A stretch of 64,000 nt of DNA from a virus: the IMG/VR virus record IMGVR_UViG_3300032288_003288; one strand, given 5' to 3'. Of this stretch, positions 1 to 64,000 are shown in pieces. The notes beneath the pieces are model-generated. The model saw only the letters and a program-made list of their open reading frames with translations. It was not told the DNA's origin and searched no databases. Made by a program: the position numbers and the translations under genes. The first letter of the stretch is position 1; every line of letters starts with the position of its first letter.

Positions 1-1816
1 CGTCGATCTGCTCAGCTTCTTCACTCATATACTTGCGCTTGATTTCATTGGCTGCGCCCATGGCTGCAGCTGCAAGAGCGTGACTACCATTCTTCTTGAA
101 CATCTTGTGTGTGGTCATGTATGTATCAAGATGACGCTTGACTGCATCTTTTGGCATGTTCTTAAGTTCAGCATGTGCCTGAGGAGTAAGGAACGATTCA
201 TCAAGCTCTTCTGAAACAATACGTGCACTCTTAGTAGAAACTAATCCACGATAGTGATTTAATGCTTTATATGCATTGGTTGGGTGTACAGGTACTTTCT
301 TTTTATGGCCGAGAAGATGGGTTATTTCAATATACTGTTTGTTCTTTGAGAGCTCGTCGATCTGCTCGACTTCTTCATTGGCAATCTTACAAATGGTGTT
401 CTTACGGTTATAGTACTTGCGTGCTGCATCAGCATCTACATTGCTCTTGTGCCAATATTTGTGTACTTGCGGTACTGCCTTCTTGACATATGCATCCTTT
501 GCTACGGCTGAGATCTCGTCTAGCTCTTCAACTTCTTCAGTGGCATTGACTTTTGCTTTTAGCGGTGAATTCTTATATTGATCGGGATAGAGTTTTGCAG
601 AAGCAAGATTTGCAGACTTCATGTGCCTGTCTGCGTCTTTACCGCCTTCTAGTCCTTTACGCAGCATTCTACCGCCAGCATTACGTAAGGTTGTCTTTGA
701 GAGCTCGTCGATCTGCTCGACTTCTTCCATAACATAAAGATGTTTTGTACCTAGCTTTTTAGCTGCCTCGGCATGTGCATCCCTTAAAGTTTTTTCGCCT
801 GAGGAAAAATGCATCTCGTGTTCTTTCGGTGAACCGTAGAGCTTTGTAGTAAAAGCCCATGATCCAGTGCCGCGTGCCTTCTTGCCGTGATTGCGTTCAT
901 ATCTATTATGCATGATGCCTTCGATGATCTCAATGTCTTCATTAGCCTTTTTGGCTTTCCAAGCAGTGGCGTAGGCGATCGATCTTTCTTGATCGGTCAG
1001 TCCGCCCTTCGAGTAACCCTTCTTGATGTGCTTGACCATACGCTCAAACTTTTTACCGGGAGGAGCTACTTCTACCACATCATTGCACTCGCCGCAACAC
1101 TCAGGAGTGCCGCAGTTGTTGTGCTCTACTTCTTCTTTGAAGTTTTCGGACTTATAAGTCTTCTTGAAGTGGGCGAAACGGGACGTGATGTTGCTGTCTG
1201 TCGGCTCGCCAGCAATGTGACGACCGTGAGCTGAGTCGAGGAAGTGCTTGACCATTACGTTGGGCTTCTTGGCATCTTGCAGATGACCTTTTGAACTCAC
1301 AAGCTTCTTAACCTTGGCATGCATGGCAGAGTACTTCTTCTCACGATCTTCATCGCCAGAAGCTTCTACTGAGCCGTGATAACCATATGTAAGATTGCCC
1401 GACTTGATCTTTGATGAAGCTTCGTCAAGATCCACCTCTTCGTTGGCTTTCATAGCCTTTTTGGCAAGGTGCTTGGCAACGTTCTTGATGGTGTTTCCAT
1501 ACTCATCTTTACGCGTGCCGGTTGTACGTGTAGGATTCTTTGGATCTTCTTTCCAAGGTAGATCTTCCTCTTCCTTATAAAGAGTACCGTCCTTCTTATA
1601 CTTCGATGCAACTTTGTTCTTTAGAGTCCCGATCGTCTTTGCTCCATGAATGGTAGCCTGACGCTGACGAGTATCTCCTGCGACCTTGACAGGAGTCTGA
1701 TAGTCTTCGCAGGTATTCAGCGATTCCGCCGCATCCTTTTCTTTCTTTTGCAAAGTTTTCTTGACTTCGTCTAGAAGACCCTTAGAAAACTGATCTGTTA
1801 ATTTCTTGCTGAACAT
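1..1816 (-). CDS. Large modular protein with repeated EEVEQIDE-type linkers, probable internal head polyprotein (3' end outside window)
   Basis: ATG at 1816 (MFSKKLTDQFSKGLLDEVKK...) with a GGAG SD; frame read by hand and stays in register at the linkers down to position 1; absent from ORF track because no stop falls in the window. Confidence 0.8.
   Translation of the reverse strand, partial: MFSKKLTDQFSKGLLDEVKKTLQKKEKDAAESLNTCEDYQTPVKVAGDTRQRQATIHGAKTIGTLKNKVASKYKKDGTLYKEEEDLPWKEDPKNPTRTTGTRKDEYGNTIKNVAKHLAKKAMKANEEVDLDEASSKIKSGNLTYGYHGSVEASGDEDREKKYSAMHAKVKKLVSSKGHLQDAKKPNVMVKHFLDSAHGRHIAGEPTDSNITSRFAHFKKTYKSENFKEEVEHNNCGTPECCGECNDVVEVAPPGKKFERMVKHIKKGYSKGGLTDQERSIAYATAWKAKKANEDIEIIEGIMHNRYERNHGKKARGTGSWAFTTKLYGSPKEHEMHFSSGEKTLRDAHAEAAKKLGTKHLYVMEEVEQIDELSKTTLRNAGGRMLRKGLEGGKDADRHMKSANLASAKLYPDQYKNSPLKAKVNATEEVEELDEISAVAKDAYVKKAVPQVHKYWHKSNVDADAARKYYNRKNTICKIANEEVEQIDELSKNKQYIEITHLLGHKKKVPVHPTNAYKALNHYRGLVSTKSARIVSEELDESFLTPQAHAELKNMPKDAVKRHLDTYMTTHKMFKKNGSHALAAAAMGAANEIKRKYMSEEAEQID
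343..727. repeat. 34-bp exact direct repeat (343-376 and 694-727) encoding EEVEQIDELSK; degenerate copies near 1-22, 511-537 and 1417-1440
   Basis: tctttgagagctcgtcgatctgctcgacttcttc occurs twice. Confidence 0.9.
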
Positions 1817-1827
1817 GTTTTTCTCCG

Positions 1828-2439
1828 TTAGTCCGCATCTATGATTTTAATTTTTCGTTGAGCTTTCTGTGATCTTCTGATCAAGTAACGTTTGATATTA
1901 TCTATGTCCCTGTCTCCTGCACCCTGTACATTCGCAGGATCTGGATGAGACGTCTTGGGAGGGCCACGAAATCTGGGATCGTCTGAAGGATGCAAGTGAT
2001 CCTCAGGATCTATGTGATGATGATGTTGACCCGTGTCAGTAAGCTGAGCACGAATAGCGTCTAGATGGTTCTTAACAAAGCCATGCTTTTCCAACATGCC
2101 TGGACCCATCTGCTCTGCGTTGTGCAAGATGATAGATGCGAGTTGCTCTGCTCTGTTGACGTTGTCCTGAGAAGCCATCTTCGTATTCAGTACTGATCTT
2201 TCTAGATCAAACAGCTTGTCGAGGTTAATGGCAGTAATCTCTGCAGGGACAAAGTCTGTGTCAGGCGGCAAGTCAGCGTACAGCTTCTGTGCCATGGGGC
2301 ACATCTCAAACGACTTGGTGGTGTATGTGCCAACCGTTACTTGGTCGTTCTGATCAGTCTCTTGCTCAGGACGCAGCGTACGCTCGTCGATGCGAGCCAT
2401 AACGCGTCTAATTGAGCTTTCGACCGAGCGATATCCCAT
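1828..2439 (-). CDS. Hypothetical T4-like phage protein
   Basis: ORF coupled to the dps stop (TAATG). Confidence 0.7.
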   Translation of the reverse strand: MGYRSVESSIRRVMARIDERTLRPEQETDQNDQVTVGTYTTKSFEMCPMAQKLYADLPPDTDFVPAEITAINLDKLFDLERSVLNTKMASQDNVNRAEQLASIILHNAEQMGPGMLEKHGFVKNHLDAIRAQLTDTGQHHHHIDPEDHLHPSDDPRFRGPPKTSHPDPANVQGAGDRDIDNIKRYLIRRSQKAQRKIKIIDAD

Positions 2440-2882
2440 TACACGATCTTCCCGTAAGAACGAAGCATCCATGCATGCTTGGCGTGTTGATCCATACGAT
2501 CTTCTAGAAAGTTGACTAGACCGTTTAGACCCATACTGTCAGCAAGGTCGCGTGTCTGCTTAAGAGTGTTGCGCAGCGTATCGTTATCGGCTCTAAGAAT
2601 AGAGACCATCATCAGCGGAGACGGGACAGTGTTTTCACCAGTAATCCCCGACAACTCGCCGAAACGTTCTAATGAACCCGGTGCATAGGCATCTAGCGCA
2701 CGAATCTGTTCAGCCATAGGATCGATGGCGCCGTAAACTTCCTCGTAAAAGTTACCAAAGAAGTCATGAAACTGTTGAAAGTCCGGACCTTCCACGTTCC
2801 AGTGGAAATAGTGCGCCTTCAGATAAAGGGCAAAAGACTCTGCGAGAGTCTTCTTCATCAGTTGAACTAATTCATCCATCAC
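2439..2882 (-). CDS. dps: Dps / ferritin-like DNA protection protein
   Basis: HYFHWNVEGPDF..HDFF, D.MAEQIRAL and KHAWMLRS Dps motifs. Confidence 0.95.
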   Translation of the reverse strand: MMDELVQLMKKTLAESFALYLKAHYFHWNVEGPDFQQFHDFFGNFYEEVYGAIDPMAEQIRALDAYAPGSLERFGELSGITGENTVPSPLMMVSILRADNDTLRNTLKQTRDLADSMGLNGLVNFLEDRMDQHAKHAWMLRSYGKIV

Positions 2883-4432
2883 TCTTCACCCTCATCTTCT
2901 TCGTCTTGAATTTCTAGTTGCTTTCTCTTGTTCATCTCTTTGATTACCGCAGGATGATGTTCGAAAGCCGGCTTAAACTTAATACCGATGTCGTCGGCGG
3001 TCAACGTCGTTCCGATGCCTGCAGCAGCCACGATGTTGAAAGACTCGTTGATGCTTTCAGAAGTGACCTTCTTCTCTATCTCTTGCTGCTTGGTAGGCGA
3101 ACGCTTACCTTTGTCGTTTCTCGGGACGTTATAGATCGTTTGGCGAACTTTGGTTGGTTCTCCAGGAGTGTCGTCTTTATATGTGTTGGTCAGGTCTACT
3201 GTGCCGACTTCACGCTTATACGGATCGAGATTCATCTCTTTCATCGAAGCGTCTTTAAAAGCTTGTTTGGTAGGAGCACCCTTCGAACCTGGCTTACGAG
3301 GCTTTTCTCCACGCGCTCGCTTGGCATGGATGTTTGCCCACAGACCATTCTTTTCGAACAGCTTGTCGACTTCTGACCGATTGTCAGGAAGCGTCTCGAT
3401 CTTGCCTTCTACAATGACCTTCTGCCACTTGCCGTCGATCTTTCTCATCTCGACCATTGGCTTGGCTGAAGGTTGTAGGTCTGCATCTTCTGTGTAGTAA
3501 GTGCGACCTTTATTTAAGAAAGAGTTTACACGAGCAAAAGCTTTCTGTAAAGCGTACGTCTCATTTTCTTCTGTACGATAGCCACGCTCGAACACTTGAA
3601 GGATGGTATCCATGTCGATACCGCTCTTGTCGCTTTTCTTGAGAAGCGAACGATAGGCAGCTTCGCTGATTTGAATCTTGTCGTCTTCTGGCGTCAACAG
3701 GCTTTCTGCGAGTCTGTGAACCGAGAAGTTGTGCTTGAGTGCACGAATCTTGGGATCTACGCTCTCTGCTACCAGATCATGAATGAGAGGTAGGAGCTGA
3801 TCGTTGTTGGTCAGATCTAAATCGTTCAAGAAGTCAAATGACTCTGAAGTTATTGACGTCGATCCGGATTGTGGTCCTGTCATCTTTGTGCCGTGTAAGA
3901 ACGACTGCAGCCTACGTTGCTCTGCTGCCTTGACACGTGGAATCAAGCGCTGAGCGATCTTCTTGATCAGCTTAACGCGCTTGTCGACCTGACGATCTAT
4001 CGCTTCTTTTTCTGTAGGACCAAGAGTAGCATACTCTGCGCCTCGGCGGCCGGCGACTCTCATGCGCACGCGCTGACGGGCTAGTTGAAATGCTCTCTTT
4101 TTGATGATTTGTGGCGGAGCCATTTTTCTTTGAGCTATTTTTTTGGCTCTCTGAATCTTACCTTCCCAACGACGTATGATCATAGCACGCTTCTGTCGTT
4201 GCTGTATATTCAGAGCTTCTACCATGAGGCCTTCTGCCTCTAGCTCTTCATTCATTTGTTTTCTCAGCTCGATGATGTAGGTCAAGACTACGTCATCCAC
4301 GTTCTGCTCTTTTACGTCTAGCTGAGGATTGACGACGACTTTATCGAGCGGTTTGCCTGTGACCGAGTTGCCAGTACGCTTCGGATCAGGTTTTAGTAGT
4401 TTAGGTTTCTTAGTCTTATCATTCTTTTCCAT
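2879..4432 (-). CDS. Large basic/acidic modular late protein, probable internal head protein
   Basis: Late promoter upstream; basic modules (KKSDKSGI...AFARVNSF; GLWANIHAKRARGEK) and several L/I-x-E sites. Confidence 0.7.
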   Translation of the reverse strand: MEKNDKTKKPKLLKPDPKRTGNSVTGKPLDKVVVNPQLDVKEQNVDDVVLTYIIELRKQMNEELEAEGLMVEALNIQQRQKRAMIIRRWEGKIQRAKKIAQRKMAPPQIIKKRAFQLARQRVRMRVAGRRGAEYATLGPTEKEAIDRQVDKRVKLIKKIAQRLIPRVKAAEQRRLQSFLHGTKMTGPQSGSTSITSESFDFLNDLDLTNNDQLLPLIHDLVAESVDPKIRALKHNFSVHRLAESLLTPEDDKIQISEAAYRSLLKKSDKSGIDMDTILQVFERGYRTEENETYALQKAFARVNSFLNKGRTYYTEDADLQPSAKPMVEMRKIDGKWQKVIVEGKIETLPDNRSEVDKLFEKNGLWANIHAKRARGEKPRKPGSKGAPTKQAFKDASMKEMNLDPYKREVGTVDLTNTYKDDTPGEPTKVRQTIYNVPRNDKGKRSPTKQQEIEKKVTSESINESFNIVAAAGIGTTLTADDIGIKFKPAFEHHPAVIKEMNKRKQLEIQDEEDEGEE

Positions 4433-4490
4433 CAGAGTTTCCCTAAGGCTTATCTGTTAAACGGGTTTGCCGTAGCCTTGACCGTATACC

Positions 4491-4498
4491 TATTTATA
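4491..4498 (-). promoter_or_regulatory. T4-type late promoter TATAAATA
   Basis: Exact consensus, intergenic; gp55 is encoded in the window. Confidence 0.8.
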
Positions 4499-4508
4499 AT
4501 AAATCAGT

Positions 4509-4787
4509 TTAGCAGTTCCAACGCTTAAGGGAAGCGGCCTTACGGGTCGGTCTGCCCTTCTCGTCCTTCATAGGACCGGGCATGCCGCTCATGCGAGCGC
4601 AGAAAGACTTACGTCTTTTGGCTGCCTCGCCGTCTGGATCTAGTTTGCTAGGCGGAGTAGTGACTGCCATCTTGACGCCAGCCGCCTTAGCTCCCTTACG
4701 AGTCAAGCCAGCGCCGTCTTCGGTCGGTCTCTTGTGGCCTTTTGTGTCTTCTCCGCGTTCTGTTATGAATTCTTTGAACTTGATCAT
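4509..4787 (-). CDS. Small basic protein with capsid-targeting-like N-terminus
   Basis: MIKFKEFITE resembles the T4 IP capsid-targeting sequence; RRKSFCARMSGM...KRWNC. Confidence 0.75.
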   Translation of the reverse strand: MIKFKEFITERGEDTKGHKRPTEDGAGLTRKGAKAAGVKMAVTTPPSKLDPDGEAAKRRKSFCARMSGMPGPMKDEKGRPTRKAASLKRWNC

Positions 4788-6097
4788 GTGACTTCTTCCC
4801 ATGTCATGGCTCCGACCGCGTCGTTGCCATTGGCTGCACCAGTAGCAGCAAGAGTAATGGTAACACCAATGTTGTTAGCAGCAAAAGGATCTCTTTCAAA
4901 TTGATACGCAAAGAGATCGGATCTAGATAAGTTAACTGCTGCGCCGCCAGAACCTGCAGCCACATTTACATAACCGATCTGTGCATCTCTACCACCGGTG
5001 ATAGCTGTAGCTGTAGTGTCATATTCTATTGCAGAATCATTAGACGTATTAGCAAAGTTAGCTCCAGTTAGAGTTCCACCAATAATGATCTTATACCTGT
5101 AGCTGGTATTGTTTGTAACACCAAAGAACTCGACATCTTTTAAAACAGCAACAGCATCTTTAAAAGAATCTCTTAATCTCAATGAAACGATAGGAGTAAA
5201 TGTTCCAGCCGTGGGAAGATCTTTTGGTGAGGTGATGGGTATACTAACGCTTCTAGCTCTACCGTTTAGTTCATATCCGCCTTCTGATATGACTGTAGAG
5301 CATATCTGCTTAAGCGTAGAGTTGCTGGCAGTGTTGGCGGTATTTTTAATCTCATATCTACAAGGCAACGTGGCAGTGGTCATATATGTCGTGGTGTTTA
5401 CGTTGTCGTTATGAAATATATGAGCAGGTAGCATTATGCCATCTACAACAAATCCACATCTAACGTCACCAACACCGAGCCATTCGACGTCTATCCAGAA
5501 GATATTAGACTTGGTGATGTTTAGTCCGCCTGAATGTTCAGCTGATGTGCTCTGACCAGAAAAACCTGTTCCATCGAAGCTATCGACGTTCCAGTTTGAT
5601 TGAGCTATTCTATTATCTGTAGGAGTTCCTGTGACGTTGCTCCGAAGGACCAGATAGTTTCCGCTACCATCATTTTCTAAAAAGATCCCGTTCTCTGTAT
5701 TGAAGTATCCTACTCGCTGAGTTAATCCAGCTTTAGGAGTATTCATACAGAAAGTATTTAAGATGAGTAGAGATTTGCCAGGCTGATAAGAGAATACACG
5801 CTTGGTTTCTCTATAGACGTGAGAGTTATTGGCAGTATCTACGTTCATATTTATGACCGATTCGTTGGTCATGTGCTCGGTATTAGAAGTGCCAGCAGTA
5901 TTTGTCGACCACTTGTCGTTGTCTTGATAACGATGAGAAGAATCGAAAAGAGTGTACCCTGTAGAGGTGCGAAGTCTACCAAACGCATCTGTTACAGTTC
6001 CTGACGGAGTAAGTCTGTTGTCTAACATGTTTACTTCGTATAGAGTCTTGTTATGAGACCTATGCAGTATCTTTTGATCTGATCTCCACTGCGCCAT
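4784..6097 (-). CDS. Beta-rich putative virion structural protein
   Basis: 437 aa, T/N/G-rich, DAFGRLRTS motif. Confidence 0.6.
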   Translation of the reverse strand: MAQWRSDQKILHRSHNKTLYEVNMLDNRLTPSGTVTDAFGRLRTSTGYTLFDSSHRYQDNDKWSTNTAGTSNTEHMTNESVINMNVDTANNSHVYRETKRVFSYQPGKSLLILNTFCMNTPKAGLTQRVGYFNTENGIFLENDGSGNYLVLRSNVTGTPTDNRIAQSNWNVDSFDGTGFSGQSTSAEHSGGLNITKSNIFWIDVEWLGVGDVRCGFVVDGIMLPAHIFHNDNVNTTTYMTTATLPCRYEIKNTANTASNSTLKQICSTVISEGGYELNGRARSVSIPITSPKDLPTAGTFTPIVSLRLRDSFKDAVAVLKDVEFFGVTNNTSYRYKIIIGGTLTGANFANTSNDSAIEYDTTATAITGGRDAQIGYVNVAAGSGGAAVNLSRSDLFAYQFERDPFAANNIGVTITLAATGAANGNDAVGAMTWEEVT

Positions 6098-6708
6098 TAA
6101 CTAATCCAGTTCTTGAATGTGGCGATGAACATCTCTGAGATACCGATGCCCTTACGAACGTCATGATACAACTCGTCTTTATGAGCTTTGCTCATGCCGC
6201 TCGGAGCCATCTTATGAAACTCTTCTCTATTTCCTGCTGCAGCGTGTCTACGCATCGCAGTGCCAGAGGCTGCAGCTAGACCTTCGCCGCCTTCTGATCT
6301 CTCGGCCCCGACTGACTTGACTTTGATACTCTTGAAGTTGTATCCGCCATGTCTACCTTCTTTGCCGTTGTACTTGTGTAGAAGATCATGGAATTCCTTG
6401 ACACGATCTGAACCGACATGCATAGTCACGTGAGTGTAACCGGCTTTGTGTAGCTTAGACATCTGAGCCAGCAGAGTAGGATGATCTTTACCCATGGCCT
6501 CTACGTTGGCACCAGGAACTGCACGCTTGAGATGTTTGACCTTCTGTTGCGGAGTCAGAGGATTCTTCTTGGCATCGTGTGAGCCAGTCGTCAGGATCTT
6601 GTGATCTGCGCCTTCCTTCTTAGCAGCATCCATAACTTGCTTGACTACCATAGCATGTCCAGCGTGGACTGGATTGAATCTGCCTTGAGTTATATGGATG
6701 GCTTTCAT
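6097..6708 (-). CDS. HIGH-motif nucleotidyltransferase (phage cytidylyltransferase/NMNAT-like)
   Basis: GRFNPVHAGH, KNPL, VGSDR and SGTAMR motifs. Confidence 0.85.
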   Translation of the reverse strand: MKAIHITQGRFNPVHAGHAMVVKQVMDAAKKEGADHKILTTGSHDAKKNPLTPQQKVKHLKRAVPGANVEAMGKDHPTLLAQMSKLHKAGYTHVTMHVGSDRVKEFHDLLHKYNGKEGRHGGYNFKSIKVKSVGAERSEGGEGLAAASGTAMRRHAAAGNREEFHKMAPSGMSKAHKDELYHDVRKGIGISEMFIATFKNWIS

Positions 6709-7853
6709 TTCTTTGTTACTCTTGATGCTCTGAGCATTTCGCTGCGGGCTCTGTTGGCTTTCGAGAAACCTTCGCGATCAACGATCTTGATCGGGCTAGT
6801 TCCTCCTGCCACGTAGCCTTCGCCGCCTGCCTTGTTACCGCCAATATGAGTTTCAAATCCTCCGGCTCCATGACTGTCCAACGCACGAGCCAGATGATTG
6901 GTGGCTTGCTGTACGTGATGATGGATCTGCAGAGATCTGTTGAATGCCGATGCATTCTTCTTGACATGCTGTAGAGCAGCTTCTTTGGTCGCGCGCTTCT
7001 CATCTTTCGCTTTCTGTGTCTTGACAGAATCAATCTTCTTGTCATGATGTGCAGCCAACCATGTCGCATAGCCGCGTGTTGAAGGCTTCTCTCCTGAAGA
7101 GACGGTCGAGTTGATGTACGTTCTCATGGTAATCTCATGACCAGCGAGGTGCTGATACGAGTGGCCTTTCATGAGTTTAGTGGCAGCTCTGAGATGCTGA
7201 TCTACTAGCTTCTTATGTTCAGGCGCAATGTTTCTTTCAGCGCCGCTGACGACGTGCGATACTCTATGTACGTCTGGATGTTCACCGAACTCTGAGTCGT
7301 CTGTGATAGGATGAGGCTTCTTGTCTTTGCCCTTCAATTCAGTATGAATGACGGTGCTGACCTTAGACTTGGCAAGCTTCTTACCTTCTGCAGAGTTGGC
7401 AGGAGTCTTGTACTCGATCGTGTTTGGAGTATGAGATATCTGGCCGTCTTTGGTCTCGCGAGTCTCAGGAGTCGACATGAACCCACCTTGATACTCGCCA
7501 GCTCTGTTAGGCAGCACTTTGCTTAGATGCTTATGTAGAGCTTTTAGCGGACCAGCAAGATATGGCTTATGGCCGTGTTGCTTGTCGATATCCTTTTCAG
7601 AGAAGTTATATGTGGCGCCTGGGCCTTTGTACTTCACTCCGACCTTGCCATCGGCAGTGCGAATGGCCTGATACGACATCTTGTCGTCGATCTTGCGAGT
7701 GATAGGTGCAGCTCCACGCAATGAAGCACGTAGCGTACGAACTGCATGCGCAGTAGCCTTAGGTCCATCAAACGTTCTGTCTGATGGATGCTCGAGATGT
7801 TGAATACCTGCTGCAGCAGTTGCTTCTGTTAGATAGTCTAAGAACGTCTTCAT
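6705..7853 (-). CDS. Conserved T4-like protein with ligase/nucleotidyltransferase-like motifs and capsid-targeting N-terminus
   Basis: MKTFLDYLTE; HLEHPSD; TRKIDD; PNTIEY; GEGYV; KIVDR. Confidence 0.65.
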   Translation of the reverse strand: MKTFLDYLTEATAAAGIQHLEHPSDRTFDGPKATAHAVRTLRASLRGAAPITRKIDDKMSYQAIRTADGKVGVKYKGPGATYNFSEKDIDKQHGHKPYLAGPLKALHKHLSKVLPNRAGEYQGGFMSTPETRETKDGQISHTPNTIEYKTPANSAEGKKLAKSKVSTVIHTELKGKDKKPHPITDDSEFGEHPDVHRVSHVVSGAERNIAPEHKKLVDQHLRAATKLMKGHSYQHLAGHEITMRTYINSTVSSGEKPSTRGYATWLAAHHDKKIDSVKTQKAKDEKRATKEAALQHVKKNASAFNRSLQIHHHVQQATNHLARALDSHGAGGFETHIGGNKAGGEGYVAGGTSPIKIVDREGFSKANRARSEMLRASRVTKK

Positions 7854-7878
7854 TATTTTTCCTTCAGTCTCGGACTAT

Positions 7879-8868
7879 TTATTTCTTTCTGCGAGTCGGA
7901 AACTGGTTAAACATCTTCTGATACTTCGAGAAGTTGAGGATCATCTTGGTGTTCCAGATCTGCTCATCTCCGTCGTCTGTGGTGACGTGAAGAGTGGCAT
8001 TGGTCCAGATATTGCCAGTCATCTTGGCATCGATCACGGGCTTACCGATCTTCTCGATCATCTTCTGCATGAAGTTGCGGTATGCATCTTCTGCACCCTG
8101 AACATTCATCTTGATGTAGCGATCGATCATCTCTTGATTAGGAACACGAATATCGCCTTCACCTGGCCTAGACATGGTATTCTTTGCCTTGGTGATGGAG
8201 CGATACAGCGAGCGCTTCTGCTCCACCATCTTATATTCATTATAGCTCTTGGTCCTAGGTACTGCCTTATCGAGATCCCAGTCATGCTTCTTGAGGAAGT
8301 CGAGACGATCTTCAATAAACTTGGTTGCTTGCTTGCGAGCCATCTCTTTGTACTCGTTCAGGTGGCTTTCGAAGATCTTGATCAGCGAAGAAGAATCTGC
8401 AAACTTACGAGCCATAACTGCATTCGAAGCAGCCTTGACTTCAGCACGCTTCTGACTCACTTTTACGACCTTGCTCTTTAGAGCTTTGAGGTCTTCACCG
8501 ACCGGCTTCCATGCCTTGATATATTCACGAACATCTTTAAGCATGTTAGAGTATGCAGGTACCTTCTTCTTTTCCAACTTACCGAGCAGCTTCTCGATCT
8601 TATTATGACTGGTGAATCCGTCGAAGTTGGTATAGTAGAGCTCAGTAAGATCTTCGTCATCGCGGTGGTTACGAACCAGATCGAGAATAGAGTCTGGCTT
8701 AGCAGACCACTTACCGCTACCCATGACTCGCTTAGCTTGACTGACGAGGTCGATGTACTGAGGGTTCAGGATCTCGCCAGCCTTCTTATAGGCAGCGATA
8801 GCCCTGACAATCTCTTCATGAGTCGTCATGCGAGTCGACTCAGTGATGTATTGATTAAACGTCTTCAT
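7879..8868 (-). CDS. Hypothetical protein with capsid-targeting-like N-terminus
   Basis: MKTFNQYITE at 8868, overlapping the upstream stop. Confidence 0.7.
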   Translation of the reverse strand: MKTFNQYITESTRMTTHEEIVRAIAAYKKAGEILNPQYIDLVSQAKRVMGSGKWSAKPDSILDLVRNHRDDEDLTELYYTNFDGFTSHNKIEKLLGKLEKKKVPAYSNMLKDVREYIKAWKPVGEDLKALKSKVVKVSQKRAEVKAASNAVMARKFADSSSLIKIFESHLNEYKEMARKQATKFIEDRLDFLKKHDWDLDKAVPRTKSYNEYKMVEQKRSLYRSITKAKNTMSRPGEGDIRVPNQEMIDRYIKMNVQGAEDAYRNFMQKMIEKIGKPVIDAKMTGNIWTNATLHVTTDDGDEQIWNTKMILNFSKYQKMFNQFPTRRKK

Positions 8869-9470
8869 CGTATCCTCTTGATAGAACCGTCGCTGTTGAC
8901 GAACCACGCCTCAAAGGTTACATTTGGATATTCTTTCTGAAGATCCAGAAATGCCCTAAGATTGCTCATGGCATCGTCGTAGAGTCGTGTTTTTGTATAG
9001 TTTTTTGTATTTAGGTATCTACGAAAAACTACTTTCTTTGCTTCAGCAGAAGAATCTATGTTCAAATTGCCTGAACGCTCAACGTGCATCTGATCGATAG
9101 GAAGACCGTGGTCACGGAACGTCTGAAGGAACATCTTCTTGTCGTCAAAATCTGATCGAGCCGTTACGATGATCGCTCGACTGTGTGGGTTCTTCTTTGC
9201 CTTGACGATTGCCTTAGCCTTTTCAATCATTCTCACTACTGGCGTAGAAGTCTTACGAAACACCTCTGCCGACTTGAACTCGCGAAAGTCGTATTCCTCA
9301 CCAGGCTTGCGTTGATATGTGTTGAACTCTTGGTTGTCTAGCATTCGAACGACTTTGCCGTCCTTGACAACAGCAACCTTTGCCTTGGTATGGAACAGCG
9401 TCTCATCGATATCGAATATCGTGAGAGTCCCTTTGCCTACAAATTCTTTGAATCGATTAACCTTTACCAT
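8865..9470 (-). CDS. HAD-superfamily phosphatase (PNKP 3'-phosphatase-like)
   Basis: FDIDETLF motif I, IVTARS motif II, LYDDA motif IV. Confidence 0.85.
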   Translation of the reverse strand: MVKVNRFKEFVGKGTLTIFDIDETLFHTKAKVAVVKDGKVVRMLDNQEFNTYQRKPGEEYDFREFKSAEVFRKTSTPVVRMIEKAKAIVKAKKNPHSRAIIVTARSDFDDKKMFLQTFRDHGLPIDQMHVERSGNLNIDSSAEAKKVVFRRYLNTKNYTKTRLYDDAMSNLRAFLDLQKEYPNVTFEAWFVNSDGSIKRIR

Positions 9471-9476
9471 TATAGT

Positions 9477-9505
9477 ATTCTACCAAAGTTTTGAAAAAAT
9501 GTACA
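9477..9505 (-). promoter_or_regulatory. Phage early/middle promoter TGTACA-N17-TAGAAT, probably leaderless
   Basis: Matches a motif repeated at least 14 times; ATG 6 nt after the -10 box. Confidence 0.75.
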
Positions 9506-9514
9506 TAGCCTATT

Positions 9515-10336
9515 TTAGACACTACCCCTAGTTTCTATACGAAAGGCCACGCTAGATATGCCTCCCCTGGACTTGGCCCGGAGATCCATCTTGACCTTGG
9601 ATCTGATCTTGGTGACATAGGAATCATCGATCATATAGAAGCCTGAAGGCGAGATAATAGAGTCTGCGGCAGCTCCCTTGTATCTGGTCAGAGTCTTCTT
9701 CCCCGTCATAGCCTCATAGATCAGAGCATCCATAAAATTGGTATTTTTCTGAGCAAAGTCAAGGATGGCGTTGACCAGAGCTGGCTTATTATTCTTCAGC
9801 CAGAGGTCGTAGCTACGGTCTTGAACTACCTTGCCGTTACTGATAAACTCGTCGATCAGCTTCTTGTTTCCTGAAGCTTGGATTCTGCCGATATTTTTAG
9901 ATGAGAGCAGCCGAGTAGGCATAGTTTTGAGTTCATCGATGATCGACAGCAAGACTTTCTTGGCATTCTGATCTGTGAGTGAACCAGCTGCAGCTTCAAA
10001 CAACTCGGCCGTGCTGGCTCCTTGACCAGATGCCAACTGAATACCACCCGCCATCTTTACAGATACAAAGTATTTTTTTGAAGAAGTGATCAGAACGATG
10101 TCAGTTTTTGGTTCAGGTTTGGCATAGATCGATCCTACACCCGGAATGTTTTCATCAGAGTGCCATGCCTCAATATTTTCACCTAGTTTCTTGATAATGT
10201 GCTCTACACATTTTTCGGCTTGATTGAGAATCTTGCTCGAATATGTCTTCTTAGCTTGAACTGGTGTCGTAGCGTTTCTCGCTCTAATAGACTCAACTAT
10301 CGCCCATTCTAGGTCGACGCCTTCTGATGCTGCCAT
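9515..10336 (-). CDS. PD-(D/E)XK-like nuclease-fold protein
   Basis: E..., PKTD...x9..SVK pattern; late promoter at 10356-10363. Confidence 0.55.
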   Translation of the reverse strand: MAASEGVDLEWAIVESIRARNATTPVQAKKTYSSKILNQAEKCVEHIIKKLGENIEAWHSDENIPGVGSIYAKPEPKTDIVLITSSKKYFVSVKMAGGIQLASGQGASTAELFEAAAGSLTDQNAKKVLLSIIDELKTMPTRLLSSKNIGRIQASGNKKLIDEFISNGKVVQDRSYDLWLKNNKPALVNAILDFAQKNTNFMDALIYEAMTGKKTLTRYKGAAADSIISPSGFYMIDDSYVTKIRSKVKMDLRAKSRGGISSVAFRIETRGSV

Positions 10337-10366
10337 TGAATAAACTCCTTCGTCTTATTTATAGAC

Positions 10367-10402
10367 AAAAGAAAACCGGCCCGCACATCGCTGTGGGGCC
10401 GG
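10367..10402 (-). terminator. Rho-independent terminator
   Basis: GC hairpin ccggccc...gggccgg followed by a U-rich tract on the minus strand. Confidence 0.75.
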
Positions 10403-10431
10403 CTGTGTTAATCTAATACCTATAGATCAGA

Positions 10432-10566
10432 TTATTTTCCTGTACCGGGCACTCGTGGTGCATCAGGCGAATCTTTATCTTTAACAATCTTATTTTCTAC
10501 AAGACCGCGCTGAACTAACGCTTTCTGTTGATTAGAAATGAATTTTGAGTAACGGTCAGTTGACAT
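10432..10566 (-). CDS. 44-aa late small protein (not in ORF track)
   Basis: MSTDRYSKFISNQQKALVQRGLVENKIVKDKDSPDAPRVPGTGK; SD GAGGA; TATAAATA at 10604-10611; own terminator. Confidence 0.7.
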   Translation of the reverse strand: MSTDRYSKFISNQQKALVQRGLVENKIVKDKDSPDAPRVPGTGK

Positions 10567-10614
10567 TTTATTTTCCTCGAATAAGGACAGATATTATCTA
10601 CAGTATTTATAAAA

Positions 10615-11166
10615 CTACAAAATCCAGTCTGGAGGATTGCGATTCTTCCAACTGTGCATTCGTGCTTTGCCGTACTTGTAGTAGTTTCGATAGTTGGTGA
10701 TGGGATCTTGACTGACGATGTATTGAACATCCATGCAACTAGGCATGCGAGTCATGTCCCATTCCTTGAGACCGAATGGAGGAGACTGGATCTGATAGCC
10801 TAGCTTGGTTATGGTCGCGTGAACTTTTCCATAACGAAAAGTATACTCATCCCCAAGAGCAAAAAGATGATCAACCAGCCAATTATAGTTGCTAACAGAT
10901 TGACGAGTCCAAATAGCAGAAGGGTGATTAATGTGAGTAGCACTATAAAGAATATCATTTCTGTCGTCTTTCAGCGTCCAGATTTTCTTACGTCGAGTCT
11001 TACCCGTGGGGTGTGTCTGTGCAATAGTCTCGACCATCTCGCCGTCGAGCAGGCGATGGGCAGTGGACAAGAGTTGCGCAGTCTCGAGAATCATCTTGAC
11101 TACGTGCTTGTCTACCATCCACTCTGCGCACTGTTTTGGGGATTCATCGAGATAAAAGATATTAAT
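10615..11166 (-). CDS. DenV-related pyrimidine dimer DNA glycosylase family protein
   Basis: NIFYLD...DKHVVKMILETAQLLSTAH, THINHPSAIW, YRNYY; start probably ATT at 11166. Confidence 0.75.
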   Translation of the reverse strand: MNIFYLDESPKQCAEWMVDKHVVKMILETAQLLSTAHRLLDGEMVETIAQTHPTGKTRRKKIWTLKDDRNDILYSATHINHPSAIWTRQSVSNYNWLVDHLFALGDEYTFRYGKVHATITKLGYQIQSPPFGLKEWDMTRMPSCMDVQYIVSQDPITNYRNYYKYGKARMHSWKNRNPPDWIL

Positions 11167-11167
11167 T

Positions 11168-11293
11168 TTATGTCTCCGGATCATCGAGCATCTCGTCACG
11201 CTCTTCGTCTGTCGTGTCGTTGGTAATTAGACTATACGCCAAGAGAGCTAAAATTGACATGATAAAACCGAATAAAATTATTTCACTTGTCAT
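11168..11293 (-). CDS. 41-aa single-TM membrane protein (not in ORF track)
   Basis: MTSEIILFGFIMSILALLAYSLITNDTTDEERDEMLDDPET; fills the gap between neighbouring genes. Confidence 0.6.
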   Translation of the reverse strand: MTSEIILFGFIMSILALLAYSLITNDTTDEERDEMLDDPET

Positions 11294-11558
11294 AGTCGAC
11301 CACATTCACAAACTTGAATTTCTGCTGACGATCCCAATCCTTGAGATAGTCGTTGTCTTCATCGAACTGACGAATGTACTCGTCGTCTGTGATCTCTCGA
11401 ACAGACGTGATGACCTCATCTAGGTGCTTCTGAGAAAACTCTGCCAGATTTCCGTCATGGTTCATAACGACTTCATCGGTAGCATGAACTGGATCCTTGG
11501 CTTCGATGACGTATCGCATGCGAAACATCGATATAGCTTCTACGAGATACTTAGCCAT
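11283..11558 (-). CDS. Hypothetical protein
   Basis: ORF in a co-directional array. Confidence 0.7.
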   Translation of the reverse strand: MAKYLVEAISMFRMRYVIEAKDPVHATDEVVMNHDGNLAEFSQKHLDEVITSVREITDDEYIRQFDEDNDYLKDWDRQQKFKFVNVVDYDK

Positions 11559-11796
11559 CTTTCTTTCTCCACTTAAACCCGAACACTAGTTCATGCATCT
11601 TACGATGAAGCCAATTAGGCTCCTTACCTTCGTCTGGCGTAAAGAAGACATTGCCGATCAATTCAACCGTCCATGCAGACTTCTTAGGCATACTAAATGT
11701 GTATGATCCTATAGAAGCTGAGAAACTTTCCGCATCAGTCCCAGAGACTTTCGTAGTATTTAGCGAAGAGTCGAAGTCCGTTTTGCTTTCGTTCAT
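11551..11796 (-). CDS. Hypothetical protein (start uncertain)
   Basis: PNWLHRKMHELVFGFKW C-terminus; fills gap. Confidence 0.5.
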   Translation of the reverse strand: MNESKTDFDSSLNTTKVSGTDAESFSASIGSYTFSMPKKSAWTVELIGNVFFTPDEGKEPNWLHRKMHELVFGFKWRKKDG

Positions 11797-12424
11797 GGTG
11801 CTTCTTCTTTCCTTCATGATCAACCCAATACGGCGGCTTAGATCCATCTTTTTGATGATTGAAACTGATGCTGTTCAGTCCCTTACGATCCTCTATAGGT
11901 GTAGAGATCATCTCGAGCTGGTCGATATTGTGATGGAACTGCGCATCGTCGTCTTGCAAAGCATATTGGTCGAATGCCCAGATCATCTCGTTTAGGACAT
12001 ATTCCCACTTGGCTTCGCCTTTGGCATCGTCTTCGTGCGTCCAAGTGTCTGGAGTCTTACCGATTACACAAAGCTCTTCAGGAACATCTTCGTTGTCGAC
12101 GAACGGAACGCCGTTCTTGATCTCCTTTAGCTTCTTCAGCAGAGGAGCGATGACGATGCCTAGAGTATGATCCATAGACCACACATCGTATCCGTCGATG
12201 TGAACCTTTACACGTCGCTTGCGGCTGTTAGACCAACGATTGATAGGACGAAACAGAGTAGATAGACCAGAGAATATTCCATATACTACCTTATCATACC
12301 AAGTGTAGTCGTCTTCATTAAAACAGTAGTTGTCTGTCTGCGCCATGCGCATATAATCGTAGCGCCGTTCCCAACTGTAGACTGGAATCAAGTCGCTACG
12401 ATATGGCCCGATATTGATACGCAT
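11735..12424 (-). CDS. Conserved hypothetical T4-like protein
   Basis: YDVWSMDHTL...WEYVLNEMIWAF...GLRLFAKYYESLWD. Confidence 0.8.
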   Translation of the reverse strand: MRINIGPYRSDLIPVYSWERRYDYMRMAQTDNYCFNEDDYTWYDKVVYGIFSGLSTLFRPINRWSNSRKRRVKVHIDGYDVWSMDHTLGIVIAPLLKKLKEIKNGVPFVDNEDVPEELCVIGKTPDTWTHEDDAKGEAKWEYVLNEMIWAFDQYALQDDDAQFHHNIDQLEMISTPIEDRKGLNSISFNHQKDGSKPPYWVDHEGKKKHHERKQNGLRLFAKYYESLWD

Positions 12425-12669
12425 TATTCGTAGATCTTCTTCAACTGTTCAGGAGTCGCGAACCAATTGAGCAGTGCATCTGTAGCAGCAACGTGACGCT
12501 GCAGCTCGGCCTTGTCGTACTCTTCGTCTGCCCAATCAAAGATAGCCGGGCGACCGCCATTCTTGATCGACTCAATGTCTTTGAGCCAATTTTCACGACA
12601 CGCCGCCAACTGATCGACCACAATCTGATCGATCATCTCATCATTAAGTTCAATAGTATACTTGTTCAT
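12424..12669 (-). CDS. Hypothetical protein
   Basis: Coupled ORF. Confidence 0.7.
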   Translation of the reverse strand: MNKYTIELNDEMIDQIVVDQLAACRENWLKDIESIKNGGRPAIFDWADEEYDKAELQRHVAATDALLNWFATPEQLKKIYE

Positions 12670-12830
12670 CGCTGAGATTCCTTATACTCATTATAACGCT
12701 CGGCGATGTCTATCCACCGCCGCATTGCCTGATCACCTTCGCCGCGCTTGTTCGTAGCTCTATAAAGACTAGCACCATTATAGGCGATAGCGTACAACTC
12801 CACAGCATCACGTATAATATCTTTGCTCAT
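12666..12830 (-). CDS. 54-aa hypothetical protein (not in ORF track)
   Basis: MSKDIIRDAVELYAIAYNG...; overlaps both neighbours (TGATG and ATGA). Confidence 0.6.
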   Translation of the reverse strand: MSKDIIRDAVELYAIAYNGASLYRATNKRGEGDQAMRRWIDIAERYNEYKESQR

Positions 12831-13216
12831 CATACTACCTTCTTATAACGATTGACTGTGCCGTCGGGTTCTACTACCATCAATTCATCTTGATACGAAG
12901 CCATGACTCGATACTCGTCTTCGGCAATGACTCGATCATGATCGCGAAGAGCACGCATCACAGCATTGGCTATGCCATACTTATTACGATTCGTGTCGAT
13001 AGCTTCCTGTACGGCCTGCGCACACTTCTTATAGACCTCGTCGGGGATAGACCAAGACATGTCTAGCGCGTCTTCAAACTGACCTACGCGGCGCAGATAT
13101 GCCTGACCACCATCGACTGAGATGGCACCACACTGACAAGTTACAAAGTCATGACGATGCTTGGAGACGATGAAGTCGTGGCACTTCTTACAGACTGCTG
13201 CGTTCTGTACAATCAT
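12830..13216 (-). CDS. Zn-ribbon hypothetical protein
   Basis: CKKC...HRHDFVTCQCGAISVDGG. Confidence 0.75.
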   Translation of the reverse strand: MIVQNAAVCKKCHDFIVSKHRHDFVTCQCGAISVDGGQAYLRRVGQFEDALDMSWSIPDEVYKKCAQAVQEAIDTNRNKYGIANAVMRALRDHDRVIAEDEYRVMASYQDELMVVEPDGTVNRYKKVV

Positions 13217-13398
13217 ATGAATTTCCAATCTCTAATGGGACTGAAGCTAAGAGTCGTCTGATCGAATGAGTTGTAGACAGCGGCTTCGAAGCCAGACTTC
13301 TCGGCCTTTTCCATGGCATCGTACAGGCTGTCGCCCTCGTAGATGGCGTATCCATGGTTAACCAGATGGGTGACAATCATAGGTTCGTCCTTCTTCAT
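13213..13398 (-). CDS. Early small hypothetical protein
   Basis: Directly after promoter 13408-13436. Confidence 0.65.
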   Translation of the reverse strand: MKKDEPMIVTHLVNHGYAIYEGDSLYDAMEKAEKSGFEAAVYNSFDQTTLSFSPIRDWKFI

Positions 13399-13448
13399 TA
13401 TAGGTCTATCCTACCATAGTTTTAGAAATAAGTACATGCCTATTTTTT

Positions 13449-13868
13449 CTATGACCTGCGCTTGCCAGTAGAAGGATCTGCAGCGTCTTCTTTAGAGAGT
13501 ACCACCAGTCCGCCTTTGTTATAGGCCTGACCGACGATGTAGTTGCTGCTGACCTCGAGTTTGGCCTGCTCGTAAGCAGTGTTTTTGGTATAGTGAACAC
13601 CGATCTCGTTCTGAGAAGGATATCTTCGACGATGATCGCCTATCTCGTATTTAGGCATGGGAGTGCCACGAAGCTGAGGCTTGTAGTTGCCTTGACGATA
13701 CGCCACGTACTCTTCCAGCGTCTTTGGCTTGATGCCGAGTTTCTTGGCGCGCTTGCAGTCTTCGCGCCAGTCGAAAGCCCACTTTGTGAACTTGCTGTCG
13801 CTGACTTTAGATTTGCGATTACCGCGATTGGTTGTGGTCCAGGCCGGACCAAGGAGATGCATGCTCAT
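13449..13868 (-). CDS. Conserved basic T4-like hypothetical protein
   Basis: MSMHLLGP...QAYNKGGLVVLS. Confidence 0.75.
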   Translation of the reverse strand: MSMHLLGPAWTTTNRGNRKSKVSDSKFTKWAFDWREDCKRAKKLGIKPKTLEEYVAYRQGNYKPQLRGTPMPKYEIGDHRRRYPSQNEIGVHYTKNTAYEQAKLEVSSNYIVGQAYNKGGLVVLSKEDAADPSTGKRRS

Positions 13869-13870
13869 GA

Positions 13871-14122
13871 TTACTTCTTCTTGAAACCGCGGAGGAGGCG
13901 ACCGATGTCTGCGTCATCGAACGAGCCAGTGTTGTACCAGACTCGAGCTGCCACGCATTCGATTTCCTCACGGCCGCACGAGACCTCGTTCTTGCAGCCG
14001 ATGCAAGGGATGTCACGATCGTTTTCGGGGGTGTTAAGAGGGACTTGAGAAGCTTTGCTCCGGCCGTTGACAAAGGCCGTGTCAGTCCAGATCGAAAAAT
14101 ATTCCATGCTCATGTGATTCAC
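13871..14122 (-). CDS. Cys-rich hypothetical protein
   Basis: PCIGC...C...C; promoter 14142-14170. Confidence 0.65.
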   Translation of the reverse strand: MNHMSMEYFSIWTDTAFVNGRSKASQVPLNTPENDRDIPCIGCKNEVSCGREEIECVAARVWYNTGSFDDADIGRLLRGFKKK

Positions 14123-14202
14123 CTTCAGTTGTTATTCTTACATCCTACTATAAACTGAAGAATATGTACATAGCCTATTTTTTCTTTACATTTCAAAGAC
14201 AT

Positions 14203-14345
14203 AAAAAAATGGGGACGGCCGTAGCCGCCCCCAACGGGTGTGTAGCAGGAGGAACCCCACCTTTGATCCTGCCTCTTCCAATCGCTTCTGTTAGAAAGCA
14301 CTTGCCGCTTCATACATCCGTATGAACCACACCACGGACTGCACC
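14203..14345 (-). ncRNA. Putative structured late ncRNA
   Basis: Between TATAAATA (14348-14355) and a terminator (14203-14232); multi-helix fold. Confidence 0.6.
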
Positions 14346-14350
14346 CCTAT

Positions 14351-14596
14351 TTATAACACTTCGTGAGTTTCCGGATAACAATGAATCGTTTTTTGTAAAA
14401 AAAATGCTGGAGTCCAGCCGTCGAAGCCTCCTCCGAAGTTTAGGTGTCGACAAAGATCCTTCGCCTTCTTGTATGGAAGAGCTTCAGCTACGGTGTATCC
14501 TGTAGGAAGTTCGAGGATGTCAGCTCCTCGTTCTACGTATCTATTAGATTCGTTTCCATAACATTGTCTGTCGTTGATAAGCCTATACTTCATCAT
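14351..14596 (-). CDS. Conserved hypothetical protein
   Basis: LNFGGGFDGWTPAFF. Confidence 0.7.
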   Translation of the reverse strand: MMKYRLINDRQCYGNESNRYVERGADILELPTGYTVAEALPYKKAKDLCRHLNFGGGFDGWTPAFFLQKTIHCYPETHEVL

Positions 14597-15000
14597 TTTT
14601 CCTTGATCCTCTTACGTAGTTCAGAAGAAGACAGATGGTGCTGCCTCGAGTTGTAATATACGTAAATCCTTTTGGCTTCACATATATCCTTACCGGTAAA
14701 GTCTTTGTCTCTATAGTCTTCGCCGATAATTCTGACATCGAAGCGGCGTGATTCCAAGATTAGTTTCACTTCCTCTTCGGTGGTGTAAGGGATAATCTCA
14801 TCGACGTACTTACATCCTTTCAACTGGATGTACCGTTCATAGAGAGACTGAATAGGCCGATTCTTTTCTGGACGATCGACCGTGGGATCTGACTGCAGAC
14901 CTACGACTAGATAGTCGCAAACGTCCTTGGCTTCCTCAAGCATGAGGATATGGCCAGCATGTAACAAATCAAACGAGCTAAATGTAATACCTACTGTCAT
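14593..15000 (-). CDS. Glycerol-3-phosphate cytidylyltransferase-like (TagD family)
   Basis: FDLLHAGH, YVDEIIPY, R.HHLSSSELR. Confidence 0.85.
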   Translation of the reverse strand: MTVGITFSSFDLLHAGHILMLEEAKDVCDYLVVGLQSDPTVDRPEKNRPIQSLYERYIQLKGCKYVDEIIPYTTEEEVKLILESRRFDVRIIGEDYRDKDFTGKDICEAKRIYVYYNSRQHHLSSSELRKRIKEK

Positions 15001-15006
15001 AATACC

Positions 15007-15357
15007 TCAACTATAGTGGACGAATGTCATGAGCTTCCATTCTTCGTCCATGTAATGTGCAAATTTAGGAAACAATCGAATGAATTCGTTTTTAGCTTTA
15101 ACTTTATAGCTCTTAAGCCAATCGGGCTCTATTTCTACCCATACATCTCCTTCGTCTCCCCAGCGAAGATTTCCAGAATCGAAAAAGATCTTGCCGAAGA
15201 TCATATAACTGCCACCCATGCCATCCATAATTACATCTAGATCTTCGCTAGCCTTGAGCTCGTCATAGACTTCTTCCTCGGCTTCGGAGAATTCATTGTC
15301 ATATTTGTCGATCTTTACACCGTAGACAGTGTAATAATGAATATTAATTCCCATCAC
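15007..15357 (-). CDS. Hypothetical protein
   Basis: Coupled ORF. Confidence 0.7.
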   Translation of the reverse strand: MMGINIHYYTVYGVKIDKYDNEFSEAEEEVYDELKASEDLDVIMDGMGGSYMIFGKIFFDSGNLRWGDEGDVWVEIEPDWLKSYKVKAKNEFIRLFPKFAHYMDEEWKLMTFVHYS

Positions 15358-16760
15358 TTAAATCCACTAAACTTTGCGCGATCAAACTTACTGACTGGCT
15401 TGCTCTCGTTCTCTAGTCGTTCTCCTACAGGAGTTCTATCCATTACAGAGCCAGTATCTACGAGATCTTCTTGCGCCGAGTCTTCTGCATCGTACAGCTT
15501 CATTCTAGCACGATCGACGCCAACCACAAATCGCTTATACATCGAAGGATCGTTGTAGCGATTCTTGAGCTGCTTGATCATGATCTGACCGAGTTGCTCG
15601 AGCTCTTCGGTAGAGATGAGAGCAAACATAAAGTCGGCGGTAGCGGGCAGACCAAACGATTCTGAGGTGTCAGTCAGGCCGACGTCAGAGTTGTCATAGC
15701 CACTCCGAGTAGTCTGCGTTGCCGAGATGACAGGAACATTGAACTCAACAGCCAGACCACGAAGTTCTTCGGCGATGGCCTTGATTAGAGTATATGAGTT
15801 GACGTTAGAACCCATCTTCATACGAGAAGATGCACAGATGTTGAGATAGTCGATGTAGATAATATCGGGAACGAAGTTCTTCTTGATCTTCAGTTCGTTA
15901 AGAAGATGTCTGAAGTTACCGCTGCCAGCGCTGGCAGTTGGATATTCCTTGACGATCAACTTACCTGTAGTCTTACCACGAACCTTACTCAGCATCTTAT
16001 AATAAGTGTCCTGCGGCAACTCAGCCAACTGATCGATGGTCACATTCAAAAGATTGGCGTCGATACGCTCTGCGATCTTCTCTTCACTCATTTCCAGGGT
16101 GATGTACAGAACATTGTACCCGTCCATGAGATTGGTAGCCGCGCAGTGACACATAAACAGAGACTTACCGACGCCAGTTCCAGCCAAGGCAATATTGAGA
16201 GTCTTACGCGGAACACCTCCTTTGGTGATCTTGTTCATGTAGTCGAGATTGAACGGGATACGGAATTCCTTGGTGTGATAGAACTCATAGCGTTCTTCCA
16301 CATTCTCGAGGAAGTCGTGACCGATGCTGGTATCGAACGACACGGCCAGAGCATCAGACAGTAGCTGAGGAATGCTGCCTTTGCTCAGGTTCTTGGCCTT
16401 GTCGTCGATAATCTTGATCGACTCCATGATGGCATTGTAGATCGCTTTGTCTTGGCAAAACTTTTCGGTCTGATCGACGAGCCACTCGATGTCATTACCA
16501 GTAGGCTCATCGAGCTTGGTAATGATCTCTTTGGCATTGACAAACTGCTCGTCGCTCAGACCTTCGATGTTGTTCACATCGATCAGAAGGGCTTCTTTAG
16601 TAGGTGCACTGTTATACTTCTTGACGTAGTCATCAATCAGGTTATAGACTTTCCTTTCGACGATGTCATGAAAGTATTCACCACGCAAGAACGGAATAGT
16701 CTTGCGAGCATACTCTTCATTATGAATAAGATTGCTAAAGATTGCCTCTTCGATTTTCAC
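15354..16760 (-). CDS. 41: Replicative DNA helicase gp41
   Basis: AGTGVGKS Walker A, IDYLNIC, SATQTTRSG, SESFGLPATAD. Confidence 0.97.
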   Translation of the reverse strand: MKIEEAIFSNLIHNEEYARKTIPFLRGEYFHDIVERKVYNLIDDYVKKYNSAPTKEALLIDVNNIEGLSDEQFVNAKEIITKLDEPTGNDIEWLVDQTEKFCQDKAIYNAIMESIKIIDDKAKNLSKGSIPQLLSDALAVSFDTSIGHDFLENVEERYEFYHTKEFRIPFNLDYMNKITKGGVPRKTLNIALAGTGVGKSLFMCHCAATNLMDGYNVLYITLEMSEEKIAERIDANLLNVTIDQLAELPQDTYYKMLSKVRGKTTGKLIVKEYPTASAGSGNFRHLLNELKIKKNFVPDIIYIDYLNICASSRMKMGSNVNSYTLIKAIAEELRGLAVEFNVPVISATQTTRSGYDNSDVGLTDTSESFGLPATADFMFALISTEELEQLGQIMIKQLKNRYNDPSMYKRFVVGVDRARMKLYDAEDSAQEDLVDTGSVMDRTPVGERLENESKPVSKFDRAKFSGFK

Positions 16761-17014
16761 TCAACTACCTCTTCATATGTCTGTTCAAAGATATCAGGTT
16801 TGCATGGATAGAATTCACCTGCAACACCTTTGATGATGAAGTCTCCAACAGATGCATCCATGATACCTTCCGGCGTATAGATCTGTAAGACATTATACGG
16901 TACCATTCTACGAGCTTTACCAATAAATTGTGAGACCTCTTCTAAGTTTTCTCCGGTCCACAGAATGGCTTCGACCACAACTGGCTTCTTACGAAACTTA
17001 GGCAATGTCTTCAT
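16757..17014 (-). CDS. Conserved phage protein
   Basis: RKKPVVVEA...GDFIIKGVAGEFYPCKPDIF. Confidence 0.8.
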   Translation of the reverse strand: MKTLPKFRKKPVVVEAILWTGENLEEVSQFIGKARRMVPYNVLQIYTPEGIMDASVGDFIIKGVAGEFYPCKPDIFEQTYEEVVE

Positions 17015-18080
17015 CCTCTTCTAGAATGTCGTACACTTCGCTCATGACATCTTCCTTCATGATGTCACCATTTCCGACAGCATACTTTTCTTCGATGTAC
17101 TTCTTGAAGGAAGGAGCCTGTAGAATGGGCAGCCAGAAATCGGCAGTGTAGGTATCAGCATGGCGATAGTTCTTTTCAAAGATTTCGCCAGTCTCGAGGT
17201 CGACCTTCTGATACCAACCGACCTTAGGCTTGATAACGTGGCCAGACTCGAGAGCCATGTCCAACAGACCTGACCACTTGCTGATACCATCTTGCCACGA
17301 CACTTCGATAGGGATCTTGCTCTTTTCCTTGACGAAGCGTGACTTCTCGACGTTGATGATAAAGTTGTAGCCGACTGTGTCCTTGCCATCCTTTTCCTGC
17401 TGACGACCAAGGATATAGATGTTGTCAGCAGAGTAGTAGATACCAGTGCCGCCGCTAACGACTGGCTTCGAGTACATTTCCTGTGTCATGTAAGTATGAT
17501 TGACCACGACCAGAGGAATGTCCTTGAGGTTGAGATGCGGCGTGACCATACGGAACAGAGACTTGATCTGCTTAGCGCGACTCATGTCGGCAGCAGAGTT
17601 TTGCTTGAGAGCATCTTCGACTTCCTTCTTGGAAGCGAGGTTGCCTACAGAGTCGATGACAATGATCACGCGTTCATCGCGAGTAATATTCTCGAGCTGA
17701 GCCATGATGTCGAACTTCAACTGCTCGACGTCAGTGATAGGAGTATGAAGCACTCGCTTGGTGTCGATCTTGAAGGTCTCGAAGTATGACTGCGGGGTGC
17801 CGAACTCAGAGTCATAGAACATGAGGACCGAACCAGGATATTTGTCCATGTAAGCCTTGGCCATAAGCAGGCTGAACGAAGTCTTGAAGTGCTTCGAAGG
17901 ACCAGCCCAGATGGTCAGGCCTGGAGTGAGACCACCGTCGAGCTTGCCTGAGAGGGCGATGTTGATCGCTGGCACCGAAGTGGGGATCATGTCCTTCTTG
18001 GTGAAGAACTTGGATTCTGACAGGATATCAGTATCCTTGATAGTGGTATTCTTACGTAGCTTATTGAGAAGATCAGACAT
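16998..18080 (-). CDS. uvsX: RecA-like recombinase UvsX
   Basis: GPSKHFKT, YDSEFG, IDSVGNLAS, SGGTG. Confidence 0.97.
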   Translation of the reverse strand: MSDLLNKLRKNTTIKDTDILSESKFFTKKDMIPTSVPAINIALSGKLDGGLTPGLTIWAGPSKHFKTSFSLLMAKAYMDKYPGSVLMFYDSEFGTPQSYFETFKIDTKRVLHTPITDVEQLKFDIMAQLENITRDERVIIVIDSVGNLASKKEVEDALKQNSAADMSRAKQIKSLFRMVTPHLNLKDIPLVVVNHTYMTQEMYSKPVVSGGTGIYYSADNIYILGRQQEKDGKDTVGYNFIINVEKSRFVKEKSKIPIEVSWQDGISKWSGLLDMALESGHVIKPKVGWYQKVDLETGEIFEKNYRHADTYTADFWLPILQAPSFKKYIEEKYAVGNGDIMKEDVMSEVYDILEEDEDIA

Positions 18081-18141
18081 AATAACTCCTTTGCAACATT
18101 ATGCAGTATACCTCATTAACGATGTCAAGTACATAGTTTTA

Positions 18142-18390
18142 CTAGCTAGCTATGACAGCTTGCAGCTTCTTCTTGAACTCTTCGATCTTGGCAGCTCGAT
18201 TTGGCCAATGAATGTACGCATTCTTGTCTGCGTCTTTGGCCAAATTATTGAGAAGCGGCAAGACGAGCTTATACATCAGCTCTGCCTTTTGTTGACCTTC
18301 TACTGTGGCAGCCTCTGCCTGCTGAAAGATGTCGTCGCTGACAGTAGTAAAGCCGAAGTCGAACTCTTCGTCTAGATCTAGGATTCCCAT
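18142..18390 (-). CDS. Conserved hypothetical protein
   Basis: FDFGFT...PLLNNL...YIHWPNR. Confidence 0.75.
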   Translation of the reverse strand: MGILDLDEEFDFGFTTVSDDIFQQAEAATVEGQQKAELMYKLVLPLLNNLAKDADKNAYIHWPNRAAKIEEFKKKLQAVIAS

Positions 18391-20879
18391 TAGAAAAATG
18401 CCTCCAGTGTTGCTTTCTTTTCTGACTGCCAGTCGATCTTATCGAGGATCAGGGCCAGCGCGTCCAAGTATGACTTATCGAATTGCTTGTCGTAGTCGAT
18501 GTAGCGTTCCAGATCAAACTCCTTAGGCAACTCGTCGGGACAAGAGATCACGTTGGTCGAGTATGGATTCGGGAACTTCAGATAGCAGAACTTGATCTTG
18601 TCGGCGTCTGCTATGGTCTGATATTTATTCGAGAGGCCTTTCGTCCTCACGAGATGATTAAACAAAAGACTGCCTTTGACATGGATAGGAGTGCCAGACT
18701 TGTACATCTCGGCACCACGACCTTTCCACTTTGAGATCTCAGACACTCCACGAGGGAATGCAATGGCATGGAACGGCATGGTCTTGAACTTGGTTCTAAA
18801 CTCGGTGATGTACTTCTGCAAGTCTGCTTCGGTGCCGTTCATGATGATCTCGAATGATTCCTTCAGACCGTCACGACAGAACGAAGGAGTCGAGGACTTG
18901 ACAGCCTCGATGCCCGACATCTTGAGCTTTGCCTTTTCATAACGAACGCCTTCGAGGTCCCATACATTGAGGATGTACCGCTTCTTGGCAATCCATATGG
19001 CCTTGTCGGCGATGGCTTCACGCTTCATGAACATCTTCTGAGCATAAGAACCCATTCGATCAGCCAACTGCTGATATGCCTTGTCGATGAAAGGCTCGAG
19101 AACCTTGCTGCAGATCTTGTCGACATACTCGACGATCTTTTTCTTGTCAGTCTCGTCGGGCATAGTGGACTTGATCAATGGGCCGAGACACAGATACACA
19201 GAGTCTGTATCAGAAGCCACGACATAGTCCATGTTATCGGACTTAAGTAGCTTGTTCAGATACTCGTTGAGTCTGTCTGCGATCCAACGGATCGATAGCT
19301 GACCAGACATGGTGATGGCTTCGGCGTGGTTGATGTCATACCAACGGAAGTACTTGTTGCCGAGTGCACCGTAAGCTGAGTTCAACTGAATCTTCTTGGC
19401 CATCTGCAGGTTGTTGAGTCGAGCTACTTCTTTGTAGAGCTCGCGATCCTTAGTCTTCTCATATTCCTTCTTGACCTCGATCATCTGGTTCTTGTAGTGA
19501 ACACGATCATCGTACATCTTGGCCATGATGGCACCAAGAAAACCTTGCTTGTCTTTACGATACATGCAACCATTGGCAGCTACAGACATGCCTGTATCTT
19601 CGATGCCGTATCCATTGAGGATCTGATCGATGGTAGGAAAGCTGTTGAGCTTCTCGACAAAGGTTTCAGGCGAGATGTTGTACTGCTGAATGAGGTGCGG
19701 ATAGAGTGAGTTGAGGTCGAACGAGACCACCCACGGATGCATGCCCGCTTGTACCTCCTTCACATATCCACCTACCAGAGGATCTGAAGTGGTGTTACGT
19801 GGCTTCTGCGGAACCACGATGTTCCGATCCATGAGATAGTTGTGAATGATCACGTCCCACGGATTCACAGAAGCCAGTGTGTCGTCGTAGTTGATCTTGG
19901 CGTCATAAGCCAGAGCCATGACCAACTCGATCAGCTTCATCTTGTCTTCGAGCTTCTCGATCAGGACAGTATCCTGAATGTTGTACTCGATGAATCGCTG
20001 TGGATTCCTCTTGAAAAGATCATCGAGCGACGTGTAGCCTTCGTCTCGATAGTCGACCTTCTTCTCTCCGAGCTCGACGCTGGCGATATGATCGAGTCTG
20101 TACGACTCTTGATTTGTGTAGGTAAACTTCTTATAGAGTGCCATGTAATCCATGACAGACACGCCGATGAGGTCGTATGAGGTAGACTTCTGACCGCGGA
20201 TCTCGATCTCGTATGGCTTGATGATGCCCCATGGAGACAGCAGCTTGACATACTCGTCGCCGAGGACACGCTGAATTCGATTGACGAGATATGGAATGTC
20301 GAAGAACTCGATGTTCCAACCAGTCACAATGTCAGGATTGTAGAGGCTGCCAGACCATACCTCGAGGAACGACTTCAGCAGAGCAGCCTCGTCCCAACAC
20401 TTGTAGTAAGTGACAGTAGGATCGTCAGTCTTGAAGTCTACACAGCCGAAGGTCGTCTTCTTTCCATTACGAGAGATGGTGATGGCAGTGATCTCACGAT
20501 TGGCTGTGGCGATGTCTGGAAACCCATCAGACGAGTCAGTCTCGATGTCGAGAGACACAACGGAAACGAGGGACGGATCATACTTGATCTGCCCCTTGAA
20601 ATAGTCGTAGATGAATAGGTAGATGAAGTTGGTCAGGCCGTAGATCGGCATGCCATGAACGTTCTCGTGCTTCTTCAAAAAGTCAGCAGCATCGTACATA
20701 GACGTGAAGTCGACTCGACCGACAGACTTGCCTTCGAGTGTCTTGTACTTCCCGTCGACCCCGCTCTGAACGAAGAGGTAGGGCTTGTAATCTAATGCAC
20801 GCTTGACTTGTTTACCGTTTTGAATGCCACGTACCAGGATCTTGTTGCCTTTGCGATGGACGTTCGTGTAGAATTGCAT
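18390..20879 (-). CDS. 43: Family B DNA polymerase gp43
   Basis: DIET exonuclease motif, SFDLNSLYP, KIQLNSAYG, SDTDS, KKRY. Confidence 0.98.
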   Translation of the reverse strand: MQFYTNVHRKGNKILVRGIQNGKQVKRALDYKPYLFVQSGVDGKYKTLEGKSVGRVDFTSMYDAADFLKKHENVHGMPIYGLTNFIYLFIYDYFKGQIKYDPSLVSVVSLDIETDSSDGFPDIATANREITAITISRNGKKTTFGCVDFKTDDPTVTYYKCWDEAALLKSFLEVWSGSLYNPDIVTGWNIEFFDIPYLVNRIQRVLGDEYVKLLSPWGIIKPYEIEIRGQKSTSYDLIGVSVMDYMALYKKFTYTNQESYRLDHIASVELGEKKVDYRDEGYTSLDDLFKRNPQRFIEYNIQDTVLIEKLEDKMKLIELVMALAYDAKINYDDTLASVNPWDVIIHNYLMDRNIVVPQKPRNTTSDPLVGGYVKEVQAGMHPWVVSFDLNSLYPHLIQQYNISPETFVEKLNSFPTIDQILNGYGIEDTGMSVAANGCMYRKDKQGFLGAIMAKMYDDRVHYKNQMIEVKKEYEKTKDRELYKEVARLNNLQMAKKIQLNSAYGALGNKYFRWYDINHAEAITMSGQLSIRWIADRLNEYLNKLLKSDNMDYVVASDTDSVYLCLGPLIKSTMPDETDKKKIVEYVDKICSKVLEPFIDKAYQQLADRMGSYAQKMFMKREAIADKAIWIAKKRYILNVWDLEGVRYEKAKLKMSGIEAVKSSTPSFCRDGLKESFEIIMNGTEADLQKYITEFRTKFKTMPFHAIAFPRGVSEISKWKGRGAEMYKSGTPIHVKGSLLFNHLVRTKGLSNKYQTIADADKIKFCYLKFPNPYSTNVISCPDELPKEFDLERYIDYDKQFDKSYLDALALILDKIDWQSEKKATLEAFF

Positions 20880-20904
20880 GCATGACTCCGCTAGGTTCAA
20901 GATC

Positions 20905-20912
20905 TATAAATA
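20905..20912 (+). promoter_or_regulatory. Late promoter TATAAATA for the lysis cassette
   Basis: Exact consensus 52 nt upstream of the plus-strand ATG at 20965. Confidence 0.8.
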
Positions 20913-20964
20913 CCACTGTGCGTGCTACAAGTACATAGATTTAGTAAGAATAAGGAAAATAATA

Positions 20965-21414
20965 ATGAGCTTACTATCGTTCTTCTCAGCTCCAGAAGTC
21001 ACGTCCTTTGAACAGTTAGAATTGGAAAAAGGAAAGATTCAATTAACCATCATGAAGATGGCTGCAACCATTCTTGGTGTCATCATGATGGCTGTCGTCT
21101 TTATCTTTCTGATCGGTATGTTTGTACCAAATCACTTGATCGACAACAACGAGATCTTCAAGATCATTGGACCTGCATTCTCAACGATCGTAGGTGCTTT
21201 TGTCGGTGCATTTGCTACCATGATGGGTATGAAAACTGCCGAATTTGATCCGAATGTCAAGACTCAAGAGCTAGGCAAAACAGATCATAAAGCTCTCGCT
21301 GAAGCACACAAGATCAACGCTGAAGCAGAAGGCATCGAAATCGACAACGAGATCAAGATGATGAAGGCTGTCGACGAATATCTCGAATCAGACGAAGATC
21401 ACGGTCCATTCTAA
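20965..21414 (+). CDS. Two-TM membrane protein, candidate holin
   Basis: Two hydrophobic helices; immediately upstream of the endolysin. Confidence 0.6.
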   Translation: MSLLSFFSAPEVTSFEQLELEKGKIQLTIMKMAATILGVIMMAVVFIFLIGMFVPNHLIDNNEIFKIIGPAFSTIVGAFVGAFATMMGMKTAEFDPNVKTQELGKTDHKALAEAHKINAEAEGIEIDNEIKMMKAVDEYLESDEDHGPF

Positions 21415-21424
21415 TAGGTGACAC

Positions 21425-22606
21425 ATGACACAAATAACAGAACACTTCACTTTGGCGGAACTAACGACTTCGCCGACTGCCAAGAAACTTGGCTTATCTA
21501 ATACTCCTACTCCTGAACACATCGCTAATATGAAATACTGTTGCGAGAAGATCCTCGAACCAGTGCGTGCAAAGTTTGGCCCTGTTCAAGTCAACTCCTC
21601 TTATCGAGCTCCAGCCGTCAACAGAGCCGTAGGTGGATCTAAGACTTCTCAACACGTCAATGGTCAAGCTATCGACTTCGAAGTTCCTGGAGTAGACAAT
21701 AAGACGGTCGCAGATTGGGTTGCAGACAACCTAGAGTTCGATCAGGTCATCCTCGAGTTCTACACCAAAGGCGACAAGAATTCTGGATGGGTACACGCTT
21801 CTATTAAAAAGGAAGGCGGTAATCGTCGTCAGCGTCTGATTGCGACGAAGTCGAAGACGGGAGGGACTCAGTATACTCCTGTGGCGGATTTTGACCCTTC
21901 GACTCTTCCTGGTCAATCTGCTGCAGCACGTCCTGCAACATCTGGTCAAGCCACGCCTCAATCTCGGCCAGCTCCATCTTCTTCGGGTCTCGGTCCATTG
22001 GCTGCTCTCCAAGCTAAGTGTGGTGTTACCGCTGACGGTAAATGGGGACCTGGTACTTATAAGGCTGCGCGCGCCTACTTCAAGCTTACAAACAATCAGG
22101 CTGCGCACTTCTTCGGTCAGTGTTCACACGAGTCTGGCGGGTTCAAGGTATTCTCAGAAAACCTTAACTACTCTGCAGACGGTCTGAACAAGATCTTTCC
22201 TAAGTACTTCATCAAGGCTGGCAGAAACGCTGCTCAGTATTCTCGTAAGCCCGAGAAGATCGCCAACGTCGTCTATTCAAATAGAATGGGCAACGGCAAC
22301 GAAGCATCAGGTGACGGCTGGAAGTTCCGCGGACGAGGTCCTATTCAGTTGACTGGAAAGGACAACTATCAAGCGTTTGCCAACCACATCGGTCGTCCTG
22401 ATATCATGACCAATCCTGACGTGGTAGCTTCAGAGTTGGCCTTCGAATCAGCTATCTTCTTTTTCGAAAAGAATGGGTTGTTTGCTATCGCCAACAAAGG
22501 TGTGACAGATGCCATCATTACTCAGATTACACGCAGAGTCAACGGAGGCACACACGGCCTCGATGATAGACTAAAGAAGACTAAGCAATACGCGGCTTGG
22601 GGATAA
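21425..22606 (+). CDS. Endolysin: peptidase M15A + PG-binding segment + GH19 lysozyme
   Basis: SSYR...SQH..GQAID...WVH (M15A); ADGKWGPGT; HESGGF, ENLNYS, GRGPIQLTG, NGGTHGLDDR (GH19). Confidence 0.9.
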   Translation: MTQITEHFTLAELTTSPTAKKLGLSNTPTPEHIANMKYCCEKILEPVRAKFGPVQVNSSYRAPAVNRAVGGSKTSQHVNGQAIDFEVPGVDNKTVADWVADNLEFDQVILEFYTKGDKNSGWVHASIKKEGGNRRQRLIATKSKTGGTQYTPVADFDPSTLPGQSAAARPATSGQATPQSRPAPSSSGLGPLAALQAKCGVTADGKWGPGTYKAARAYFKLTNNQAAHFFGQCSHESGGFKVFSENLNYSADGLNKIFPKYFIKAGRNAAQYSRKPEKIANVVYSNRMGNGNEASGDGWKFRGRGPIQLTGKDNYQAFANHIGRPDIMTNPDVVASELAFESAIFFFEKNGLFAIANKGVTDAIITQITRRVNGGTHGLDDRLKKTKQYAAWG

Positions 22607-22609
22607 ATT

Positions 22610-22640
22610 GAAGGGGAGCTTTCGCTCCCCTTCTTTTTTA
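22610..22640. terminator. Intrinsic terminator between convergent genes
   Basis: gaaggggagc-tttc-gctccccttc followed by a T-run. Confidence 0.85.
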
Positions 22641-22736
22641 TATAGTCAGTAATGCGTAGAAACAAAAGCCTACCATTGCAAGCACAGAAATTGCAGCGGC
22701 CCGAGAAACGGGCACGACATACTTATGATTAAACAT
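22638..22736 (-). CDS. 32-aa membrane peptide (not in ORF track)
   Basis: MFNHKYVVPVSRAAAISVLAMVGFCFYALLTI; starts just after the hsp20 stop. Confidence 0.5.
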   Translation of the reverse strand: MFNHKYVVPVSRAAAISVLAMVGFCFYALLTI

Positions 22737-22737
22737 C

Positions 22738-23250
22738 TTACTTCACTTTCTTCTGGTCTACGAACGAAGCGCCTTCGTCCTTGTCTTCATCGGTGGTGAT
22801 ATCGATCTTCTTGGGCTTGTTTTCCTCAGGGATGATGGCTTCGAGGCCGATCTTGAGGATGCCGTTGAGAAGCTGAGCACCAGCCACCTCGACATTGTCA
22901 GCAAGCGTGAAGTGCCGCGTAAACGGACGCTGAGCTAGACCATGATAGAGATATGCGGGATATGTGCCATCAGGAAGAGCTTCGTCTCCTGACTTGGCAT
23001 TGCCCTTGATAACGAGCTTATCGCCTACAAGTTCGAGTTCGATGTCTTGCTTGCCGAAGCCAGCGACAGCCATCTCGATGACGTAGCGATTCTCGTCTAC
23101 TTTCTTGATGTTGTATGGAGGATACTTGGCTTCTTGAGCCAGCTTGGCAGCCTGTTCGGCTGCGGTAGCGATCTTCTTGACTATTGGATCAAATCCAACG
23201 AAGAAACGATCGAAGTCCTTAAAGGTATGGTTAAAGTTCCATCCAGTCAT
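22738..23250 (-). CDS. Small heat-shock protein Hsp20 (IbpA-like)
   Basis: YPPYNI, IEMAVAGF, F.RHFTLA, NGILKI, P...KPKKIDI. Confidence 0.95.
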   Translation of the reverse strand: MTGWNFNHTFKDFDRFFVGFDPIVKKIATAAEQAAKLAQEAKYPPYNIKKVDENRYVIEMAVAGFGKQDIELELVGDKLVIKGNAKSGDEALPDGTYPAYLYHGLAQRPFTRHFTLADNVEVAGAQLLNGILKIGLEAIIPEENKPKKIDITTDEDKDEGASFVDQKKVK

Positions 23251-23256
23251 ATACAT

Positions 23257-23314
23257 TCTCCTTTTCAGCGAGGTTAATTAAGTCTACCCATTAGGCGTAG
23301 ACATGGTATTTATA
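23257..23314 (-). promoter_or_regulatory. Late promoter plus ROSE/ibpA-like 5'UTR
   Basis: TATAAATA at 23307-23314; hairpin GTCTAC...GTAGAC; CCTCGCT-GAAA-AGGAG pairing over the SD. Confidence 0.6.
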
Positions 23315-23734
23315 TCAAACATATTCATATCGAACGCCAGCCTCACGGAACATGGCGATCGTAATGTCCCAACGAAACTTAGGGACGTCTTCAAAGATTG
23401 GCCGTGAGACCACCCGTTTGATGCCTTTCTGAATGATTGTCTTGGCACACTCGCTGCACGGGAACAGAGGCGAGTAAAGTGTGCACCCATCAGTCATGAT
23501 AGGTGCATTGTCGAGAGCGTTGCGTTCAGCATGAGCGACGAAGAGATACTTCATCTCACGATCATCAAGACGCTCTTCGATATCGAGGACTCCACGAGGA
23601 AATCCGTTAAAACCCACTGAGACGACACGCTTCTTCTCGTCTACCACCACAGCACCCACCTTGGTGCGTGGATCCTTAGACCATGTTGCTACGTGTTCTG
23701 CCAGCTCTAGAAAACGCTGGTCCCAATTAGTCAT
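23315..23734 (-). CDS. cd: dCMP deaminase
   Basis: SKDP..KVGA, GFNGFP, HAERNA, PCSEC. Confidence 0.92.
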   Translation of the reverse strand: MTNWDQRFLELAEHVATWSKDPRTKVGAVVVDEKKRVVSVGFNGFPRGVLDIEERLDDREMKYLFVAHAERNALDNAPIMTDGCTLYSPLFPCSECAKTIIQKGIKRVVSRPIFEDVPKFRWDITIAMFREAGVRYEYV

Positions 23735-23735
23735 A

Positions 23736-23972
23736 TCAATACTCCGGGCCGTGGGTGGTATCAGTCTTTTTGTAGACCTGAAACCAGTCTACACCATAAG
23801 CAGGGCAAATGTAAATGCTTTCCGGAAGATTGTTATCATCCTTCTCGCCACCTTCGCCGCAGATAAAATAGATTTCACCAAGCTTTTCTGCCAGCACCTC
23901 ATGCTTGAGGATCTTACTAAGCTTGCGCAATTGCTTCAGTTCGCCTTCATAGGCTTCAAGTTCGAGGTTCAT
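23736..23972 (-). CDS. Hypothetical protein
   Basis: GEKDDNNLPE.IYICPAYG. Confidence 0.7.
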   Translation of the reverse strand: MNLELEAYEGELKQLRKLSKILKHEVLAEKLGEIYFICGEGGEKDDNNLPESIYICPAYGVDWFQVYKKTDTTHGPEY

Positions 23973-24204
23973 TGTAAGGATCCACTAAAATATCAGAAGG
24001 CACACACCGTGGGCCCATGTCTGTGTACGCGGGAACGAGACCTTCAGCATAACAACTTTCCATGAAACGGAAAGCCTCTTCCTCTTCGCGCGTCTGATCT
24101 TGCATGGTCGCGACCACGAGCCACGTAAACCCGATAATCAGGAGCCAAAAGAACGTACGATAAGTGAAGAATTGATCTCTGATCTTTTTCAATGTATCAA
24201 TCAT
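23956..24204 (-). CDS. Single-TM two-Cys protein
   Basis: TM followed by CYAEG...TDMGPRC. Confidence 0.65.
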   Translation of the reverse strand: MIDTLKKIRDQFFTYRTFFWLLIIGFTWLVVATMQDQTREEEEAFRFMESCYAEGLVPAYTDMGPRCVPSDILVDPYNEPRT

Positions 24205-24397
24205 ATGGAATTCCTGGATCTTGCTTCTTGCCGCTATGATGGTCGTCAGTGACGCAGACAGTCTTGGCATTGGTATGCTTGATAAGGACCTGCTGCTCCA
24301 CCTGACGACACGTCGTATAGCTGGACAGTTGCACTTCTTTCTTGTTCACGAACTCTCCGTGAGTGTCGAAGAAGAATATGATAAGCCAATACTTCAC
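24197..24397 (-). CDS. Small exported two-Cys protein
   Basis: Hydrophobic N-terminus, C...VCV. Confidence 0.6.
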   Translation of the reverse strand: MKYWLIIFFFDTHGEFVNKKEVQLSSYTTCRQVEQQVLIKHTNAKTVCVTDDHHSGKKQDPGIPYD

Positions 24398-24663
24398 TGA
24401 TTGACTACTACGCGCTCAACGATCTTGGCTTCTTTGAGATCGGCAGGTGTCGCGCAGCGCTTGCCAGCATCAGTCTCAACGTCTACCATTCCCATGGAAT
24501 AACAGATAGCCGATGCTGCTTTAGCTTCTGCCCGCTTTTGGTTATCATCTTCAATGATGCCGACCAGCATGTAAAATGTAAGTACGACCATCATAACGAT
24601 GAACATAGGAAAACTAAACAGACGATCGAAGATGGTGTTGATGATTTCCTTGGCATTCTTCAT
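24394..24663 (-). CDS. Single-TM two-Cys protein (paralog of 23956-24204)
   Basis: TM followed by CYSMG...TDAGKRC. Confidence 0.65.
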   Translation of the reverse strand: MKNAKEIINTIFDRLFSFPMFIVMMVVLTFYMLVGIIEDDNQKRAEAKAASAICYSMGMVDVETDAGKRCATPADLKEAKIVERVVVNQ

Positions 24664-24757
24664 GATATAAAAACTCCAATGATATAGGCAATCACTAGCA
24701 TGATTGCGAGGTGCATAAAACAGCCAGGATATTGCATATCTCTCTGACGTGGATGTC

Positions 24758-25048
24758 TCAACGGAAGGCTCCTATCAGGAGGATCCCCACGATGAAGGCA
24801 TTGACCGTAAAGAGTGCATTGTCTTTAGTCTTGGCTGCAACTCCTGCCCATAGCAGACCTCCTGCAATGGACAATGCGATGTCAGCTGCGTGTACATCAA
24901 AGGCTCGGCATGCTGCAGCTGCTACGACACATGCCGTTCCTATCCATTTTATCGCATTAAGCACTTGCTTTGGCCTTTTCTTTGTGAATTGCCCACTTAT
25001 GGTAGAGGCCAATCTCGCGGCCGTAGGCCTCGATTTCCCATGGCGCAT
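24758..25048 (-). CDS. Small multi-TM membrane protein (true start probably near 24970)
   Basis: IKWIGTACVV...ALFTVNAFIVGILLIG. Confidence 0.6.
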   Translation of the reverse strand: MRHGKSRPTAARLASTISGQFTKKRPKQVLNAIKWIGTACVVAAAACRAFDVHAADIALSIAGGLLWAGVAAKTKDNALFTVNAFIVGILLIGAFR

Positions 25049-25445
25049 CGAAGTATTCGTCTTCGTGTGCAGCCGGAGTCCAGTATTCTCCCTTCCAGCG
25101 AGTGGCCATCTTGAAGCCTTTGCCTTTGGCGATGGTCAGTTCCTTGCCAAGCTCGTTGCGAATGTACTGCTTGACATGGACCATTTCATGGGCCAAAGTC
25201 CGAATCAGAGGATCGTCTCCACGCTTGCCGCGGAGGGTGATGGTGAACCAACGGGGGTTCTTGATGCCGTCCTCGTCGGCGCACTCGCCTTCATTGTCGA
25301 GCTTCTTGTCACGCTCAATATCGAGCTGATACCCGATGCGGCCTAAGCCGAGCGCTTTCGAGAAGAACAGCGCTGCTTCCCTGAGCTCGACGACCTGTTC
25401 TTCGGTGAAGCCTGTGACATTGATCTGCATTCTCTTCCTTTCCAA
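24957..25445 (-). CDS. HExxH metallopeptidase-like protein
   Basis: TLAHEMVHVKQY...PWEIEAY; promoter 25456-25484. Confidence 0.8.
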   Translation of the reverse strand: MERKRMQINVTGFTEEQVVELREAALFFSKALGLGRIGYQLDIERDKKLDNEGECADEDGIKNPRWFTITLRGKRGDDPLIRTLAHEMVHVKQYIRNELGKELTIAKGKGFKMATRWKGEYWTPAAHEDEYFDAPWEIEAYGREIGLYHKWAIHKEKAKASA

Positions 25446-25513
25446 TTATAGGTCCATTATACCCCAAAACCAATAATATGTACATAGAAAAGATTTCTTT
25501 TCAAATCAAAGAC

Positions 25514-25714
25514 TTACCGCTTGAACGCAGAATTAAGCAACCATTTCATACAGATGTAAGGCAGAGCCAGAGCTAGTCCCAAGAGCCACAACGAAAAATA
25601 AATCGCTATCATGGCCACTATGGCGCTGACTCCCAGAGCAAACAATATAACTATTGTCAGAATCTGAGCTATCTCAGAAGCCAAGAAGGCTAACTCTTTA
25701 AGCATCTTCATCAC
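25514..25714 (-). CDS. Small membrane protein
   Basis: Hydrophobic ORF. Confidence 0.55.
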   Translation of the reverse strand: MMKMLKELAFLASEIAQILTIVILFALGVSAIVAMIAIYFSLWLLGLALALPYICMKWLLNSAFKR

Positions 25715-25941
25715 TTACTACGCCTACGTGTTTTTGAAAAGAACGTGTTAGATAGCTCTTCATAGTTTGTCCAGGTGAATTCTTTAGACTCACACTTAGG
25801 ACAGCCGGCTGAGCCAGACTCTTCTTCCCATTCGTGACCACACTTTTCATTGTCACAACGAAACTTACCGATCCACTTCATTTCATACTCCTTGTAATTC
25901 TCCACCGATCGACTTAAAGTATAGTGCTGCGTCTTTTTCAA
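25711..25941 (-). CDS. Small Zn-ribbon protein
   Basis: CDNEKC...CPKC. Confidence 0.55.
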   Translation of the reverse strand: MKKTQHYTLSRSVENYKEYEMKWIGKFRCDNEKCGHEWEEESGSAGCPKCESKEFTWTNYEELSNTFFSKTRRRSK

Positions 25942-26578
25942 AGAAGTAAGAGTTGTTTTGCTTCTGAGGCTTGCCAGTGTAGCGCGTCTCAGCGATCTTT
26001 ACAAACTTCTCAGGCACAAGAGGCAACACTTCTGCCTCAAGCTTCTGTCCTTCCCAACAAGACACTGTCTCTAACTCGAGCTTCATGGAAACTACGTTCT
26101 GCAGAAACTTCTGAGCTCCTTGCAGGATCTCATACGCTGCTCCCTCTGCATCCACAATCAGGCTGAACGTCTTTCCTTGCGAGAGCGGGACTTCGAAGTA
26201 GTCGTCCAGAGTACTACATGGCGTTGTATATGTCTCGAACATGGTAGCGTTATCTACCATATGAATTCCAGAAACTCTGTCGTTACCACGAGTATGCTCT
26301 CTTCCAGCATCGTCGATCCTGCTCACAGGTCTATATATCTCTGTAGATCCAGTATGATTGGTGATGGTCATGTAGTTGACCGGTTTGCCTAGACAGCGCT
26401 TAAAATAATTGATCGGGTTACACTCGAACCCGATCAACCTGCTGTATGGACTAAACGTGCCGTAGGTCTTGAGACTCTCTCCGTCAAAACTACCGACTTC
26501 AACGATGAAGTCTGGGACTAACATACTGTTGGTCAGACCAAACAGCTTGTCTAAGACTGGTTCTCTATTGTAGATCAT
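25883..26578 (-). CDS. FkbM-family methyltransferase
   Basis: VEVGSFDG, FECNP, TLDDY, VDAEGAAYEILQGA. Confidence 0.85.
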   Translation of the reverse strand: MIYNREPVLDKLFGLTNSMLVPDFIVEVGSFDGESLKTYGTFSPYSRLIGFECNPINYFKRCLGKPVNYMTITNHTGSTEIYRPVSRIDDAGREHTRGNDRVSGIHMVDNATMFETYTTPCSTLDDYFEVPLSQGKTFSLIVDAEGAAYEILQGAQKFLQNVVSMKLELETVSCWEGQKLEAEVLPLVPEKFVKIAETRYTGKPQKQNNSYFFEKDAALYFKSIGGELQGV

Positions 26579-26764
26579 TATCTGTAGGATACTTTCCTGG
26601 AAACATGGCTTCGTCTAGGTTTCCCCAATCGATGTCATCGAGCTTATCTAGTTCGTCCTTCAGAAGACGGTAGCCGATATAGCCTATAGCAGCCAGAGCT
26701 GCCACTCCTACTAAAAGTGCAGTCGTGTTTTTCTTTGCCATATCGGCTACCTTTCTCTCACATA

Positions 26765-27241
26765 TTAGAAGCGGAGGCCGACGCCGACCAGACCGCCATG
26801 CTTGCCCTGACCACCTTCGAAGTCAGTATAGCGATACTCTGCCTTGGCATAGACCGGGCCAGCGAGGTTCACTTCAAGACCACCGCCGAGACGAAGGCCT
26901 TCGGTGTCAACGCCAGCTGCCTGACGCCAGTTCGAGTAACCTGCCTTGCCATAGACAAGCACGTTCTCGTTCAACACGTAGCCGAGTCGAGCACCAACGC
27001 CGATATCACGACGATCGAACACGTTGTCCACGTTGGCTTCAACGCCAGCTACGATGTTACCGAACTGAAGGTCGTAGCCGACGCCAGCACCGTAGGTCAC
27101 ATCAGTAGGATCAACGCCAGCTGTCACGTCATCAGCTCCGGCTGTAACTTCCACACGAGGACCAGCGAAGTCGCCAGCCAGTGCAGGAGTCGCAAACATT
27201 GCCGCAGCAGCTGCAGCGGTCGTAATCATCAGATTCTTCAT
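26765..27241 (-). CDS. Outer-membrane beta-barrel protein (Omp25/OmpA-TM-like)
   Basis: Signal peptide ATPALA, GVGYD, RLGY, KAEYRY, C-terminal Phe. Confidence 0.9.
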   Translation of the reverse strand: MKNLMITTAAAAAAMFATPALAGDFAGPRVEVTAGADDVTAGVDPTDVTYGAGVGYDLQFGNIVAGVEANVDNVFDRRDIGVGARLGYVLNENVLVYGKAGYSNWRQAAGVDTEGLRLGGGLEVNLAGPVYAKAEYRYTDFEGGQGKHGGLVGVGLRF

Positions 27242-27280
27242 ATTAATTACCTCATTTGTTTCAATAATGATTGATATGGC

Positions 27281-27406
27281 TCAATCATAGGCCTCTGACA
27301 GTCGGTGAATCACAGACTGCCAAAACTCTTTAAACTTGGGATCTTGCGCATTCATCATGGCTCGACGAGCGTTGACGATACGGCGCAGAGTGATAGCGGG
27401 AATCAT
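27281..27406 (-). CDS. 41-aa hypothetical protein (not in ORF track)
   Basis: MIPAITLRRIVNARRAMMNAQDPKFKEFW...; coupled to the prx stop. Confidence 0.55.
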   Translation of the reverse strand: MIPAITLRRIVNARRAMMNAQDPKFKEFWQSVIHRLSEAYD

Positions 27407-27981
27407 TAGCTGTTTTCCTTCAACCAATTCAGGATATTTTCTGGAGAGGTTTCACCATATGGATCAGTCTCACAGTTCCAGGTCTTTCCAGGTTCAACGA
27501 ACCACTTCTCGATCTTGCCGTTGTTGACGACGCAAGCGTAACGCCAAGACCGATATCCGAAGCCAAGATTGAACTTTCCTGTTTCCATACGCATGGCACT
27601 CGTAAACTCACTGTTGCCATCAGGAATAACTTTGACCTTCTTGATCTTCTGATCCTTAGCCCACTTGTTCATGACAAAGGCATCGTTGACGGAGATGCAA
27701 TAGATGTCCTTGATGCCGAGAGCCTTGAACTCAGAAAACTTTTCTTCAAAGCCAGGAAGCTGGTATGTAGAACAGGTGGGTGTGAAGGCGCCAGGAAGTG
27801 AGAAGAGGACTACGCGCTTACCAGCAAAAAGCTCAAACGTGGTCACGTCTTGCCAGCGATATGGATTAGATCCACCAATCGACTCATCCCTGATGCGGGT
27901 TTTAAACACTACAGAAGGAACTACTTCAGGCAGATCAGTATACTCTTCAATTCCCTCTGAAGAAACTAATTTATTATTCAT
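27406..27981 (-). CDS. Peroxiredoxin (Prx5/redoxin family)
   Basis: LPGAFTPTCS, SVNDAFVM, PDGN, RSWRYA. Confidence 0.95.
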   Translation of the reverse strand: MNNKLVSSEGIEEYTDLPEVVPSVVFKTRIRDESIGGSNPYRWQDVTTFELFAGKRVVLFSLPGAFTPTCSTYQLPGFEEKFSEFKALGIKDIYCISVNDAFVMNKWAKDQKIKKVKVIPDGNSEFTSAMRMETGKFNLGFGYRSWRYACVVNNGKIEKWFVEPGKTWNCETDPYGETSPENILNWLKENS

Positions 27982-27988
27982 GATAACC

Positions 27989-28330
27989 TCACTTTTTTTG
28001 TTTAAGCCAGTTATTATATAGTAATTTATGTTCCTCTTTGAGAGGTTTAGATGCATCCACACGAATCATGTTATATCTTCCTTGAGTCTTCATTCTATTG
28101 TGGACTATAAAGTTACAATTACTCGGTTTGAGTTCTTCAGGAAGATCTTCTGTCATCCATGCGCATAGGTATCTTCTACACACTTCAGGGCGTTGATCGT
28201 AGATCGCACAACCATGCACCTCTAGTTTGTTTAGAAAGTGACATGGCTTTCCTCGATGCATTGGAATTCCATGGATATCGGCGCTCAAAGCTCCTGAACA
28301 ACAGGCTGTGCACTCACCACACTCTCTCAT
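27989..28330 (-). CDS. CxxCxxCC (YkgJ-like) Zn/Fe cluster protein
   Basis: CGECTACC...PCHFL...CAIYDQRPEVC. Confidence 0.8.
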   Translation of the reverse strand: MRECGECTACCSGALSADIHGIPMHRGKPCHFLNKLEVHGCAIYDQRPEVCRRYLCAWMTEDLPEELKPSNCNFIVHNRMKTQGRYNMIRVDASKPLKEEHKLLYNNWLKQKK

Positions 28331-28345
28331 ATGAATCCTTTAAAG

Positions 28346-28495
28346 GCGAAGCGGAAGGATTTGGTTATACCTTCAAGACCCAGTCAATTACCTATCGTAA
28401 TCTCGGTCAACGATCCGTTTGCCGGTTGAGCGGGAGACCAATCCCCGGATCTACTTTAGGTCCACTGACAAGGACCTTATTCAGTCACGCTTCTT
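28346..28495 (-). ncRNA. Structured RNA, possibly manA-motif-like
   Basis: Terminal GAAGCG/CGCTTC stem, GTGACTGAATA 5' segment, GGTATAACCAAATCC 3' segment, internal hairpins; family name from recollection only. Confidence 0.5.
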
Positions 28496-28518
28496 ACACC
28501 ACCCGTCGGCAGTGATCT

Positions 28519-28608
28519 TGGATGCCCTGTGGGATCCTCCCCCACGTACCCCTGAATGCAGGGGATCTTAGTCTAACTGCACGACGACCGTGTCCCAGAT
28601 CAAGGGCA
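28519..28608 (-). ncRNA. tRNA-like RNA with a Gln-type acceptor end and encoded CCA
   Basis: TGCCCT/AGGGCA-T-CCA; T-arm GTGGG-GGAGGAT-CCCAC; arm CCCCTG/CAGGGG. Confidence 0.55.
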
Positions 28609-28612
28609 AATT

Positions 28613-28813
28613 TGGCCCGCCCTATGTCCGCCGGGCTCCAGCAGACATTCATCTCGCTCTGACCGACGGGCAATCAGAGTCATATCCTATCATTACTGAG
28701 ACCACGAGGCGATAGGATACCGGCGCGGAATATGCGGGTTAAGCAGTTCAAGTTCAAAGACTCTCATAGTGTGCCTTGTCAAGGCAGTTGCAACTACCTT
28801 TAACTTCCCGCAT
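28613..28813 (-). ncRNA. One or two further structured RNAs downstream of tRNA-Asn
   Basis: Stems ATGCGGG/CCCGCAT, TATCCTATC/GATAGGATA, CTCTGA/TCAGAG and ATGTCTGCTGG/CCGGCGGACAT; ends GCGGG-CCA. Confidence 0.5.
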
Positions 28814-28819
28814 CTAAAA

Positions 28820-28894
28820 TGGCTCCGGCGGTAGGATTCGAACCTACGACCACTCGATTAACAGTCGAGGGCTCTACCGCTGAGCTACACCGGA
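28820..28894 (-). tRNA. tRNA-Asn(GTT)
   Basis: Cloverleaf, CTCGA-CT-GTT-AA-TCGAG, CCA. Confidence 0.95.
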
Positions 28895-28945
28895 ATAACT
28901 TATGTATTCTATATATACTGTGTTTTAGGATATGTACATGTATTT

Positions 28946-29029
28946 TGGTAGGGACGGCGGGACTCGAACCCGCAAGGATTTACCGAGGCATTTTAAGTGC
29001 CTTGCGTTTACCGATTTCGCCACGTCCCC
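28946..29029 (-). tRNA. tRNA-Leu(TAA)
   Basis: AGGCA-CT-TAA-AA-TGCCT, long variable arm, CCA. Confidence 0.95.
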
Positions 29030-29035
29030 AAAAGG

Positions 29036-29221
29036 TTACTTGACGGGCGTAGTCGTCTCCACAAAGTCACAGACCAGCTGGAAAAACTCGTCTTCGTCTT
29101 CTGACTCCATTCGCATGAGCTTGTCACGAACGTTTTCGGTTACACCATGAACATAGAAGTAGTGAGCAATAGCACGCTCCACTGTGGGCATGCCAAAGTA
29201 TTCAATCGTATTGCTCTTCAT
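29036..29221 (-). CDS. Small early hypothetical protein
   Basis: TAATG-coupled ORF. Confidence 0.6.
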   Translation of the reverse strand: MKSNTIEYFGMPTVERAIAHYFYVHGVTENVRDKLMRMESEDEDEFFQLVCDFVETTTPVK

Positions 29222-29424
29222 TACATGTCCTCCAGAAGATCGATGATACGAGAGATGATTTCTTCGAAGTCATCATCAGGATGATAGCCGCAGTCAATGA
29301 CCACGTCGTTATACATTTCCTGAATGTAGTCGCGGATCTCGACGCCATGAACGCCTGTGATGGCCTCATAGACAAATTCAAAAGGATCGTCCTGTGCAAG
29401 GATCATCTCATTCACACCAGTCAT
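29221..29424 (-). CDS. Small acidic hypothetical protein
   Basis: HPDDDFEEI; coupled ORF. Confidence 0.65.
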   Translation of the reverse strand: MTGVNEMILAQDDPFEFVYEAITGVHGVEIRDYIQEMYNDVVIDCGYHPDDDFEEIISRIIDLLEDM

Positions 29425-29636
29425 TATATATACCTCGCTTCCAAATCAGTTTCAGTAAAAGCTGCCACCACGTCTACATAGTGATCGTCTTCGTAGTAGC
29501 GTAGCATCATGCCGCGTTCTTTGGCTTCACGACAGAAGGCTTCGACGCGCTCTAGTGCCAGTTCAGGATTTTCCCTAATCCAGCTCTTGTACATGTGCTT
29601 CTGAGCGCACGAAGCCATGGGAGAAATCTGAGACAT
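29424..29636 (-). CDS. Small hypothetical protein
   Basis: Coupled ORF. Confidence 0.6.
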   Translation of the reverse strand: MSQISPMASCAQKHMYKSWIRENPELALERVEAFCREAKERGMMLRYYEDDHYVDVVAAFTETDLEARYI

Positions 29637-29914
29637 TATGCAACTCTCTTCTGAATAGCAATATCGCGGAACGTCACCACGAACTTCATCATCTCCAGCG
29701 ACGTATCAGCCAGTCGAGCGATCGAGTACTTGGAAGGTGACTTTTCATTGTAGAACTGAACATAGATCCAATCGATCAGGTCGTCAGCTGCGTTGTAGTC
29801 CTTCATGATCTTGACAACTTCGCCACGAATGGTGCCTGCGGCAGACTCATAACGAACGCGGTCGCCGATGAGGATCGTCTTGGGATAAGCCATGTTTTCT
29901 TCCTTCTTCATCAT
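29636..29914 (-). CDS. SH3/KOW-like small early protein
   Basis: IGDRVRY...GEVVKI; promoter 29921-29949. Confidence 0.65.
   Translation of the reverse strand: MMKKEENMAYPKTILIGDRVRYESAAGTIRGEVVKIMKDYNAADDLIDWIYVQFYNEKSPSKYSIARLADTSLEMMKFVVTFRDIAIQKRVA
29856..29911. repeat. 56-bp exact repeat, second copy at 37915-37970
   Basis: acgcggtcgccgatgaggatcgtcttgggataagccatgttttcttccttcttcat. Confidence 0.9.
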
Positions 29915-29973
29915 AGGTCCACCTTACCCCATAATGGAGAATATGTACATGCCCTTTTTTAATTAAAATGAAA

Positions 29974-32019
29974 TTATTTTGAGGAGGCCCTGTAGACCCC
30001 GTCCCAGTTGGCCGGCGGGCTGTCCTGGAGCTCCCTGATGCGAGCTTCCATCATCTTATAGTAGTCTTTTAAGGCCCCTGCCCAAACGTGTTTCATGACA
30101 ACAGCCATGTTTAGAGCTCTGTCCCATTCACCTTGTCTGTAGGCATCAAGGAATCGGAAGTGAGCAATTTCAGAGCTCTTGTCAATCTTTCCTAAAACGG
30201 TATAGATTCGGGCCGGTTCGGTCTTGCCTTTGACAGCTATAAGATCTAGCTCTACGACCTGATACTTTGCTCTTACATACTCGGCGGTTTTTGGCCCAAT
30301 AATGATTTTAACCCCGTAAGGTTTGGATTGTCCTTCCAGTCTCGAGGCGAGATTAACCCCGTCGCCAAGACAAGTATAGTCAAACCGCTGAGTAGAACCC
30401 ATATTGCCAACCACAACGGTGTCAGTATTAATGCCAAGACCCATGCCAAAAGCAGGAATGCCTTCTTGAGATATCTCTTCATTGAATTTCTCCAAGTCTT
30501 TAAGCATCGCCAGACTAGTCTTGACGGCGTTCAGCGCATGCTCCTCGTCGTCAAGCGGAGCATTCCAAAATGCCATCTGAGCGTCGCCTATATACTTATC
30601 TAGCGTGCCGTTATTTTCTATGATTCTAGAGGTCATGGCAGTCATGTAGCGGTTCATGATCTTTGTCAGACCTTGAACGTCCTTGCCATAGTGCTCTGAG
30701 ATTGTGGTAAATCCACGTACGTCTGTGAACATGATAGACAGCTCACGGGACTCTCCGCCGAGCGTCAACAACTCTGGATTTTTTTGTAGCTTCTCTACCA
30801 TTGCTGGTGAAAGATACGTACCAAACTGCTTCTTGATCTGCATCTTCTGCATGTATTCAGAGATGTACTTGGCAGTAAAGATGTGTACGTAGATCAGTAT
30901 AGCTGCAGCAAAATTAAAAGTGACGTCTAGCAGAATATTCTTGCTGCCAAACAGATAGAAAGGTATGTACATATAGGCAGACAGGAGTATAATGATATAT
31001 ATCCAGGAAAACCTAAATCTAGACAACACTATCAGCGCCAGCGCGAGGAATACGAATGAGCCAAGATCCACCAAAGGAATCCAATTTGGAATCGACGCAG
31101 ATTCACCATTCAGAAGAGTCTCTAGAATGCTGGCCTGGAGTTGATGGGGATTCTGCGCACCTGAGGGAGTCGCTACAGGGTTCGCGATACCAGCAGCAGT
31201 TACGCCAACTATCACTATTTTACCACTCAGGTCTGGTAAAGGACCCTCACCAATTTCGATTGACTGAAATCGAAAGTTCGGATTGATAAAGATCCGACCA
31301 TACTCATCCGTCTTAATTGTTTCATATGAAGGAACTCGTAATGCTTCAACACCCGTCACATTCACTTTCGCCTGATACGAGGGATCTCCCGCAGCTACTC
31401 GAAGCATTTCTAAAGCAAACGCTGGATAGTATTCACTGCCTGAAGTCGCAAGAAGAGGAACTCTCCGAACGACTCCATCTGATTCGGGAAGAGTCGAAGT
31501 TACTCCAACACCAACTGCGGCTTGCTGAAGAACTTCAACATTTGATATTACGCAAGGATAATCCGGTAGATAGTCGGTGGCCTGACCATCTCCAATCACC
31601 GCAACGCCAATCGTTCGAGGATTGCGGGTTTCTTTACTTGGACACGATGGCAGAGTCGTCTGTGATAAAACTACCGGAGCGCTTCTGAAACTGCCTGCAA
31701 GTTCTTTGTCACCTCCGAAACGATCGGGATCAGGATAAAGAATAGTAGTGCCGACGAGACCAGCGCCAGCAGAATACAGGTCTGAATGAATCTTGACATA
31801 TGTACCTCGGGGAAATGGATATTGACCGTACGTCTCAATCGCCTTTTCGCCGATGTTTGCCAAGACAATCTGTTCAGACTGCTTAGAATTATCTAACATG
31901 AGGAAGTCATAAAACTTCAGTCTAGTAGCTTCTACTAGATATGGATCAAGCAGCTTCACCGCCAAAAGTAGCGTGAATGTAAGGACTGCCATCCAAGGTG
32001 AAAGTACTATCTTTTTCAT
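29974..32019 (-). CDS. CHASE2-domain class III adenylate/guanylate cyclase
   Basis: GQYPFPR and DGVVRRVP (CHASE2), TM helices, FTDVRGFT, DKYIGDA, GDGVNLASRLE. Confidence 0.93.
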   Translation of the reverse strand: MKKIVLSPWMAVLTFTLLLAVKLLDPYLVEATRLKFYDFLMLDNSKQSEQIVLANIGEKAIETYGQYPFPRGTYVKIHSDLYSAGAGLVGTTILYPDPDRFGGDKELAGSFRSAPVVLSQTTLPSCPSKETRNPRTIGVAVIGDGQATDYLPDYPCVISNVEVLQQAAVGVGVTSTLPESDGVVRRVPLLATSGSEYYPAFALEMLRVAAGDPSYQAKVNVTGVEALRVPSYETIKTDEYGRIFINPNFRFQSIEIGEGPLPDLSGKIVIVGVTAAGIANPVATPSGAQNPHQLQASILETLLNGESASIPNWIPLVDLGSFVFLALALIVLSRFRFSWIYIIILLSAYMYIPFYLFGSKNILLDVTFNFAAAILIYVHIFTAKYISEYMQKMQIKKQFGTYLSPAMVEKLQKNPELLTLGGESRELSIMFTDVRGFTTISEHYGKDVQGLTKIMNRYMTAMTSRIIENNGTLDKYIGDAQMAFWNAPLDDEEHALNAVKTSLAMLKDLEKFNEEISQEGIPAFGMGLGINTDTVVVGNMGSTQRFDYTCLGDGVNLASRLEGQSKPYGVKIIIGPKTAEYVRAKYQVVELDLIAVKGKTEPARIYTVLGKIDKSSEIAHFRFLDAYRQGEWDRALNMAVVMKHVWAGALKDYYKMMEARIRELQDSPPANWDGVYRASSK

Positions 32020-32022
32020 GGC

Positions 32023-33165
32023 CTATTTATTAGATTGCCATATCGTTATGCTGCCCTGTGATCTGCCCATGCCTGAAGTAGGCCACTTATGGTCAGCAAA
32101 GTTGAAGTAGTCTATCAGTCCATTCTGAACAACGATGATCTCTGTGTCTGTAGTCTTTTCTAAAAAGATGGTGGTCAGTTGACCGGCATCTTGTGACAAG
32201 CTAGAGTAGACCCAACCAACTTGCACCTGTTTCTCTAGATACGGTGAAACGTTTGTCTGCAGAGTAGCTACTAATTCTTTTTCAGGATTAAACTCTTTGA
32301 AGATCTGATACAGTTCGTCTTGAGTGGGAGGTTGCTGAATGATTACAGCCACCTGTTCTATAGAAGCTCCTACGTCCGGATCTTGATTGTCGTCTGCCGC
32401 TGCTGCAGCAGGATTGGTGCTCTTTTTGAGATCTCTGCGTGCTCGACCGATGACACTTTCTCCTGAATCACTAGCAGGCGCCGAGATTTGGAGGTTATTG
32501 TCAAGCTGCTTCATGGTCATGTTGACGGTGGTAGGCGGAGACGGAGGGACGAACGAGCTCTCGACGACGGTCGCCTGAAACGGCTGATTCATTGTCACCA
32601 CTCCGCTTGCAGTGATCACCTCGATCTCTCCGACCTCGCAGTCGTTCGTGTCTTTGAACATGTCTGCGTCGTCGAAGCACGCTGGCAACAGAACGACCAT
32701 GGTCCTTCCAGCCTCGTCGACTGACATGACAAAGTCTGTGCCTCTAACTCCGATGGTGGCTGTAGGCGTTCTAATGTTGACACCCTTTGTATTGCCATGA
32801 GCGATGCCTCCAGACGCATAGCGAACTGTGCCTAAAGCTACTTTGAGCCCTAGTCGACCTTTTGCTTTTGCATTTCCGTCGAATACAAAGTCATCGATGA
32901 CGAGTCTAGAGTTCTCAGTGATATTAACGTTGGTAGAATCAACAAACGTAATCCTAAAACGTCCTTGAGAAGTCGTAGAAATTGTATCGTTCTTTTCTAT
33001 CCCAGATCCTCTTGCCGCTGGCATAGTTCTTGCGGCCCGTTTTATGGAGCCAGCGCCTTTAAACTCTGTTATCGACCCGATTGATGCCATCGCAGGAGTC
33101 GATAACGCGAGTAGACTAATTAACAGTAGTAGACTAATTAACAGTAGTAATGTTATACGTGCCAT
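32023..33165 (-). CDS. FecR-domain exported protein
   Basis: Signal peptide; TPTATIGVRGTDF. Confidence 0.85.
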   Translation of the reverse strand: MARITLLLLISLLLLISLLALSTPAMASIGSITEFKGAGSIKRAARTMPAARGSGIEKNDTISTTSQGRFRITFVDSTNVNITENSRLVIDDFVFDGNAKAKGRLGLKVALGTVRYASGGIAHGNTKGVNIRTPTATIGVRGTDFVMSVDEAGRTMVVLLPACFDDADMFKDTNDCEVGEIEVITASGVVTMNQPFQATVVESSFVPPSPPTTVNMTMKQLDNNLQISAPASDSGESVIGRARRDLKKSTNPAAAAADDNQDPDVGASIEQVAVIIQQPPTQDELYQIFKEFNPEKELVATLQTNVSPYLEKQVQVGWVYSSLSQDAGQLTTIFLEKTTDTEIIVVQNGLIDYFNFADHKWPTSGMGRSQGSITIWQSNK

Positions 33166-33919
33166 TGCTACCGACCGCTTGAATATTGATTATAGTCTCT
33201 GTAGCGCCTTGTTGATTCGTATTGACGATGTTACCAGAACCCGTAAAGTTCGTATACAACGAATGTCCAAAAGTACCTCCTAGTCCAGTCTGTGTAACGT
33301 TGAAGATGTTCTGATCTCCTGTCACTAAGACAGTCTGAGTGGCATTAGGACTATCAACGTCCAAGTAGAACTCGTTGTTGTTACCGTTGACATCCATTGA
33401 ATTGCGAATGTTTTCTCCGTTACCAAGAAACTCAAAACGATTGTTGTTTCCTGTAAAACGAACGTTCATATCAAGCTGGTTACAGCTGGTCGTATTGCCA
33501 TCACCACAACGGATGAGGGCATAGTTGATATCACCGATCTGTTGAGTCGTGATTGTTGCTAATCCTGTCTGACCAGTACCTGAAGTCACAGTCAAATAAA
33601 GCTGGTTATTATCGCCGTCCTGAATCGCCGTTACCGTCTGATTGTCTCCGCTCAGTACTATCTTGTCTAGACCAGTACCTACACGGTTACCTGTACCAGA
33701 CTGCTCTATGTTAACTTCGACGTTTTGACCGGTCTGATCGATATAGACCTTGTTGGTCGTTGCTATGGCTGCAGCTTCGTTCTCATTAGGAGAAGAAGTA
33801 ACGATCGCCGGCGGAGTAGGTGCGGTGGGCAATACCACGGCCTGGGGTGTCGCCACCTGTGCTACGGCCGCAGTAGAAGCAAACAACACCGCAAAGAGTG
33901 CTGTTATGTGGAGTCTCAT
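33134..33919 (-). CDS. Curlin-like repeat exported protein
   Basis: Signal peptide; repeated I-x-Q-x-G-x-x-N units. Confidence 0.7.
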   Translation of the reverse strand: MRLHITALFAVLFASTAAVAQVATPQAVVLPTAPTPPAIVTSSPNENEAAAIATTNKVYIDQTGQNVEVNIEQSGTGNRVGTGLDKIVLSGDNQTVTAIQDGDNNQLYLTVTSGTGQTGLATITTQQIGDINYALIRCGDGNTTSCNQLDMNVRFTGNNNRFEFLGNGENIRNSMDVNGNNNEFYLDVDSPNATQTVLVTGDQNIFNVTQTGLGGTFGHSLYTNFTGSGNIVNTNQQGATETIINIQAVGSNGTYNITTVN

Positions 33920-34731
33920 TTGTTTTCTTCCTGTGTTTTAAAGCGCCATAGACCCTTATTTTCACCATTTTTAATGAGCTCAACAACACCGGTCTCTATG
34001 GCTGAACGTATAGCATAATTCCCTGGTTCGTTAGATGTCTGTTGTCCGTCTAGTTCAAATGCGTTAGTTCCCACATTAAAGAATTTGAAGGCTGTCACGC
34101 CTTCTGATGTGGATAGTAGATTCTTTTGAACTGTGACAGACGTTAGTACCTCGCCTGTCTGTACAGACACAAGTCTAAGATGGATGATCACTTGATCTTC
34201 TATGTACTGAGTGTGAGGACCTATGCCAAACACTCTTACACCCAATCCACCAGTCTTGATGTTAGAGTTGTAGTCAATGATTCCGCCTTCGAGGATGATT
34301 CCGGCCACCATCAGCGGAGGTAGAGACGTCACATCTTCACCTTGAACCTGTTCGCGCATCTGTCTGATAAGCTGACGTTCTTTGATCAGGTTATCGATGC
34401 CGACACGTTCGACAGGAATGAACCATTTTCCACCACCGACATCTTGTAGAGTCTTGATGACATAGGCATCTGCGCCCTGAGTCACCGCAGTAGAGAAAGA
34501 GGATAAAGAATGTGACGGTTTTCTTTGACCGGTCCTGTCAGTAAAAGAATACACTGCCACCGGTATAGGAGGCCCGTCCAGTTCCGGGACGGTTTGCATG
34601 ATGTCTGCGTTTGCAAACGTCGCGACTTTGGCATCTCCTCTCAAGACAAAGCTTTGATTAAGAGTAGGATGAACACTGCCTGCGCAGCCAGTCAAGAGTA
34701 CAAATGAGATTAGTCCCAGTAGCTTTTTCAT
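33916..34731 (-). CDS. csgG: Curli secretion channel CsgG lipoprotein
   Basis: Lipobox LLTGC; AVYSFTDRTGQRK, STAVTQG, ERQLIR, EGGIIDY. Confidence 0.92.
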   Translation of the reverse strand: MKKLLGLISFVLLTGCAGSVHPTLNQSFVLRGDAKVATFANADIMQTVPELDGPPIPVAVYSFTDRTGQRKPSHSLSSFSTAVTQGADAYVIKTLQDVGGGKWFIPVERVGIDNLIKERQLIRQMREQVQGEDVTSLPPLMVAGIILEGGIIDYNSNIKTGGLGVRVFGIGPHTQYIEDQVIIHLRLVSVQTGEVLTSVTVQKNLLSTSEGVTAFKFFNVGTNAFELDGQQTSNEPGNYAIRSAIETGVVELIKNGENKGLWRFKTQEENK

Positions 34732-34739
34732 TTGACCTC

Positions 34740-35189
34740 CTAGAAAGCAAATGATGCTATTGGGACACTTATCACTGTGATTTTACCAGAGAGATCGACC
34801 ACCGTCAGGGTGACGTCTGTGCCGGTCTTGACATAGCTTATGGTGTTCCCGTCGAGTTGAAAGGATCCACCGTTGTTCGTGCTACCTTCAGCAAACAAGC
34901 TGTTGGAAAGCTGAGTGGCCAGTTGTGAATAGACTTGCGCCGTGAACAGTTGCATGAACTTAGCCAACGGTGTGTTGGACGCAGCAGCCAGAGCTTTGGC
35001 TTCTTCAGCCGCAGCCTTGTCTTTGATAGCTTGTTCTCGCGATCGCTCTTGCTGTTCTATAGACTGTACATGCGAAGACCATCCGTAACCGTTAAAGGAT
35101 GGGCTCTTAAACTGCTGTACTATATCTCCTGCAAGAGCAGGACTACTTAAGAACATCAAGAACGTTAGGATCAGTATCCTTTTCAGCAT
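34740..35189 (-). CDS. csgF: Curli assembly factor CsgF-like
   Basis: Signal peptide then FKSPSFNG; adjacent to csgG. Confidence 0.8.
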   Translation of the reverse strand: MLKRILILTFLMFLSSPALAGDIVQQFKSPSFNGYGWSSHVQSIEQQERSREQAIKDKAAAEEAKALAAASNTPLAKFMQLFTAQVYSQLATQLSNSLFAEGSTNNGGSFQLDGNTISYVKTGTDVTLTVVDLSGKITVISVPIASFAF

Positions 35190-35251
35190 CTTCTTCTTTC
35201 TCTTTTTTATCAGAAGAGAAGCTAAATTCAATATTAAGTATCTTGAGGAGT

Positions 35252-35521
35252 TCAATCTTTAGACTTATGGTCATCTCGATTTCCTTCCTCTCGCAGCTGT
35301 AATAGTACACTCACCTTCTGTTGTAAGCGGATCAGATCATTGTCAAGCATTCTGATACGATCGATCAACGCAATAAGGGTGGCGTTCGTTTCTTTTATGA
35401 CTGGTATAATTTGAGTGGTTACATGTGAATATATGAACTTGATAAAAAAGCCCATCCCCACAGCAGCGACTATGGGAAATCCGTACTTAGATATCAGTTC
35501 ACTTAATTGTTCAGGGTTCAT
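35252..35521 (-). CDS. TM + coiled-coil protein
   Basis: YGFPIVAAVGMG...LIDRIRMLDNDLIRL. Confidence 0.75.
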   Translation of the reverse strand: MNPEQLSELISKYGFPIVAAVGMGFFIKFIYSHVTTQIIPVIKETNATLIALIDRIRMLDNDLIRLQQKVSVLLQLREEGNRDDHKSKD

Positions 35522-35699
35522 TTTGGACGACGTTCTTTCTTAAAACGATTCGTCCATTATCATTGATCACGAAGGTATATTGATCACCGGACCTACAAAC
35601 CGAGAAATCCTTCGATGTAATGTCACGATCCATAAGGATCGATCCATCGCTTAAAATCTCAAATATGTAGTCAGCATAAGTTGTTCCCATAAGCTCCAA
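35511..35699 (-). CDS. Small hypothetical protein (start uncertain)
   Basis: Fills the gap in the operon. Confidence 0.5.
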   Translation of the reverse strand: MELMGTTYADYIFEILSDGSILMDRDITSKDFSVCRSGDQYTFVINDNGRIVLRKNVVQNEP

Positions 35700-35987
35700 C
35701 TAATCTCTCCTGGCATCGTTCTTACCGTCGGCTCGAGCGATCCTATCAAGATCTGGTCTGAGGCCCAGGGCAGAACTTACGACTGCATCGACTCGTATAA
35801 TGTCATGATTCATAGTTTTGACACGATTGTCTAATGCACCGATTATGCCTTGTAGACCCTTAAGTTGGGAAACTACACCGTCCATGATGTACTTCAGAAT
35901 ATGATAAACAAAGACCCCACCTAGCAAAGCTGCTGCGATAGGGAATCCAACGTCAGCTATAATTTTGAATACGATGTCATAGCTCAT
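35700..35987 (-). CDS. TM + coiled-coil protein (paralog of 35252-35521)
   Basis: VGFPIAAA...LDNRVKTMNHDIIR; TATAAATA at 35993-36000 just upstream. Confidence 0.75.
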   Translation of the reverse strand: MSYDIVFKIIADVGFPIAAALLGGVFVYHILKYIMDGVVSQLKGLQGIIGALDNRVKTMNHDIIRVDAVVSSALGLRPDLDRIARADGKNDARRD

Positions 35988-36023
35988 ACTGATATTTATA
36001 CGAGCCACGAAGCCTGAAGCTAA

Positions 36024-36227
36024 TTAATAGTAACTAGAACCTAAATTCAGGCTACTCTGTGAGACACATACAGCCTGAGCTTGAACTCCGCGATTGAACG
36101 CAGCTGCGTACGCATCCTGAATAGCTTCTTCACAAGCCGTTTCAGATGCAAACGTCTGAGTATAGAACTTAAAAGACTCTTGTGGAGGATTGGTGTTCCA
36201 CAGAGCTAAAATCATAATCCACTTCAT
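36024..36227 (-). CDS. Small exported two-Cys protein
   Basis: MKWIMILAL...ACEEA...AVCV. Confidence 0.65.
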   Translation of the reverse strand: MKWIMILALWNTNPPQESFKFYTQTFASETACEEAIQDAYAAAFNRGVQAQAVCVSQSSLNLGSSYY

Positions 36228-36242
36228 AATATATTCTCCTTA

Positions 36243-36318
<76 letters not shown>

Positions 36319-36326
36319 GATGCTCT

Positions 36327-36500
36327 TTACTCTACGCTAAAAGCAATATTTTTAAGTTTTAGATACTTAACTACGTTAAATGAAAGATCCCAGCTATCAC
36401 CACGTCTATGATTGCCAAAAGTTAAACAACTCTTAACTTTCAATAGGTCGCTTTCGCCTAAAATCGTAGCTATCATCTTGGCAATTTCATCATGTATCAT
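36327..36500 (-). CDS. 57-aa hypothetical protein (not in ORF track)
   Basis: MIHDEIAKMIATILGESDLL...; SD AGGTG; lies between tRNAs. Confidence 0.45.
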   Translation of the reverse strand: MIHDEIAKMIATILGESDLLKVKSCLTFGNHRRGDSWDLSFNVVKYLKLKNIAFSVE

Positions 36501-36528
36501 ACATCACCTACTGATAGTACTATATATC

Positions 36529-36604
36529 TGGCATCCCTCCGAGGACTCGAACCTCGCTATCCGGTTTTGGAGACCGGTGCATCGCCCCTAAATGCTTGAG
36601 GGAC
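36529..36604 (-). tRNA. tRNA-Trp(CCA)
   Basis: CCGGT-CT-CCA-AA-ACCGG, CCA end. Confidence 0.92.
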
Positions 36605-36606
36605 AC

Positions 36607-36683
36607 TGGTCGGGGATGACGGATTCGAACCGCCGACCCTCTGCTCCCAAAGCAGATGCGCTACCAGGCTGCGCTAATCCCCG
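36607..36683 (-). tRNA. tRNA-Pro(TGG)
   Basis: TCTGC-TT-TGG-GA-GCAGA. Confidence 0.95.
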
Positions 36684-36687
36684 TATC

Positions 36688-37034
36688 TGGTGGGCCAGTG
36701 AGGTATCGATCCTCCCCCGCGAACAAAGAAATCTTCGAGACTAGCCATCGACGTACACGTGCCAGACGAGGCCAGATTCCATAAGCTCGGATCCGACATG
36801 AACTGCATTGGGATTAGGAATGCTGTATCCAGTTCCGTACACATTGAAGACAACACTACTTGAAGGATACGACGAATCTTGCTCGACCCACATGGTCAGG
36901 TTTCCGTACTGCTCTGCAATCTTCAGGACCTTATATCCTGCAGGCAGATCGATCGAGTTGTATCCGAGCATCAGCTCATACTTGTAGATAACACGCATAT
37001 CGATTACTCCGAGAGCCACTGGCTTTACCGACCC
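36688..37034 (-). ncRNA. tRNA-like acceptor stem and T-arm enclosing a protein-coding ORF (tmRNA-like architecture)
   Basis: 5' GGGTCGG (37034-37028) pairs with 3' CTGGCCC-A-CCA (36698-36688); T-arm GGAGG-ATCGATA-CCTCA. Confidence 0.65.
36741..36998 (-). CDS. 85-aa conserved small phage protein nested in the tRNA-like RNA
   Basis: MRVIYKYEL...LPAG...VYGTG...VWHVY; SD GGAG 8 nt upstream of the ATG. Confidence 0.8.
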   Translation of the reverse strand: MRVIYKYELMLGYNSIDLPAGYKVLKIAEQYGNLTMWVEQDSSYPSSSVVFNVYGTGYSIPNPNAVHVGSELMESGLVWHVYVDG

Positions 37035-37038
37035 AAAC

Positions 37039-37114
<76 letters not shown>

Positions 37115-37119
37115 TAAAC

Positions 37120-37195
37120 TGGTGGACACTCTGGGGCTCGAACCCAGGACCTACAGGTTAAAAGCCCGTTGCTCTACCTACTGAGCTAAGTGTCC
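37120..37195 (-). tRNA. tRNA-Lys(TTT)
   Basis: ACGGG-CT-TTT-AA-CCTGT. Confidence 0.95.
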
Positions 37196-37196
37196 A

Positions 37197-37272
37197 TGGT
37201 GGAGACTGGGGGGATCGAACCCCCGACCTCAAGCTTGCAAAGCTAGCGCTCTCCCAACTGAGCTAAGTCCCC
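37197..37272 (-). tRNA. tRNA-Ala(TGC)
   Basis: TT-TGC-AA loop, G3:U70, CCA. Confidence 0.95.
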
Positions 37273-37282
37273 ATTAACCTAT

Positions 37283-37546
37283 TTACATCGCTGCCACACG
37301 ATTCATTATGGCAAGAACGTCGTCTGTCGACTGCCAGCCGACAATATCATCGTTATCACCAAGCTTAACCCAGTTACCATCAGCATCCCATGCAGCAACC
37401 TCGACCGAGCTAAAGCCCTGAGTCTGATTACCAGAACAGTACATGCCGTCGCCCATGGCGAGAGAGACGGTGTAGCCGTTCGGAAACTTCATCGAGAAGT
37501 TGCCCTTGGTGCGATTTAAGAACTGATCTACATTAACATGAAACAT
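37283..37546 (-). CDS. Hypothetical protein
   Basis: MFHVN...FPNGYTVS...EVAAW. Confidence 0.7.
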   Translation of the reverse strand: MFHVNVDQFLNRTKGNFSMKFPNGYTVSLAMGDGMYCSGNQTQGFSSVEVAAWDADGNWVKLGDNDDIVGWQSTDDVLAIMNRVAAM

Positions 37547-37547
37547 C

Positions 37548-37778
37548 TTACATCTCCACCATGCGTTCATATTCATAACGTTCGGCGCGCTCTTCGTAGA
37601 TGCGCTCGACGAACTCTGAATAGATTCGACCAAGATCGCTAAAGTCATCCATAATGCCGCGCTCTTCAAGAGCAGTAAAGAACTGCCCAAGAGTCATGTG
37701 CATAAGTTCGTCAGAGATCTCTTCAAAGATCATATCGTTGTTCAGATCAGACATGTCACGAAGTTCAGAAACAGTCAT
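37548..37778 (-). CDS. Small acidic hypothetical protein
   Basis: ORF with SD. Confidence 0.65.
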   Translation of the reverse strand: MTVSELRDMSDLNNDMIFEEISDELMHMTLGQFFTALEERGIMDDFSDLGRIYSEFVERIYEERAERYEYERMVEM

Positions 37779-37796
37779 CTTATCCCACCTAATCCG

Positions 37797-37970
37797 TTAA
37801 ATCTTTTTAAGAGCTTTAACATTATAATGCATTAAGCCACCAGCATCAAGTTCTACTTCGCAGGTGGAACCTAAGATATCTATTACAGTGCCGATAAGAC
37901 CGCTCGGCGTCTTGACGCGGTCGCCGATGAGGATCGTCTTGGGATAAGCCATGTTTTCTTCCTTCTTCAT
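37797..37970 (-). CDS. KOW/SH3-like small early protein (not in ORF track)
   Basis: MKKEENMAYPKTILIGDRVKTPSGLIGTVIDILG...; promoter 37980-38008. Confidence 0.6.
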   Translation of the reverse strand: MKKEENMAYPKTILIGDRVKTPSGLIGTVIDILGSTCEVELDAGGLMHYNVKALKKI

Positions 37971-38029
37971 TATAGGCCTATCCTACCAAAGTTTTGATAA
38001 TAAGTAAACCCTAAAAATGAACAAGGCAT

Positions 38030-38063
38030 AAAAAAACGGGGGCAGCTAGGCCACCCCCGTTTT
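38030..38063 (-). terminator. Intrinsic terminator
   Basis: aaacggggg...cccccgttt hairpin with an A-run on the plus strand. Confidence 0.7.
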
Positions 38064-38083
38064 GGTGGTTTTAAGCTATAAAC

Positions 38084-38350
38084 TTAGGCGTTAGCCATCG
38101 CGCGGTAGCCCGCAGCGATCACCGAGCGCGAAGGCTGACCGAGACGATACTTCGTCTTCAGCTCACCCTTGCTGTTGGTGCGCTTATTGGCATAGATCGG
38201 GAAACCCTTCTGACGCAGGGCAGTGATAGCGCCGCGGACAGAGTTGTCAGACGAGAAGCCGAAGCGGCTGACCATCTGCTTCTGAGTGAGTTCGTCGCCG
38301 TTCTGAAAAGCTTCCAGAAGGTTCTCGATCTTGGTGTTTGCTTTAGTCAT
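38084..38350 (-). CDS. Winged-HTH DNA-binding protein
   Basis: LT..Q..SRFG....VR..I..LR.KGFPIY...YRLG. Confidence 0.75.
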   Translation of the reverse strand: MTKANTKIENLLEAFQNGDELTQKQMVSRFGFSSDNSVRGAITALRQKGFPIYANKRTNSKGELKTKYRLGQPSRSVIAAGYRAMANA

Positions 38351-38508
38351 AGTTACCTCATATCAAAATGTAAGTGGTGGGCACTTACTACCCATAGACA
38401 TAATGAAGGATGTCTGTTTCTTCATTATGATCCTATCCTATCATAAAAATGAGAATATGTACATGTTTAATTTAATTTTTTTTATCTAACCATTTCAAAG
38501 ACTTAAGA

Positions 38509-38582
38509 TGGATGCCCCAGCTGGACTCGAACCAACATTGACGGAATCAAAATCCGCTGTCCTACCTTTAGACGATGGGGCA
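38509..38582 (-). tRNA. tRNA-Gln(TTG)
   Basis: GCGGA-TT-TTG-AT-TCCGT, U1-A72. Confidence 0.93.
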
Positions 38583-38588
38583 GGCAGG

Positions 38589-38828
38589 TCAGTCTAGACC
38601 TAAAGCTGCCTTATAGGTCTCCAGAAGAGCCTCAGCCTCCATACGTGCATCACGCTCCATCTTACGCAGCTTGACGATACTCTTCATAGTCTTGGTGTCG
38701 TAGCCGTTTGACTTGGCTTCAGAGTAGACGTCCTTGATGTCGTCAGAGATGCCCTTCTTCTCTTCTTCAAGTCGCTCGATACGTTCAATGAACAGACGCA
38801 GCTGTTCTGCAGTAACTTCGTATGCCAT
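38589..38828 (-). CDS. gapR: GapR-like (DUF2312) nucleoid-associated protein
   Basis: [37 protein letters not shown]. Confidence 0.93.
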
Positions 38829-38850
38829 AATATCTCCATCATTAAAAAAT

Positions 38851-38940
38851 TGGAGGAAGCGGTGGGATTCGAACCCACGGTACCCGTGAAGGTACGCCAG
38901 TTTTCAAGACTGGATCCTTAAACCACTCGGACACGCTTCC
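38851..38940 (-). tRNA. tRNA-Ser(TGA)
   Basis: CCAGT-CT-TGA-AA-ACTGG, long variable arm. Confidence 0.95.
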
Positions 38941-39015
38941 TGGTACCCGGTGACGGGATTGAACCGCCGACCTTATCCGTGTAAAGGATCTGCTCTACCG
39001 CTGAGCTAACCGGGC
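38941..39015 (-). tRNA. tRNA-Val(TAC)
   Basis: TT-TAC-AC loop. Confidence 0.93.
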
Positions 39016-39022
39016 ATTAACT

Positions 39023-39105
39023 TGGTGCGAGTAGAGGGACTCGAACCCCCACGGTTGCCCGTCTGGACCTAAACCAGGTGCGTCTACCAATTTCGCCATA
39101 CTCGC
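39023..39105 (-). tRNA. tRNA-Leu(TAG)
   Basis: TT-TAG-GT loop, variable arm. Confidence 0.92.
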
Positions 39106-39111
39106 ATTTTT

Positions 39112-39185
39112 TGGAGCGGGGTACGGGAATCGAACCCGTCTCGTCAGCTTGGAAGGCTGTCATAATACCACTATACCAACCCCGC
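39112..39185 (-). tRNA. tRNA-Gly(TCC)
   Basis: CT-TCC-AA loop, U73. Confidence 0.93.
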
Positions 39186-39779
39186 CTACTCTACTTCGTA
39201 GAACTTATCAAACGTATCTAGATCTCCTAGAGACCAGCGTGGTCGTCCTTTAGTCCATGTTAACATAGGCCTATATATGCCGCGCCTAAATATAGTTAAA
39301 TTACTCATGACATTGTTTTTTGCGACAGGGTTGATGTAGAACTCTTCTATCTCATAGAGATGATCTAGATGGAAAGACATGGCCTGTTTTAGATAGTGCC
39401 TTCTGGTAGTATCATGAAAGATAATGATACCATCAGGACATAGGTTTTGCCAAAGTCTGCTGGCGTCGCTGTATCTAGTCGTATTTTTTCCGTCTATAAA
39501 GATCAGATCGAACATTTCCCCAGAATTGAAAGTTTCGGTGGTATAGAAAGAGACGTTAGTACATCCTAAAATGTCTAGTCTCCTTTTTGTGGCGTCCTTC
39601 CAACGTGGATTATCTTCAATAGACACGACTCGCTGAGCAGTCTGAGCAAAGATCATAGTAGATCCTCCAGCTCCTGCTTCTAGAACGTTGTAAGCTTTCT
39701 TGCCATAAGATGCCAAGATGTCGGCGTCTTCGTTAGACAAACTACCTACCCACTTTATACCTCTAATACTGTCTAACAT
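39186..39779 (-). CDS. Class I SAM-dependent methyltransferase
   Basis: VLEAGAGGST, SIED, FDLIFIDG, IIFHD. Confidence 0.8.
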   Translation of the reverse strand: MLDSIRGIKWVGSLSNEDADILASYGKKAYNVLEAGAGGSTMIFAQTAQRVVSIEDNPRWKDATKRRLDILGCTNVSFYTTETFNSGEMFDLIFIDGKNTTRYSDASRLWQNLCPDGIIIFHDTTRRHYLKQAMSFHLDHLYEIEEFYINPVAKNNVMSNLTIFRRGIYRPMLTWTKGRPRWSLGDLDTFDKFYEVE

Positions 39780-39792
39780 TCTTTTTCCGATG

Positions 39793-39868
39793 TGGTACTC
39801 CCGGCAGGACTCGAACCTGCAACCTAACCGTTATGAGCGGTCAGCTCTGACCATTGAGCTACAGGAGT
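39793..39868 (-). tRNA. tRNA(CAT), Met or Ile2
   Basis: GACCG-CT-CAT-AA-CGGTT; lacks initiator features. Confidence 0.9.
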
Positions 39869-39872
39869 GTGA

Positions 39873-39950
39873 TGGCGATCCCGGCAGGATTCGAACCTGC
39901 GACCCCAAGCTTAGAAGGCTCGTGCTCTGATCCAGCTGAGCTACGGGACC
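39873..39950 (-). tRNA. tRNA-Arg(TCT)
   Basis: CGAGC-CT-TCT-AA-GCTTG. Confidence 0.93.
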
Positions 39951-39957
39951 ATTAAGC

Positions 39958-40128
39958 TTAGATCCTGTTGTTCAGCCTGTGCAGCAGATTGACTATCTGT
40001 CTCTCTTCATTCGCCGAGATAGGATCGGTCGTGTTATGCACAAATGCCATGAGAGCGCGCTTGATCAACTCTATATCTGACGTAGCAAATACGCCGCCCT
40101 TAGATTCTTTAGGTGCCTTATATTCCAT
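39958..40128 (-). CDS. 56-aa protein, paralog of the upstream ORF (not in ORF track)
   Basis: MEYKAPKESKGGVFATSDIELIKRAL...NLLHRLN. Confidence 0.65.
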   Translation of the reverse strand: MEYKAPKESKGGVFATSDIELIKRALMAFVHNTTDPISANEERQIVNLLHRLNNRI

Positions 40129-40137
40129 AATACTCTC

Positions 40138-40341
40138 TCAGTTAAGTCGACTTAGAAGATCTGCTATCTTGGTCAGATCGTCATGGTCTGTGTACTCTTG
40201 TTTTATGGCAGCCGCGTAGACTGCCAAGGCTCTCTTGACTACAGGAACGTCAGAAGGCACGAATGTCCCGCTCTTAAGTTCACGCGGGATATCCATACCG
40301 AATGCGTCAGTGTTTCTAGAACGACCTACAGTTTCACCCAT
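40138..40341 (-). CDS. Small hypothetical protein
   Basis: PRELKSGTFVPSDVPVVKRAL...DLLSRLN. Confidence 0.65.
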   Translation of the reverse strand: MGETVGRSRNTDAFGMDIPRELKSGTFVPSDVPVVKRALAVYAAAIKQEYTDHDDLTKIADLLSRLN

Positions 40342-40525
40342 AGTTGCTCGACTTTGCTTCGATGAGCCAGCAGTTAGCTGACTCCATCCAGTTGATCTCA
40401 ACTTCATCAAGCTTTTCTCCACGACGCTGCGCGTTGAGAAGTTGACAAAACGTACGTTCCACGGCCACAGGATTGTCCATGGTAGGAAAGTTATATACTC
40501 TTACTTCAGTCATGATAACCTCCAT
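40334..40525 (-). CDS. Small hypothetical protein
   Basis: ORF with a GGAGG SD before the internal ATG. Confidence 0.6.
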   Translation of the reverse strand: MEVIMTEVRVYNFPTMDNPVAVERTFCQLLNAQRRGEKLDEVEINWMESANCWLIEAKSSNYG

Positions 40526-40553
40526 ATACTATGTATATGCTACAGTAAATGCT

Positions 40554-40850
40554 TTAGCGGCTATACACGGTAAAATGAGTTGCATCGGCAAGCAGACAGT
40601 CCTGCATAGCGCGGATTCTGCAGCGCTTGTAGGTGTGGCCACCGACGCCGGTCATGGTGCGACCGATAGAAACGGCACGAGGACCGCGATAGCGCAGACG
40701 GACAGGAATGCCAGCAGCGCGATAGGCCGCGAGTACAGTCTCACGCATTTCGATCGGCACCCAATAGGCGCGGACGCTGTCATAAAAATCAGCGTTGGCG
40801 GGCACGGTGTAGGTCGATTCAATCTGTTGAACGGTCATAACAATCTCCAT
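40554..40850 (-). CDS. Early hypothetical protein
   Basis: RLRYRGPR; promoter 40862-40890. Confidence 0.65.
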   Translation of the reverse strand: MEIVMTVQQIESTYTVPANADFYDSVRAYWVPIEMRETVLAAYRAAGIPVRLRYRGPRAVSIGRTMTGVGGHTYKRCRIRAMQDCLLADATHFTVYSR

Positions 40851-40948
40851 TTGATAGGTCCACCTTACTATACTTTTCAGAATATGTACATGCTTAAAGC
40901 GCCTTTATAGAGGACCTTCTCAAGTTCTAGCACCGCCTCCCGGTCCTC

Positions 40949-41940
40949 TTACTCGCCCGCCTCGATGGCGCTGCGTATTGCGGCTGACGTGTCAGCGCAA
41001 CCAATGTCGAACCACTCCGCTTGCTCTTCGGTCCATCCAGCGGCGGGTTTCAACGGGTTTTCTTCGTAGCGTTTGACGAGCGCCACCACTGCCGCCCGTT
41101 CCGCCTCCCTGCCGCGCTGTTCGGCGTCTGCGCAGTTCACGCAATGGTCAACGAACTTCTGCATCGCTGCCTCCCAGCTTGGCGAGGAAGTCGCGGGCTA
41201 TTGGCGCGGCACTGTGAGGGCCAAGTGGCGGGGCCTTCGTTATCCGTTCACACGCGGCCTTCGCCTCCTCCACCAGCGCTTTCAGGCGCGCTACGTCCTC
41301 AAGTGCCTCAAGGATTGACGAGTAGCCCAACCGTTGCGCTTCCTCACGCATCATGCGTGCAGTCGTCGCATCAGGCTCAATCCTCGCATTCTCTGCCGCC
41401 ATGGCTGCGAGGGCGTCGGCGGCTTCAGCAAAATACGCAATGTCGGCTTTGTTGCGGAGGTATGGCAATCGCGCCCGCAGCCGCTCAATCAGCCCCTGCA
41501 CATCGGTGTTGTCGTCGCTCATAGTCCCTCCAGTGCCTTGCGGGCGATGTCCATAAGGACCGCCCCGTCTCTGTGCAGAGCCGTGGATTTTACACCCTCC
41601 AACGCCTCCCGCATGGTCTCGTTCTCTGCCCGCAGCCGCCGCAGTTCAGCGATCAGGGCGGGCGTCATCTCCCAGCACACAAGTTCGTCTCTGGCGCCCC
41701 ATGCGCTTTCGAGCGCGTCGAGGTCAGCCTTCATTGCTGCAACTCCCATGACCAGTAGAGGGGCCAGAATGCGGCGGCGGGGAATGCTTCAAAGGCGATT
41801 TGCGCACTTTCGCACTCTCTCCAGACAGTATTTCCGTAGTTTGGACAAACCTTCGGCTGCGATGCCGAATGCCCGAACGTGAACAGCGCCATTGCTACCC
41901 ACAGGCCCAGCGCGATGGCTTTCAGCCTAGCCGCGCTCAT
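40949..41940 (-). other. GC-rich island of four short coupled ORFs (40949-41164, 41148-41522, 41519-41749, 41731-41940)
   Basis: Visibly higher GC than the flanks; Ala/Arg/Glu-rich ORFs of temperate-phage type. Confidence 0.65.
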
Positions 41941-42016
41941 TGTCCGGCCTCCCGATCGATCCATGCGCGGATGGCATCGGCTGCTAAATATGTTTCGGTG
42001 TTGTCGTCATCCTTCA

Positions 42017-42526
42017 TTATGCATCCTCCATCTCGTCAAGGAGAACGCGAAGTTCTCCATCATCCAGAGCAAACTGCCCATTAATAAGCTCCCACGAAGC
42101 GGTGTAGTTCTCACGACCAGCGGCAGGAACCATGACGTAGCTTTCAAACTTCGTCTTGATCTCACGACGCATCGAGCCACCGTATTCACCTGTGTTGTCG
42201 ATCTCACGACGAGCAACCCAGGTGCCATCGGAATAGAACAGGCGGAACGGAGTCTCCCATTCCTCACCCTCAGGAGCATCGTCGCTGACGACCTCGGCCG
42301 AGAGGATGTATTCCCGGAAGGACTCGTTGTTCTCTTCGATGAGAGAGGTGAGGGTAGGAATACCATCACGCTCAATACGAGCCTTCTGCGAGGGGGTGAT
42401 GTTATCGACCACGAAGGTCGAACCACCCTTGAACTTCCAACGCTGCGGGCATGCACCCCGACCGTCCCAATCATGGGCGCCGTAGTTTTCGCAGATCTGA
42501 GTGTTGATAACGAGCTTCATAACCAA
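42017..42526 (-). CDS. Conserved hypothetical protein
   Basis: TQICENYGAHDWDGRGACPQRWKFKGG; promoter 42545-42573. Confidence 0.75.
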   Translation of the reverse strand: MVMKLVINTQICENYGAHDWDGRGACPQRWKFKGGSTFVVDNITPSQKARIERDGIPTLTSLIEENNESFREYILSAEVVSDDAPEGEEWETPFRLFYSDGTWVARREIDNTGEYGGSMRREIKTKFESYVMVPAAGRENYTASWELINGQFALDDGELRVLLDEMEDA

Positions 42527-42583
42527 TCTCCGTGTTTATAATTCAATCTACACCACTTTTGAAAATAAGTACATGCCCTATTT

Positions 42584-42805
42584 TCACCAATCTCGAGCGT
42601 TAAGTCTCTGCTCGTGGAGGAGATTTGCGGTCTCCTTGAAGTGACGGATAGCAGCAGCTCGAGTCTTGACATTGTACTCCGCCAGCTCCTTGGCCATTTC
42701 AGGCACCTCTCGGCACTCGACGATGAAGTCCCAGCCATCCTTGTTATAGTTCTCCAAGGCATGATCATAGACAGCCTGAGCATGAGTAAGGTACATATCC
42801 GACAT
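42584..42805 (-). CDS. Small hypothetical protein
   Basis: HALENYNKDGWDFIVEC. Confidence 0.65.
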   Translation of the reverse strand: MSDMYLTHAQAVYDHALENYNKDGWDFIVECREVPEMAKELAEYNVKTRAAAIRHFKETANLLHEQRLNARDW

Positions 42806-42806
42806 A

Positions 42807-43049
42807 TTAATATCCTTCCGTATGCATTTGAATGCCTTCGATGCGAGGTGAGATCGTCTTGGCAGAGTACTGCACTCCGTCGATCTCGAAGAAGTGTCGA
42901 CCACCGACCGGCCCAACCTTTTCCCAACGAAGCTTGAGAGCTTCACCTTCACGGAAAGGGCTAATGCCGTGAGTCCAAGGGCGACCAGTCCGGAGCTCAA
43001 AGGCTCCGCCGGAGAGGTTGGTGATCATGTTTGCTTCCTTCTTCATCAT
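42807..43049 (-). CDS. Early small hypothetical protein
   Basis: MMKKEANM leader; promoter 43056-43084. Confidence 0.65.
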   Translation of the reverse strand: MMKKEANMITNLSGGAFELRTGRPWTHGISPFREGEALKLRWEKVGPVGGRHFFEIDGVQYSAKTISPRIEGIQMHTEGY

Positions 43050-43143
43050 GGTCCTACCTTACCCTCTTTTTCAGAATAAGTACACAAAAAAACGCGCTCA
43101 GAACCAGCCAAGCGCGTTTTTATTTTGCTTTAGAATCAAAGAC

Positions 43144-43548
43144 TTATTTTTTGGCTCTGCCGATGTTGTACTTGGCTACGAGTTTCCAGTCGTCTTTTTC
43201 CTTAAAAGGAAGGATCTTGATCTGTGAAAGGGGTGACACAGGATCTGAGGCAGCCTCAGGATTTGCAATCTTGACCAGTGCCCAATCTTCAAGCAGCTTG
43301 GCAATGGTATTGCGTCTGCCTTTGTCCTCATCTGAGAAGTTTGTAGGCTTGCCGTCCAGAGCGAACAGCTCCTTAAAATGGACGATGGCGTATCTACCTT
43401 GCTTGTGCAGGATATGACAAGACTGATAGAGAATGTTCTCTTTCCTTGAAGCGACTCCGATTCTGGTCAGTGTTTCGCGTACTTTTAGGAAGTCGTCTTC
43501 GTGGCCGAGAGTGATCTCGACCCCGACCCCGTTAAAAATATCTGTCAT
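43144..43548 (-). CDS. regA: Translational repressor RegA
   Basis: DFLKVRETLTRIGVAS...LYQSCHILHKQG.Y.IVHFKE. Confidence 0.97.
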   Translation of the reverse strand: MTDIFNGVGVEITLGHEDDFLKVRETLTRIGVASRKENILYQSCHILHKQGRYAIVHFKELFALDGKPTNFSDEDKGRRNTIAKLLEDWALVKIANPEAASDPVSPLSQIKILPFKEKDDWKLVAKYNIGRAKK

Positions 43549-43922
43549 TTCTTTGCACTCTCTATCTTTTCTCTCATAACTTTTAGTTGCTCTGATGAAA
43601 GAAGAGTGAGAGCTGACTTTGCTTTGTCAATGCTGTACCCAAAACACTGCATGACCAACGTCAGATCACTGTCTTCTTTCTTCTTCGCCCACTTACTGAA
43701 TCGCTTTCGGGGCCTGACTATATTTATAAGATAGTGATACTGCAGTTTTGAGTCGAGATGATGGTTGAGGTTCATCTCGTTAGCATAGAGAATCGTGTCT
43801 GTAAAGTATGACAGACCACGGTTGACGATATAGGCGTTATACTCCTTCTCAGATTGAGGATCCTGCATCAGATCCTTTTTGTTCTGACTGATAGAGTTGA
43901 TGAAATCAAACGGCGTCGTCAT
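43545..43922 (-). CDS. 62: Clamp loader small subunit gp62
   Basis: PFDFINSI, YNAYIVNRGLS, KRFSKW; synteny. Confidence 0.92.
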   Translation of the reverse strand: MTTPFDFINSISQNKKDLMQDPQSEKEYNAYIVNRGLSYFTDTILYANEMNLNHHLDSKLQYHYLINIVRPRKRFSKWAKKKEDSDLTLVMQCFGYSIDKAKSALTLLSSEQLKVMREKIESAKK

Positions 43923-44121
43923 CGTTCTCGTCCTTCTTACCGTTCAATACCTCAGCGGATTTCTCGAAGAAACGAGTACACTCTTGACATATCAAGACAT
44001 CATGAGTCCCGTCTGCTGTGTTTAGACGCAGCTCATGAAACTTCTCTGCATATGGACGCTTGGCCTGACATATTGGACACTCTTTCTTCTTTTCGCGGAA
44101 TAAGAATGGTATCATTTCCAA
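43906..44121 (-). CDS. Small Zn-finger protein
   Basis: CPIC...CQEC. Confidence 0.6.
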   Translation of the reverse strand: MEMIPFLFREKKKECPICQAKRPYAEKFHELRLNTADGTHDVLICQECTRFFEKSAEVLNGKKDENDDDAV

Positions 44122-45050
44122 GCTGCCTCCATCATGATCTCTGTCAGACAGCAGACCAGATTGATCTCTGCATCAGCGACAAAAGCATGCTGATACTGAT
44201 ACTTGCCGATGATCAAGATGACCAACGGTACGGAGTCCTTTTGTAAGTGCTGGCTGGCCTGATCGTAAAACTTACGATAGATGTCGCTGACATCGCTGTC
44301 TGTGTTCTCTGCAACCCACTTACGCATATTCGTAAAGTCGCGGTTCTTGAGATGATCGACCAGAGTCTTGAGAGACACTTCGCCGATGTTGATCAGGATG
44401 CCAGTGTCGATCTTGCCAGTGGCAGAGTAGCGCTGCAGTTCGTTGATCACTCGACGCCAGTCAGGGAAGTGGCGCTTGATCAGCTCTGCTACCACAGCCT
44501 TGTCAAACTCCACCTTCTCGGTCTGTAGGATGTTGCAGACACGAAGCATGAAAGACTTGGCCAGTTCAGGCAGCTCAGCCTTACGGATCTTGAAGTCTAC
44601 CACAGAACACCGAGAATGGAGAGGCTCGATGATGCGGTTCTTGAAGTTACACGTCAGAATGAAGCCGCAGTTCTTGCTAAACTCTTCCATGAAGTTGCGC
44701 AGAGCTGGCTGAGTAGAGTTGGCATTGAGATAGTCGGCCTCGTCGAGGATGACATACTTTCGACCGCCAGCCAGAGAGACTGACGATGCAAAGTTACGAA
44801 TCTCGTTGCGCAGCGTATCGATGTTGCCGTTCATCGAGCCGTTGATGACGATGTAGTCACATCCAAGCTCTTCGAGCATGGCACGTGCAACTGTGGTCTT
44901 GCCGATACCAGCAGGACCACTGAGCAGGAGATTAGGAATGTTCTTTTGATCTACGAACTGTTGGAATGTCTCCTTCAGTTCAGGCGTAAGGATCGTATCA
45001 GCGATCGTTTTAGGGCGATACTTTTCCACCCACAGGAATTCTTCTAGCAT
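44112..45050 (-). CDS. 44: Clamp loader ATPase gp44
   Basis: LWVEKYRP, GPAGIGKT, DEAD, SRC. Confidence 0.97.
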   Translation of the reverse strand: MLEEFLWVEKYRPKTIADTILTPELKETFQQFVDQKNIPNLLLSGPAGIGKTTVARAMLEELGCDYIVINGSMNGNIDTLRNEIRNFASSVSLAGGRKYVILDEADYLNANSTQPALRNFMEEFSKNCGFILTCNFKNRIIEPLHSRCSVVDFKIRKAELPELAKSFMLRVCNILQTEKVEFDKAVVAELIKRHFPDWRRVINELQRYSATGKIDTGILINIGEVSLKTLVDHLKNRDFTNMRKWVAENTDSDVSDIYRKFYDQASQHLQKDSVPLVILIIGKYQYQHAFVADAEINLVCCLTEIMMEAAWK

Positions 45051-45759
45051 TCTTCACTTCCTCCATAATATCATACTTAGGTTGCCAGCCTAAGCTCAAC
45101 AAAAGACTGGTGTCGGCGTGTGTCACGTCGCGTTCACCAGTAACACTCTTCATAGGCAGCTCTAGGCCATAGGCTTCGGCAACGTCTGCTACCTTTACAG
45201 GATTGCCTGTGCCAATGTCTATTGTACCACAAAGATCATGATTTGAAATGCATAATTCAATGGCATCACAAACATCTTTGACGTGTGTCCAGTCTCTGAG
45301 ATGGTCAGTCACATACTTGACTTTGCCGTTCAGCATCATGTCATAGAACATGTCTGGCCTGCTGTTATGCCCGTATACCGTATGGAATCTCATACCCAAT
45401 GAGTTTTCATTGGCAACTTCTTCCATTGCTTTCTTTGAAGCAGCATACGGGTTCAACCACCACTCGTAGACAGAGGACGAAGAGGCATACAGACACCGTA
45501 TACCTCTATCGTTGCACCAATCAAATATCTTCTTGGAAGCTGAGACGTTGACTTCCCAATAATCGTTGGGCATGTCCCAGCTTCTACGAACACCAGCCAA
45601 AGCAGCAAGATGCAACACCACGTCAGGGTTACCGAGATATTCTTTTCCCCAATCTCGAATGTCACCCTGATACAGTGTTACATCGTGCTTGTCTTTTAGA
45701 TGGCGCAGGACATTACGACCGATAAAGCCTTCGTGTCCAGTGATTAAGATATTCAGCAT
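45010..45759 (-). CDS. NAD-dependent epimerase/dehydratase
   Basis: TGHEGFIG, HLAA, ASSSSVY, YAASK. Confidence 0.9.
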   Translation of the reverse strand: MLNILITGHEGFIGRNVLRHLKDKHDVTLYQGDIRDWGKEYLGNPDVVLHLAALAGVRRSWDMPNDYWEVNVSASKKIFDWCNDRGIRCLYASSSSVYEWWLNPYAASKKAMEEVANENSLGMRFHTVYGHNSRPDMFYDMMLNGKVKYVTDHLRDWTHVKDVCDAIELCISNHDLCGTIDIGTGNPVKVADVAEAYGLELPMKSVTGERDVTHADTSLLLSLGWQPKYDIMEEVKNARRIPVGGKVSP

Positions 45760-46418
45760 CAGCCCTCGAACGTTGAGTTCTGCTCGACCGCAATCCAATA
45801 CTCTACGTCGACGCCCTTGAAGTAGCTCAGTGCCTTGGACGAGATCTCGACTTCATAGTCACCGGGCAGAAGCTTCATGTTCTCTGCACGGATGATCATC
45901 TTAAAGGTAGCAGCGGTAGGTCCAACTTCGACCGAGTAGACGTCGCCGCTCGGGTTCTTGCTGTCGACAGCTTGTAGGCAGATGGTATTGCCATCACCGA
46001 TCACAGCGATCTCAGGCAGACCGAGAGTGGACAGTGCCTTCATCACTTCTTGCAGATCGTCTGCGGTAACCTTGAAGCGAACCTCAGGATCAGGAAGCTT
46101 GATGTCCTTTTCAGGCGGCGCAACCACCAGTGAAGGTTCAGTGAACGTGTAGTTCAGCTTCTTCGAACCCTGTCGAATCTCCATGTACTTTTCCTGAATC
46201 TTGAATTCTGGATCAGAGAACAGCGAGACAGTGCTGAGGAAACGAGAGAGGTCATAGATGGCAAAGGTGCCAGGAAACTCTACAGCTGCCTTGGCCCGAG
46301 CCATGACGCTCTTCGAAGGATTGATAGTTGCCAGAGTGTTGCCTTCCTTGAATACGATGGAAGGATTGATGGAAGAAAAGTTCTTGAGAACCTGAATGGT
46401 GCGAGTGTCAAACTTCAT
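45759..46418 (-). CDS. 45: Sliding clamp gp45
   Basis: LKNFSSINPS, IYDLSRFL, YWIAVE. Confidence 0.95.
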   Translation of the reverse strand: MKFDTRTIQVLKNFSSINPSIVFKEGNTLATINPSKSVMARAKAAVEFPGTFAIYDLSRFLSTVSLFSDPEFKIQEKYMEIRQGSKKLNYTFTEPSLVVAPPEKDIKLPDPEVRFKVTADDLQEVMKALSTLGLPEIAVIGDGNTICLQAVDSKNPSGDVYSVEVGPTAATFKMIIRAENMKLLPGDYEVEISSKALSYFKGVDVEYWIAVEQNSTFEG

Positions 46419-46477
46419 AATATAGCTCCGTTGTTGCAATCTTCATAATATACTCAATATTTACAGCAATGTACATA

Positions 46478-47044
46478 CTATTCCAAAGGAGAATTAGATA
46501 GATGCACGAGAGTAGCGTCTTCTAATTCTTTTCGATAATCAAAGCAGTTGGCTGCCCAGTCATACCACAGTTCGCGACCTTGATAGTCGTGAATAATGAC
46601 ATGAGCTGATTCCTTGACCTTACGAGAAAGGAAGGCAGCGGTTGGACCACGACCGATGCCGTCTACCAAGAACACGTCGGCTGAAGTGATCAAGTCGATA
46701 TCTGGACAGATGTACTCCGACAGACCGCAACCCATCTCTTCTTCAGGCCGAGCATAGTAAGTGTTTCTAATTTCTGGAGGAATAAGCAAAAAGACGTGGC
46801 GATCGATGTTTGGATGGTCCTTGATCTTTTCGCTGATGGTATCATACCAGTCTTCTGTGTGTTCGATAGACACCAAAGTCTGGCCTTCTTTTAGATGATC
46901 TAGAAAATAGATGGTCGAGCCTCCGCATCCCCATTCTACGAGAGTGCCATCGTCTGGCAGTAGATCGAAGATATATCCCGGTTCTACTTCAGTCATCAGA
47001 AGCGTGGTTGGTCCACACGTCTTGGAATCATACTCAATAGCCAT
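46478..47044 (-). CDS. Class I SAM-dependent methyltransferase
   Basis: VEWGCGGST, SIEH...W, VDGIGR, IIHD. Confidence 0.8.
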   Translation of the reverse strand: MAIEYDSKTCGPTTLLMTEVEPGYIFDLLPDDGTLVEWGCGGSTIYFLDHLKEGQTLVSIEHTEDWYDTISEKIKDHPNIDRHVFLLIPPEIRNTYYARPEEEMGCGLSEYICPDIDLITSADVFLVDGIGRGPTAAFLSRKVKESAHVIIHDYQGRELWYDWAANCFDYRKELEDATLVHLSNSPLE

Positions 47045-47049
47045 AACGA

Positions 47050-47967
47050 TTACTTTCTGTTCTTAAGCTTAGCCAACTGTCCCGTGTTCTTCTGTACAGG
47101 TGCACCTACTCTGTTCTTCTTGATGGTCGAAACGTCTGCCGTAGCTGCAGCACCGATCTGTGCAAGATCTACCAGAGAGCCGCCGAATACGTACATCCCG
47201 ACGTGACTGAGTTGCATCCATGGGCAGAACCAGACTTTCATGCCAGCCTTACGTGTCCACTGACAGAACATGTAATCCTCTGACAGGTAGCGCTTGGTGT
47301 CAGGGCAGATAGGTGTGTCAAAGAATGCCATGATCTCCCGACTGCCGTCAAAGTGTTCAGTGCGAACGTGATCAGGCTTGTACATCTGTTCAGGATATGC
47401 TTCTTGAAACTTCTCGAAGGTGTTACGACGGATCATCATGAATCCAGTGCCAGCTTCAAGAACTTCGACAGGACGGTCGAGTGGGATCTGAGTGACGCCA
47501 GCCGCAGGGTTGAACACATAGTCGCCTACATACTTTTCGAGGTTGTTTGCATTTTCGTCAGCAAATCCCTTATCGACAGCATGCTTGATCTTTTCCCAGC
47601 TGATACACTTCTTGGGATAGGGACCAGCAATGATGTCATACTCGTCCTCGGTAGGATCTTGACTCTGCAGAGCAAGAAGAGCGATTACATCCTGGGCGTT
47701 AAAACCGATGTCAGAGTCGATGAACATCAAGTGAGTGTCACCAGACCGCATAAACTCATCTGCGCAGTAGTTGCGAGCTCGAGTAATTAGAGACTCATTG
47801 AACAAGAAGTAGAAGCGAACCTGAATGCCGTAGCTGGTACAGAGCGCCGAGAGGTCGGCGATGGAGCGAGTGAACATGCCGGCACACTGACCGCCATACA
47901 TAGGCGCAGCTAAGAATAGCTTACGCTCACGTAGCTTCTCGATAGGTACAGTAATTTCAATTCCCAT
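47050..47967 (-). CDS. GT-A-fold glycosyltransferase-like protein
   Basis: PMYGG, NESLITRARN, FIDSDI (DxD), GTGFM, YLSEDY. Confidence 0.8.
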   Translation of the reverse strand: MGIEITVPIEKLRERKLFLAAPMYGGQCAGMFTRSIADLSALCTSYGIQVRFYFLFNESLITRARNYCADEFMRSGDTHLMFIDSDIGFNAQDVIALLALQSQDPTEDEYDIIAGPYPKKCISWEKIKHAVDKGFADENANNLEKYVGDYVFNPAAGVTQIPLDRPVEVLEAGTGFMMIRRNTFEKFQEAYPEQMYKPDHVRTEHFDGSREIMAFFDTPICPDTKRYLSEDYMFCQWTRKAGMKVWFCPWMQLSHVGMYVFGGSLVDLAQIGAAATADVSTIKKNRVGAPVQKNTGQLAKLKNRK

Positions 47968-47969
47968 GA

Positions 47970-48317
47970 TTAGTCCTTTTTGTTTTCAAGATCATGAACA
48001 TGTAGTTGGATGATTGCGTAGTGAATGACCTTGAGAAGGTCCTTACGCCAGTCTTTTGGATTCCCTTTGTGCCCGTATCGTTGAGCGTACTTCAATACGT
48101 TTCCGATACAGAAACCAGTGCCGTGACCGCCGTCGATGATAAACTCTGTGGCCTGATACTTGTTTTGGGAGTAGTGCTCACCGTAGGTGGCGTTGATATA
48201 TTCTGTGATTTCGCGAAGGAGCTTGCCTTCATTGTATTTATAATCGATTTCTGAAAGACTGTACAATTCTTTCTCTACGCTTTCAAGATGTTTCGTCAAG
48301 GTTTCACTCCTGATCAT
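47970..48317 (-). CDS. DUF3310-like nucleotide-modification-associated protein
   Basis: GFCIGNVLKYAQRYGHK...DLLKVIHY. Confidence 0.7.
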   Translation of the reverse strand: MIRSETLTKHLESVEKELYSLSEIDYKYNEGKLLREITEYINATYGEHYSQNKYQATEFIIDGGHGTGFCIGNVLKYAQRYGHKGNPKDWRKDLLKVIHYAIIQLHVHDLENKKD

Positions 48318-49354
48318 GAAAAAAAGTCCTCTAAGGTTGCTGGTTTCTGTTCAGATAGACCTGACCACTTACGGCCTTGCCAGTGTGGATACGATGCTCT
48401 AGATAGGTGCACTGACTTCGGCTTTTCCATACACTCAAAGTCAAGTTCTCCCTTATCATTCATCAGATAGTCGACCCACTCGATAAGGTTGACACTGCTT
48501 GTAGCACACAGTTTCTTCATCTCGTCCTTGAAGATGAGGCGCACAGTCTCACGACTTGCCCAGTCTCCATAGAAAGGTGTGCCTTTGTAGTAGCCAGTCT
48601 TCGGGAGTACGCGAGACTCATTCTCGATAGGAAGCAACTCATACACAGATACTTCTTCTGCGTCAAGCTTGACCAGCTGGTCGTGATAGCGATTCACTAG
48701 ATCTCGAGTCGCTTGCTCAGGATTTGATTGTCGCATGAGATGATGGCGTACGTCGATGTTGCCAAAATAGAATTCAACGAGTCTGTGATGCGGTTCGATA
48801 AAGGTACTTAGACCTTCCTTCAATGCGCCATGTAGAGTCTTAAAAGGCACAGAGTTGACATGCCAACCAGGCCGATACATGCAAATAGCGTGACTGTCTC
48901 CAGCCACGGCACGATTGACACACTCGATTTCCTTGATGGTTTGCGACGTATTCTCGATACGCTTTAGATTTTCCCAGTCGACCTTGTGCCAGTCAGGATG
49001 AATGTCGCCCTTCAAACGGGGCTCGAGCATCTCGCTGTACTTAGGATGGTCGATCCACAGAGAGTAGACAGTTTTTGAAGGATCGATCTTTGAGAAACGA
49101 ATTAGATTGTCGATGTTACCATAATTTTTCATACCACCGAAAAGATTCAATGAACCGAACCAATCGTTGCCATGATACACGTAGATAGCATCGAACGAGT
49201 TGATATCAGGATGAATGTCACCTGTCCTATCAAGATGCACATGACCACCGTTTTCTGTAGAAATCTGCTCTGCGTAGATGGCAGCCTGTGCTGCCCTATG
49301 AGAGTGGATGTTAGAGGAAACAGGTGTAAATGGAGATGTAATCAAAGACTTCAT
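48314..49354 (-). CDS. Modification-cluster protein with an SGNH-like C-terminal domain
   Basis: GDSH, FGNIDVRHHL, SVHLS. Confidence 0.55.
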   Translation of the reverse strand: MKSLITSPFTPVSSNIHSHRAAQAAIYAEQISTENGGHVHLDRTGDIHPDINSFDAIYVYHGNDWFGSLNLFGGMKNYGNIDNLIRFSKIDPSKTVYSLWIDHPKYSEMLEPRLKGDIHPDWHKVDWENLKRIENTSQTIKEIECVNRAVAGDSHAICMYRPGWHVNSVPFKTLHGALKEGLSTFIEPHHRLVEFYFGNIDVRHHLMRQSNPEQATRDLVNRYHDQLVKLDAEEVSVYELLPIENESRVLPKTGYYKGTPFYGDWASRETVRLIFKDEMKKLCATSSVNLIEWVDYLMNDKGELDFECMEKPKSVHLSRASYPHWQGRKWSGLSEQKPATLEDFFS

Positions 49355-50229
49355 AGATTTTTATCCCAATCACGATAAGATTCAACACGGTCATAGATCG
49401 TAGGATCTTGAAGGACTGGTTCTTTTCCTACGTTCCAGAACAGTATATCACGTTTTGTGTTTTTTGGAATGTATTTCCAAACTTTTCCGTCGTATGTATC
49501 GATACACGGGAAAGGAGGCATGTTCTCGGGCTTTTCTTGAGAAGTAAACGCCAACGGTTCTGAGATGACTTCTTCGACTCGGCCTGCCTCACCGGCCTTA
49601 AGGTTACGAGCAACAGCCACACTGTGGAACTTGGCGTTTGGCCATGCAATCTGCAATGCCCGGCTCAGGACACCAGTGGAGATGGCTACGTATACCTCTT
49701 CGGGCTCTTTGATCTTGGATGCGGCGTGTACGATGCCTGCTGTGGCCAACTCATGCTTTAGTCCGAGTGGAACGAAGAGAGCATTGTTCTCTTCTGCATA
49801 CTGCTTGGCATACAGATTCAAGTTAGGCATGGCAGCGATACGCTTGAAGATAGGAATGGCACCTTGCTCGATGCAACATGCCTGATGCAGTGATATAGTC
49901 TTACAAGCTGGCATGAAGAGGATGATCTTCTTGTTATGATTACGAGCTACGTCCAACAGAGAAACGCCAGCCAGTCCAGTGCGTGGCTGCGAGTAGACGA
50001 TAGTGCTGTAGTTGGACTTAGATGCCAACAAGTCTCCAGCTCGTGTCTTTGTGCCTACAATAAGATCGTCACGAACAACTCTAACACCATCATGGACAGT
50101 AACCACAGGATCCGGGTTATAGGGGAACCATCCTTCGGCAAGAGACAGATAGTATTCCTTCGCGCCTTCCCATCCATAGATGCCGACATCCTTGTTGTAA
50201 CCATCGAGTACGTGTTTGTTATGTGCCAT
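49351..50229 (-). CDS. PLP-dependent (fold type II-like) enzyme
   Basis: VRDDL..GTKTR (PLP Lys), STGVL, YDGKVW, LFWNVG. Confidence 0.8.
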   Translation of the reverse strand: MAHNKHVLDGYNKDVGIYGWEGAKEYYLSLAEGWFPYNPDPVVTVHDGVRVVRDDLIVGTKTRAGDLLASKSNYSTIVYSQPRTGLAGVSLLDVARNHNKKIILFMPACKTISLHQACCIEQGAIPIFKRIAAMPNLNLYAKQYAEENNALFVPLGLKHELATAGIVHAASKIKEPEEVYVAISTGVLSRALQIAWPNAKFHSVAVARNLKAGEAGRVEEVISEPLAFTSQEKPENMPPFPCIDTYDGKVWKYIPKNTKRDILFWNVGKEPVLQDPTIYDRVESYRDWDKNL

Positions 50230-51227
50230 TAATTCAGCCTGTCATATTGATTGGTGCGAAGCGACCACTCGTTAGGATATACCCAATCATAAGGAATCTG
50301 TGCGGTCTGAGACTTTACACCAAACTTCACAGCCATGTATTTGTAGTGCATGCAAAGCTTGTCTTCGAGGTTCAGGTACTGATGAGTATGAATAGGATTT
50401 GAAGGATGAGACTTGAGGTAGTTCATGTGTTCTACCTGCATCTTGGCTGCATCGTTCAACGGAACATACTCGCCGAACTCGTTGATCTCGTACTTACTCT
50501 TACTCATGAGATTAGGGCAATCAAACACTTGACTGAGACCATCAAAGTAGCCTGTGCCTCCATGAAGGAACGAGTCAGGATCTGCCCATTCCGGATGACT
50601 CATTGCCACATGTCGAGCCGCGTTCTTACAAGGATACATGGCATTCCTAAAGCCATAGTCTCTGACGAAGATCTCGTTCAGCGTCTTGGCTAATTCCATC
50701 ATTGTATACGGCCTGTTCAGAGAAGTAAATACTTTCTCTGAATGTTTTTCAGCAAAATCTTTGGGAACCTCACAAATCCATTCCTTGACATTGGTATCCT
50801 TTGGATAGTATATCTGGAACAAGTCATTACGAGCATGCCGTTCAGTCAAGAAACGCTGTCGCATGGCATCTGCGCTGCCAGCTCGCCATGAACGGAATGT
50901 CTGCCAATGTTCGTTAGTGAAAGAGAATACGAGGCATGCTTCTAGCACCGTCTGAGGATCTGATATCTGAATGACCTCATCCACGAACGGACATTCATGC
51001 CAGTGGAGTCGGTGACTAAACTGCTGATAGTTGTCACGAAGCAACGAGTCTCTGCGCATGTCATACTCACGACAGAACTCGAAGAACTTCTCAGTCCGTT
51101 CTTCCTGAGTCCAATCTTTCATCCATGACCGCTTAGGCTTACCCTTCTCGTCGTACTCTACCTCTGCGATGTTAGGATACTTTATGTCATGCTCGTAATC
51201 GCCGAGCATCTCAGCCAAGTAGTTCAT
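50229..51227 (-). CDS. Amino acid:DNA transferase-like (aGPT-Pplase, HhH-like) protein
   Basis: GGTGYFDGL...LEDKLCMHYKY; similar to the neighbouring ORF. Confidence 0.55.
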   Translation of the reverse strand: MNYLAEMLGDYEHDIKYPNIAEVEYDEKGKPKRSWMKDWTQEERTEKFFEFCREYDMRRDSLLRDNYQQFSHRLHWHECPFVDEVIQISDPQTVLEACLVFSFTNEHWQTFRSWRAGSADAMRQRFLTERHARNDLFQIYYPKDTNVKEWICEVPKDFAEKHSEKVFTSLNRPYTMMELAKTLNEIFVRDYGFRNAMYPCKNAARHVAMSHPEWADPDSFLHGGTGYFDGLSQVFDCPNLMSKSKYEINEFGEYVPLNDAAKMQVEHMNYLKSHPSNPIHTHQYLNLEDKLCMHYKYMAVKFGVKSQTAQIPYDWVYPNEWSLRTNQYDRLN

Positions 51228-52365
51228 TCACTTTTGCCTTATACTCGTCTACGCTCATGCCTACTTGCTTGAGAACAGCGTCGTCTGATGGATGGGCAGT
51301 CATGCCGTTGAAAGTCTTTACGAGACCAAGATCTAGCATCGGCTTCTGACGACCGAACGGATGGTCCTTGATTCGACAACTTGACCAAACAGAGTCGAAG
51401 CAGAGATGGTCGTAGTCGGATCCAGGCTTGACGTAATTTTCTACCCAACGAATGAAGTCACAGCACACATCTTCTGCGTTATAGGGAAATGCACCAGTGT
51501 CTGCATAGATCTGTTCCATAACTGTATCGAGGAACTTTTCCTTCTGCAGCTTCTTGGTATTGATGCCAAGATACGAGATACATTCCACTGCATTCGTTCC
51601 GTAATAGAACGGGCTCTCGAGGTTTACGTACTGTGGATACCAATCGGCGATGTCTGCAACGAATGCTGCATACTGAAAGCGATACACTCTCAGACCATGG
51701 CGTGTATTCCAATCGAATAGCCACTCGCCGATCTCGCGTAGATCCTTTTTGGCGTTACTTTGTTCGAGCCACTCTGCAAGTTCACGACACAGTTTAGGCG
51801 CAAACTCGCTGAGATAGTAGTCTCCGCCTCGCTTATAGTTGGTGCCAGCTGGAATCTTGGGGAAAGATGGGAACTGGTAACCTACAGACGTGTAGAATGG
51901 ATGAGGATAGTGGTTGATAAAACGAACCATCTCCTCGATCGTACGAAAGTTGTACAGATGAGGCAGCACAGTGTTGTGATATCCACTGGGCTTCTGTGAG
52001 TAGTTGATACCTGAACCGGTCACACGATGCAGCAGGAATACATACAGCCATTCAGGCAACTTGAAGTCTGCGTGCTTACCAGTCCAGTCTGTGGCAATCT
52101 GCTTGCGCTGACGAGTGTGGATGCCCTGTTCCATCTTATGGAAGTATGGATGTTCAGGTGTCCAGCCATAGAACACGTCGTTGACGATCTGCGAGAAGCC
52201 AGCAAACTTGCGTTCGACAACGTCATAGAGCTCTACGTTCTCCATAAGGTCGTCGTTCATGTTTGATTCTAGATACGGCACAGTGCCAAGGTTACACTTT
52301 GCCTGTTGATCTTTGGCCAGATGAAAGTAGCGGATGTACTCGTCGTAGTACTTAGTCTGTTCCAT
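51211..52365 (-). CDS. Amino acid:DNA transferase-like (aGPT-Pplase, HhH-like) protein
   Basis: FQYAAFVADIAD...GTNA...AEDVCCDFIRW. Confidence 0.6.
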   Translation of the reverse strand: MEQTKYYDEYIRYFHLAKDQQAKCNLGTVPYLESNMNDDLMENVELYDVVERKFAGFSQIVNDVFYGWTPEHPYFHKMEQGIHTRQRKQIATDWTGKHADFKLPEWLYVFLLHRVTGSGINYSQKPSGYHNTVLPHLYNFRTIEEMVRFINHYPHPFYTSVGYQFPSFPKIPAGTNYKRGGDYYLSEFAPKLCRELAEWLEQSNAKKDLREIGEWLFDWNTRHGLRVYRFQYAAFVADIADWYPQYVNLESPFYYGTNAVECISYLGINTKKLQKEKFLDTVMEQIYADTGAFPYNAEDVCCDFIRWVENYVKPGSDYDHLCFDSVWSSCRIKDHPFGRQKPMLDLGLVKTFNGMTAHPSDDAVLKQVGMSVDEYKAKVNELLG

Positions 52366-52768
52366 GGATATATGCTCTCAATCGTTCTATCAAATCCAGC
52401 TCGTACTGTCGAGAATTCAAATTCCTATTCCGCGGAGAAGGATGATCAATTTTTAGGTGAGGTATATTATACTTATAGCAGATTTTGGAGACTACTCCAC
52501 CGAGTGCAATGATTTTTTTGCGGCTCTTTGTTTTCTCTAAAAGGAGATCTACGTTGACCATACTAGGATGCATGCCATTGACTACGTCTGGTATGACGTT
52601 ATGAAAGTCCCATTCTGTCAGACCAACTTCATCACACCAACTCTTGAGACGAGCAAATGTGCCGTTCTTGAAAGGCACAGTCTTGGAAGACGGCGAAAGT
52701 CCGAGGATGATTATGTCCTCGGACCTCCGATGATTTTCAATAAAGTCAGGTACAGATTTAAGCCGCAT
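52352..52768 (-). CDS. Uracil-DNA-glycosylase-superfamily-like protein
   Basis: LGLSPS, IIALGG, HPSPRN. Confidence 0.7.
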   Translation of the reverse strand: MRLKSVPDFIENHRRSEDIIILGLSPSSKTVPFKNGTFARLKSWCDEVGLTEWDFHNVIPDVVNGMHPSMVNVDLLLEKTKSRKKIIALGGVVSKICYKYNIPHLKIDHPSPRNRNLNSRQYELDLIERLRAYIHGTD

Positions 52769-52949
52769 TGCGAATCTTTTGCAAGACAGAATCTACGCGC
52801 TCTTCTACCCATTGACAGGAACCATCTACCATAGACACACCAGTTCCTAGAACATTACCTAGCGCATCTTTTCTTTCAAAAATCTTGGTAATATGAGCTA
52901 CATTAAAATAGGCAGCTTGGCCTACTACATCGAGATATATAAAATGCAT
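52758..52949 (-). CDS. Small hypothetical protein
   Basis: ORF within the operon. Confidence 0.55.
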   Translation of the reverse strand: MHFIYLDVVGQAAYFNVAHITKIFERKDALGNVLGTGVSMVDGSCQWVEERVDSVLQKIRNAA

Positions 52950-52950
52950 A

Positions 52951-53598
52951 TTACTTCACCTTATCAAAGTGGCGCTCATATACATGGAGAGAGCCAACGT
53001 TCCAAATAATCTTGCGAGAGCCAAGACCTAGAGCAGTTTGCAACAGACTAGCCACATGGTCTTGCCATGCCCAGTCATTGCGATAGCCGAACACTACGTC
53101 ATTGCTACGCATCTGAACGACTGCAATGAGTTGGTCACCACGAATCATGTACTGCACCGCATTGGTACACATGAAGTCAGACATGCCATTGCGATTATAG
53201 TCGAGCCACATCGAAGGACGAGTGTAGATCATGATGGCACGCCGGCTGTTTGGATTTTGAGTCAGTTCGTTGTAGACTTTCCAATACTGAGCACCGTTGT
53301 CGTCAGACCAGATACACCAACCATAGTTTGAGTTGATGAAGCCGTCCTTGTCAGCCACCTGTTTCCAGATCTGAGGAACAGGAGCAGGGATATCATTGAC
53401 GTTGAGAGACTTGGACTTATACCAACTAAGCTCGCGTTCGACGTAGTCTTCGTTGATCTCGCCGAAGATGGTAGGCTCATCTGCTTCGAAGCTCTGACCA
53501 ATCAATTCGATAGTTTTAACGCCAGTCTTGTCAGTTACAAATCGTTCACACCGCAGTTCTTCAATGAAGTATTCGCGGATATGTTCTACCTTAAGCAT
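52951..53598 (-). CDS. 42: Thymidylate-synthase-fold dCMP hydroxymethylase-like (gp42-like)
   Basis: NSNYGW, SRRA, DFMCT, MRSNDVVFGYRNDWAWQ, SLHVYERHF. Confidence 0.85.
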   Translation of the reverse strand: MLKVEHIREYFIEELRCERFVTDKTGVKTIELIGQSFEADEPTIFGEINEDYVERELSWYKSKSLNVNDIPAPVPQIWKQVADKDGFINSNYGWCIWSDDNGAQYWKVYNELTQNPNSRRAIMIYTRPSMWLDYNRNGMSDFMCTNAVQYMIRGDQLIAVVQMRSNDVVFGYRNDWAWQDHVASLLQTALGLGSRKIIWNVGSLHVYERHFDKVK

Positions 53599-53998
53599 TC
53601 AAGTCATCTCCAAACTGATCATCGACTGCAGTAGTCGACTTACCGGCTGCAGAGGTAGTCTTTATCGGTCGATTGAGAAAGTCTCGACTAGGATCTTGAC
53701 CGTCCATCTTGCCACGACAGTATGAGACCACGAACGAGGCGTAGTTGATCAGATCTTTGGCCGAATCTTCGATCGACTCGAAGTTGGGAGTGTAGGTCGG
53801 ATCTTTTTCCATTGCCTCGATCACTGACTGCATGCGCAGAGTCTTGGCATAGATGAGATCAAGGATGGTGGCTACGCCACGCGGATAGTAGTCAGCTTGA
53901 CGAATGCGAGACGCTTCGTTCTGGTAGTCTTTAGACTTCTTGAGCTGGACTTCAGCACATTCTTGCAGGACTTTGATTGATTCACGTTCTTTAGACAT
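53591..53998 (-). CDS. Nucleotide-modification-associated helical protein (DUF1599-like)
   Basis: KKSKDY...ESIEDSAKDLINY. Confidence 0.7.
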   Translation of the reverse strand: MSKERESIKVLQECAEVQLKKSKDYQNEASRIRQADYYPRGVATILDLIYAKTLRMQSVIEAMEKDPTYTPNFESIEDSAKDLINYASFVVSYCRGKMDGQDPSRDFLNRPIKTTSAAGKSTTAVDDQFGDDLNA

Positions 53999-54464
53999 AT
54001 TCTTCTACCTTTTCAATTTTATTGAAATCGAACCGATCATTACCATTACGCTTTATGTGTTCTAAAGCGAGCTTGGCGTCGACAACACCAAGTATAGTAT
54101 ACTCAACTTCGTCATTTAAGTACAACCTTTTATAGCCATTTGTCCATTTCCAGACAACAAGATTTTTGATTCTGCCTGCAGCTATCTGCTTTTGGATCCA
54201 CGGACTAACATGAACTCCTTCTTGCGAATACAACTTATAGTCTAAAGTTTCTAAATCTTCATGCGTTGTGTCGAAAGTGGCACCTTCATGAAGAGTCTGT
54301 TTCGGATCGATCTCACATTGGTGATGTTCTGGAAATTCACATTCTACGCCGAATATTCCACGAGTATAATCTGCCGCCTTACGATTGCAGTGATCTATAA
54401 ACTTTTGATTGACTGTTCCCTTGTATCTTCCTACAAGGAGTTTGGTTCTAGCGATCATAATCAA
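53991..54464 (-). CDS. Hypothetical protein, possible PD-(D/E)XK nuclease
   Basis: E...FD...LDYK pattern; AT-rich. Confidence 0.45.
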   Translation of the reverse strand: MIMIARTKLLVGRYKGTVNQKFIDHCNRKAADYTRGIFGVECEFPEHHQCEIDPKQTLHEGATFDTTHEDLETLDYKLYSQEGVHVSPWIQKQIAAGRIKNLVVWKWTNGYKRLYLNDEVEYTILGVVDAKLALEHIKRNGNDRFDFNKIEKVEEYV

Positions 54465-54724
54465 ATGCTCCGGTAATGTTTATCCCAGGATGAATCAGTC
54501 ACTCGCAGGCCCTGAGAAGCCAAGTAAGGACGCCACATCGACTCGCAGACGTATGCCGATGTGTTGGCATTTTGGATGTCATATGTGAGACGATTGACTG
54601 CAGCCTTTTGACGAACAGTCTTGGTCGGGAATGTGGCAATAATCTCCAGAGCCTTGGATTTGGCTTCCGCTAAGGGAAGCTTGTCCAGGCTCTGGAGCAC
54701 GGCGAGTTGATCGTCTTTGGTCAT
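54461..54724 (-). CDS. Early hypothetical protein
   Basis: Promoter 54753-54781. Confidence 0.65.
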   Translation of the reverse strand: MTKDDQLAVLQSLDKLPLAEAKSKALEIIATFPTKTVRQKAAVNRLTYDIQNANTSAYVCESMWRPYLASQGLRVTDSSWDKHYRSI

Positions 54725-54797
54725 GATGTAGCTTTCTCCAATTGATATACTAACTATACATCAAAAAGAGAAATATGTACATGTCTTATTTTCGTAA

Positions 54798-55199
54798 TTA
54801 AATCAAAGCCTTGAGATTACCATGGTTACCTTCATGGCTGGGAGCTTGCCATCCCTCAGGCTTGATGAGGTCTGGGAGACCGAGGGGATTAGGCCGACTG
54901 GCCTTGACGCCTACCTGCTTGTTCATGTTGGCATCGAGGACTTCGTTCCATGCCCGATGACTGTCGATATCAAAGGCATCGAGGGTGCCGATAGCAACGA
55001 CGCAGAGGTCGATCAGAGCATCTACGATTTCCTCGGGGTTGTTCATGTTTGACTTAAGCTCGTCGAGTTCCTCCTGAAGGAAGTCTACACGAAACTGCAG
55101 GAACTGCTTGAGTTTGTCTGCATCTAGCTTCTTGATTGCCTCATGCACGCCGTAGTGCTTGTGCATGTCATTGATATCTTGAACCCAATTCTGTGACAT
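54798..55199 (-). CDS. All-alpha dNTP pyrophosphatase (MazG/gp56-like dCTPase-dUTPase)
   Basis: EELDE, EIVDALIDL, ANMNK, KPEGW. Confidence 0.8.
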   Translation of the reverse strand: MSQNWVQDINDMHKHYGVHEAIKKLDADKLKQFLQFRVDFLQEELDELKSNMNNPEEIVDALIDLCVVAIGTLDAFDIDSHRAWNEVLDANMNKQVGVKASRPNPLGLPDLIKPEGWQAPSHEGNHGNLKALI

Positions 55200-55256
55200 T
55201 TGCGTCTCCAATGTTGATCATGTTATAGTACGCTGACTTTTTGATAAAGTACATGC

Positions 55257-55811
55257 TTAATCGGTAAACCACTTAAGTAGTTGTTCCTGATCCTTATTTA
55301 GTGGTCCCTGTGTCTTCTTGGCAATGCGAGCGATCTTTTTCTGCTGCTTCTTGGCAGCCTCAAGATGGAAGCGATTGGCCCGAGAAGTAAACGCGATGCC
55401 ATCCAGATGATCTAGCTCATGCTGAAATACTCGCGATGTCATGCCATCCAAGCGACGAGTTACGATGTTGCCGTCCGGAGTGGTATAACGAACACGAATG
55501 ACGCGAGGTCTCTTTACTTTGACAAAGAGATTTGGATAGGAGAGACAACCTTCTTCGAGGTAGATCTGTTCATTTCCATATGCTGTGACGATTGGATTGA
55601 AGCATCCTATGATCTCTTGACTACGAATAGCAAAGGCTCTGTAAGGTAGGCCGATCTGAGGAGCTGCCACTCCCAGAGCATCAGTCTTTTGAATGACTTC
55701 ACCAAGAAGGTTGTATAGTTCCACCGGATTCATTGGTGGATTGTTGAAGTCAAATCTCTCTGTACCTTCCTTGAGAACGGGATCGTTACAGTCTACTAGT
55801 TCTCTAATCAT
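55257..55811 (-). CDS. def: Peptide deformylase
   Basis: GVAAPQIG, EGCLS, QHELDH. Confidence 0.95.
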   Translation of the reverse strand: MIRELVDCNDPVLKEGTERFDFNNPPMNPVELYNLLGEVIQKTDALGVAAPQIGLPYRAFAIRSQEIIGCFNPIVTAYGNEQIYLEEGCLSYPNLFVKVKRPRVIRVRYTTPDGNIVTRRLDGMTSRVFQHELDHLDGIAFTSRANRFHLEAAKKQQKKIARIAKKTQGPLNKDQEQLLKWFTD

Positions 55812-56014
55812 AATCTGTCTTCCTTAATCATCCTACCCAAGTCACGTTGCAGTGTGGTGAAGAATCCATTCTTACCCACAGCAGACACGCGAATCTTTTC
55901 TAGATCTTCTAGGTTGTCGCATCGCTCGATGAGGTGACCATAGACGTCTCTAATCACATCGATCTGATCGACAAGTTGTTTAGGTGTCATGCTGCAATCC
56001 TGCTCTTTAACCAC
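55808..56014 (-). CDS. Small protein resembling the PheRS-alpha N-terminal coiled coil
   Basis: LEDLEKIRVSAVGKNGFFT. Confidence 0.55.
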   Translation of the reverse strand: MVKEQDCSMTPKQLVDQIDVIRDVYGHLIERCDNLEDLEKIRVSAVGKNGFFTTLQRDLGRMIKEDRL

Positions 56015-56268
56015 TTAGTATAATCTTCTGCGAAGTTTGGGCTTCGCATCCACTTATATGTGGCATAGTTGCATGGGCCTTCTGCCCACGATCTCCAACT
56101 ATAATGCCTGCGCTTACCTCGACCCCAAAGAATGAAACCGTACTTAGTTATCTCAAGTCTATATTTGTGTACACCCTTTCCACAAGGTGACACAAACACG
56201 TATGGGTGAAACAATCCTCGGGCCTTGAAGCGTATATAATGGTAAGCATATTTAAGGCGCATAATCAC
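55987..56268 (-). CDS. Hypothetical protein
   Basis: Coupled ORF. Confidence 0.5.
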   Translation of the reverse strand: MIMRLKYAYHYIRFKARGLFHPYVFVSPCGKGVHKYRLEITKYGFILWGRGKRRHYSWRSWAEGPCNYATYKWMRSPNFAEDYTKWLKSRIAA

Positions 56269-57980
56269 GCTGCAATCCTACTGAAGTTAGAGTGCTTCTC
56301 GAACTTGATCACGGAGTGGAACTTGTCATAGAGCTGATCGCCCTTATGAGAGATGATAAAGACGTTGGAGTCTGCAGTCAACCCTTCGAGGATCTTCAGA
56401 AACTCTTCAGTGCCACCGCCGTCGAGCGATGAGTCCATGACCTCGTCCATGATCAGAAGGTTGGTACTGGCCGAGTTGCGTAGCTTAGCAATGGCTCTCC
56501 ACGTAAACATGAGGGCCAAGTCAATACGCATCTTTTCACCTTCAGAGAAGGATGCATAGCTAAACTCGTCTCTGAACCTGGACTTGATAGACTCTTCAAA
56601 CTTCTCGTTGAGCTCAAACTGAACGAAGAAGTCGAGAGCCGCCAGATACTTATTCACCAGTTTGTTGATGATAGGCACATACTGACGAATGATCTTGGTC
56701 TTGATGCCAGTATCCTTGAGTAGCACTGCAGCAACATCCAGCACCTCACGATGCTGTAGTAGCTTTTCTTTCTTGTCGTTCTCGTTCTTCAGGCTCTTCT
56801 TTAACTTCTCGATCTCTGTGTCGTTGACAGTGATCTGATTGGTATTGTTACGAATGCTTTCGATCTCCAACTCCAACGTAGAGATACTCGACCGCCATGA
56901 ACGGATGTCTGAGTTGTATTCTGCACACTTAGTGTTCATGTTGATGATCTTGGAATTGATATTAGAAATCTCATTGATCCGAGCGTCCAATGTCTGAATC
57001 TCTACTTCGATCTTCTTGAGCGCAACATCTACTTCAGCTGCCTTAGTCTTACGATTCTCTACACGCTCATCTTTAAAATGAGCATCTATGCCTTGCTTGC
57101 AAGTTGGGCAATTGTCATTATCATGAAAGAAATTGATTTCTTTCTTCAGCTTCTTGGCCATGGTCTCAAGTTCAGACTCCATATTCAAAAGTTTATGACG
57201 ACGCATAGTGACTTTGGAATGGTCTGAGATTGTATCAGAAAGCTCTTTGATTTGTGCAGTCAACTCAGCGAGCGAGGCCTCTGCGCCATGGATACGATCG
57301 TTTAGTTCAGCGATCATCTCTTGTTTGGCTCGAATCAGCTCGTCGTTGTTGGCGATAAGAGAGTCGACGTGCTTTTCCTGCATCTCTATCTCCTTCTCAA
57401 GAAGAGCGATGCGATGATCGTTCTCGTTGATGTCTGCCTTGTTCGAGTTGACCTTGTCCTTGAGCAGGCTGTTCATGATCGAGAAGATCTGAATGTCCAA
57501 TAGATCTTCTACAACAGGCCGACGTTCCCATGCCTTGAGCTGCATGAACGGAGTATAGTTGGCAGAACCAAGAACGACCACTTGGCCAAAAGACTTGTGA
57601 TTCATCTTCAAGATGTTCTTCTCGAGCATCTCTTGATACTCAGACATCGATGCAGACTGATTGACAAGCTGGCCATTGATGTACACTTCAAAGACGTTAG
57701 GCTTCATGCCTCGCTTGATCATGTATTCTTTGTTGCCTACGCTGAACTCAATCTCGACAACCATGTTCTTTCCAGTCATGGTATTGATCAGCTGCGGCTT
57801 GTTGATGTCGCGGAACGGTTTGCCATACAGTACAAACGACAGCGCGTCAAGGATCGTAGACTTGCCAGCCCCGTTTTCCCCGACGATGAGTGTAGACTTA
57901 GACCTATTGAGATCGATCTCAGTAAACTGGTTACCCGTCGACAGCATGTTCTGCCAACGGAGTTTCTTAAATACAATCAT
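56265..57980 (-). CDS. 46: Recombination endonuclease ATPase gp46 (Rad50-like)
   Basis: GENGAGKST, CPTC hook, FSEGEK, MDEV, ISH. Confidence 0.97.
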   Translation of the reverse strand: MIVFKKLRWQNMLSTGNQFTEIDLNRSKSTLIVGENGAGKSTILDALSFVLYGKPFRDINKPQLINTMTGKNMVVEIEFSVGNKEYMIKRGMKPNVFEVYINGQLVNQSASMSEYQEMLEKNILKMNHKSFGQVVVLGSANYTPFMQLKAWERRPVVEDLLDIQIFSIMNSLLKDKVNSNKADINENDHRIALLEKEIEMQEKHVDSLIANNDELIRAKQEMIAELNDRIHGAEASLAELTAQIKELSDTISDHSKVTMRRHKLLNMESELETMAKKLKKEINFFHDNDNCPTCKQGIDAHFKDERVENRKTKAAEVDVALKKIEVEIQTLDARINEISNINSKIINMNTKCAEYNSDIRSWRSSISTLELEIESIRNNTNQITVNDTEIEKLKKSLKNENDKKEKLLQHREVLDVAAVLLKDTGIKTKIIRQYVPIINKLVNKYLAALDFFVQFELNEKFEESIKSRFRDEFSYASFSEGEKMRIDLALMFTWRAIAKLRNSASTNLLIMDEVMDSSLDGGGTEEFLKILEGLTADSNVFIISHKGDQLYDKFHSVIKFEKHSNFSRIAA

Positions 57981-58211
57981 TTACTTCCCATCATCCCAAT
58001 AAAGCTTCATGGTGTCATAACGAGCTTGTAGATAACCTTCGCGATAAGCTGCCTTCAGCCACTCAAGAATACGATCGGGCCGGCCTCCACTAGTAAGGTG
58101 ATCTAATTCGTCATAAAAACGTTCGCCTCGAAGAGCAAAGCCTTCAATCTCATTGAACCAATCACTAAACTTGGCTTCTATCTGCTTGTCCGGATCTTGA
58201 CTCATAATCAC
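57981..58211 (-). CDS. Conserved hypothetical protein
   Basis: WFNEIEGFALRGERF. Confidence 0.7.
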   Translation of the reverse strand: MIMSQDPDKQIEAKFSDWFNEIEGFALRGERFYDELDHLTSGGRPDRILEWLKAAYREGYLQARYDTMKLYWDDGK

Positions 58212-59272
58212 TCCACCATCAAAGCTTCATTGTACAACGAAGTGAGGAAGTTGTTAATGCTTTTCTTGTCTACTTTAGACTCGATCTGATCTACGACCTT
58301 ATTGAGGATTGTCAGAGTATCCTCAGCGTCGTTGGCAATATTAGTGTCGTCTTCCAGCTGCAGGTTCAGGTTATCTTCTACCACCTGCAAATCAACAACA
58401 CCAAGCTTCTCGATGGCATCGATGAACATGTCGAACCAATAAGGATTGTTCTTGGTGTGGACGATGACCTTGACAAACGTGCCAGTCAGGTTCTCAGTCA
58501 CTGCTGCCATGACAGTATCAAGGTCGTTGCTGCTGTCGTCGTAGTGGACCTTGTTGAACATGGTGATAGGATTCTCGATGAACGTCAGTTCGCGAGTATC
58601 TGTATCAAAGATGTGGAACCCCTTTGGATCGTTCCAGTCCGACCACGTGATCTCGTATGGAGTACCGAGATAGTGGATGTTGCCGCGAGACGACCGATGG
58701 TGGAAATGACCAGAGCAGACCACGTCAAACTTGTTGAAGATCGATGAGTCAAAGCCATGATCATTGACCGAGCCACGATACATCTCAAAGCCCGCGATCT
58801 CAAGGTGACCAAGAAGGATCTGAGCGTCAGTGTCCTTCAGAAACTGCATACTCTCATCGTAATTGCCCGAGCATACCCAAGGTAGTATAGCGATCTTAGT
58901 GCCATCAAAGTCCACTTCAGTAGGACCTTCGTACCATTTCAGACCGCTGTAGATAGTATGATCGTACAGCTCACGCATACAGTTGACGTCGTTAGTGTTC
59001 TTGTATGTGGTGTCGTGGTTGCCGATGATCACATGGATGTTGATGTTCTCTGCAGAACACTTGTCCATGAACTTGCGCAAGTTGCGAGCAGTCATGAAGT
59101 TGATGTACTTGCGCCTATCACAGATGTCACCGAGGTGCACGATAGTGTCGATGTCGTTCTCCTCGAGATAAGGAAAGAACTGCTCGTAGTAGAACCTATT
59201 GAAGTACTCAGCAAATGCAATGCTGTCACCTCGTGCACCCCAGTGGGTGTCTGTGATAAATGCTATCTTCAT
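58208..59272 (-). CDS. 47: Recombination endonuclease gp47 (Mre11-like)
   Basis: DTHWG, GD..D, GNHD, GHFH. Confidence 0.96.
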   Translation of the reverse strand: MKIAFITDTHWGARGDSIAFAEYFNRFYYEQFFPYLEENDIDTIVHLGDICDRRKYINFMTARNLRKFMDKCSAENINIHVIIGNHDTTYKNTNDVNCMRELYDHTIYSGLKWYEGPTEVDFDGTKIAILPWVCSGNYDESMQFLKDTDAQILLGHLEIAGFEMYRGSVNDHGFDSSIFNKFDVVCSGHFHHRSSRGNIHYLGTPYEITWSDWNDPKGFHIFDTDTRELTFIENPITMFNKVHYDDSSNDLDTVMAAVTENLTGTFVKVIVHTKNNPYWFDMFIDAIEKLGVVDLQVVEDNLNLQLEDDTNIANDAEDTLTILNKVVDQIESKVDKKSINNFLTSLYNEALMVE

Positions 59273-59436
59273 ACTCGGACTTTTTTACCTTTGCGTTCGT
59301 ACTCTTTAAGAGCCTTGTCACAGTAGTCACGAATGTTCAACATCGTCTGATAGTAGTTAAATTGAATAGACGGAGTTTCACCACGCATCATGTTTTCTTT
59401 ATACTGTTCGATCAGCGGAGGGATATTGTTCTTCAT
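59269..59436 (-). CDS. 55-aa hypothetical protein (not in ORF track)
   Basis: MKNNIPPLIEQYKENM...; SD GAGG; ATGA overlap with gp47. Confidence 0.6.
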   Translation of the reverse strand: MKNNIPPLIEQYKENMMRGETPSIQFNYYQTMLNIRDYCDKALKEYERKGKKVRV

Positions 59437-59448
59437 TTTTATGTTCCT

Positions 59449-60015
59449 CTACGTCTCATCGCTTTCATCGATGATCTTTTCTAATACTGTCTTTGGCTTC
59501 TCTCTCTTCTGTTTCATGGCGGTCTCGAATCTCTCGATGACGTCGTTAGATCTATCAGTACCGCTGTTTGTCAAGAAAGATTGAAAGTGAGATACATCAT
59601 CAGGCGCCATGCCAACTAGTTCGTTCATGATCGCCGCATTATGCATACTCTTGTGCTTTATATATTGCTGTTTCTGTTCTTTTTGAATTCTGCGAACAAA
59701 TGCAAAGTATATGATCTGAGTAAAGTATGCAAACGGATTGTTAGATTTTTCTGGATTAAAGTTATGCAGATACATCAAACAATTCTCGATGCCGTCTCCG
59801 ATCATCTCTTCTCTGTACGAATATCCTATGAAATTGGGACGCAGAGATAATTTGTTGGCGATTAGATAGATCGCTGTGCCAATTGAGTCAGGGATTCGAG
59901 GCAGAGGCAAGTCCTTTGCCTTGGCGTCGTTTAGCTCGTTTAGATAGTGTATCATGTCTCCGTACAATTTCTTGTTGTCGACGTAGTGTACACCTTTACC
60001 TCTGGTTGATTTCAT
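59449..60015 (-). CDS. 55: Late sigma factor gp55
   Basis: HYVDNK, EMIGDGIENC, NPFAYFTQI. Confidence 0.96.
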   Translation of the reverse strand: MKSTRGKGVHYVDNKKLYGDMIHYLNELNDAKAKDLPLPRIPDSIGTAIYLIANKLSLRPNFIGYSYREEMIGDGIENCLMYLHNFNPEKSNNPFAYFTQIIYFAFVRRIQKEQKQQYIKHKSMHNAAIMNELVGMAPDDVSHFQSFLTNSGTDRSNDVIERFETAMKQKREKPKTVLEKIIDESDET

Positions 60016-60022
60016 GTGGTTC

Positions 60023-60367
60023 TCAGTTTATGCTATGTGGTTTCATATTTTTTAGAAAATCTACTACGGCAGATTCGGCGTCTGATATCTTGTTCTTGAC
60101 AAAACTAGACTTATAGTTGTCTATCAGTTCTTTAGTAACCTTAGTAGTATAAGTTATAACATGATTTTCATTGATTGTAAACGTTTTTTCTTCAGAATAC
60201 ATCATAAAAGGAAACAAACGGGCCGTGACTCGATTACTTTCCATGCCCCAATAGATCTGTTTGGGCTCAGTGATAACAATTTTACCGTCGATCATACCAA
60301 TTGAGGAGTCAACTGACTCCCCGATGATCTCTTCGCCAGTAATTAACTTGATTAAAACATGTGTCAT
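60023..60367 (-). CDS. Sm-like conserved T4-like protein
   Basis: IKLITGEEIIG. Confidence 0.7.
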   Translation of the reverse strand: MTHVLIKLITGEEIIGESVDSSIGMIDGKIVITEPKQIYWGMESNRVTARLFPFMMYSEEKTFTINENHVITYTTKVTKELIDNYKSSFVKNKISDAESAVVDFLKNMKPHSIN

Positions 60368-61866
60368 TGTAACCTCACGTTGTGTATCTCGAACTCAAAC
60401 TTTTCAGCATCATAGATCTGACAACGCTCTAAGAAATGTCTGAGTGTAAAGTTTTGTTTACCTTTGTAGGAAAGATCATCTACGACGTCGTACAGCACAG
60501 CCTCTTCTTTGTCTTTGTGCATGCGTAACATACGACCGATAGACTGAAGCACCTTGATCTTTGACTTAGACGGGCTTGCAGCTATCATGTGGTGTAACTT
60601 ATTTATGCTGACACCAGTAGACGTAGTACCCAACGAAGCGATCAGCGTGGCGTTGTGTTCTTCCTCGATAGCTTTACGAATGTCTTCGCGCGAAGTTCCA
60701 TCTACGCTGCCGTCGATATAGAACACGTTGTGCTGGCTGGCTCCAGTAATAAGATCATACATCTTCTTGCCGTGATCGATGATTCTAAAGAAAAGCAATT
60801 TGTTACCCTTCAAAGACAACGTCAACTTCTTCAGAAACTCGTTGCGGGCTTCATAGTCTACGAGGAAATCGATCTCCTCTTGATAAGTCTTGTACTTTTT
60901 CTTTGTAGATCCAATGATGGGGATGCCGCGATGAAACTCTTTGCACACCTCTTCAGGATACTTGAGGACGATGCACTTGATCTTGAGCTTCGAGACGTGG
61001 CCGCTCTCCATCAAGTCTTTTGTTGTGACCGATTTATAGCGAGGTCCGAAGAGCCCTTCGATCGTCGTCTCGTTGAGCGGGTCTCCATCGAGGGTGCCTG
61101 TAGTACCGAACCGATATTTGCATCCTTCGAGGCTAGATAAGATTTGTATGAGACTCGTTGCCTTTGCGCCGTGAGCTTCATCTCCAAACACGCACCCGAA
61201 TTGGGAGTACCAGGACTTGTGCATCTTGGTTTTTCCGTTGTTGAGCGACTGCCATGTCGTGATAACCGCTGCAGCGGGTATATCATCGCCACGATCGATA
61301 CCATTAGTACTGAGGCTGACATTATCGACATATCCATAATCCCTAAAATCGCTTTCCATCTGGTTGACCAGCCCAATAGTCGGGACGATGATCAGACACT
61401 TATGGCCAAACTGTTGATACCATCTCATGATGACATAGATCATGAAAGACTTGCCTGAGGAAGTAGGACTAATTAGTGTCCTTCTGCCTGAGGTTATGCA
61501 CTTGACGATCGAATCGACCTGATAGTCACGGCTCTCAAACTTTTCAGGGATATTGAGAGTCTTGATAAAGTCTTTGACTTGGTCTGCAGTGATGTCTGTG
61601 TACTGTAACTCTTTGTCAAAGCTAAACGTGTATCCTCGAGTGTCGCAGAATCTTTTGATCCTCTTTGCCAGACCAGCGTATACGTAGCCAGACATACCAT
61701 TGACTAGTCGAATCTTGCCGTCCCACACTCGAGCTTTATACTTTGGATTGAAGCGATAGTTAGGCGCCATGAAGGTCAGAGCTTCTGACAACTCCATGAT
61801 AGTAGAAGCGTCTGCCTCCACCTTGACGTGTACTGCGTTGATGTATTTGAGATGGACGTCAGTCAA
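60364..61866 (-). CDS. uvsW: RNA-DNA/DNA helicase UvsW
   Basis: RDYQ, PTSSGKS, DEAH, QSIGR. Confidence 0.96.
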   Translation of the reverse strand: MTDVHLKYINAVHVKVEADASTIMELSEALTFMAPNYRFNPKYKARVWDGKIRLVNGMSGYVYAGLAKRIKRFCDTRGYTFSFDKELQYTDITADQVKDFIKTLNIPEKFESRDYQVDSIVKCITSGRRTLISPTSSGKSFMIYVIMRWYQQFGHKCLIIVPTIGLVNQMESDFRDYGYVDNVSLSTNGIDRGDDIPAAAVITTWQSLNNGKTKMHKSWYSQFGCVFGDEAHGAKATSLIQILSSLEGCKYRFGTTGTLDGDPLNETTIEGLFGPRYKSVTTKDLMESGHVSKLKIKCIVLKYPEEVCKEFHRGIPIIGSTKKKYKTYQEEIDFLVDYEARNEFLKKLTLSLKGNKLLFFRIIDHGKKMYDLITGASQHNVFYIDGSVDGTSREDIRKAIEEEHNATLIASLGTTSTGVSINKLHHMIAASPSKSKIKVLQSIGRMLRMHKDKEEAVLYDVVDDLSYKGKQNFTLRHFLERCQIYDAEKFEFEIHNVRLQ

Positions 61867-62301
61867 TTATGCACCTACTTTGAAACGCTCCCACTCGATC
61901 GCTGCCTTGACATTGAAACTTCTCTGGGCAATGGTCTTGAGTATGGAAGATAGGAGATCTACCTTCTCGCTCTGCATACCGATCTTCAGAGAAAGTTCGA
62001 TGATGTCTTTGTCTGCTTCGATGTAAGTGGGAATGTCGGACTTAAGAGGCCGTCCTACCGCTGGAAGTTCCCAGCCAGCATCACGCGTCTCTTCGGTCGG
62101 ACCTAGAAGAAAGAACTCATGTTTTGCCAGACGCAGCTGCTTCATCTCGGATTCATACTTCCGAAGGACGAGCCGTTCGTTGACAAAGATACGATAGTAC
62201 TTGTTATGTAGTTGGGAAATGTTGAGAGCTGCGTCGCCTAGCTCTGCCTTGTTGACCTTACTGTCTTGTTCCCACAACGAAAAAATATCATCAAGCTTCA
62301 T
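61867..62301 (-). CDS. uvsY: Recombination mediator UvsY
   Basis: LHNKY, YIEAD, RSFNVKAAIEW..F; synteny. Confidence 0.9.
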   Translation of the reverse strand: MKLDDIFSLWEQDSKVNKAELGDAALNISQLHNKYYRIFVNERLVLRKYESEMKQLRLAKHEFFLLGPTEETRDAGWELPAVGRPLKSDIPTYIEADKDIIELSLKIGMQSEKVDLLSSILKTIAQRSFNVKAAIEWERFKVGA

Positions 62302-62320
62302 AATAACTCCATATTATAAT

Positions 62321-62836
62321 TTATACGACTACGATTTCAGGCCTCAAGAATCTAAAGGTTACAGTGGCAGTCACGTAGTCTACGTCGCTCAGCGTGGCGT
62401 CCATTGTCATCTCGCTGAGATCGATAGGGAACGCGTCATAGAACTTGTATCTGACGTTTGGCTTCATCGCACTATTCAGTATACTAACAGTCACGTCAGA
62501 TTTAAACCCATAATCCGCTTCACCGTAAGATTTATTTGCCAGAGCTTTAGCTCCGTCAAAATTAACAGCTGCCCCGATATCTGTAATCCAGTTAAAGATC
62601 TCGAGATAGTTGGTCAAATCTTCGGCAACCTTAAAGGTGACAGTTAAGTCACCATATGACATGCTAGTAGGATGAGAGATAGGTGTAAAGGGAGTAAGCT
62701 GTGTACCGAAGGCCAGATTAACCCCTGGAATAGACACAGATTGAACAAAGTACTCCGTATTAGGAGTCCTCTTCATAGACATTCTGAAGCCAAATGGGCT
62801 TAGAAAGTTCTTATTGGGCGGTTGATATGCAGACAT
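62321..62836 (-). CDS. 3: Tail completion/sheath stabilizer gp3
   Basis: NFLSP.GF, YFVQSVSIPG, EDLTNYLEIFNW, DAFP. Confidence 0.88.
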   Translation of the reverse strand: MSAYQPPNKNFLSPFGFRMSMKRTPNTEYFVQSVSIPGVNLAFGTQLTPFTPISHPTSMSYGDLTVTFKVAEDLTNYLEIFNWITDIGAAVNFDGAKALANKSYGEADYGFKSDVTVSILNSAMKPNVRYKFYDAFPIDLSEMTMDATLSDVDYVTATVTFRFLRPEIVVV

Positions 62837-62886
62837 TATATTAGGCTCTTAATAGCTATTATACCATAACCTATTTATATGTACAT

Positions 62887-62920
62887 GAAAAAAGAGGGAG
62901 GATCTTTCGATCCCCCCTCC
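62887..62920 (-). terminator. Intrinsic terminator of the capsid/endonuclease transcript
   Basis: gagggaggatc-tttc-gatcccccctc with an A-run on the plus strand. Confidence 0.75.
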
Positions 62921-62958
62921 TAGTCCTAATACTAAGTCCGATTAACTCGGATCTGGTT

Positions 62959-63531
62959 CTAATCTATATATGCTTTTTTGAGCTTCCATGTTTGTTTTAA
63001 TGATTCTGAAGTTTTTTTCTTGGCTTCAGAGCTTCTAGATGTTCCCAATTTAGCTTCTCGTAATTTTTGTCTATGTTCGTCTGAAAAGCCTCCACGAGCA
63101 ATTAGCGCTTTCTTTTTAGCTTCGCTGATATTGCGACGGCGTTCTTCAGACATTGGCCCATTCTTTACGCCCTTTTTAGCTTCAGATATTTTTTGCCCGA
63201 TAGTTTTGACATGCTTATCATATTGATGCCACAGATTACCAACATGTGTATTAAGATTATAATATCTAGGTTTGGCATTAAGTGGTTTTATTTCTTCCTT
63301 CTTAATCATGTTAAGCCATCGCTGTTCTTCAATATACATGTCTGGTCTATGTCGAATATTCGTTTTCAATATTCTTCTCTTAAAATCTTTCATTCTATTT
63401 TTATAAGCCTTCTTCATCCATGAAGAGCTACAAATATACCCATCATTTTCATTTCCCCAGTGGCAGCCTATATAATATCTCTTGTGTTTGCGATCATACC
63501 AGAGATATACAAATCCATATTTTTCTTGCAT
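62959..63531 (-). mobile_element. Free-standing GIY-YIG homing endonuclease (Seg-like, NUMOD3 repeats)
   Basis: GFVY...YYIG.H, YYNL, MSEERRRNISEAKK / SDEHRQKLREAK; AT-rich. Confidence 0.85.
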
Positions 63532-63533
63532 AA

Positions 63534-63568
63534 AAATACTCCCAGAGTTTCCCCTGGGAGTATTTATT
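63534..63568 (-). promoter_or_regulatory. SD-sequestering hairpin overlapped by a late-type promoter
   Basis: 12-bp stem AAATACTCCCAG/CTGGGAGTATTT covers GGGAG; AATAAATA at 63561-63568. Confidence 0.8.
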
Positions 63569-63592
63569 AAATTCGAACTTTAAAAGTTCAAA

Positions 63593-64000
63593 TCACATCA
63601 GGTTGTTAACCAGAACGCGACGATAGTAGACGTTCGAGTCCTGCTCAAGGACAGCATTGGCATCAGCCGCTGTGGTACCCTTGGCGAACGGATTCGGCGC
63701 CATGCCGTAGCGTGTCTTGAAACCGATCTTCGGCTGGAAGGTGTTCTGATCAACCGCGCGAACCATCTGAAGCGGAACGTACGGGCAATAGAACAGGCCA
63801 GCGTCGTACGGATTCGAACCCTTGTAACCGACAACCATGTAGTTTGTCAGAGCATAAGGATCGATGTATACGCGCATACGACCATTGAGAACGCCGGCGA
63901 ACGTGTTGCCAGTGTCATCGATGTTCAGGTTGTTGCTGTTAAGAGCCGGAGCGTAGTCAAGAACACCAGCCATCTGAAGAGCCGAAGCAACGTCCGACGA
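63593..64000 (-). CDS. 23: Major capsid protein gp23 (C-terminal part)
   Basis: YIDPY, GYKG...DAGLFYCPYVPL, FQPKIGFKTRYG, NVYYRR. Confidence 0.97.
   Translation of the reverse strand, partial: SSDVASALQMAGVLDYAPALNSNNLNIDDTGNTFAGVLNGRMRVYIDPYALTNYMVVGYKGSNPYDAGLFYCPYVPLQMVRAVDQNTFQPKIGFKTRYGMAPNPFAKGTTAADANAVLEQDSNVYYRRVLVNNLM

What the first reader, a model, noticed from the sequence alone, without database searches (positions are those of the whole stretch)
45010..55199. Candidate new cytosine hypermodification pathway
Seen: a TS-fold enzyme with MRSNDVVFGYRNDWAW lies in one block with two related HhH-like transferases (50229-52365), a PLP enzyme and an SGNH-like protein. The block also has DUF3310-like and DUF1599-like proteins, a GT-A glycosyltransferase, a methyltransferase, an epimerase, a UDG-like protein and a gp56-like dNTPase. 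Known: T4 gp42 has Asp at the specificity position (recalled motif FRNDYAW), which selects dCMP, whereas dUMP enzymes have Asn. aGPT-Pplase transferases with PLP enzymes are characterised on 5-hmdU (ViI, M6, phiW-14) and need a 5-hmU DNA kinase, which I do not see in this window. Inference: amino-acid and/or sugar chemistry is installed on hydroxymethyl- or hydroxy-cytosine rather than thymidine.
Basis: partly seen in the sequence, partly recalled or inferred. Interest (0 to 1): 0.8.

Follow-up and report, generated by a model that had tools for sequence, protein, structure and literature searches.

The report
Kinase-less hydroxymethylcytosine DNA hypermodification cassette
An uncultured T4-like phage makes T4's hydroxymethylcytosine, but instead of T4's sugar-adding enzymes it carries relatives of the enzymes that attach amino acids to thymine in other phages, so its DNA probably holds a cytosine decoration that nobody has yet described chemically.

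Summary
On the minus strand, 47970-55199 is a tightly packed block. It encodes a true T4 gp42 orthologue (63% identical) whose active-site residues match the 5-hydroxymethyl-dCMP type, not the 5-hydroxy-dCMP type. It also encodes two distant paralogues (X2 at 51211-52365, X1 at 50229-51227). Both have a helix-hairpin-helix glycosylase-like fold, and their best solved-structure match is the amino acid:DNA transferase PaMx11 gp46. Next come a PLP enzyme homologous to the M6 gp52 DNA-base decarboxylase and a protein with an SGNH-type motif set.

New here:
- In other phages, including cultured Aeromonas phages 44RR2.8t and 31, the SGNH protein is fused to an X2-like domain.
- Its N-terminal part resembles the DNA-binding half of T4 beta-glucosyltransferase.
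- No 5-hmU DNA kinase was found in the window, in five related contigs or in the complete 44RR genome.
- gp42, X2, the PLP enzyme and the SGNH protein stay together in 23 metagenomic loci; X1 is optional.

- The GT-A-like gene belongs to the phage backbone.
- The methyltransferase-like and epimerase genes are not conserved parts of the block.
- The "gp56-like" protein is MazG-type.

Best reading: a post-replicative, amino-acid-type modification of 5-hmC in which an acyl-enzyme replaces the kinase. The chemistry is inferred. This scan met the same cassette on at least 29 other genomes. I found no paper that describes it.

The parts
54798..55199 (-). MazG/PRA-PH-type NTP pyrophosphohydrolase. 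Possible dCTP-clearing enzyme, analogous to T4 gp56 but not homologous to it.
   Evidence: PF01503 E 1.5e-7. No BLASTP similarity to T4 gp56. Lies upstream of gp42 in 11 related loci. Its role is inferred.
53591..53998 (-). DUF1599-like protein (nucleotide modification associated domain 1), function unknown.
   Evidence: PF07659 E 0.0028, below the cut-off. phrog_1485 E 1e-12. Directly upstream of gp42 in 13 related loci.
52951..53598 (-). gp42 orthologue: dCMP hydroxymethylase (5-hm-dCMP synthase).
   Evidence: 63% identical to T4-type gp42. PDB 1B5D E 6e-85, with GMSDFMCTN and MRSNDVVFG(Y/F)RND(W/Y)AW aligned. Residues at the ThyA positions: L143->D, C146 kept, D169 kept, N177->D. Read against PMC13326640.
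52352..52768 (-). Small conserved protein with a weak UDG-superfamily match, role unknown.
   Evidence: PF03167 E 0.0023, below the cut-off. No PDB sequence match. Present between gp42 and X2 in 7 related loci.
51211..52365 (-). X2: HhH-glycosylase-fold protein of the ADDT/HMUDK_hel superfamily with a conserved Glu298-x3-Cys302. The universal core of the cassette.
   Evidence: AF2 pLDDT 96. Best PDB match by VIA-align is 8Z2N, PaMx11 gp46 PUGT: Z 10.0, 211 residues, rmsd 4.0; HhH glycosylases follow. Atlas fold TM 0.73 to a viral cluster in which 11% of members carry PF18723. hhalign to the M6 gp55 family E 3e-4 to 1e-3, with the E-x3-C motif aligned. 942 homologues. No direct Pfam hit.
50229..51227 (-). 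X1: distant paralogue of X2 with the same fold and Glu288-x3-Cys292. An optional member, present in 7 of 21 loci that extend past X2.
   Evidence: hhalign X1 family against X2 family 95.7%, E 9e-9. AF2 pLDDT 90. Top Foldseek hit 8Z2N, prob 0.96, E 0.08. VIA-align Z 10.2, 220 residues, rmsd 3.9. Invariant E288, D289, K290 and C292.
49351..50229 (-). Fold-type II PLP enzyme, homologous to the M6 gp52 / ViI gp226-type decarboxylases that act on amino acids attached to DNA bases.
   Evidence: phrog_7093 E 3e-35. M6 gp52-family HMM E 2e-6. hhalign 96.7%, E 3e-10 over 217 columns. Invariant Lys61 (GTK) aligned with the gp52 S-K. The domain is fused to a DNA methylase in Erythrobacter phage R6L.
48314..49354 (-). 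Two-part protein: an N-terminal part like the DNA-binding half of T4 beta-glucosyltransferase, and a C-terminal SGNH-type part (Ser154, Gly176, Asn199, His316). Proposed to stand in for the kinase.
   Evidence: Invariant GDSH, G176, GNID and S314-x-H316. 5 of 21 family members hit PF09198 (best E 5.5e-4) and 2 of 21 hit Lipase_GDSL. N-terminal profile against T4 BGT: hhalign 68%, E 4.7e-5, NLFGG aligned with NFFGG. Fused to an X2-like domain in 7 metagenomic proteins and in Aeromonas phage 44RR2.8t ORF233c.
47970..48317 (-). DUF3310 protein, function unknown. Often linked or fused to nucleotide kinases in phages.
   Evidence: PF11753 E 1.3e-10. phrog_480 E 3.5e-29, plus nucleotide-kinase phrogs through the DUF3310 part. 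Follows the SGNH gene directly in 9 related loci and lies further downstream in 2 more.
47050..47967 (-). GT-A-like protein (phrog_1574). Probably a backbone gene rather than part of the cassette.
   Evidence: No Pfam or PDB hit. 66% identical to a DLP6 protein that sits between the deformylase and gp45 in a phage without the cassette.
53991..54724 (-). Two small unknown ORFs (155-157 aa and 87 aa) between the MazG-like and DUF1599-like genes.
   Evidence: No family hit. The 157-aa one has weak homologues in L023 and L024.

Best explanation
The block is a DNA hypermodification cassette that acts on 5-hydroxymethylcytosine.

Step 1 (strongly supported by homology): the gp42 orthologue makes 5-hm-dCMP. 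With a dCTP-clearing pyrophosphatase and a dNMP kinase encoded elsewhere, hm-dCTP replaces dCTP during replication.

Step 2 (inferred): the two-part protein at 48314-49354 binds hmC in DNA through its beta-glucosyltransferase-like N-terminal part. Its SGNH-type Ser/His centre esterifies the hydroxymethyl group. This would play the part that the 5-hmU DNA kinase plays in thymidine pathways.

Step 3 (inferred from fold and motif): X2 works with it, and the two are fused in other phages. X2 is an HhH-fold relative of the amino acid:DNA transferases. It uses its Glu-x3-Cys pair to attack C6, expel the leaving group and add a nucleophile, most likely an amino acid. X1 is an optional second transferase-like paralogue.

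Step 4 (inferred from homology): the M6 gp52-like PLP enzyme then decarboxylates or otherwise trims the attached amino acid. That leaves an amine-bearing side chain on cytosine, which shields the DNA from host nucleases.
For: - gp42 identity and active-site residues: read against PMC13326640.
- X1 and X2: high-confidence models. Their best solved-structure match is the amino acid:DNA transferase PUGT (8Z2N) at Z 10.0 and 10.2, followed only by HhH glycosylases. Language-model and fold neighbours include clusters in which a minority of members (10-50%) carry PF18723 or PF18724.
- Glu-x3-Cys: nearly invariant in the X2 family and invariant in the X1 family. It aligns with the same motif of the M6 gp55 family. 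In M6 gp51 (E243/C247) and ViI gp247 both residues are essential (PMC8989533), and Cys247 is the proposed C6 nucleophile in PUGT (PMC11472151).
- PLP enzyme: homologous to the M6 gp52 family over nearly its full length, with the Lys conserved.
- SGNH blocks and likeness to the BGT N-terminal half.
- Fusion evidence: seven fused SGNH::X2 proteins and Aeromonas phage 44RR2.8t ORF233c.
- Conserved neighbourhood: X2+PLP in 21 of 21 loci that extend far enough, SGNH in 20 of 20, and gp42 upstream in 16 of 17.
- An independent contig carries a fused SGNH::X2 gene, a PALP enzyme, a dCMP-type TS homologue and a dUTPase_2-like gene side by side.
- No 5-hmU DNA kinase in the window, in five related contigs up to 101 kb, or in the complete 44RR genome.
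Against: - No chemistry has been measured; every post-replicative step is inferred.
- X1 and X2 do not reach any Pfam model. Only 1 of 60 X2 relatives touches PF18724, at E 0.001.
- Profile-profile links to the M6 gp55 family are modest (E 3e-4 to 1e-3, probability 22-40%), and those to the M6 gp51 family are not significant.
- Foldseek E-values are only 0.08-0.7. Z about 10 is within the range that helical proteins can reach by chance, according to the tool's own note.
- The SGNH assignment rests on motifs and weak hits. The Asp of the usual D-x-x-H block is absent, and I could not fold the protein.
- An SGNH enzyme may hydrolyse rather than transfer, and no acyl donor is evident.
- About 94 kb of this genome was not available, so a kinase or a glycosyltransferase elsewhere cannot be excluded.
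- Aeromonas phages have the fused enzyme but no PLP enzyme, so the product may differ between lineages.
Confidence: 0.6

Rival explanations
1. The cassette stops at a simple ester or another small, non-amino-acid group on 5-hmC (for example acetyl, as carbamoyl is added in 5-carbamoyloxymethylcytosine). The HhH proteins would serve as DNA-binding or base-flipping partners. The PLP enzyme would make or process a small-molecule donor instead of acting on DNA.
For: - SGNH enzymes are typically esterases or O-acyltransferases (established knowledge), and the SGNH blocks are invariant here.
- Aeromonas phages carry the fused enzyme without a PLP enzyme.
- O-carbamoylation of hmC is a known precedent (PMC8670742).
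- The role of the clade-1 HMUDK_hel protein in M6 is unproven (PMC8989533).
Against: - The Glu-x3-Cys pair that is catalytic in the amino acid:DNA transferases is conserved in X1, X2 and the fused forms.
- The PLP enzyme is homologous specifically to the decarboxylases that act on DNA-bound amino acids, and it is fused to a DNA methylase in another phage.
- The PLP gene is present in all 21 loci that extend past X2.
Confidence: 0.17
2. The real target is thymidine after all. hm-dCMP or hmC would be deaminated to the 5-hmU form, and the cassette would build a known type of T derivative.
For: - All characterised ADDT and PLP pathways act on 5-hmU (PMC8989533).
- Notes from this scan report a dCMP deaminase beside gp42 in some related cassettes (not checked here).
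- A weak UDG-like gene sits in the block.
Against: - Every gp42 homologue linked to the cassette has the dCMP-type Asp and is close to T4 gp42.
- No 5-hmU DNA kinase was found in the window, in related contigs or in the complete 44RR genome.
- None of the ORFs I put through the family libraries matched a dCMP deaminase. That covers the cassette and its flanks and the larger ORFs elsewhere, but only about 40 of the window's ~105 ORFs.
- The N-terminal part of the SGNH protein resembles the hmC-binding half of T4 beta-glucosyltransferase.
Confidence: 0.06
3. The hmC is mainly glycosylated, as in T4 or RB69, by the GT-A-like protein with a sugar made by the epimerase. The X1, X2, PLP and SGNH genes would then do something else, for example repair, anti-defence, or degradation of cytosine-containing host DNA by true HhH glycosylases.
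For: - A GT-A-like gene and an NAD-dependent epimerase lie nearby.
- X1 and X2 share the fold of DNA glycosylases.
- The X2 family has an invariant Asp238.
Against: - The GT-A-like gene is at the same place in DLP6, which lacks gp42 and the cassette at this locus.
- The epimerase is missing from nearly all related loci.
- The GT-A-like protein has no detectable DNA-glycosyltransferase relatives.
- The tight, repeated linkage and the fusions among gp42, SGNH, X2 and PLP point to one pathway.
Confidence: 0.1

Closest known systems
Thymidine hypermodification pathways of phages M6, ViI, PaMx11, PhiW-14 and SP10 (dUMP hydroxymethylase, 5-hmU DNA kinase PF18748, amino acid:DNA transferase PF18724, HMUDK_hel PF18723, PLP decarboxylase)
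   Same: - The modified nucleotide is made by a TS homologue before replication and elaborated on DNA afterwards.
[quoted passage not shown]
- A homologous fold-type II PLP enzyme.
   Different: - The base is cytosine (gp42 type) rather than uracil.
- No P-loop DNA kinase was found. A beta-glucosyltransferase-N-like/SGNH protein takes the linked, and elsewhere fused, position.
- X1 and X2 fall outside the Pfam models.
- No radical-SAM, FAD or acetyltransferase partners.
- The product is unknown.
T4 hydroxymethylcytosine glucosylation (gp42, gp56, gp1, alpha- and beta-glucosyltransferase)
   Same: - Orthologous gp42 (63% identical).
- The modifying genes lie next to gene 42, as beta-gt does in T4.
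- The N-terminal part of the SGNH protein resembles the DNA-binding half of beta-glucosyltransferase.
   Different: - No UDP-glucose-binding half and no alpha-gt or beta-gt.
- A MazG-type pyrophosphatase instead of gp56.
- The added enzymes are transferase-like HhH proteins and a PLP enzyme.
Arabinosylated 5-hydroxycytosine of RB69 and DLP3 (PMC13326640)
   Same: A T4-like phage with a gp42-like TS homologue and no T4 glucosyltransferases. It resolves the same kind of old puzzle that Petrov et al. raised for RB69, JS98 and Aeromonas phages 44RR, 31 and 25.
   Different: - Those enzymes carry Asn at the ThyA-D169 position and make 5-hydroxy-dCMP. This one keeps Asp, as T4 does.
- No arabinose pathway genes are seen here.
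5-carbamoyloxymethylcytosine (dCMP hydroxymethylase plus carbamoyltransferase; PMC8670742)
   Same: A gp42-type enzyme paired with a non-sugar group transfer onto the hydroxyl of 5-hmC. It was also found through metaviromes.
   Different: - No carbamoyltransferase here.
- This cassette has several enzymes, with an HhH transferase-like protein and a PLP enzyme.

Membership tests
T4 gp42-type dCMP hydroxymethylase (thymidylate synthase superfamily) | Full-length homology to T4 gp42 and the TS fold | tested here: met
   63% identity over 98% of the protein. PDB 1B5D E 6e-85. PF00303 E 3e-18.
T4 gp42-type dCMP hydroxymethylase (thymidylate synthase superfamily) | Catalytic Cys (ThyA C146); Asp at ThyA N177 (dCMP choice); acidic residue at ThyA L143 (lets water in) | tested here: met
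   GMSDFMCTN and RNDWAW align residue for residue with T4 gp42. Criteria taken from PMC13326640.
T4 gp42-type dCMP hydroxymethylase (thymidylate synthase superfamily) | Asp kept at ThyA D169 (Asn there marks 5-hydroxy-dCMP synthases) | tested here: met
   MRSND, as in T4. The same holds in all 16 cassette-linked homologues, in 44RR and in L083. Rule from PMC13326640.
T4 gp42-type dCMP hydroxymethylase (thymidylate synthase superfamily) | Measured conversion of dCMP to 5-hm-dCMP | not testable with these tools
   Needs an enzyme assay.
Amino acid:DNA transferase (Pfam PF18724 ADDT, aGPT-Pplase clade 2) | Match to the family profile above its cut-off | tested here: not met
   No hit for X1 or X2 even at E 10. 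1 of 60 X2 relatives hits at E 0.001. hhalign to the M6 gp51 family E 0.013-0.6.
Amino acid:DNA transferase (Pfam PF18724 ADDT, aGPT-Pplase clade 2) | HhH-glycosylase-like fold like that of PaMx11 gp46 (PUGT) | tested here: met
   8Z2N is the top match for both models: Z 10.0 over 211 residues at rmsd 4.0, and Z 10.2 over 220 residues at rmsd 3.9. All further matches down to about Z 3.5 are HhH DNA glycosylases, plus the related queuine-salvage enzyme DUF2419 for X1. Foldseek itself is not significant (E 0.08-0.7).
Amino acid:DNA transferase (Pfam PF18724 ADDT, aGPT-Pplase clade 2) | Conserved catalytic Cys with a Glu four residues before it | tested here: inconclusive
   Motif present and conserved: X2 E298/C302, X1 E288/C292. 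It has the same spacing as M6 gp51 E243/C247. It aligns to the M6 gp55 family motif. Residue-level structural equivalence to PUGT Cys247 could not be read out.
Amino acid:DNA transferase (Pfam PF18724 ADDT, aGPT-Pplase clade 2) | Works on a base activated by a 5-hmU DNA kinase (PF18748) | tested here: not met
   No kinase in the window, in five related contigs or in the complete 44RR genome. The rest of this genome was not available.
HMUDK_hel (Pfam PF18723, aGPT-Pplase clade 1) | Match to the family profile | tested here: inconclusive
   No direct Pfam hit for X1 or X2. hhalign of the X2 family to the M6 gp55 family E 3e-4 to 1e-3, probability 22-40%. The C-terminal part of 44RR ORF233c hits PF18723 at E 0.0036. 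In the nearest Atlas clusters 10-49% of members carry PF18723.
HMUDK_hel (Pfam PF18723, aGPT-Pplase clade 1) | Linked or fused to the enzyme that activates the hydroxymethyl group | tested here: inconclusive
   The domain is fused to the SGNH-type protein in 7 metagenomic proteins and in Aeromonas phages. However, the partner is not a kinase, and its activity is unknown.
M6 gp52 / ViI gp226-type PLP-dependent decarboxylase of DNA-bound amino acids | Homology to the family, with the PLP-binding Lys | tested here: met
   hhalign 96.7%, E 3e-10, 217 columns; invariant Lys61 aligned with the gp52 S-K. HMM E 2e-6. phrog_7093 E 3e-35. P0004 itself has no Pfam PALP hit, but the L083 homologue has one.
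M6 gp52 / ViI gp226-type PLP-dependent decarboxylase of DNA-bound amino acids | Decarboxylation of an amino acid attached to a DNA base | not testable with these tools
   Needs reconstitution.
SGNH/GDSL hydrolase-acyltransferase superfamily | Blocks I (GDS), II (G), III (GxND) and V (DxxH) | tested here: inconclusive
   GDSH 152-155, G176, GNID 198-201 and S314-x-H316 are invariant in 20-21 sequences. The block V Asp is not evident. Only 2 of 21 members hit PF00657, best E 0.014. No PDB sequence match.
T4 beta-glucosyltransferase (PF09198) | N-terminal, DNA/hmC-binding half | tested here: inconclusive
   hhalign 68%, E 4.7e-5 (residues 26-100 against BGT 24-98). hmmsearch E 5e-5. 5 of 21 members hit PF09198, best E 5.5e-4. 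A profile search of PDB sequences did not find BGT.
T4 beta-glucosyltransferase (PF09198) | C-terminal UDP-glucose-binding half | tested here: not met
   The C-terminal part carries SGNH-type blocks instead. The match to BGT ends at about residue 100.
T4 gp56 dCTPase/dUTPase | Sequence homology to T4 gp56 | tested here: not met
   BLASTP finds nothing (E 28). The protein is PRA-PH/MazG-type.

The most novel reading that the evidence does not exclude
Phages have a second, kinase-free way to activate a hydroxymethylpyrimidine in DNA. A chimera of the hmC-binding half of beta-glucosyltransferase and an SGNH acyl-enzyme esterifies 5-hmC. A Cys-dependent HhH transferase then displaces that ester with an amino acid, and a PLP enzyme decarboxylates the amino acid. 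The result would be an aminoalkyl-substituted cytosine, for example a cytosine counterpart of ViI's 5-(2-aminoethoxy)methyluracil. This would be both a new natural DNA base and the first DNA-base O-acyltransferase. It would be widespread in environmental T4-like phages, and a shorter form would be present in cultured Aeromonas phages.
Probability: 0.3. Interest if true: 0.88.

Novelty: new variant of a known kind. Interest (0 to 1): 0.78.

Why it matters
All characterised amino-acid-type DNA hypermodifications sit on thymine and start with a DNA kinase. Known cytosine hypermodifications are sugars, carbamoyl, or carboxymethyl derivatives. This cassette would extend amino acid:DNA transferase chemistry to cytosine and would show a different activation step.

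It is common. The X2 family has 942 homologues at 90% clustering, on phage-sized contigs from several sources.

It also offers an answer to a question open since 2010: what Aeromonas phages 44RR, 31 and 25 do with their hydroxymethylcytosine, given that they have genes 42 and 56 but no glucosyltransferase (PMC2993671). Those phages are cultured, so the prediction can be tested directly.

New DNA-modifying enzymes of this kind are also useful tools for labelling 5-hmC. They bear on restriction, CRISPR resistance and the sequencing biases of environmental phage DNA.

Tried and rejected
- Direct family searches of X1 and X2 (Pfam at E up to 10, PHROGs, NCBIfam) gave nothing useful.
- tblastn of X1 and X2 against 50,697 phage records gave no match. 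The whole region gave no DNA match.
- BLASTP of X1 against X2, and of each against M6 gp55 or gp51, was not significant.
- Profile searches of PDB sequences with the X2, SGNH and SGNH-N alignments found nothing relevant.
- Foldseek against PDB gave no match at E <= 0.001 for either model.
- The fused long proteins gave no Pfam domains.
- The window's own genome is not held, so genome-wide searches for a kinase, thyX/td, a dNMP kinase or a dCMP deaminase were impossible. About 94 kb of the roughly 158 kb scaffold stayed unseen.
- A search for PF09198 in a T4 variant record found nothing and its control also failed, so it is uninformative. I used the T4 reference beta-gt instead.
- The sigma-70 promoter and terminator scan of 44000-56500 was not above chance.
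- PDB sequence searches of the GT-A-like, PLP, methyltransferase-like and UDG-like proteins gave nothing.
- Iyer et al. 2013 could not be read.
- I considered the 5-hydroxycytosine reading and rejected it, because Asp is kept at the ThyA-D169 position.
- I considered the GT-A-like, methyltransferase-like and epimerase genes as cassette members and rejected them on the comparative evidence.

Full report
**What the window is.** The finding lies in a T4-like phage genome. Clamp loader gp44 (44112-45050), sliding clamp gp45 (45759-46439) and the gp46 recombination nuclease subunit (56265-57980) frame it. The gene calls on the source scaffold add gp47, UvsW, UvsY, gp62 and RegA. By gp46, the nearest cultured relatives are Stenotrophomonas phage DLP6 (52%) and T4-like cyanophages (47%). 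The region has no DNA match among 50,697 phage records. The sequence matches a 158 kb metagenome scaffold. No whole genome is held for it.

**The observation.** From 55199 down to 47970 they overlap or abut, and no terminator-like site is predicted on that strand. The TS-fold enzyme (52951-53598) is a plain orthologue of T4 gp42. It is 63% identical over 98% of its length and matches PDB 1B5D at E 6e-85. The active-site stretches GMSDFMCTN and MRSNDVVFGYRNDWAW align almost letter for letter with T4.

**Which base gp42 makes.** A 2026 paper showed that some gp42-like enzymes, RB69's among them, make 5-hydroxy-dCMP. It gave Asn at the ThyA-D169 position as the diagnostic residue. Asp at N177 selects dCMP, and an acidic residue at L143 goes with hydroxymethylation (PMC13326640). 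The enzyme here has Asp at all three positions, as T4 does. It should therefore make 5-hydroxymethyl-dCMP, not 5-hydroxy-dCMP. The same pattern holds in all 16 homologues linked to the cassette in other loci, in Aeromonas phage 44RR2.8t, and in an unrelated contig.

**The two 'HhH-like transferases'.** X2 (51211-52365) and X1 (50229-51227) have no Pfam, PHROG or NCBIfam match and no tblastn match in cultured phages. BLASTP sees no likeness between them. Their family profiles are related, though. hhalign gives 95.7%, E 9e-9, and the X2 HMM picks X1 out of the window's ORFs at E 4e-4.

Both fold with high confidence: pLDDT 96 and 90. Foldseek gives no significant PDB match. Re-alignment puts the same entry first for both: 8Z2N, the 5-phosphomethyl-dU glycinyltransferase gp46 of phage PaMx11, an amino acid:DNA transferase. 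The scores are Z 10.0 over 211 residues at rmsd 4.0 for X2, and Z 10.2 over 220 residues at rmsd 3.9 for X1. Below it, down to about Z 3.5, come only helix-hairpin-helix DNA glycosylases, plus the related queuine-salvage enzyme DUF2419 for X1. Language-model and fold neighbours in the ESM Atlas are viral clusters in which a minority of members (10-50%) carry PF18723 (HMUDK_hel) or PF18724 (ADDT).

Both families keep a Glu four residues before a Cys: X2 E298/C302 and X1 E288/C292. hhalign lines this motif up with the same motif of the M6 gp55 family, at E 3e-4 to 1e-3. In M6 gp51 the equivalent pair is E243/C247. Both residues are essential in M6 gp51 and ViI gp247 (PMC8989533). Cys247 is the proposed C6 nucleophile in the PaMx11 structure (PMC11472151). 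I therefore place X1 and X2 in the ADDT/HMUDK_hel superfamily as new, divergent branches. They are not members of either Pfam family.

**The PLP enzyme.** The protein at 49351-50229 is homologous over nearly its whole length to the M6 gp52 family, the decarboxylases that trim amino acids already attached to DNA bases. hhalign gives 96.7%, E 3e-10 over 217 columns. Lys61 (GTK) is invariant and aligns with the PLP lysine position. In Erythrobacter phage R6L the same domain is the C-terminal part of a DNA methylase. That fits a role on DNA.

**The SGNH protein is the key new piece.** Twenty-one relatives share invariant GDSH, Gly, GNID and Ser-x-His blocks, which is the SGNH pattern apart from the block V Asp. 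Two members touch the GDSL Pfam model, best E 0.014. Five touch the T4 beta-glucosyltransferase model, best E 5.5e-4. A profile of the N-terminal 145 residues aligns with residues 24-98 of T4 beta-glucosyltransferase, NLFGG against NFFGG. hhalign gives 68%, E 4.7e-5, and hmmsearch gives E 5e-5. This is moderate evidence that the N-terminal part derives from the half of that enzyme which, by established structural work, holds the DNA and the flipped-out hmC.

Seven metagenomic proteins of 640-790 residues are fusions of this protein with an X2-like domain. So is ORF233c (795 aa) of the cultured Aeromonas phage 44RR2.8t. Its C-terminal part hits PF18723 weakly (E 0.0036) and carries GCEIACCQF, close to X2's AEDVCCDF. 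Thirty-eight Aeromonas T4-like phages have this gene.

**Gene neighbourhood.**
- Among 23 IMG/VR loci found with X2, the PLP gene follows in all 21 that extend far enough.
- The SGNH gene is present in all 20 that extend far enough.
- gp42 lies upstream in 16 of 17 loci with more than 1 kb of upstream sequence.
- X1 is present in only 7.
- A quite different contig carries, side by side, a fused SGNH::X2 gene, a PALP enzyme, a dCMP-type TS homologue and a dUTPase_2-like gene.

**No kinase.** An HMM of the M6 gp54 kinase family finds nothing in the window. Only gp44, gp46 and a helicase-like ORF have a P-loop. PF18748 is absent from five related contigs of up to 101 kb and from the complete 44RR2.8t genome. 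About 94 kb of this phage's own genome could not be searched, so the absence is likely but not proven.

**What does not belong.** The GT-A-like gene (47050-47967) is 66% identical to a DLP6 gene at the same backbone position, between the deformylase and gp45. DLP6 has no cassette there. The protein has no recognisable glycosyltransferase match. The methyltransferase-like gene occurs in none of the related loci, and the epimerase in one, at a different position. The MazG-type pyrophosphatase shows no similarity to T4 gp56. It often precedes gp42 in related loci and could clear dCTP. The UDG-like and DUF1599-like calls rest on weak Pfam scores.

**Most likely mechanism.**
- Homology supports this much: hm-dCMP synthesis by gp42, and hence hmC in the DNA.
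- The remaining steps are inferred. The beta-glucosyltransferase-N/SGNH protein binds hmC in DNA and esterifies its hydroxyl.
- X2 uses its Cys/Glu pair to expel that group and add a nucleophile, probably an amino acid. X2 is its partner, and the two are fused elsewhere.
- The PLP enzyme then decarboxylates the attached amino acid.
- X1 is an accessory paralogue.

I give this general reading 0.6. The main rival is a simpler ester on hmC, with the PLP enzyme acting off DNA (0.17). Next come a sugar route (0.1) and a thymidine target (0.06).

**Comparison with what is known.** The cassette works like the thymidine pathways of M6, ViI and PaMx11. It differs in three ways: it starts from the T4-type cytosine derivative, it lacks the kinase, and it uses divergent transferase-like proteins. 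Petrov et al. noted in 2010 that Aeromonas phages 44RR, 31 and 25 have genes 42 and 56 but no glucosyltransferase, and that their modification is unknown. The fused enzyme found here is a concrete candidate.

Full-text searches found no paper that links SGNH, ADDT-like or PLP enzymes to hydroxymethylcytosine. The same scan has noted this cassette on at least 29 other genomes, and follow-up reports reached similar readings. I used two of their leads: the esterase in place of the kinase, and the beta-glucosyltransferase-like N-terminal part. I tested both here.

**Verdict.** The cassette is a new variant of a known kind of system, and it can be tested in cultured phages.

Noticed in passing
L070:5408-9388 (Aeromonas phage 44RR2.8t, NC_005135 160422-164402): The fused SGNH::HhH gene ORF233c lies directly after a phage-encoded sodium:solute symporter (PF00474, E 6e-53). 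A phage transporter beside a DNA-modification enzyme might import its co-substrate.
   Followed up: partly
L076 (Erythrobacter phage vB_EliS_R6L gp1, across the record start): A protein annotated as a DNA modification methylase carries a C-terminal domain homologous to the cassette's PLP enzyme (29% identity, E 7e-23). Microcystis phage Mae-JY30 has the same arrangement. This may be another unstudied DNA modification route.
   Followed up: partly
window 55808-56014 and 55257-55811: A 60-68 aa ORF with a weak match to the N-terminal arm of PheRS alpha (PF02912, precomputed) sits just upstream of a phage peptide deformylase (PF01327, E 5e-33).
   Followed up: no
window 39186-39779 and 46478-47044: Two small Methyltransf_24-like proteins (E 7.5e-7 and 0.0034). 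The second lies between the GT-A-like gene and gp45 and is absent from all 23 related loci.
   Followed up: partly
window 40001-42000: G+C rises to 0.555 against about 0.47 elsewhere in the window. The ORFs there are on the plus strand, against the prevailing direction, and two of them (41334-41882, 41879-42541) have no Pfam match.
   Followed up: no
window, 10 sites (for example 4491, 10356, 23307, 48235, 62872): TATAAATA, the T4 late-promoter box, occurs 10 times against 1.27 expected; 9 of the 10 are on the coding minus strand. One copy (48235-48242) lies inside the DUF3310 gene, about 270 nt before the GT-A-like gene.
   Followed up: partly
window 6097-6708, 25883-26578, 27406-28062, 21425-22606: Other auxiliary genes: a cytidylyltransferase-like protein (E 7e-7), an FkbM-type methyltransferase (E 1e-5), a redoxin/AhpC-type protein (E 2e-25), and an endolysin-like protein that combines a peptidase M15 domain with a GH19 domain.
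   Followed up: no
L075 (Stenotrophomonas phage DLP6, KU682439 21000-36000): DLP6 keeps the same backbone order: gp47, gp46, deformylase, GT-A-like gene, DsbA, gp45, gp44. It has other genes, including an SNF2 protein, where this window has the cytosine cassette. The site looks like a hot spot for exchangeable modules.
   Followed up: partly
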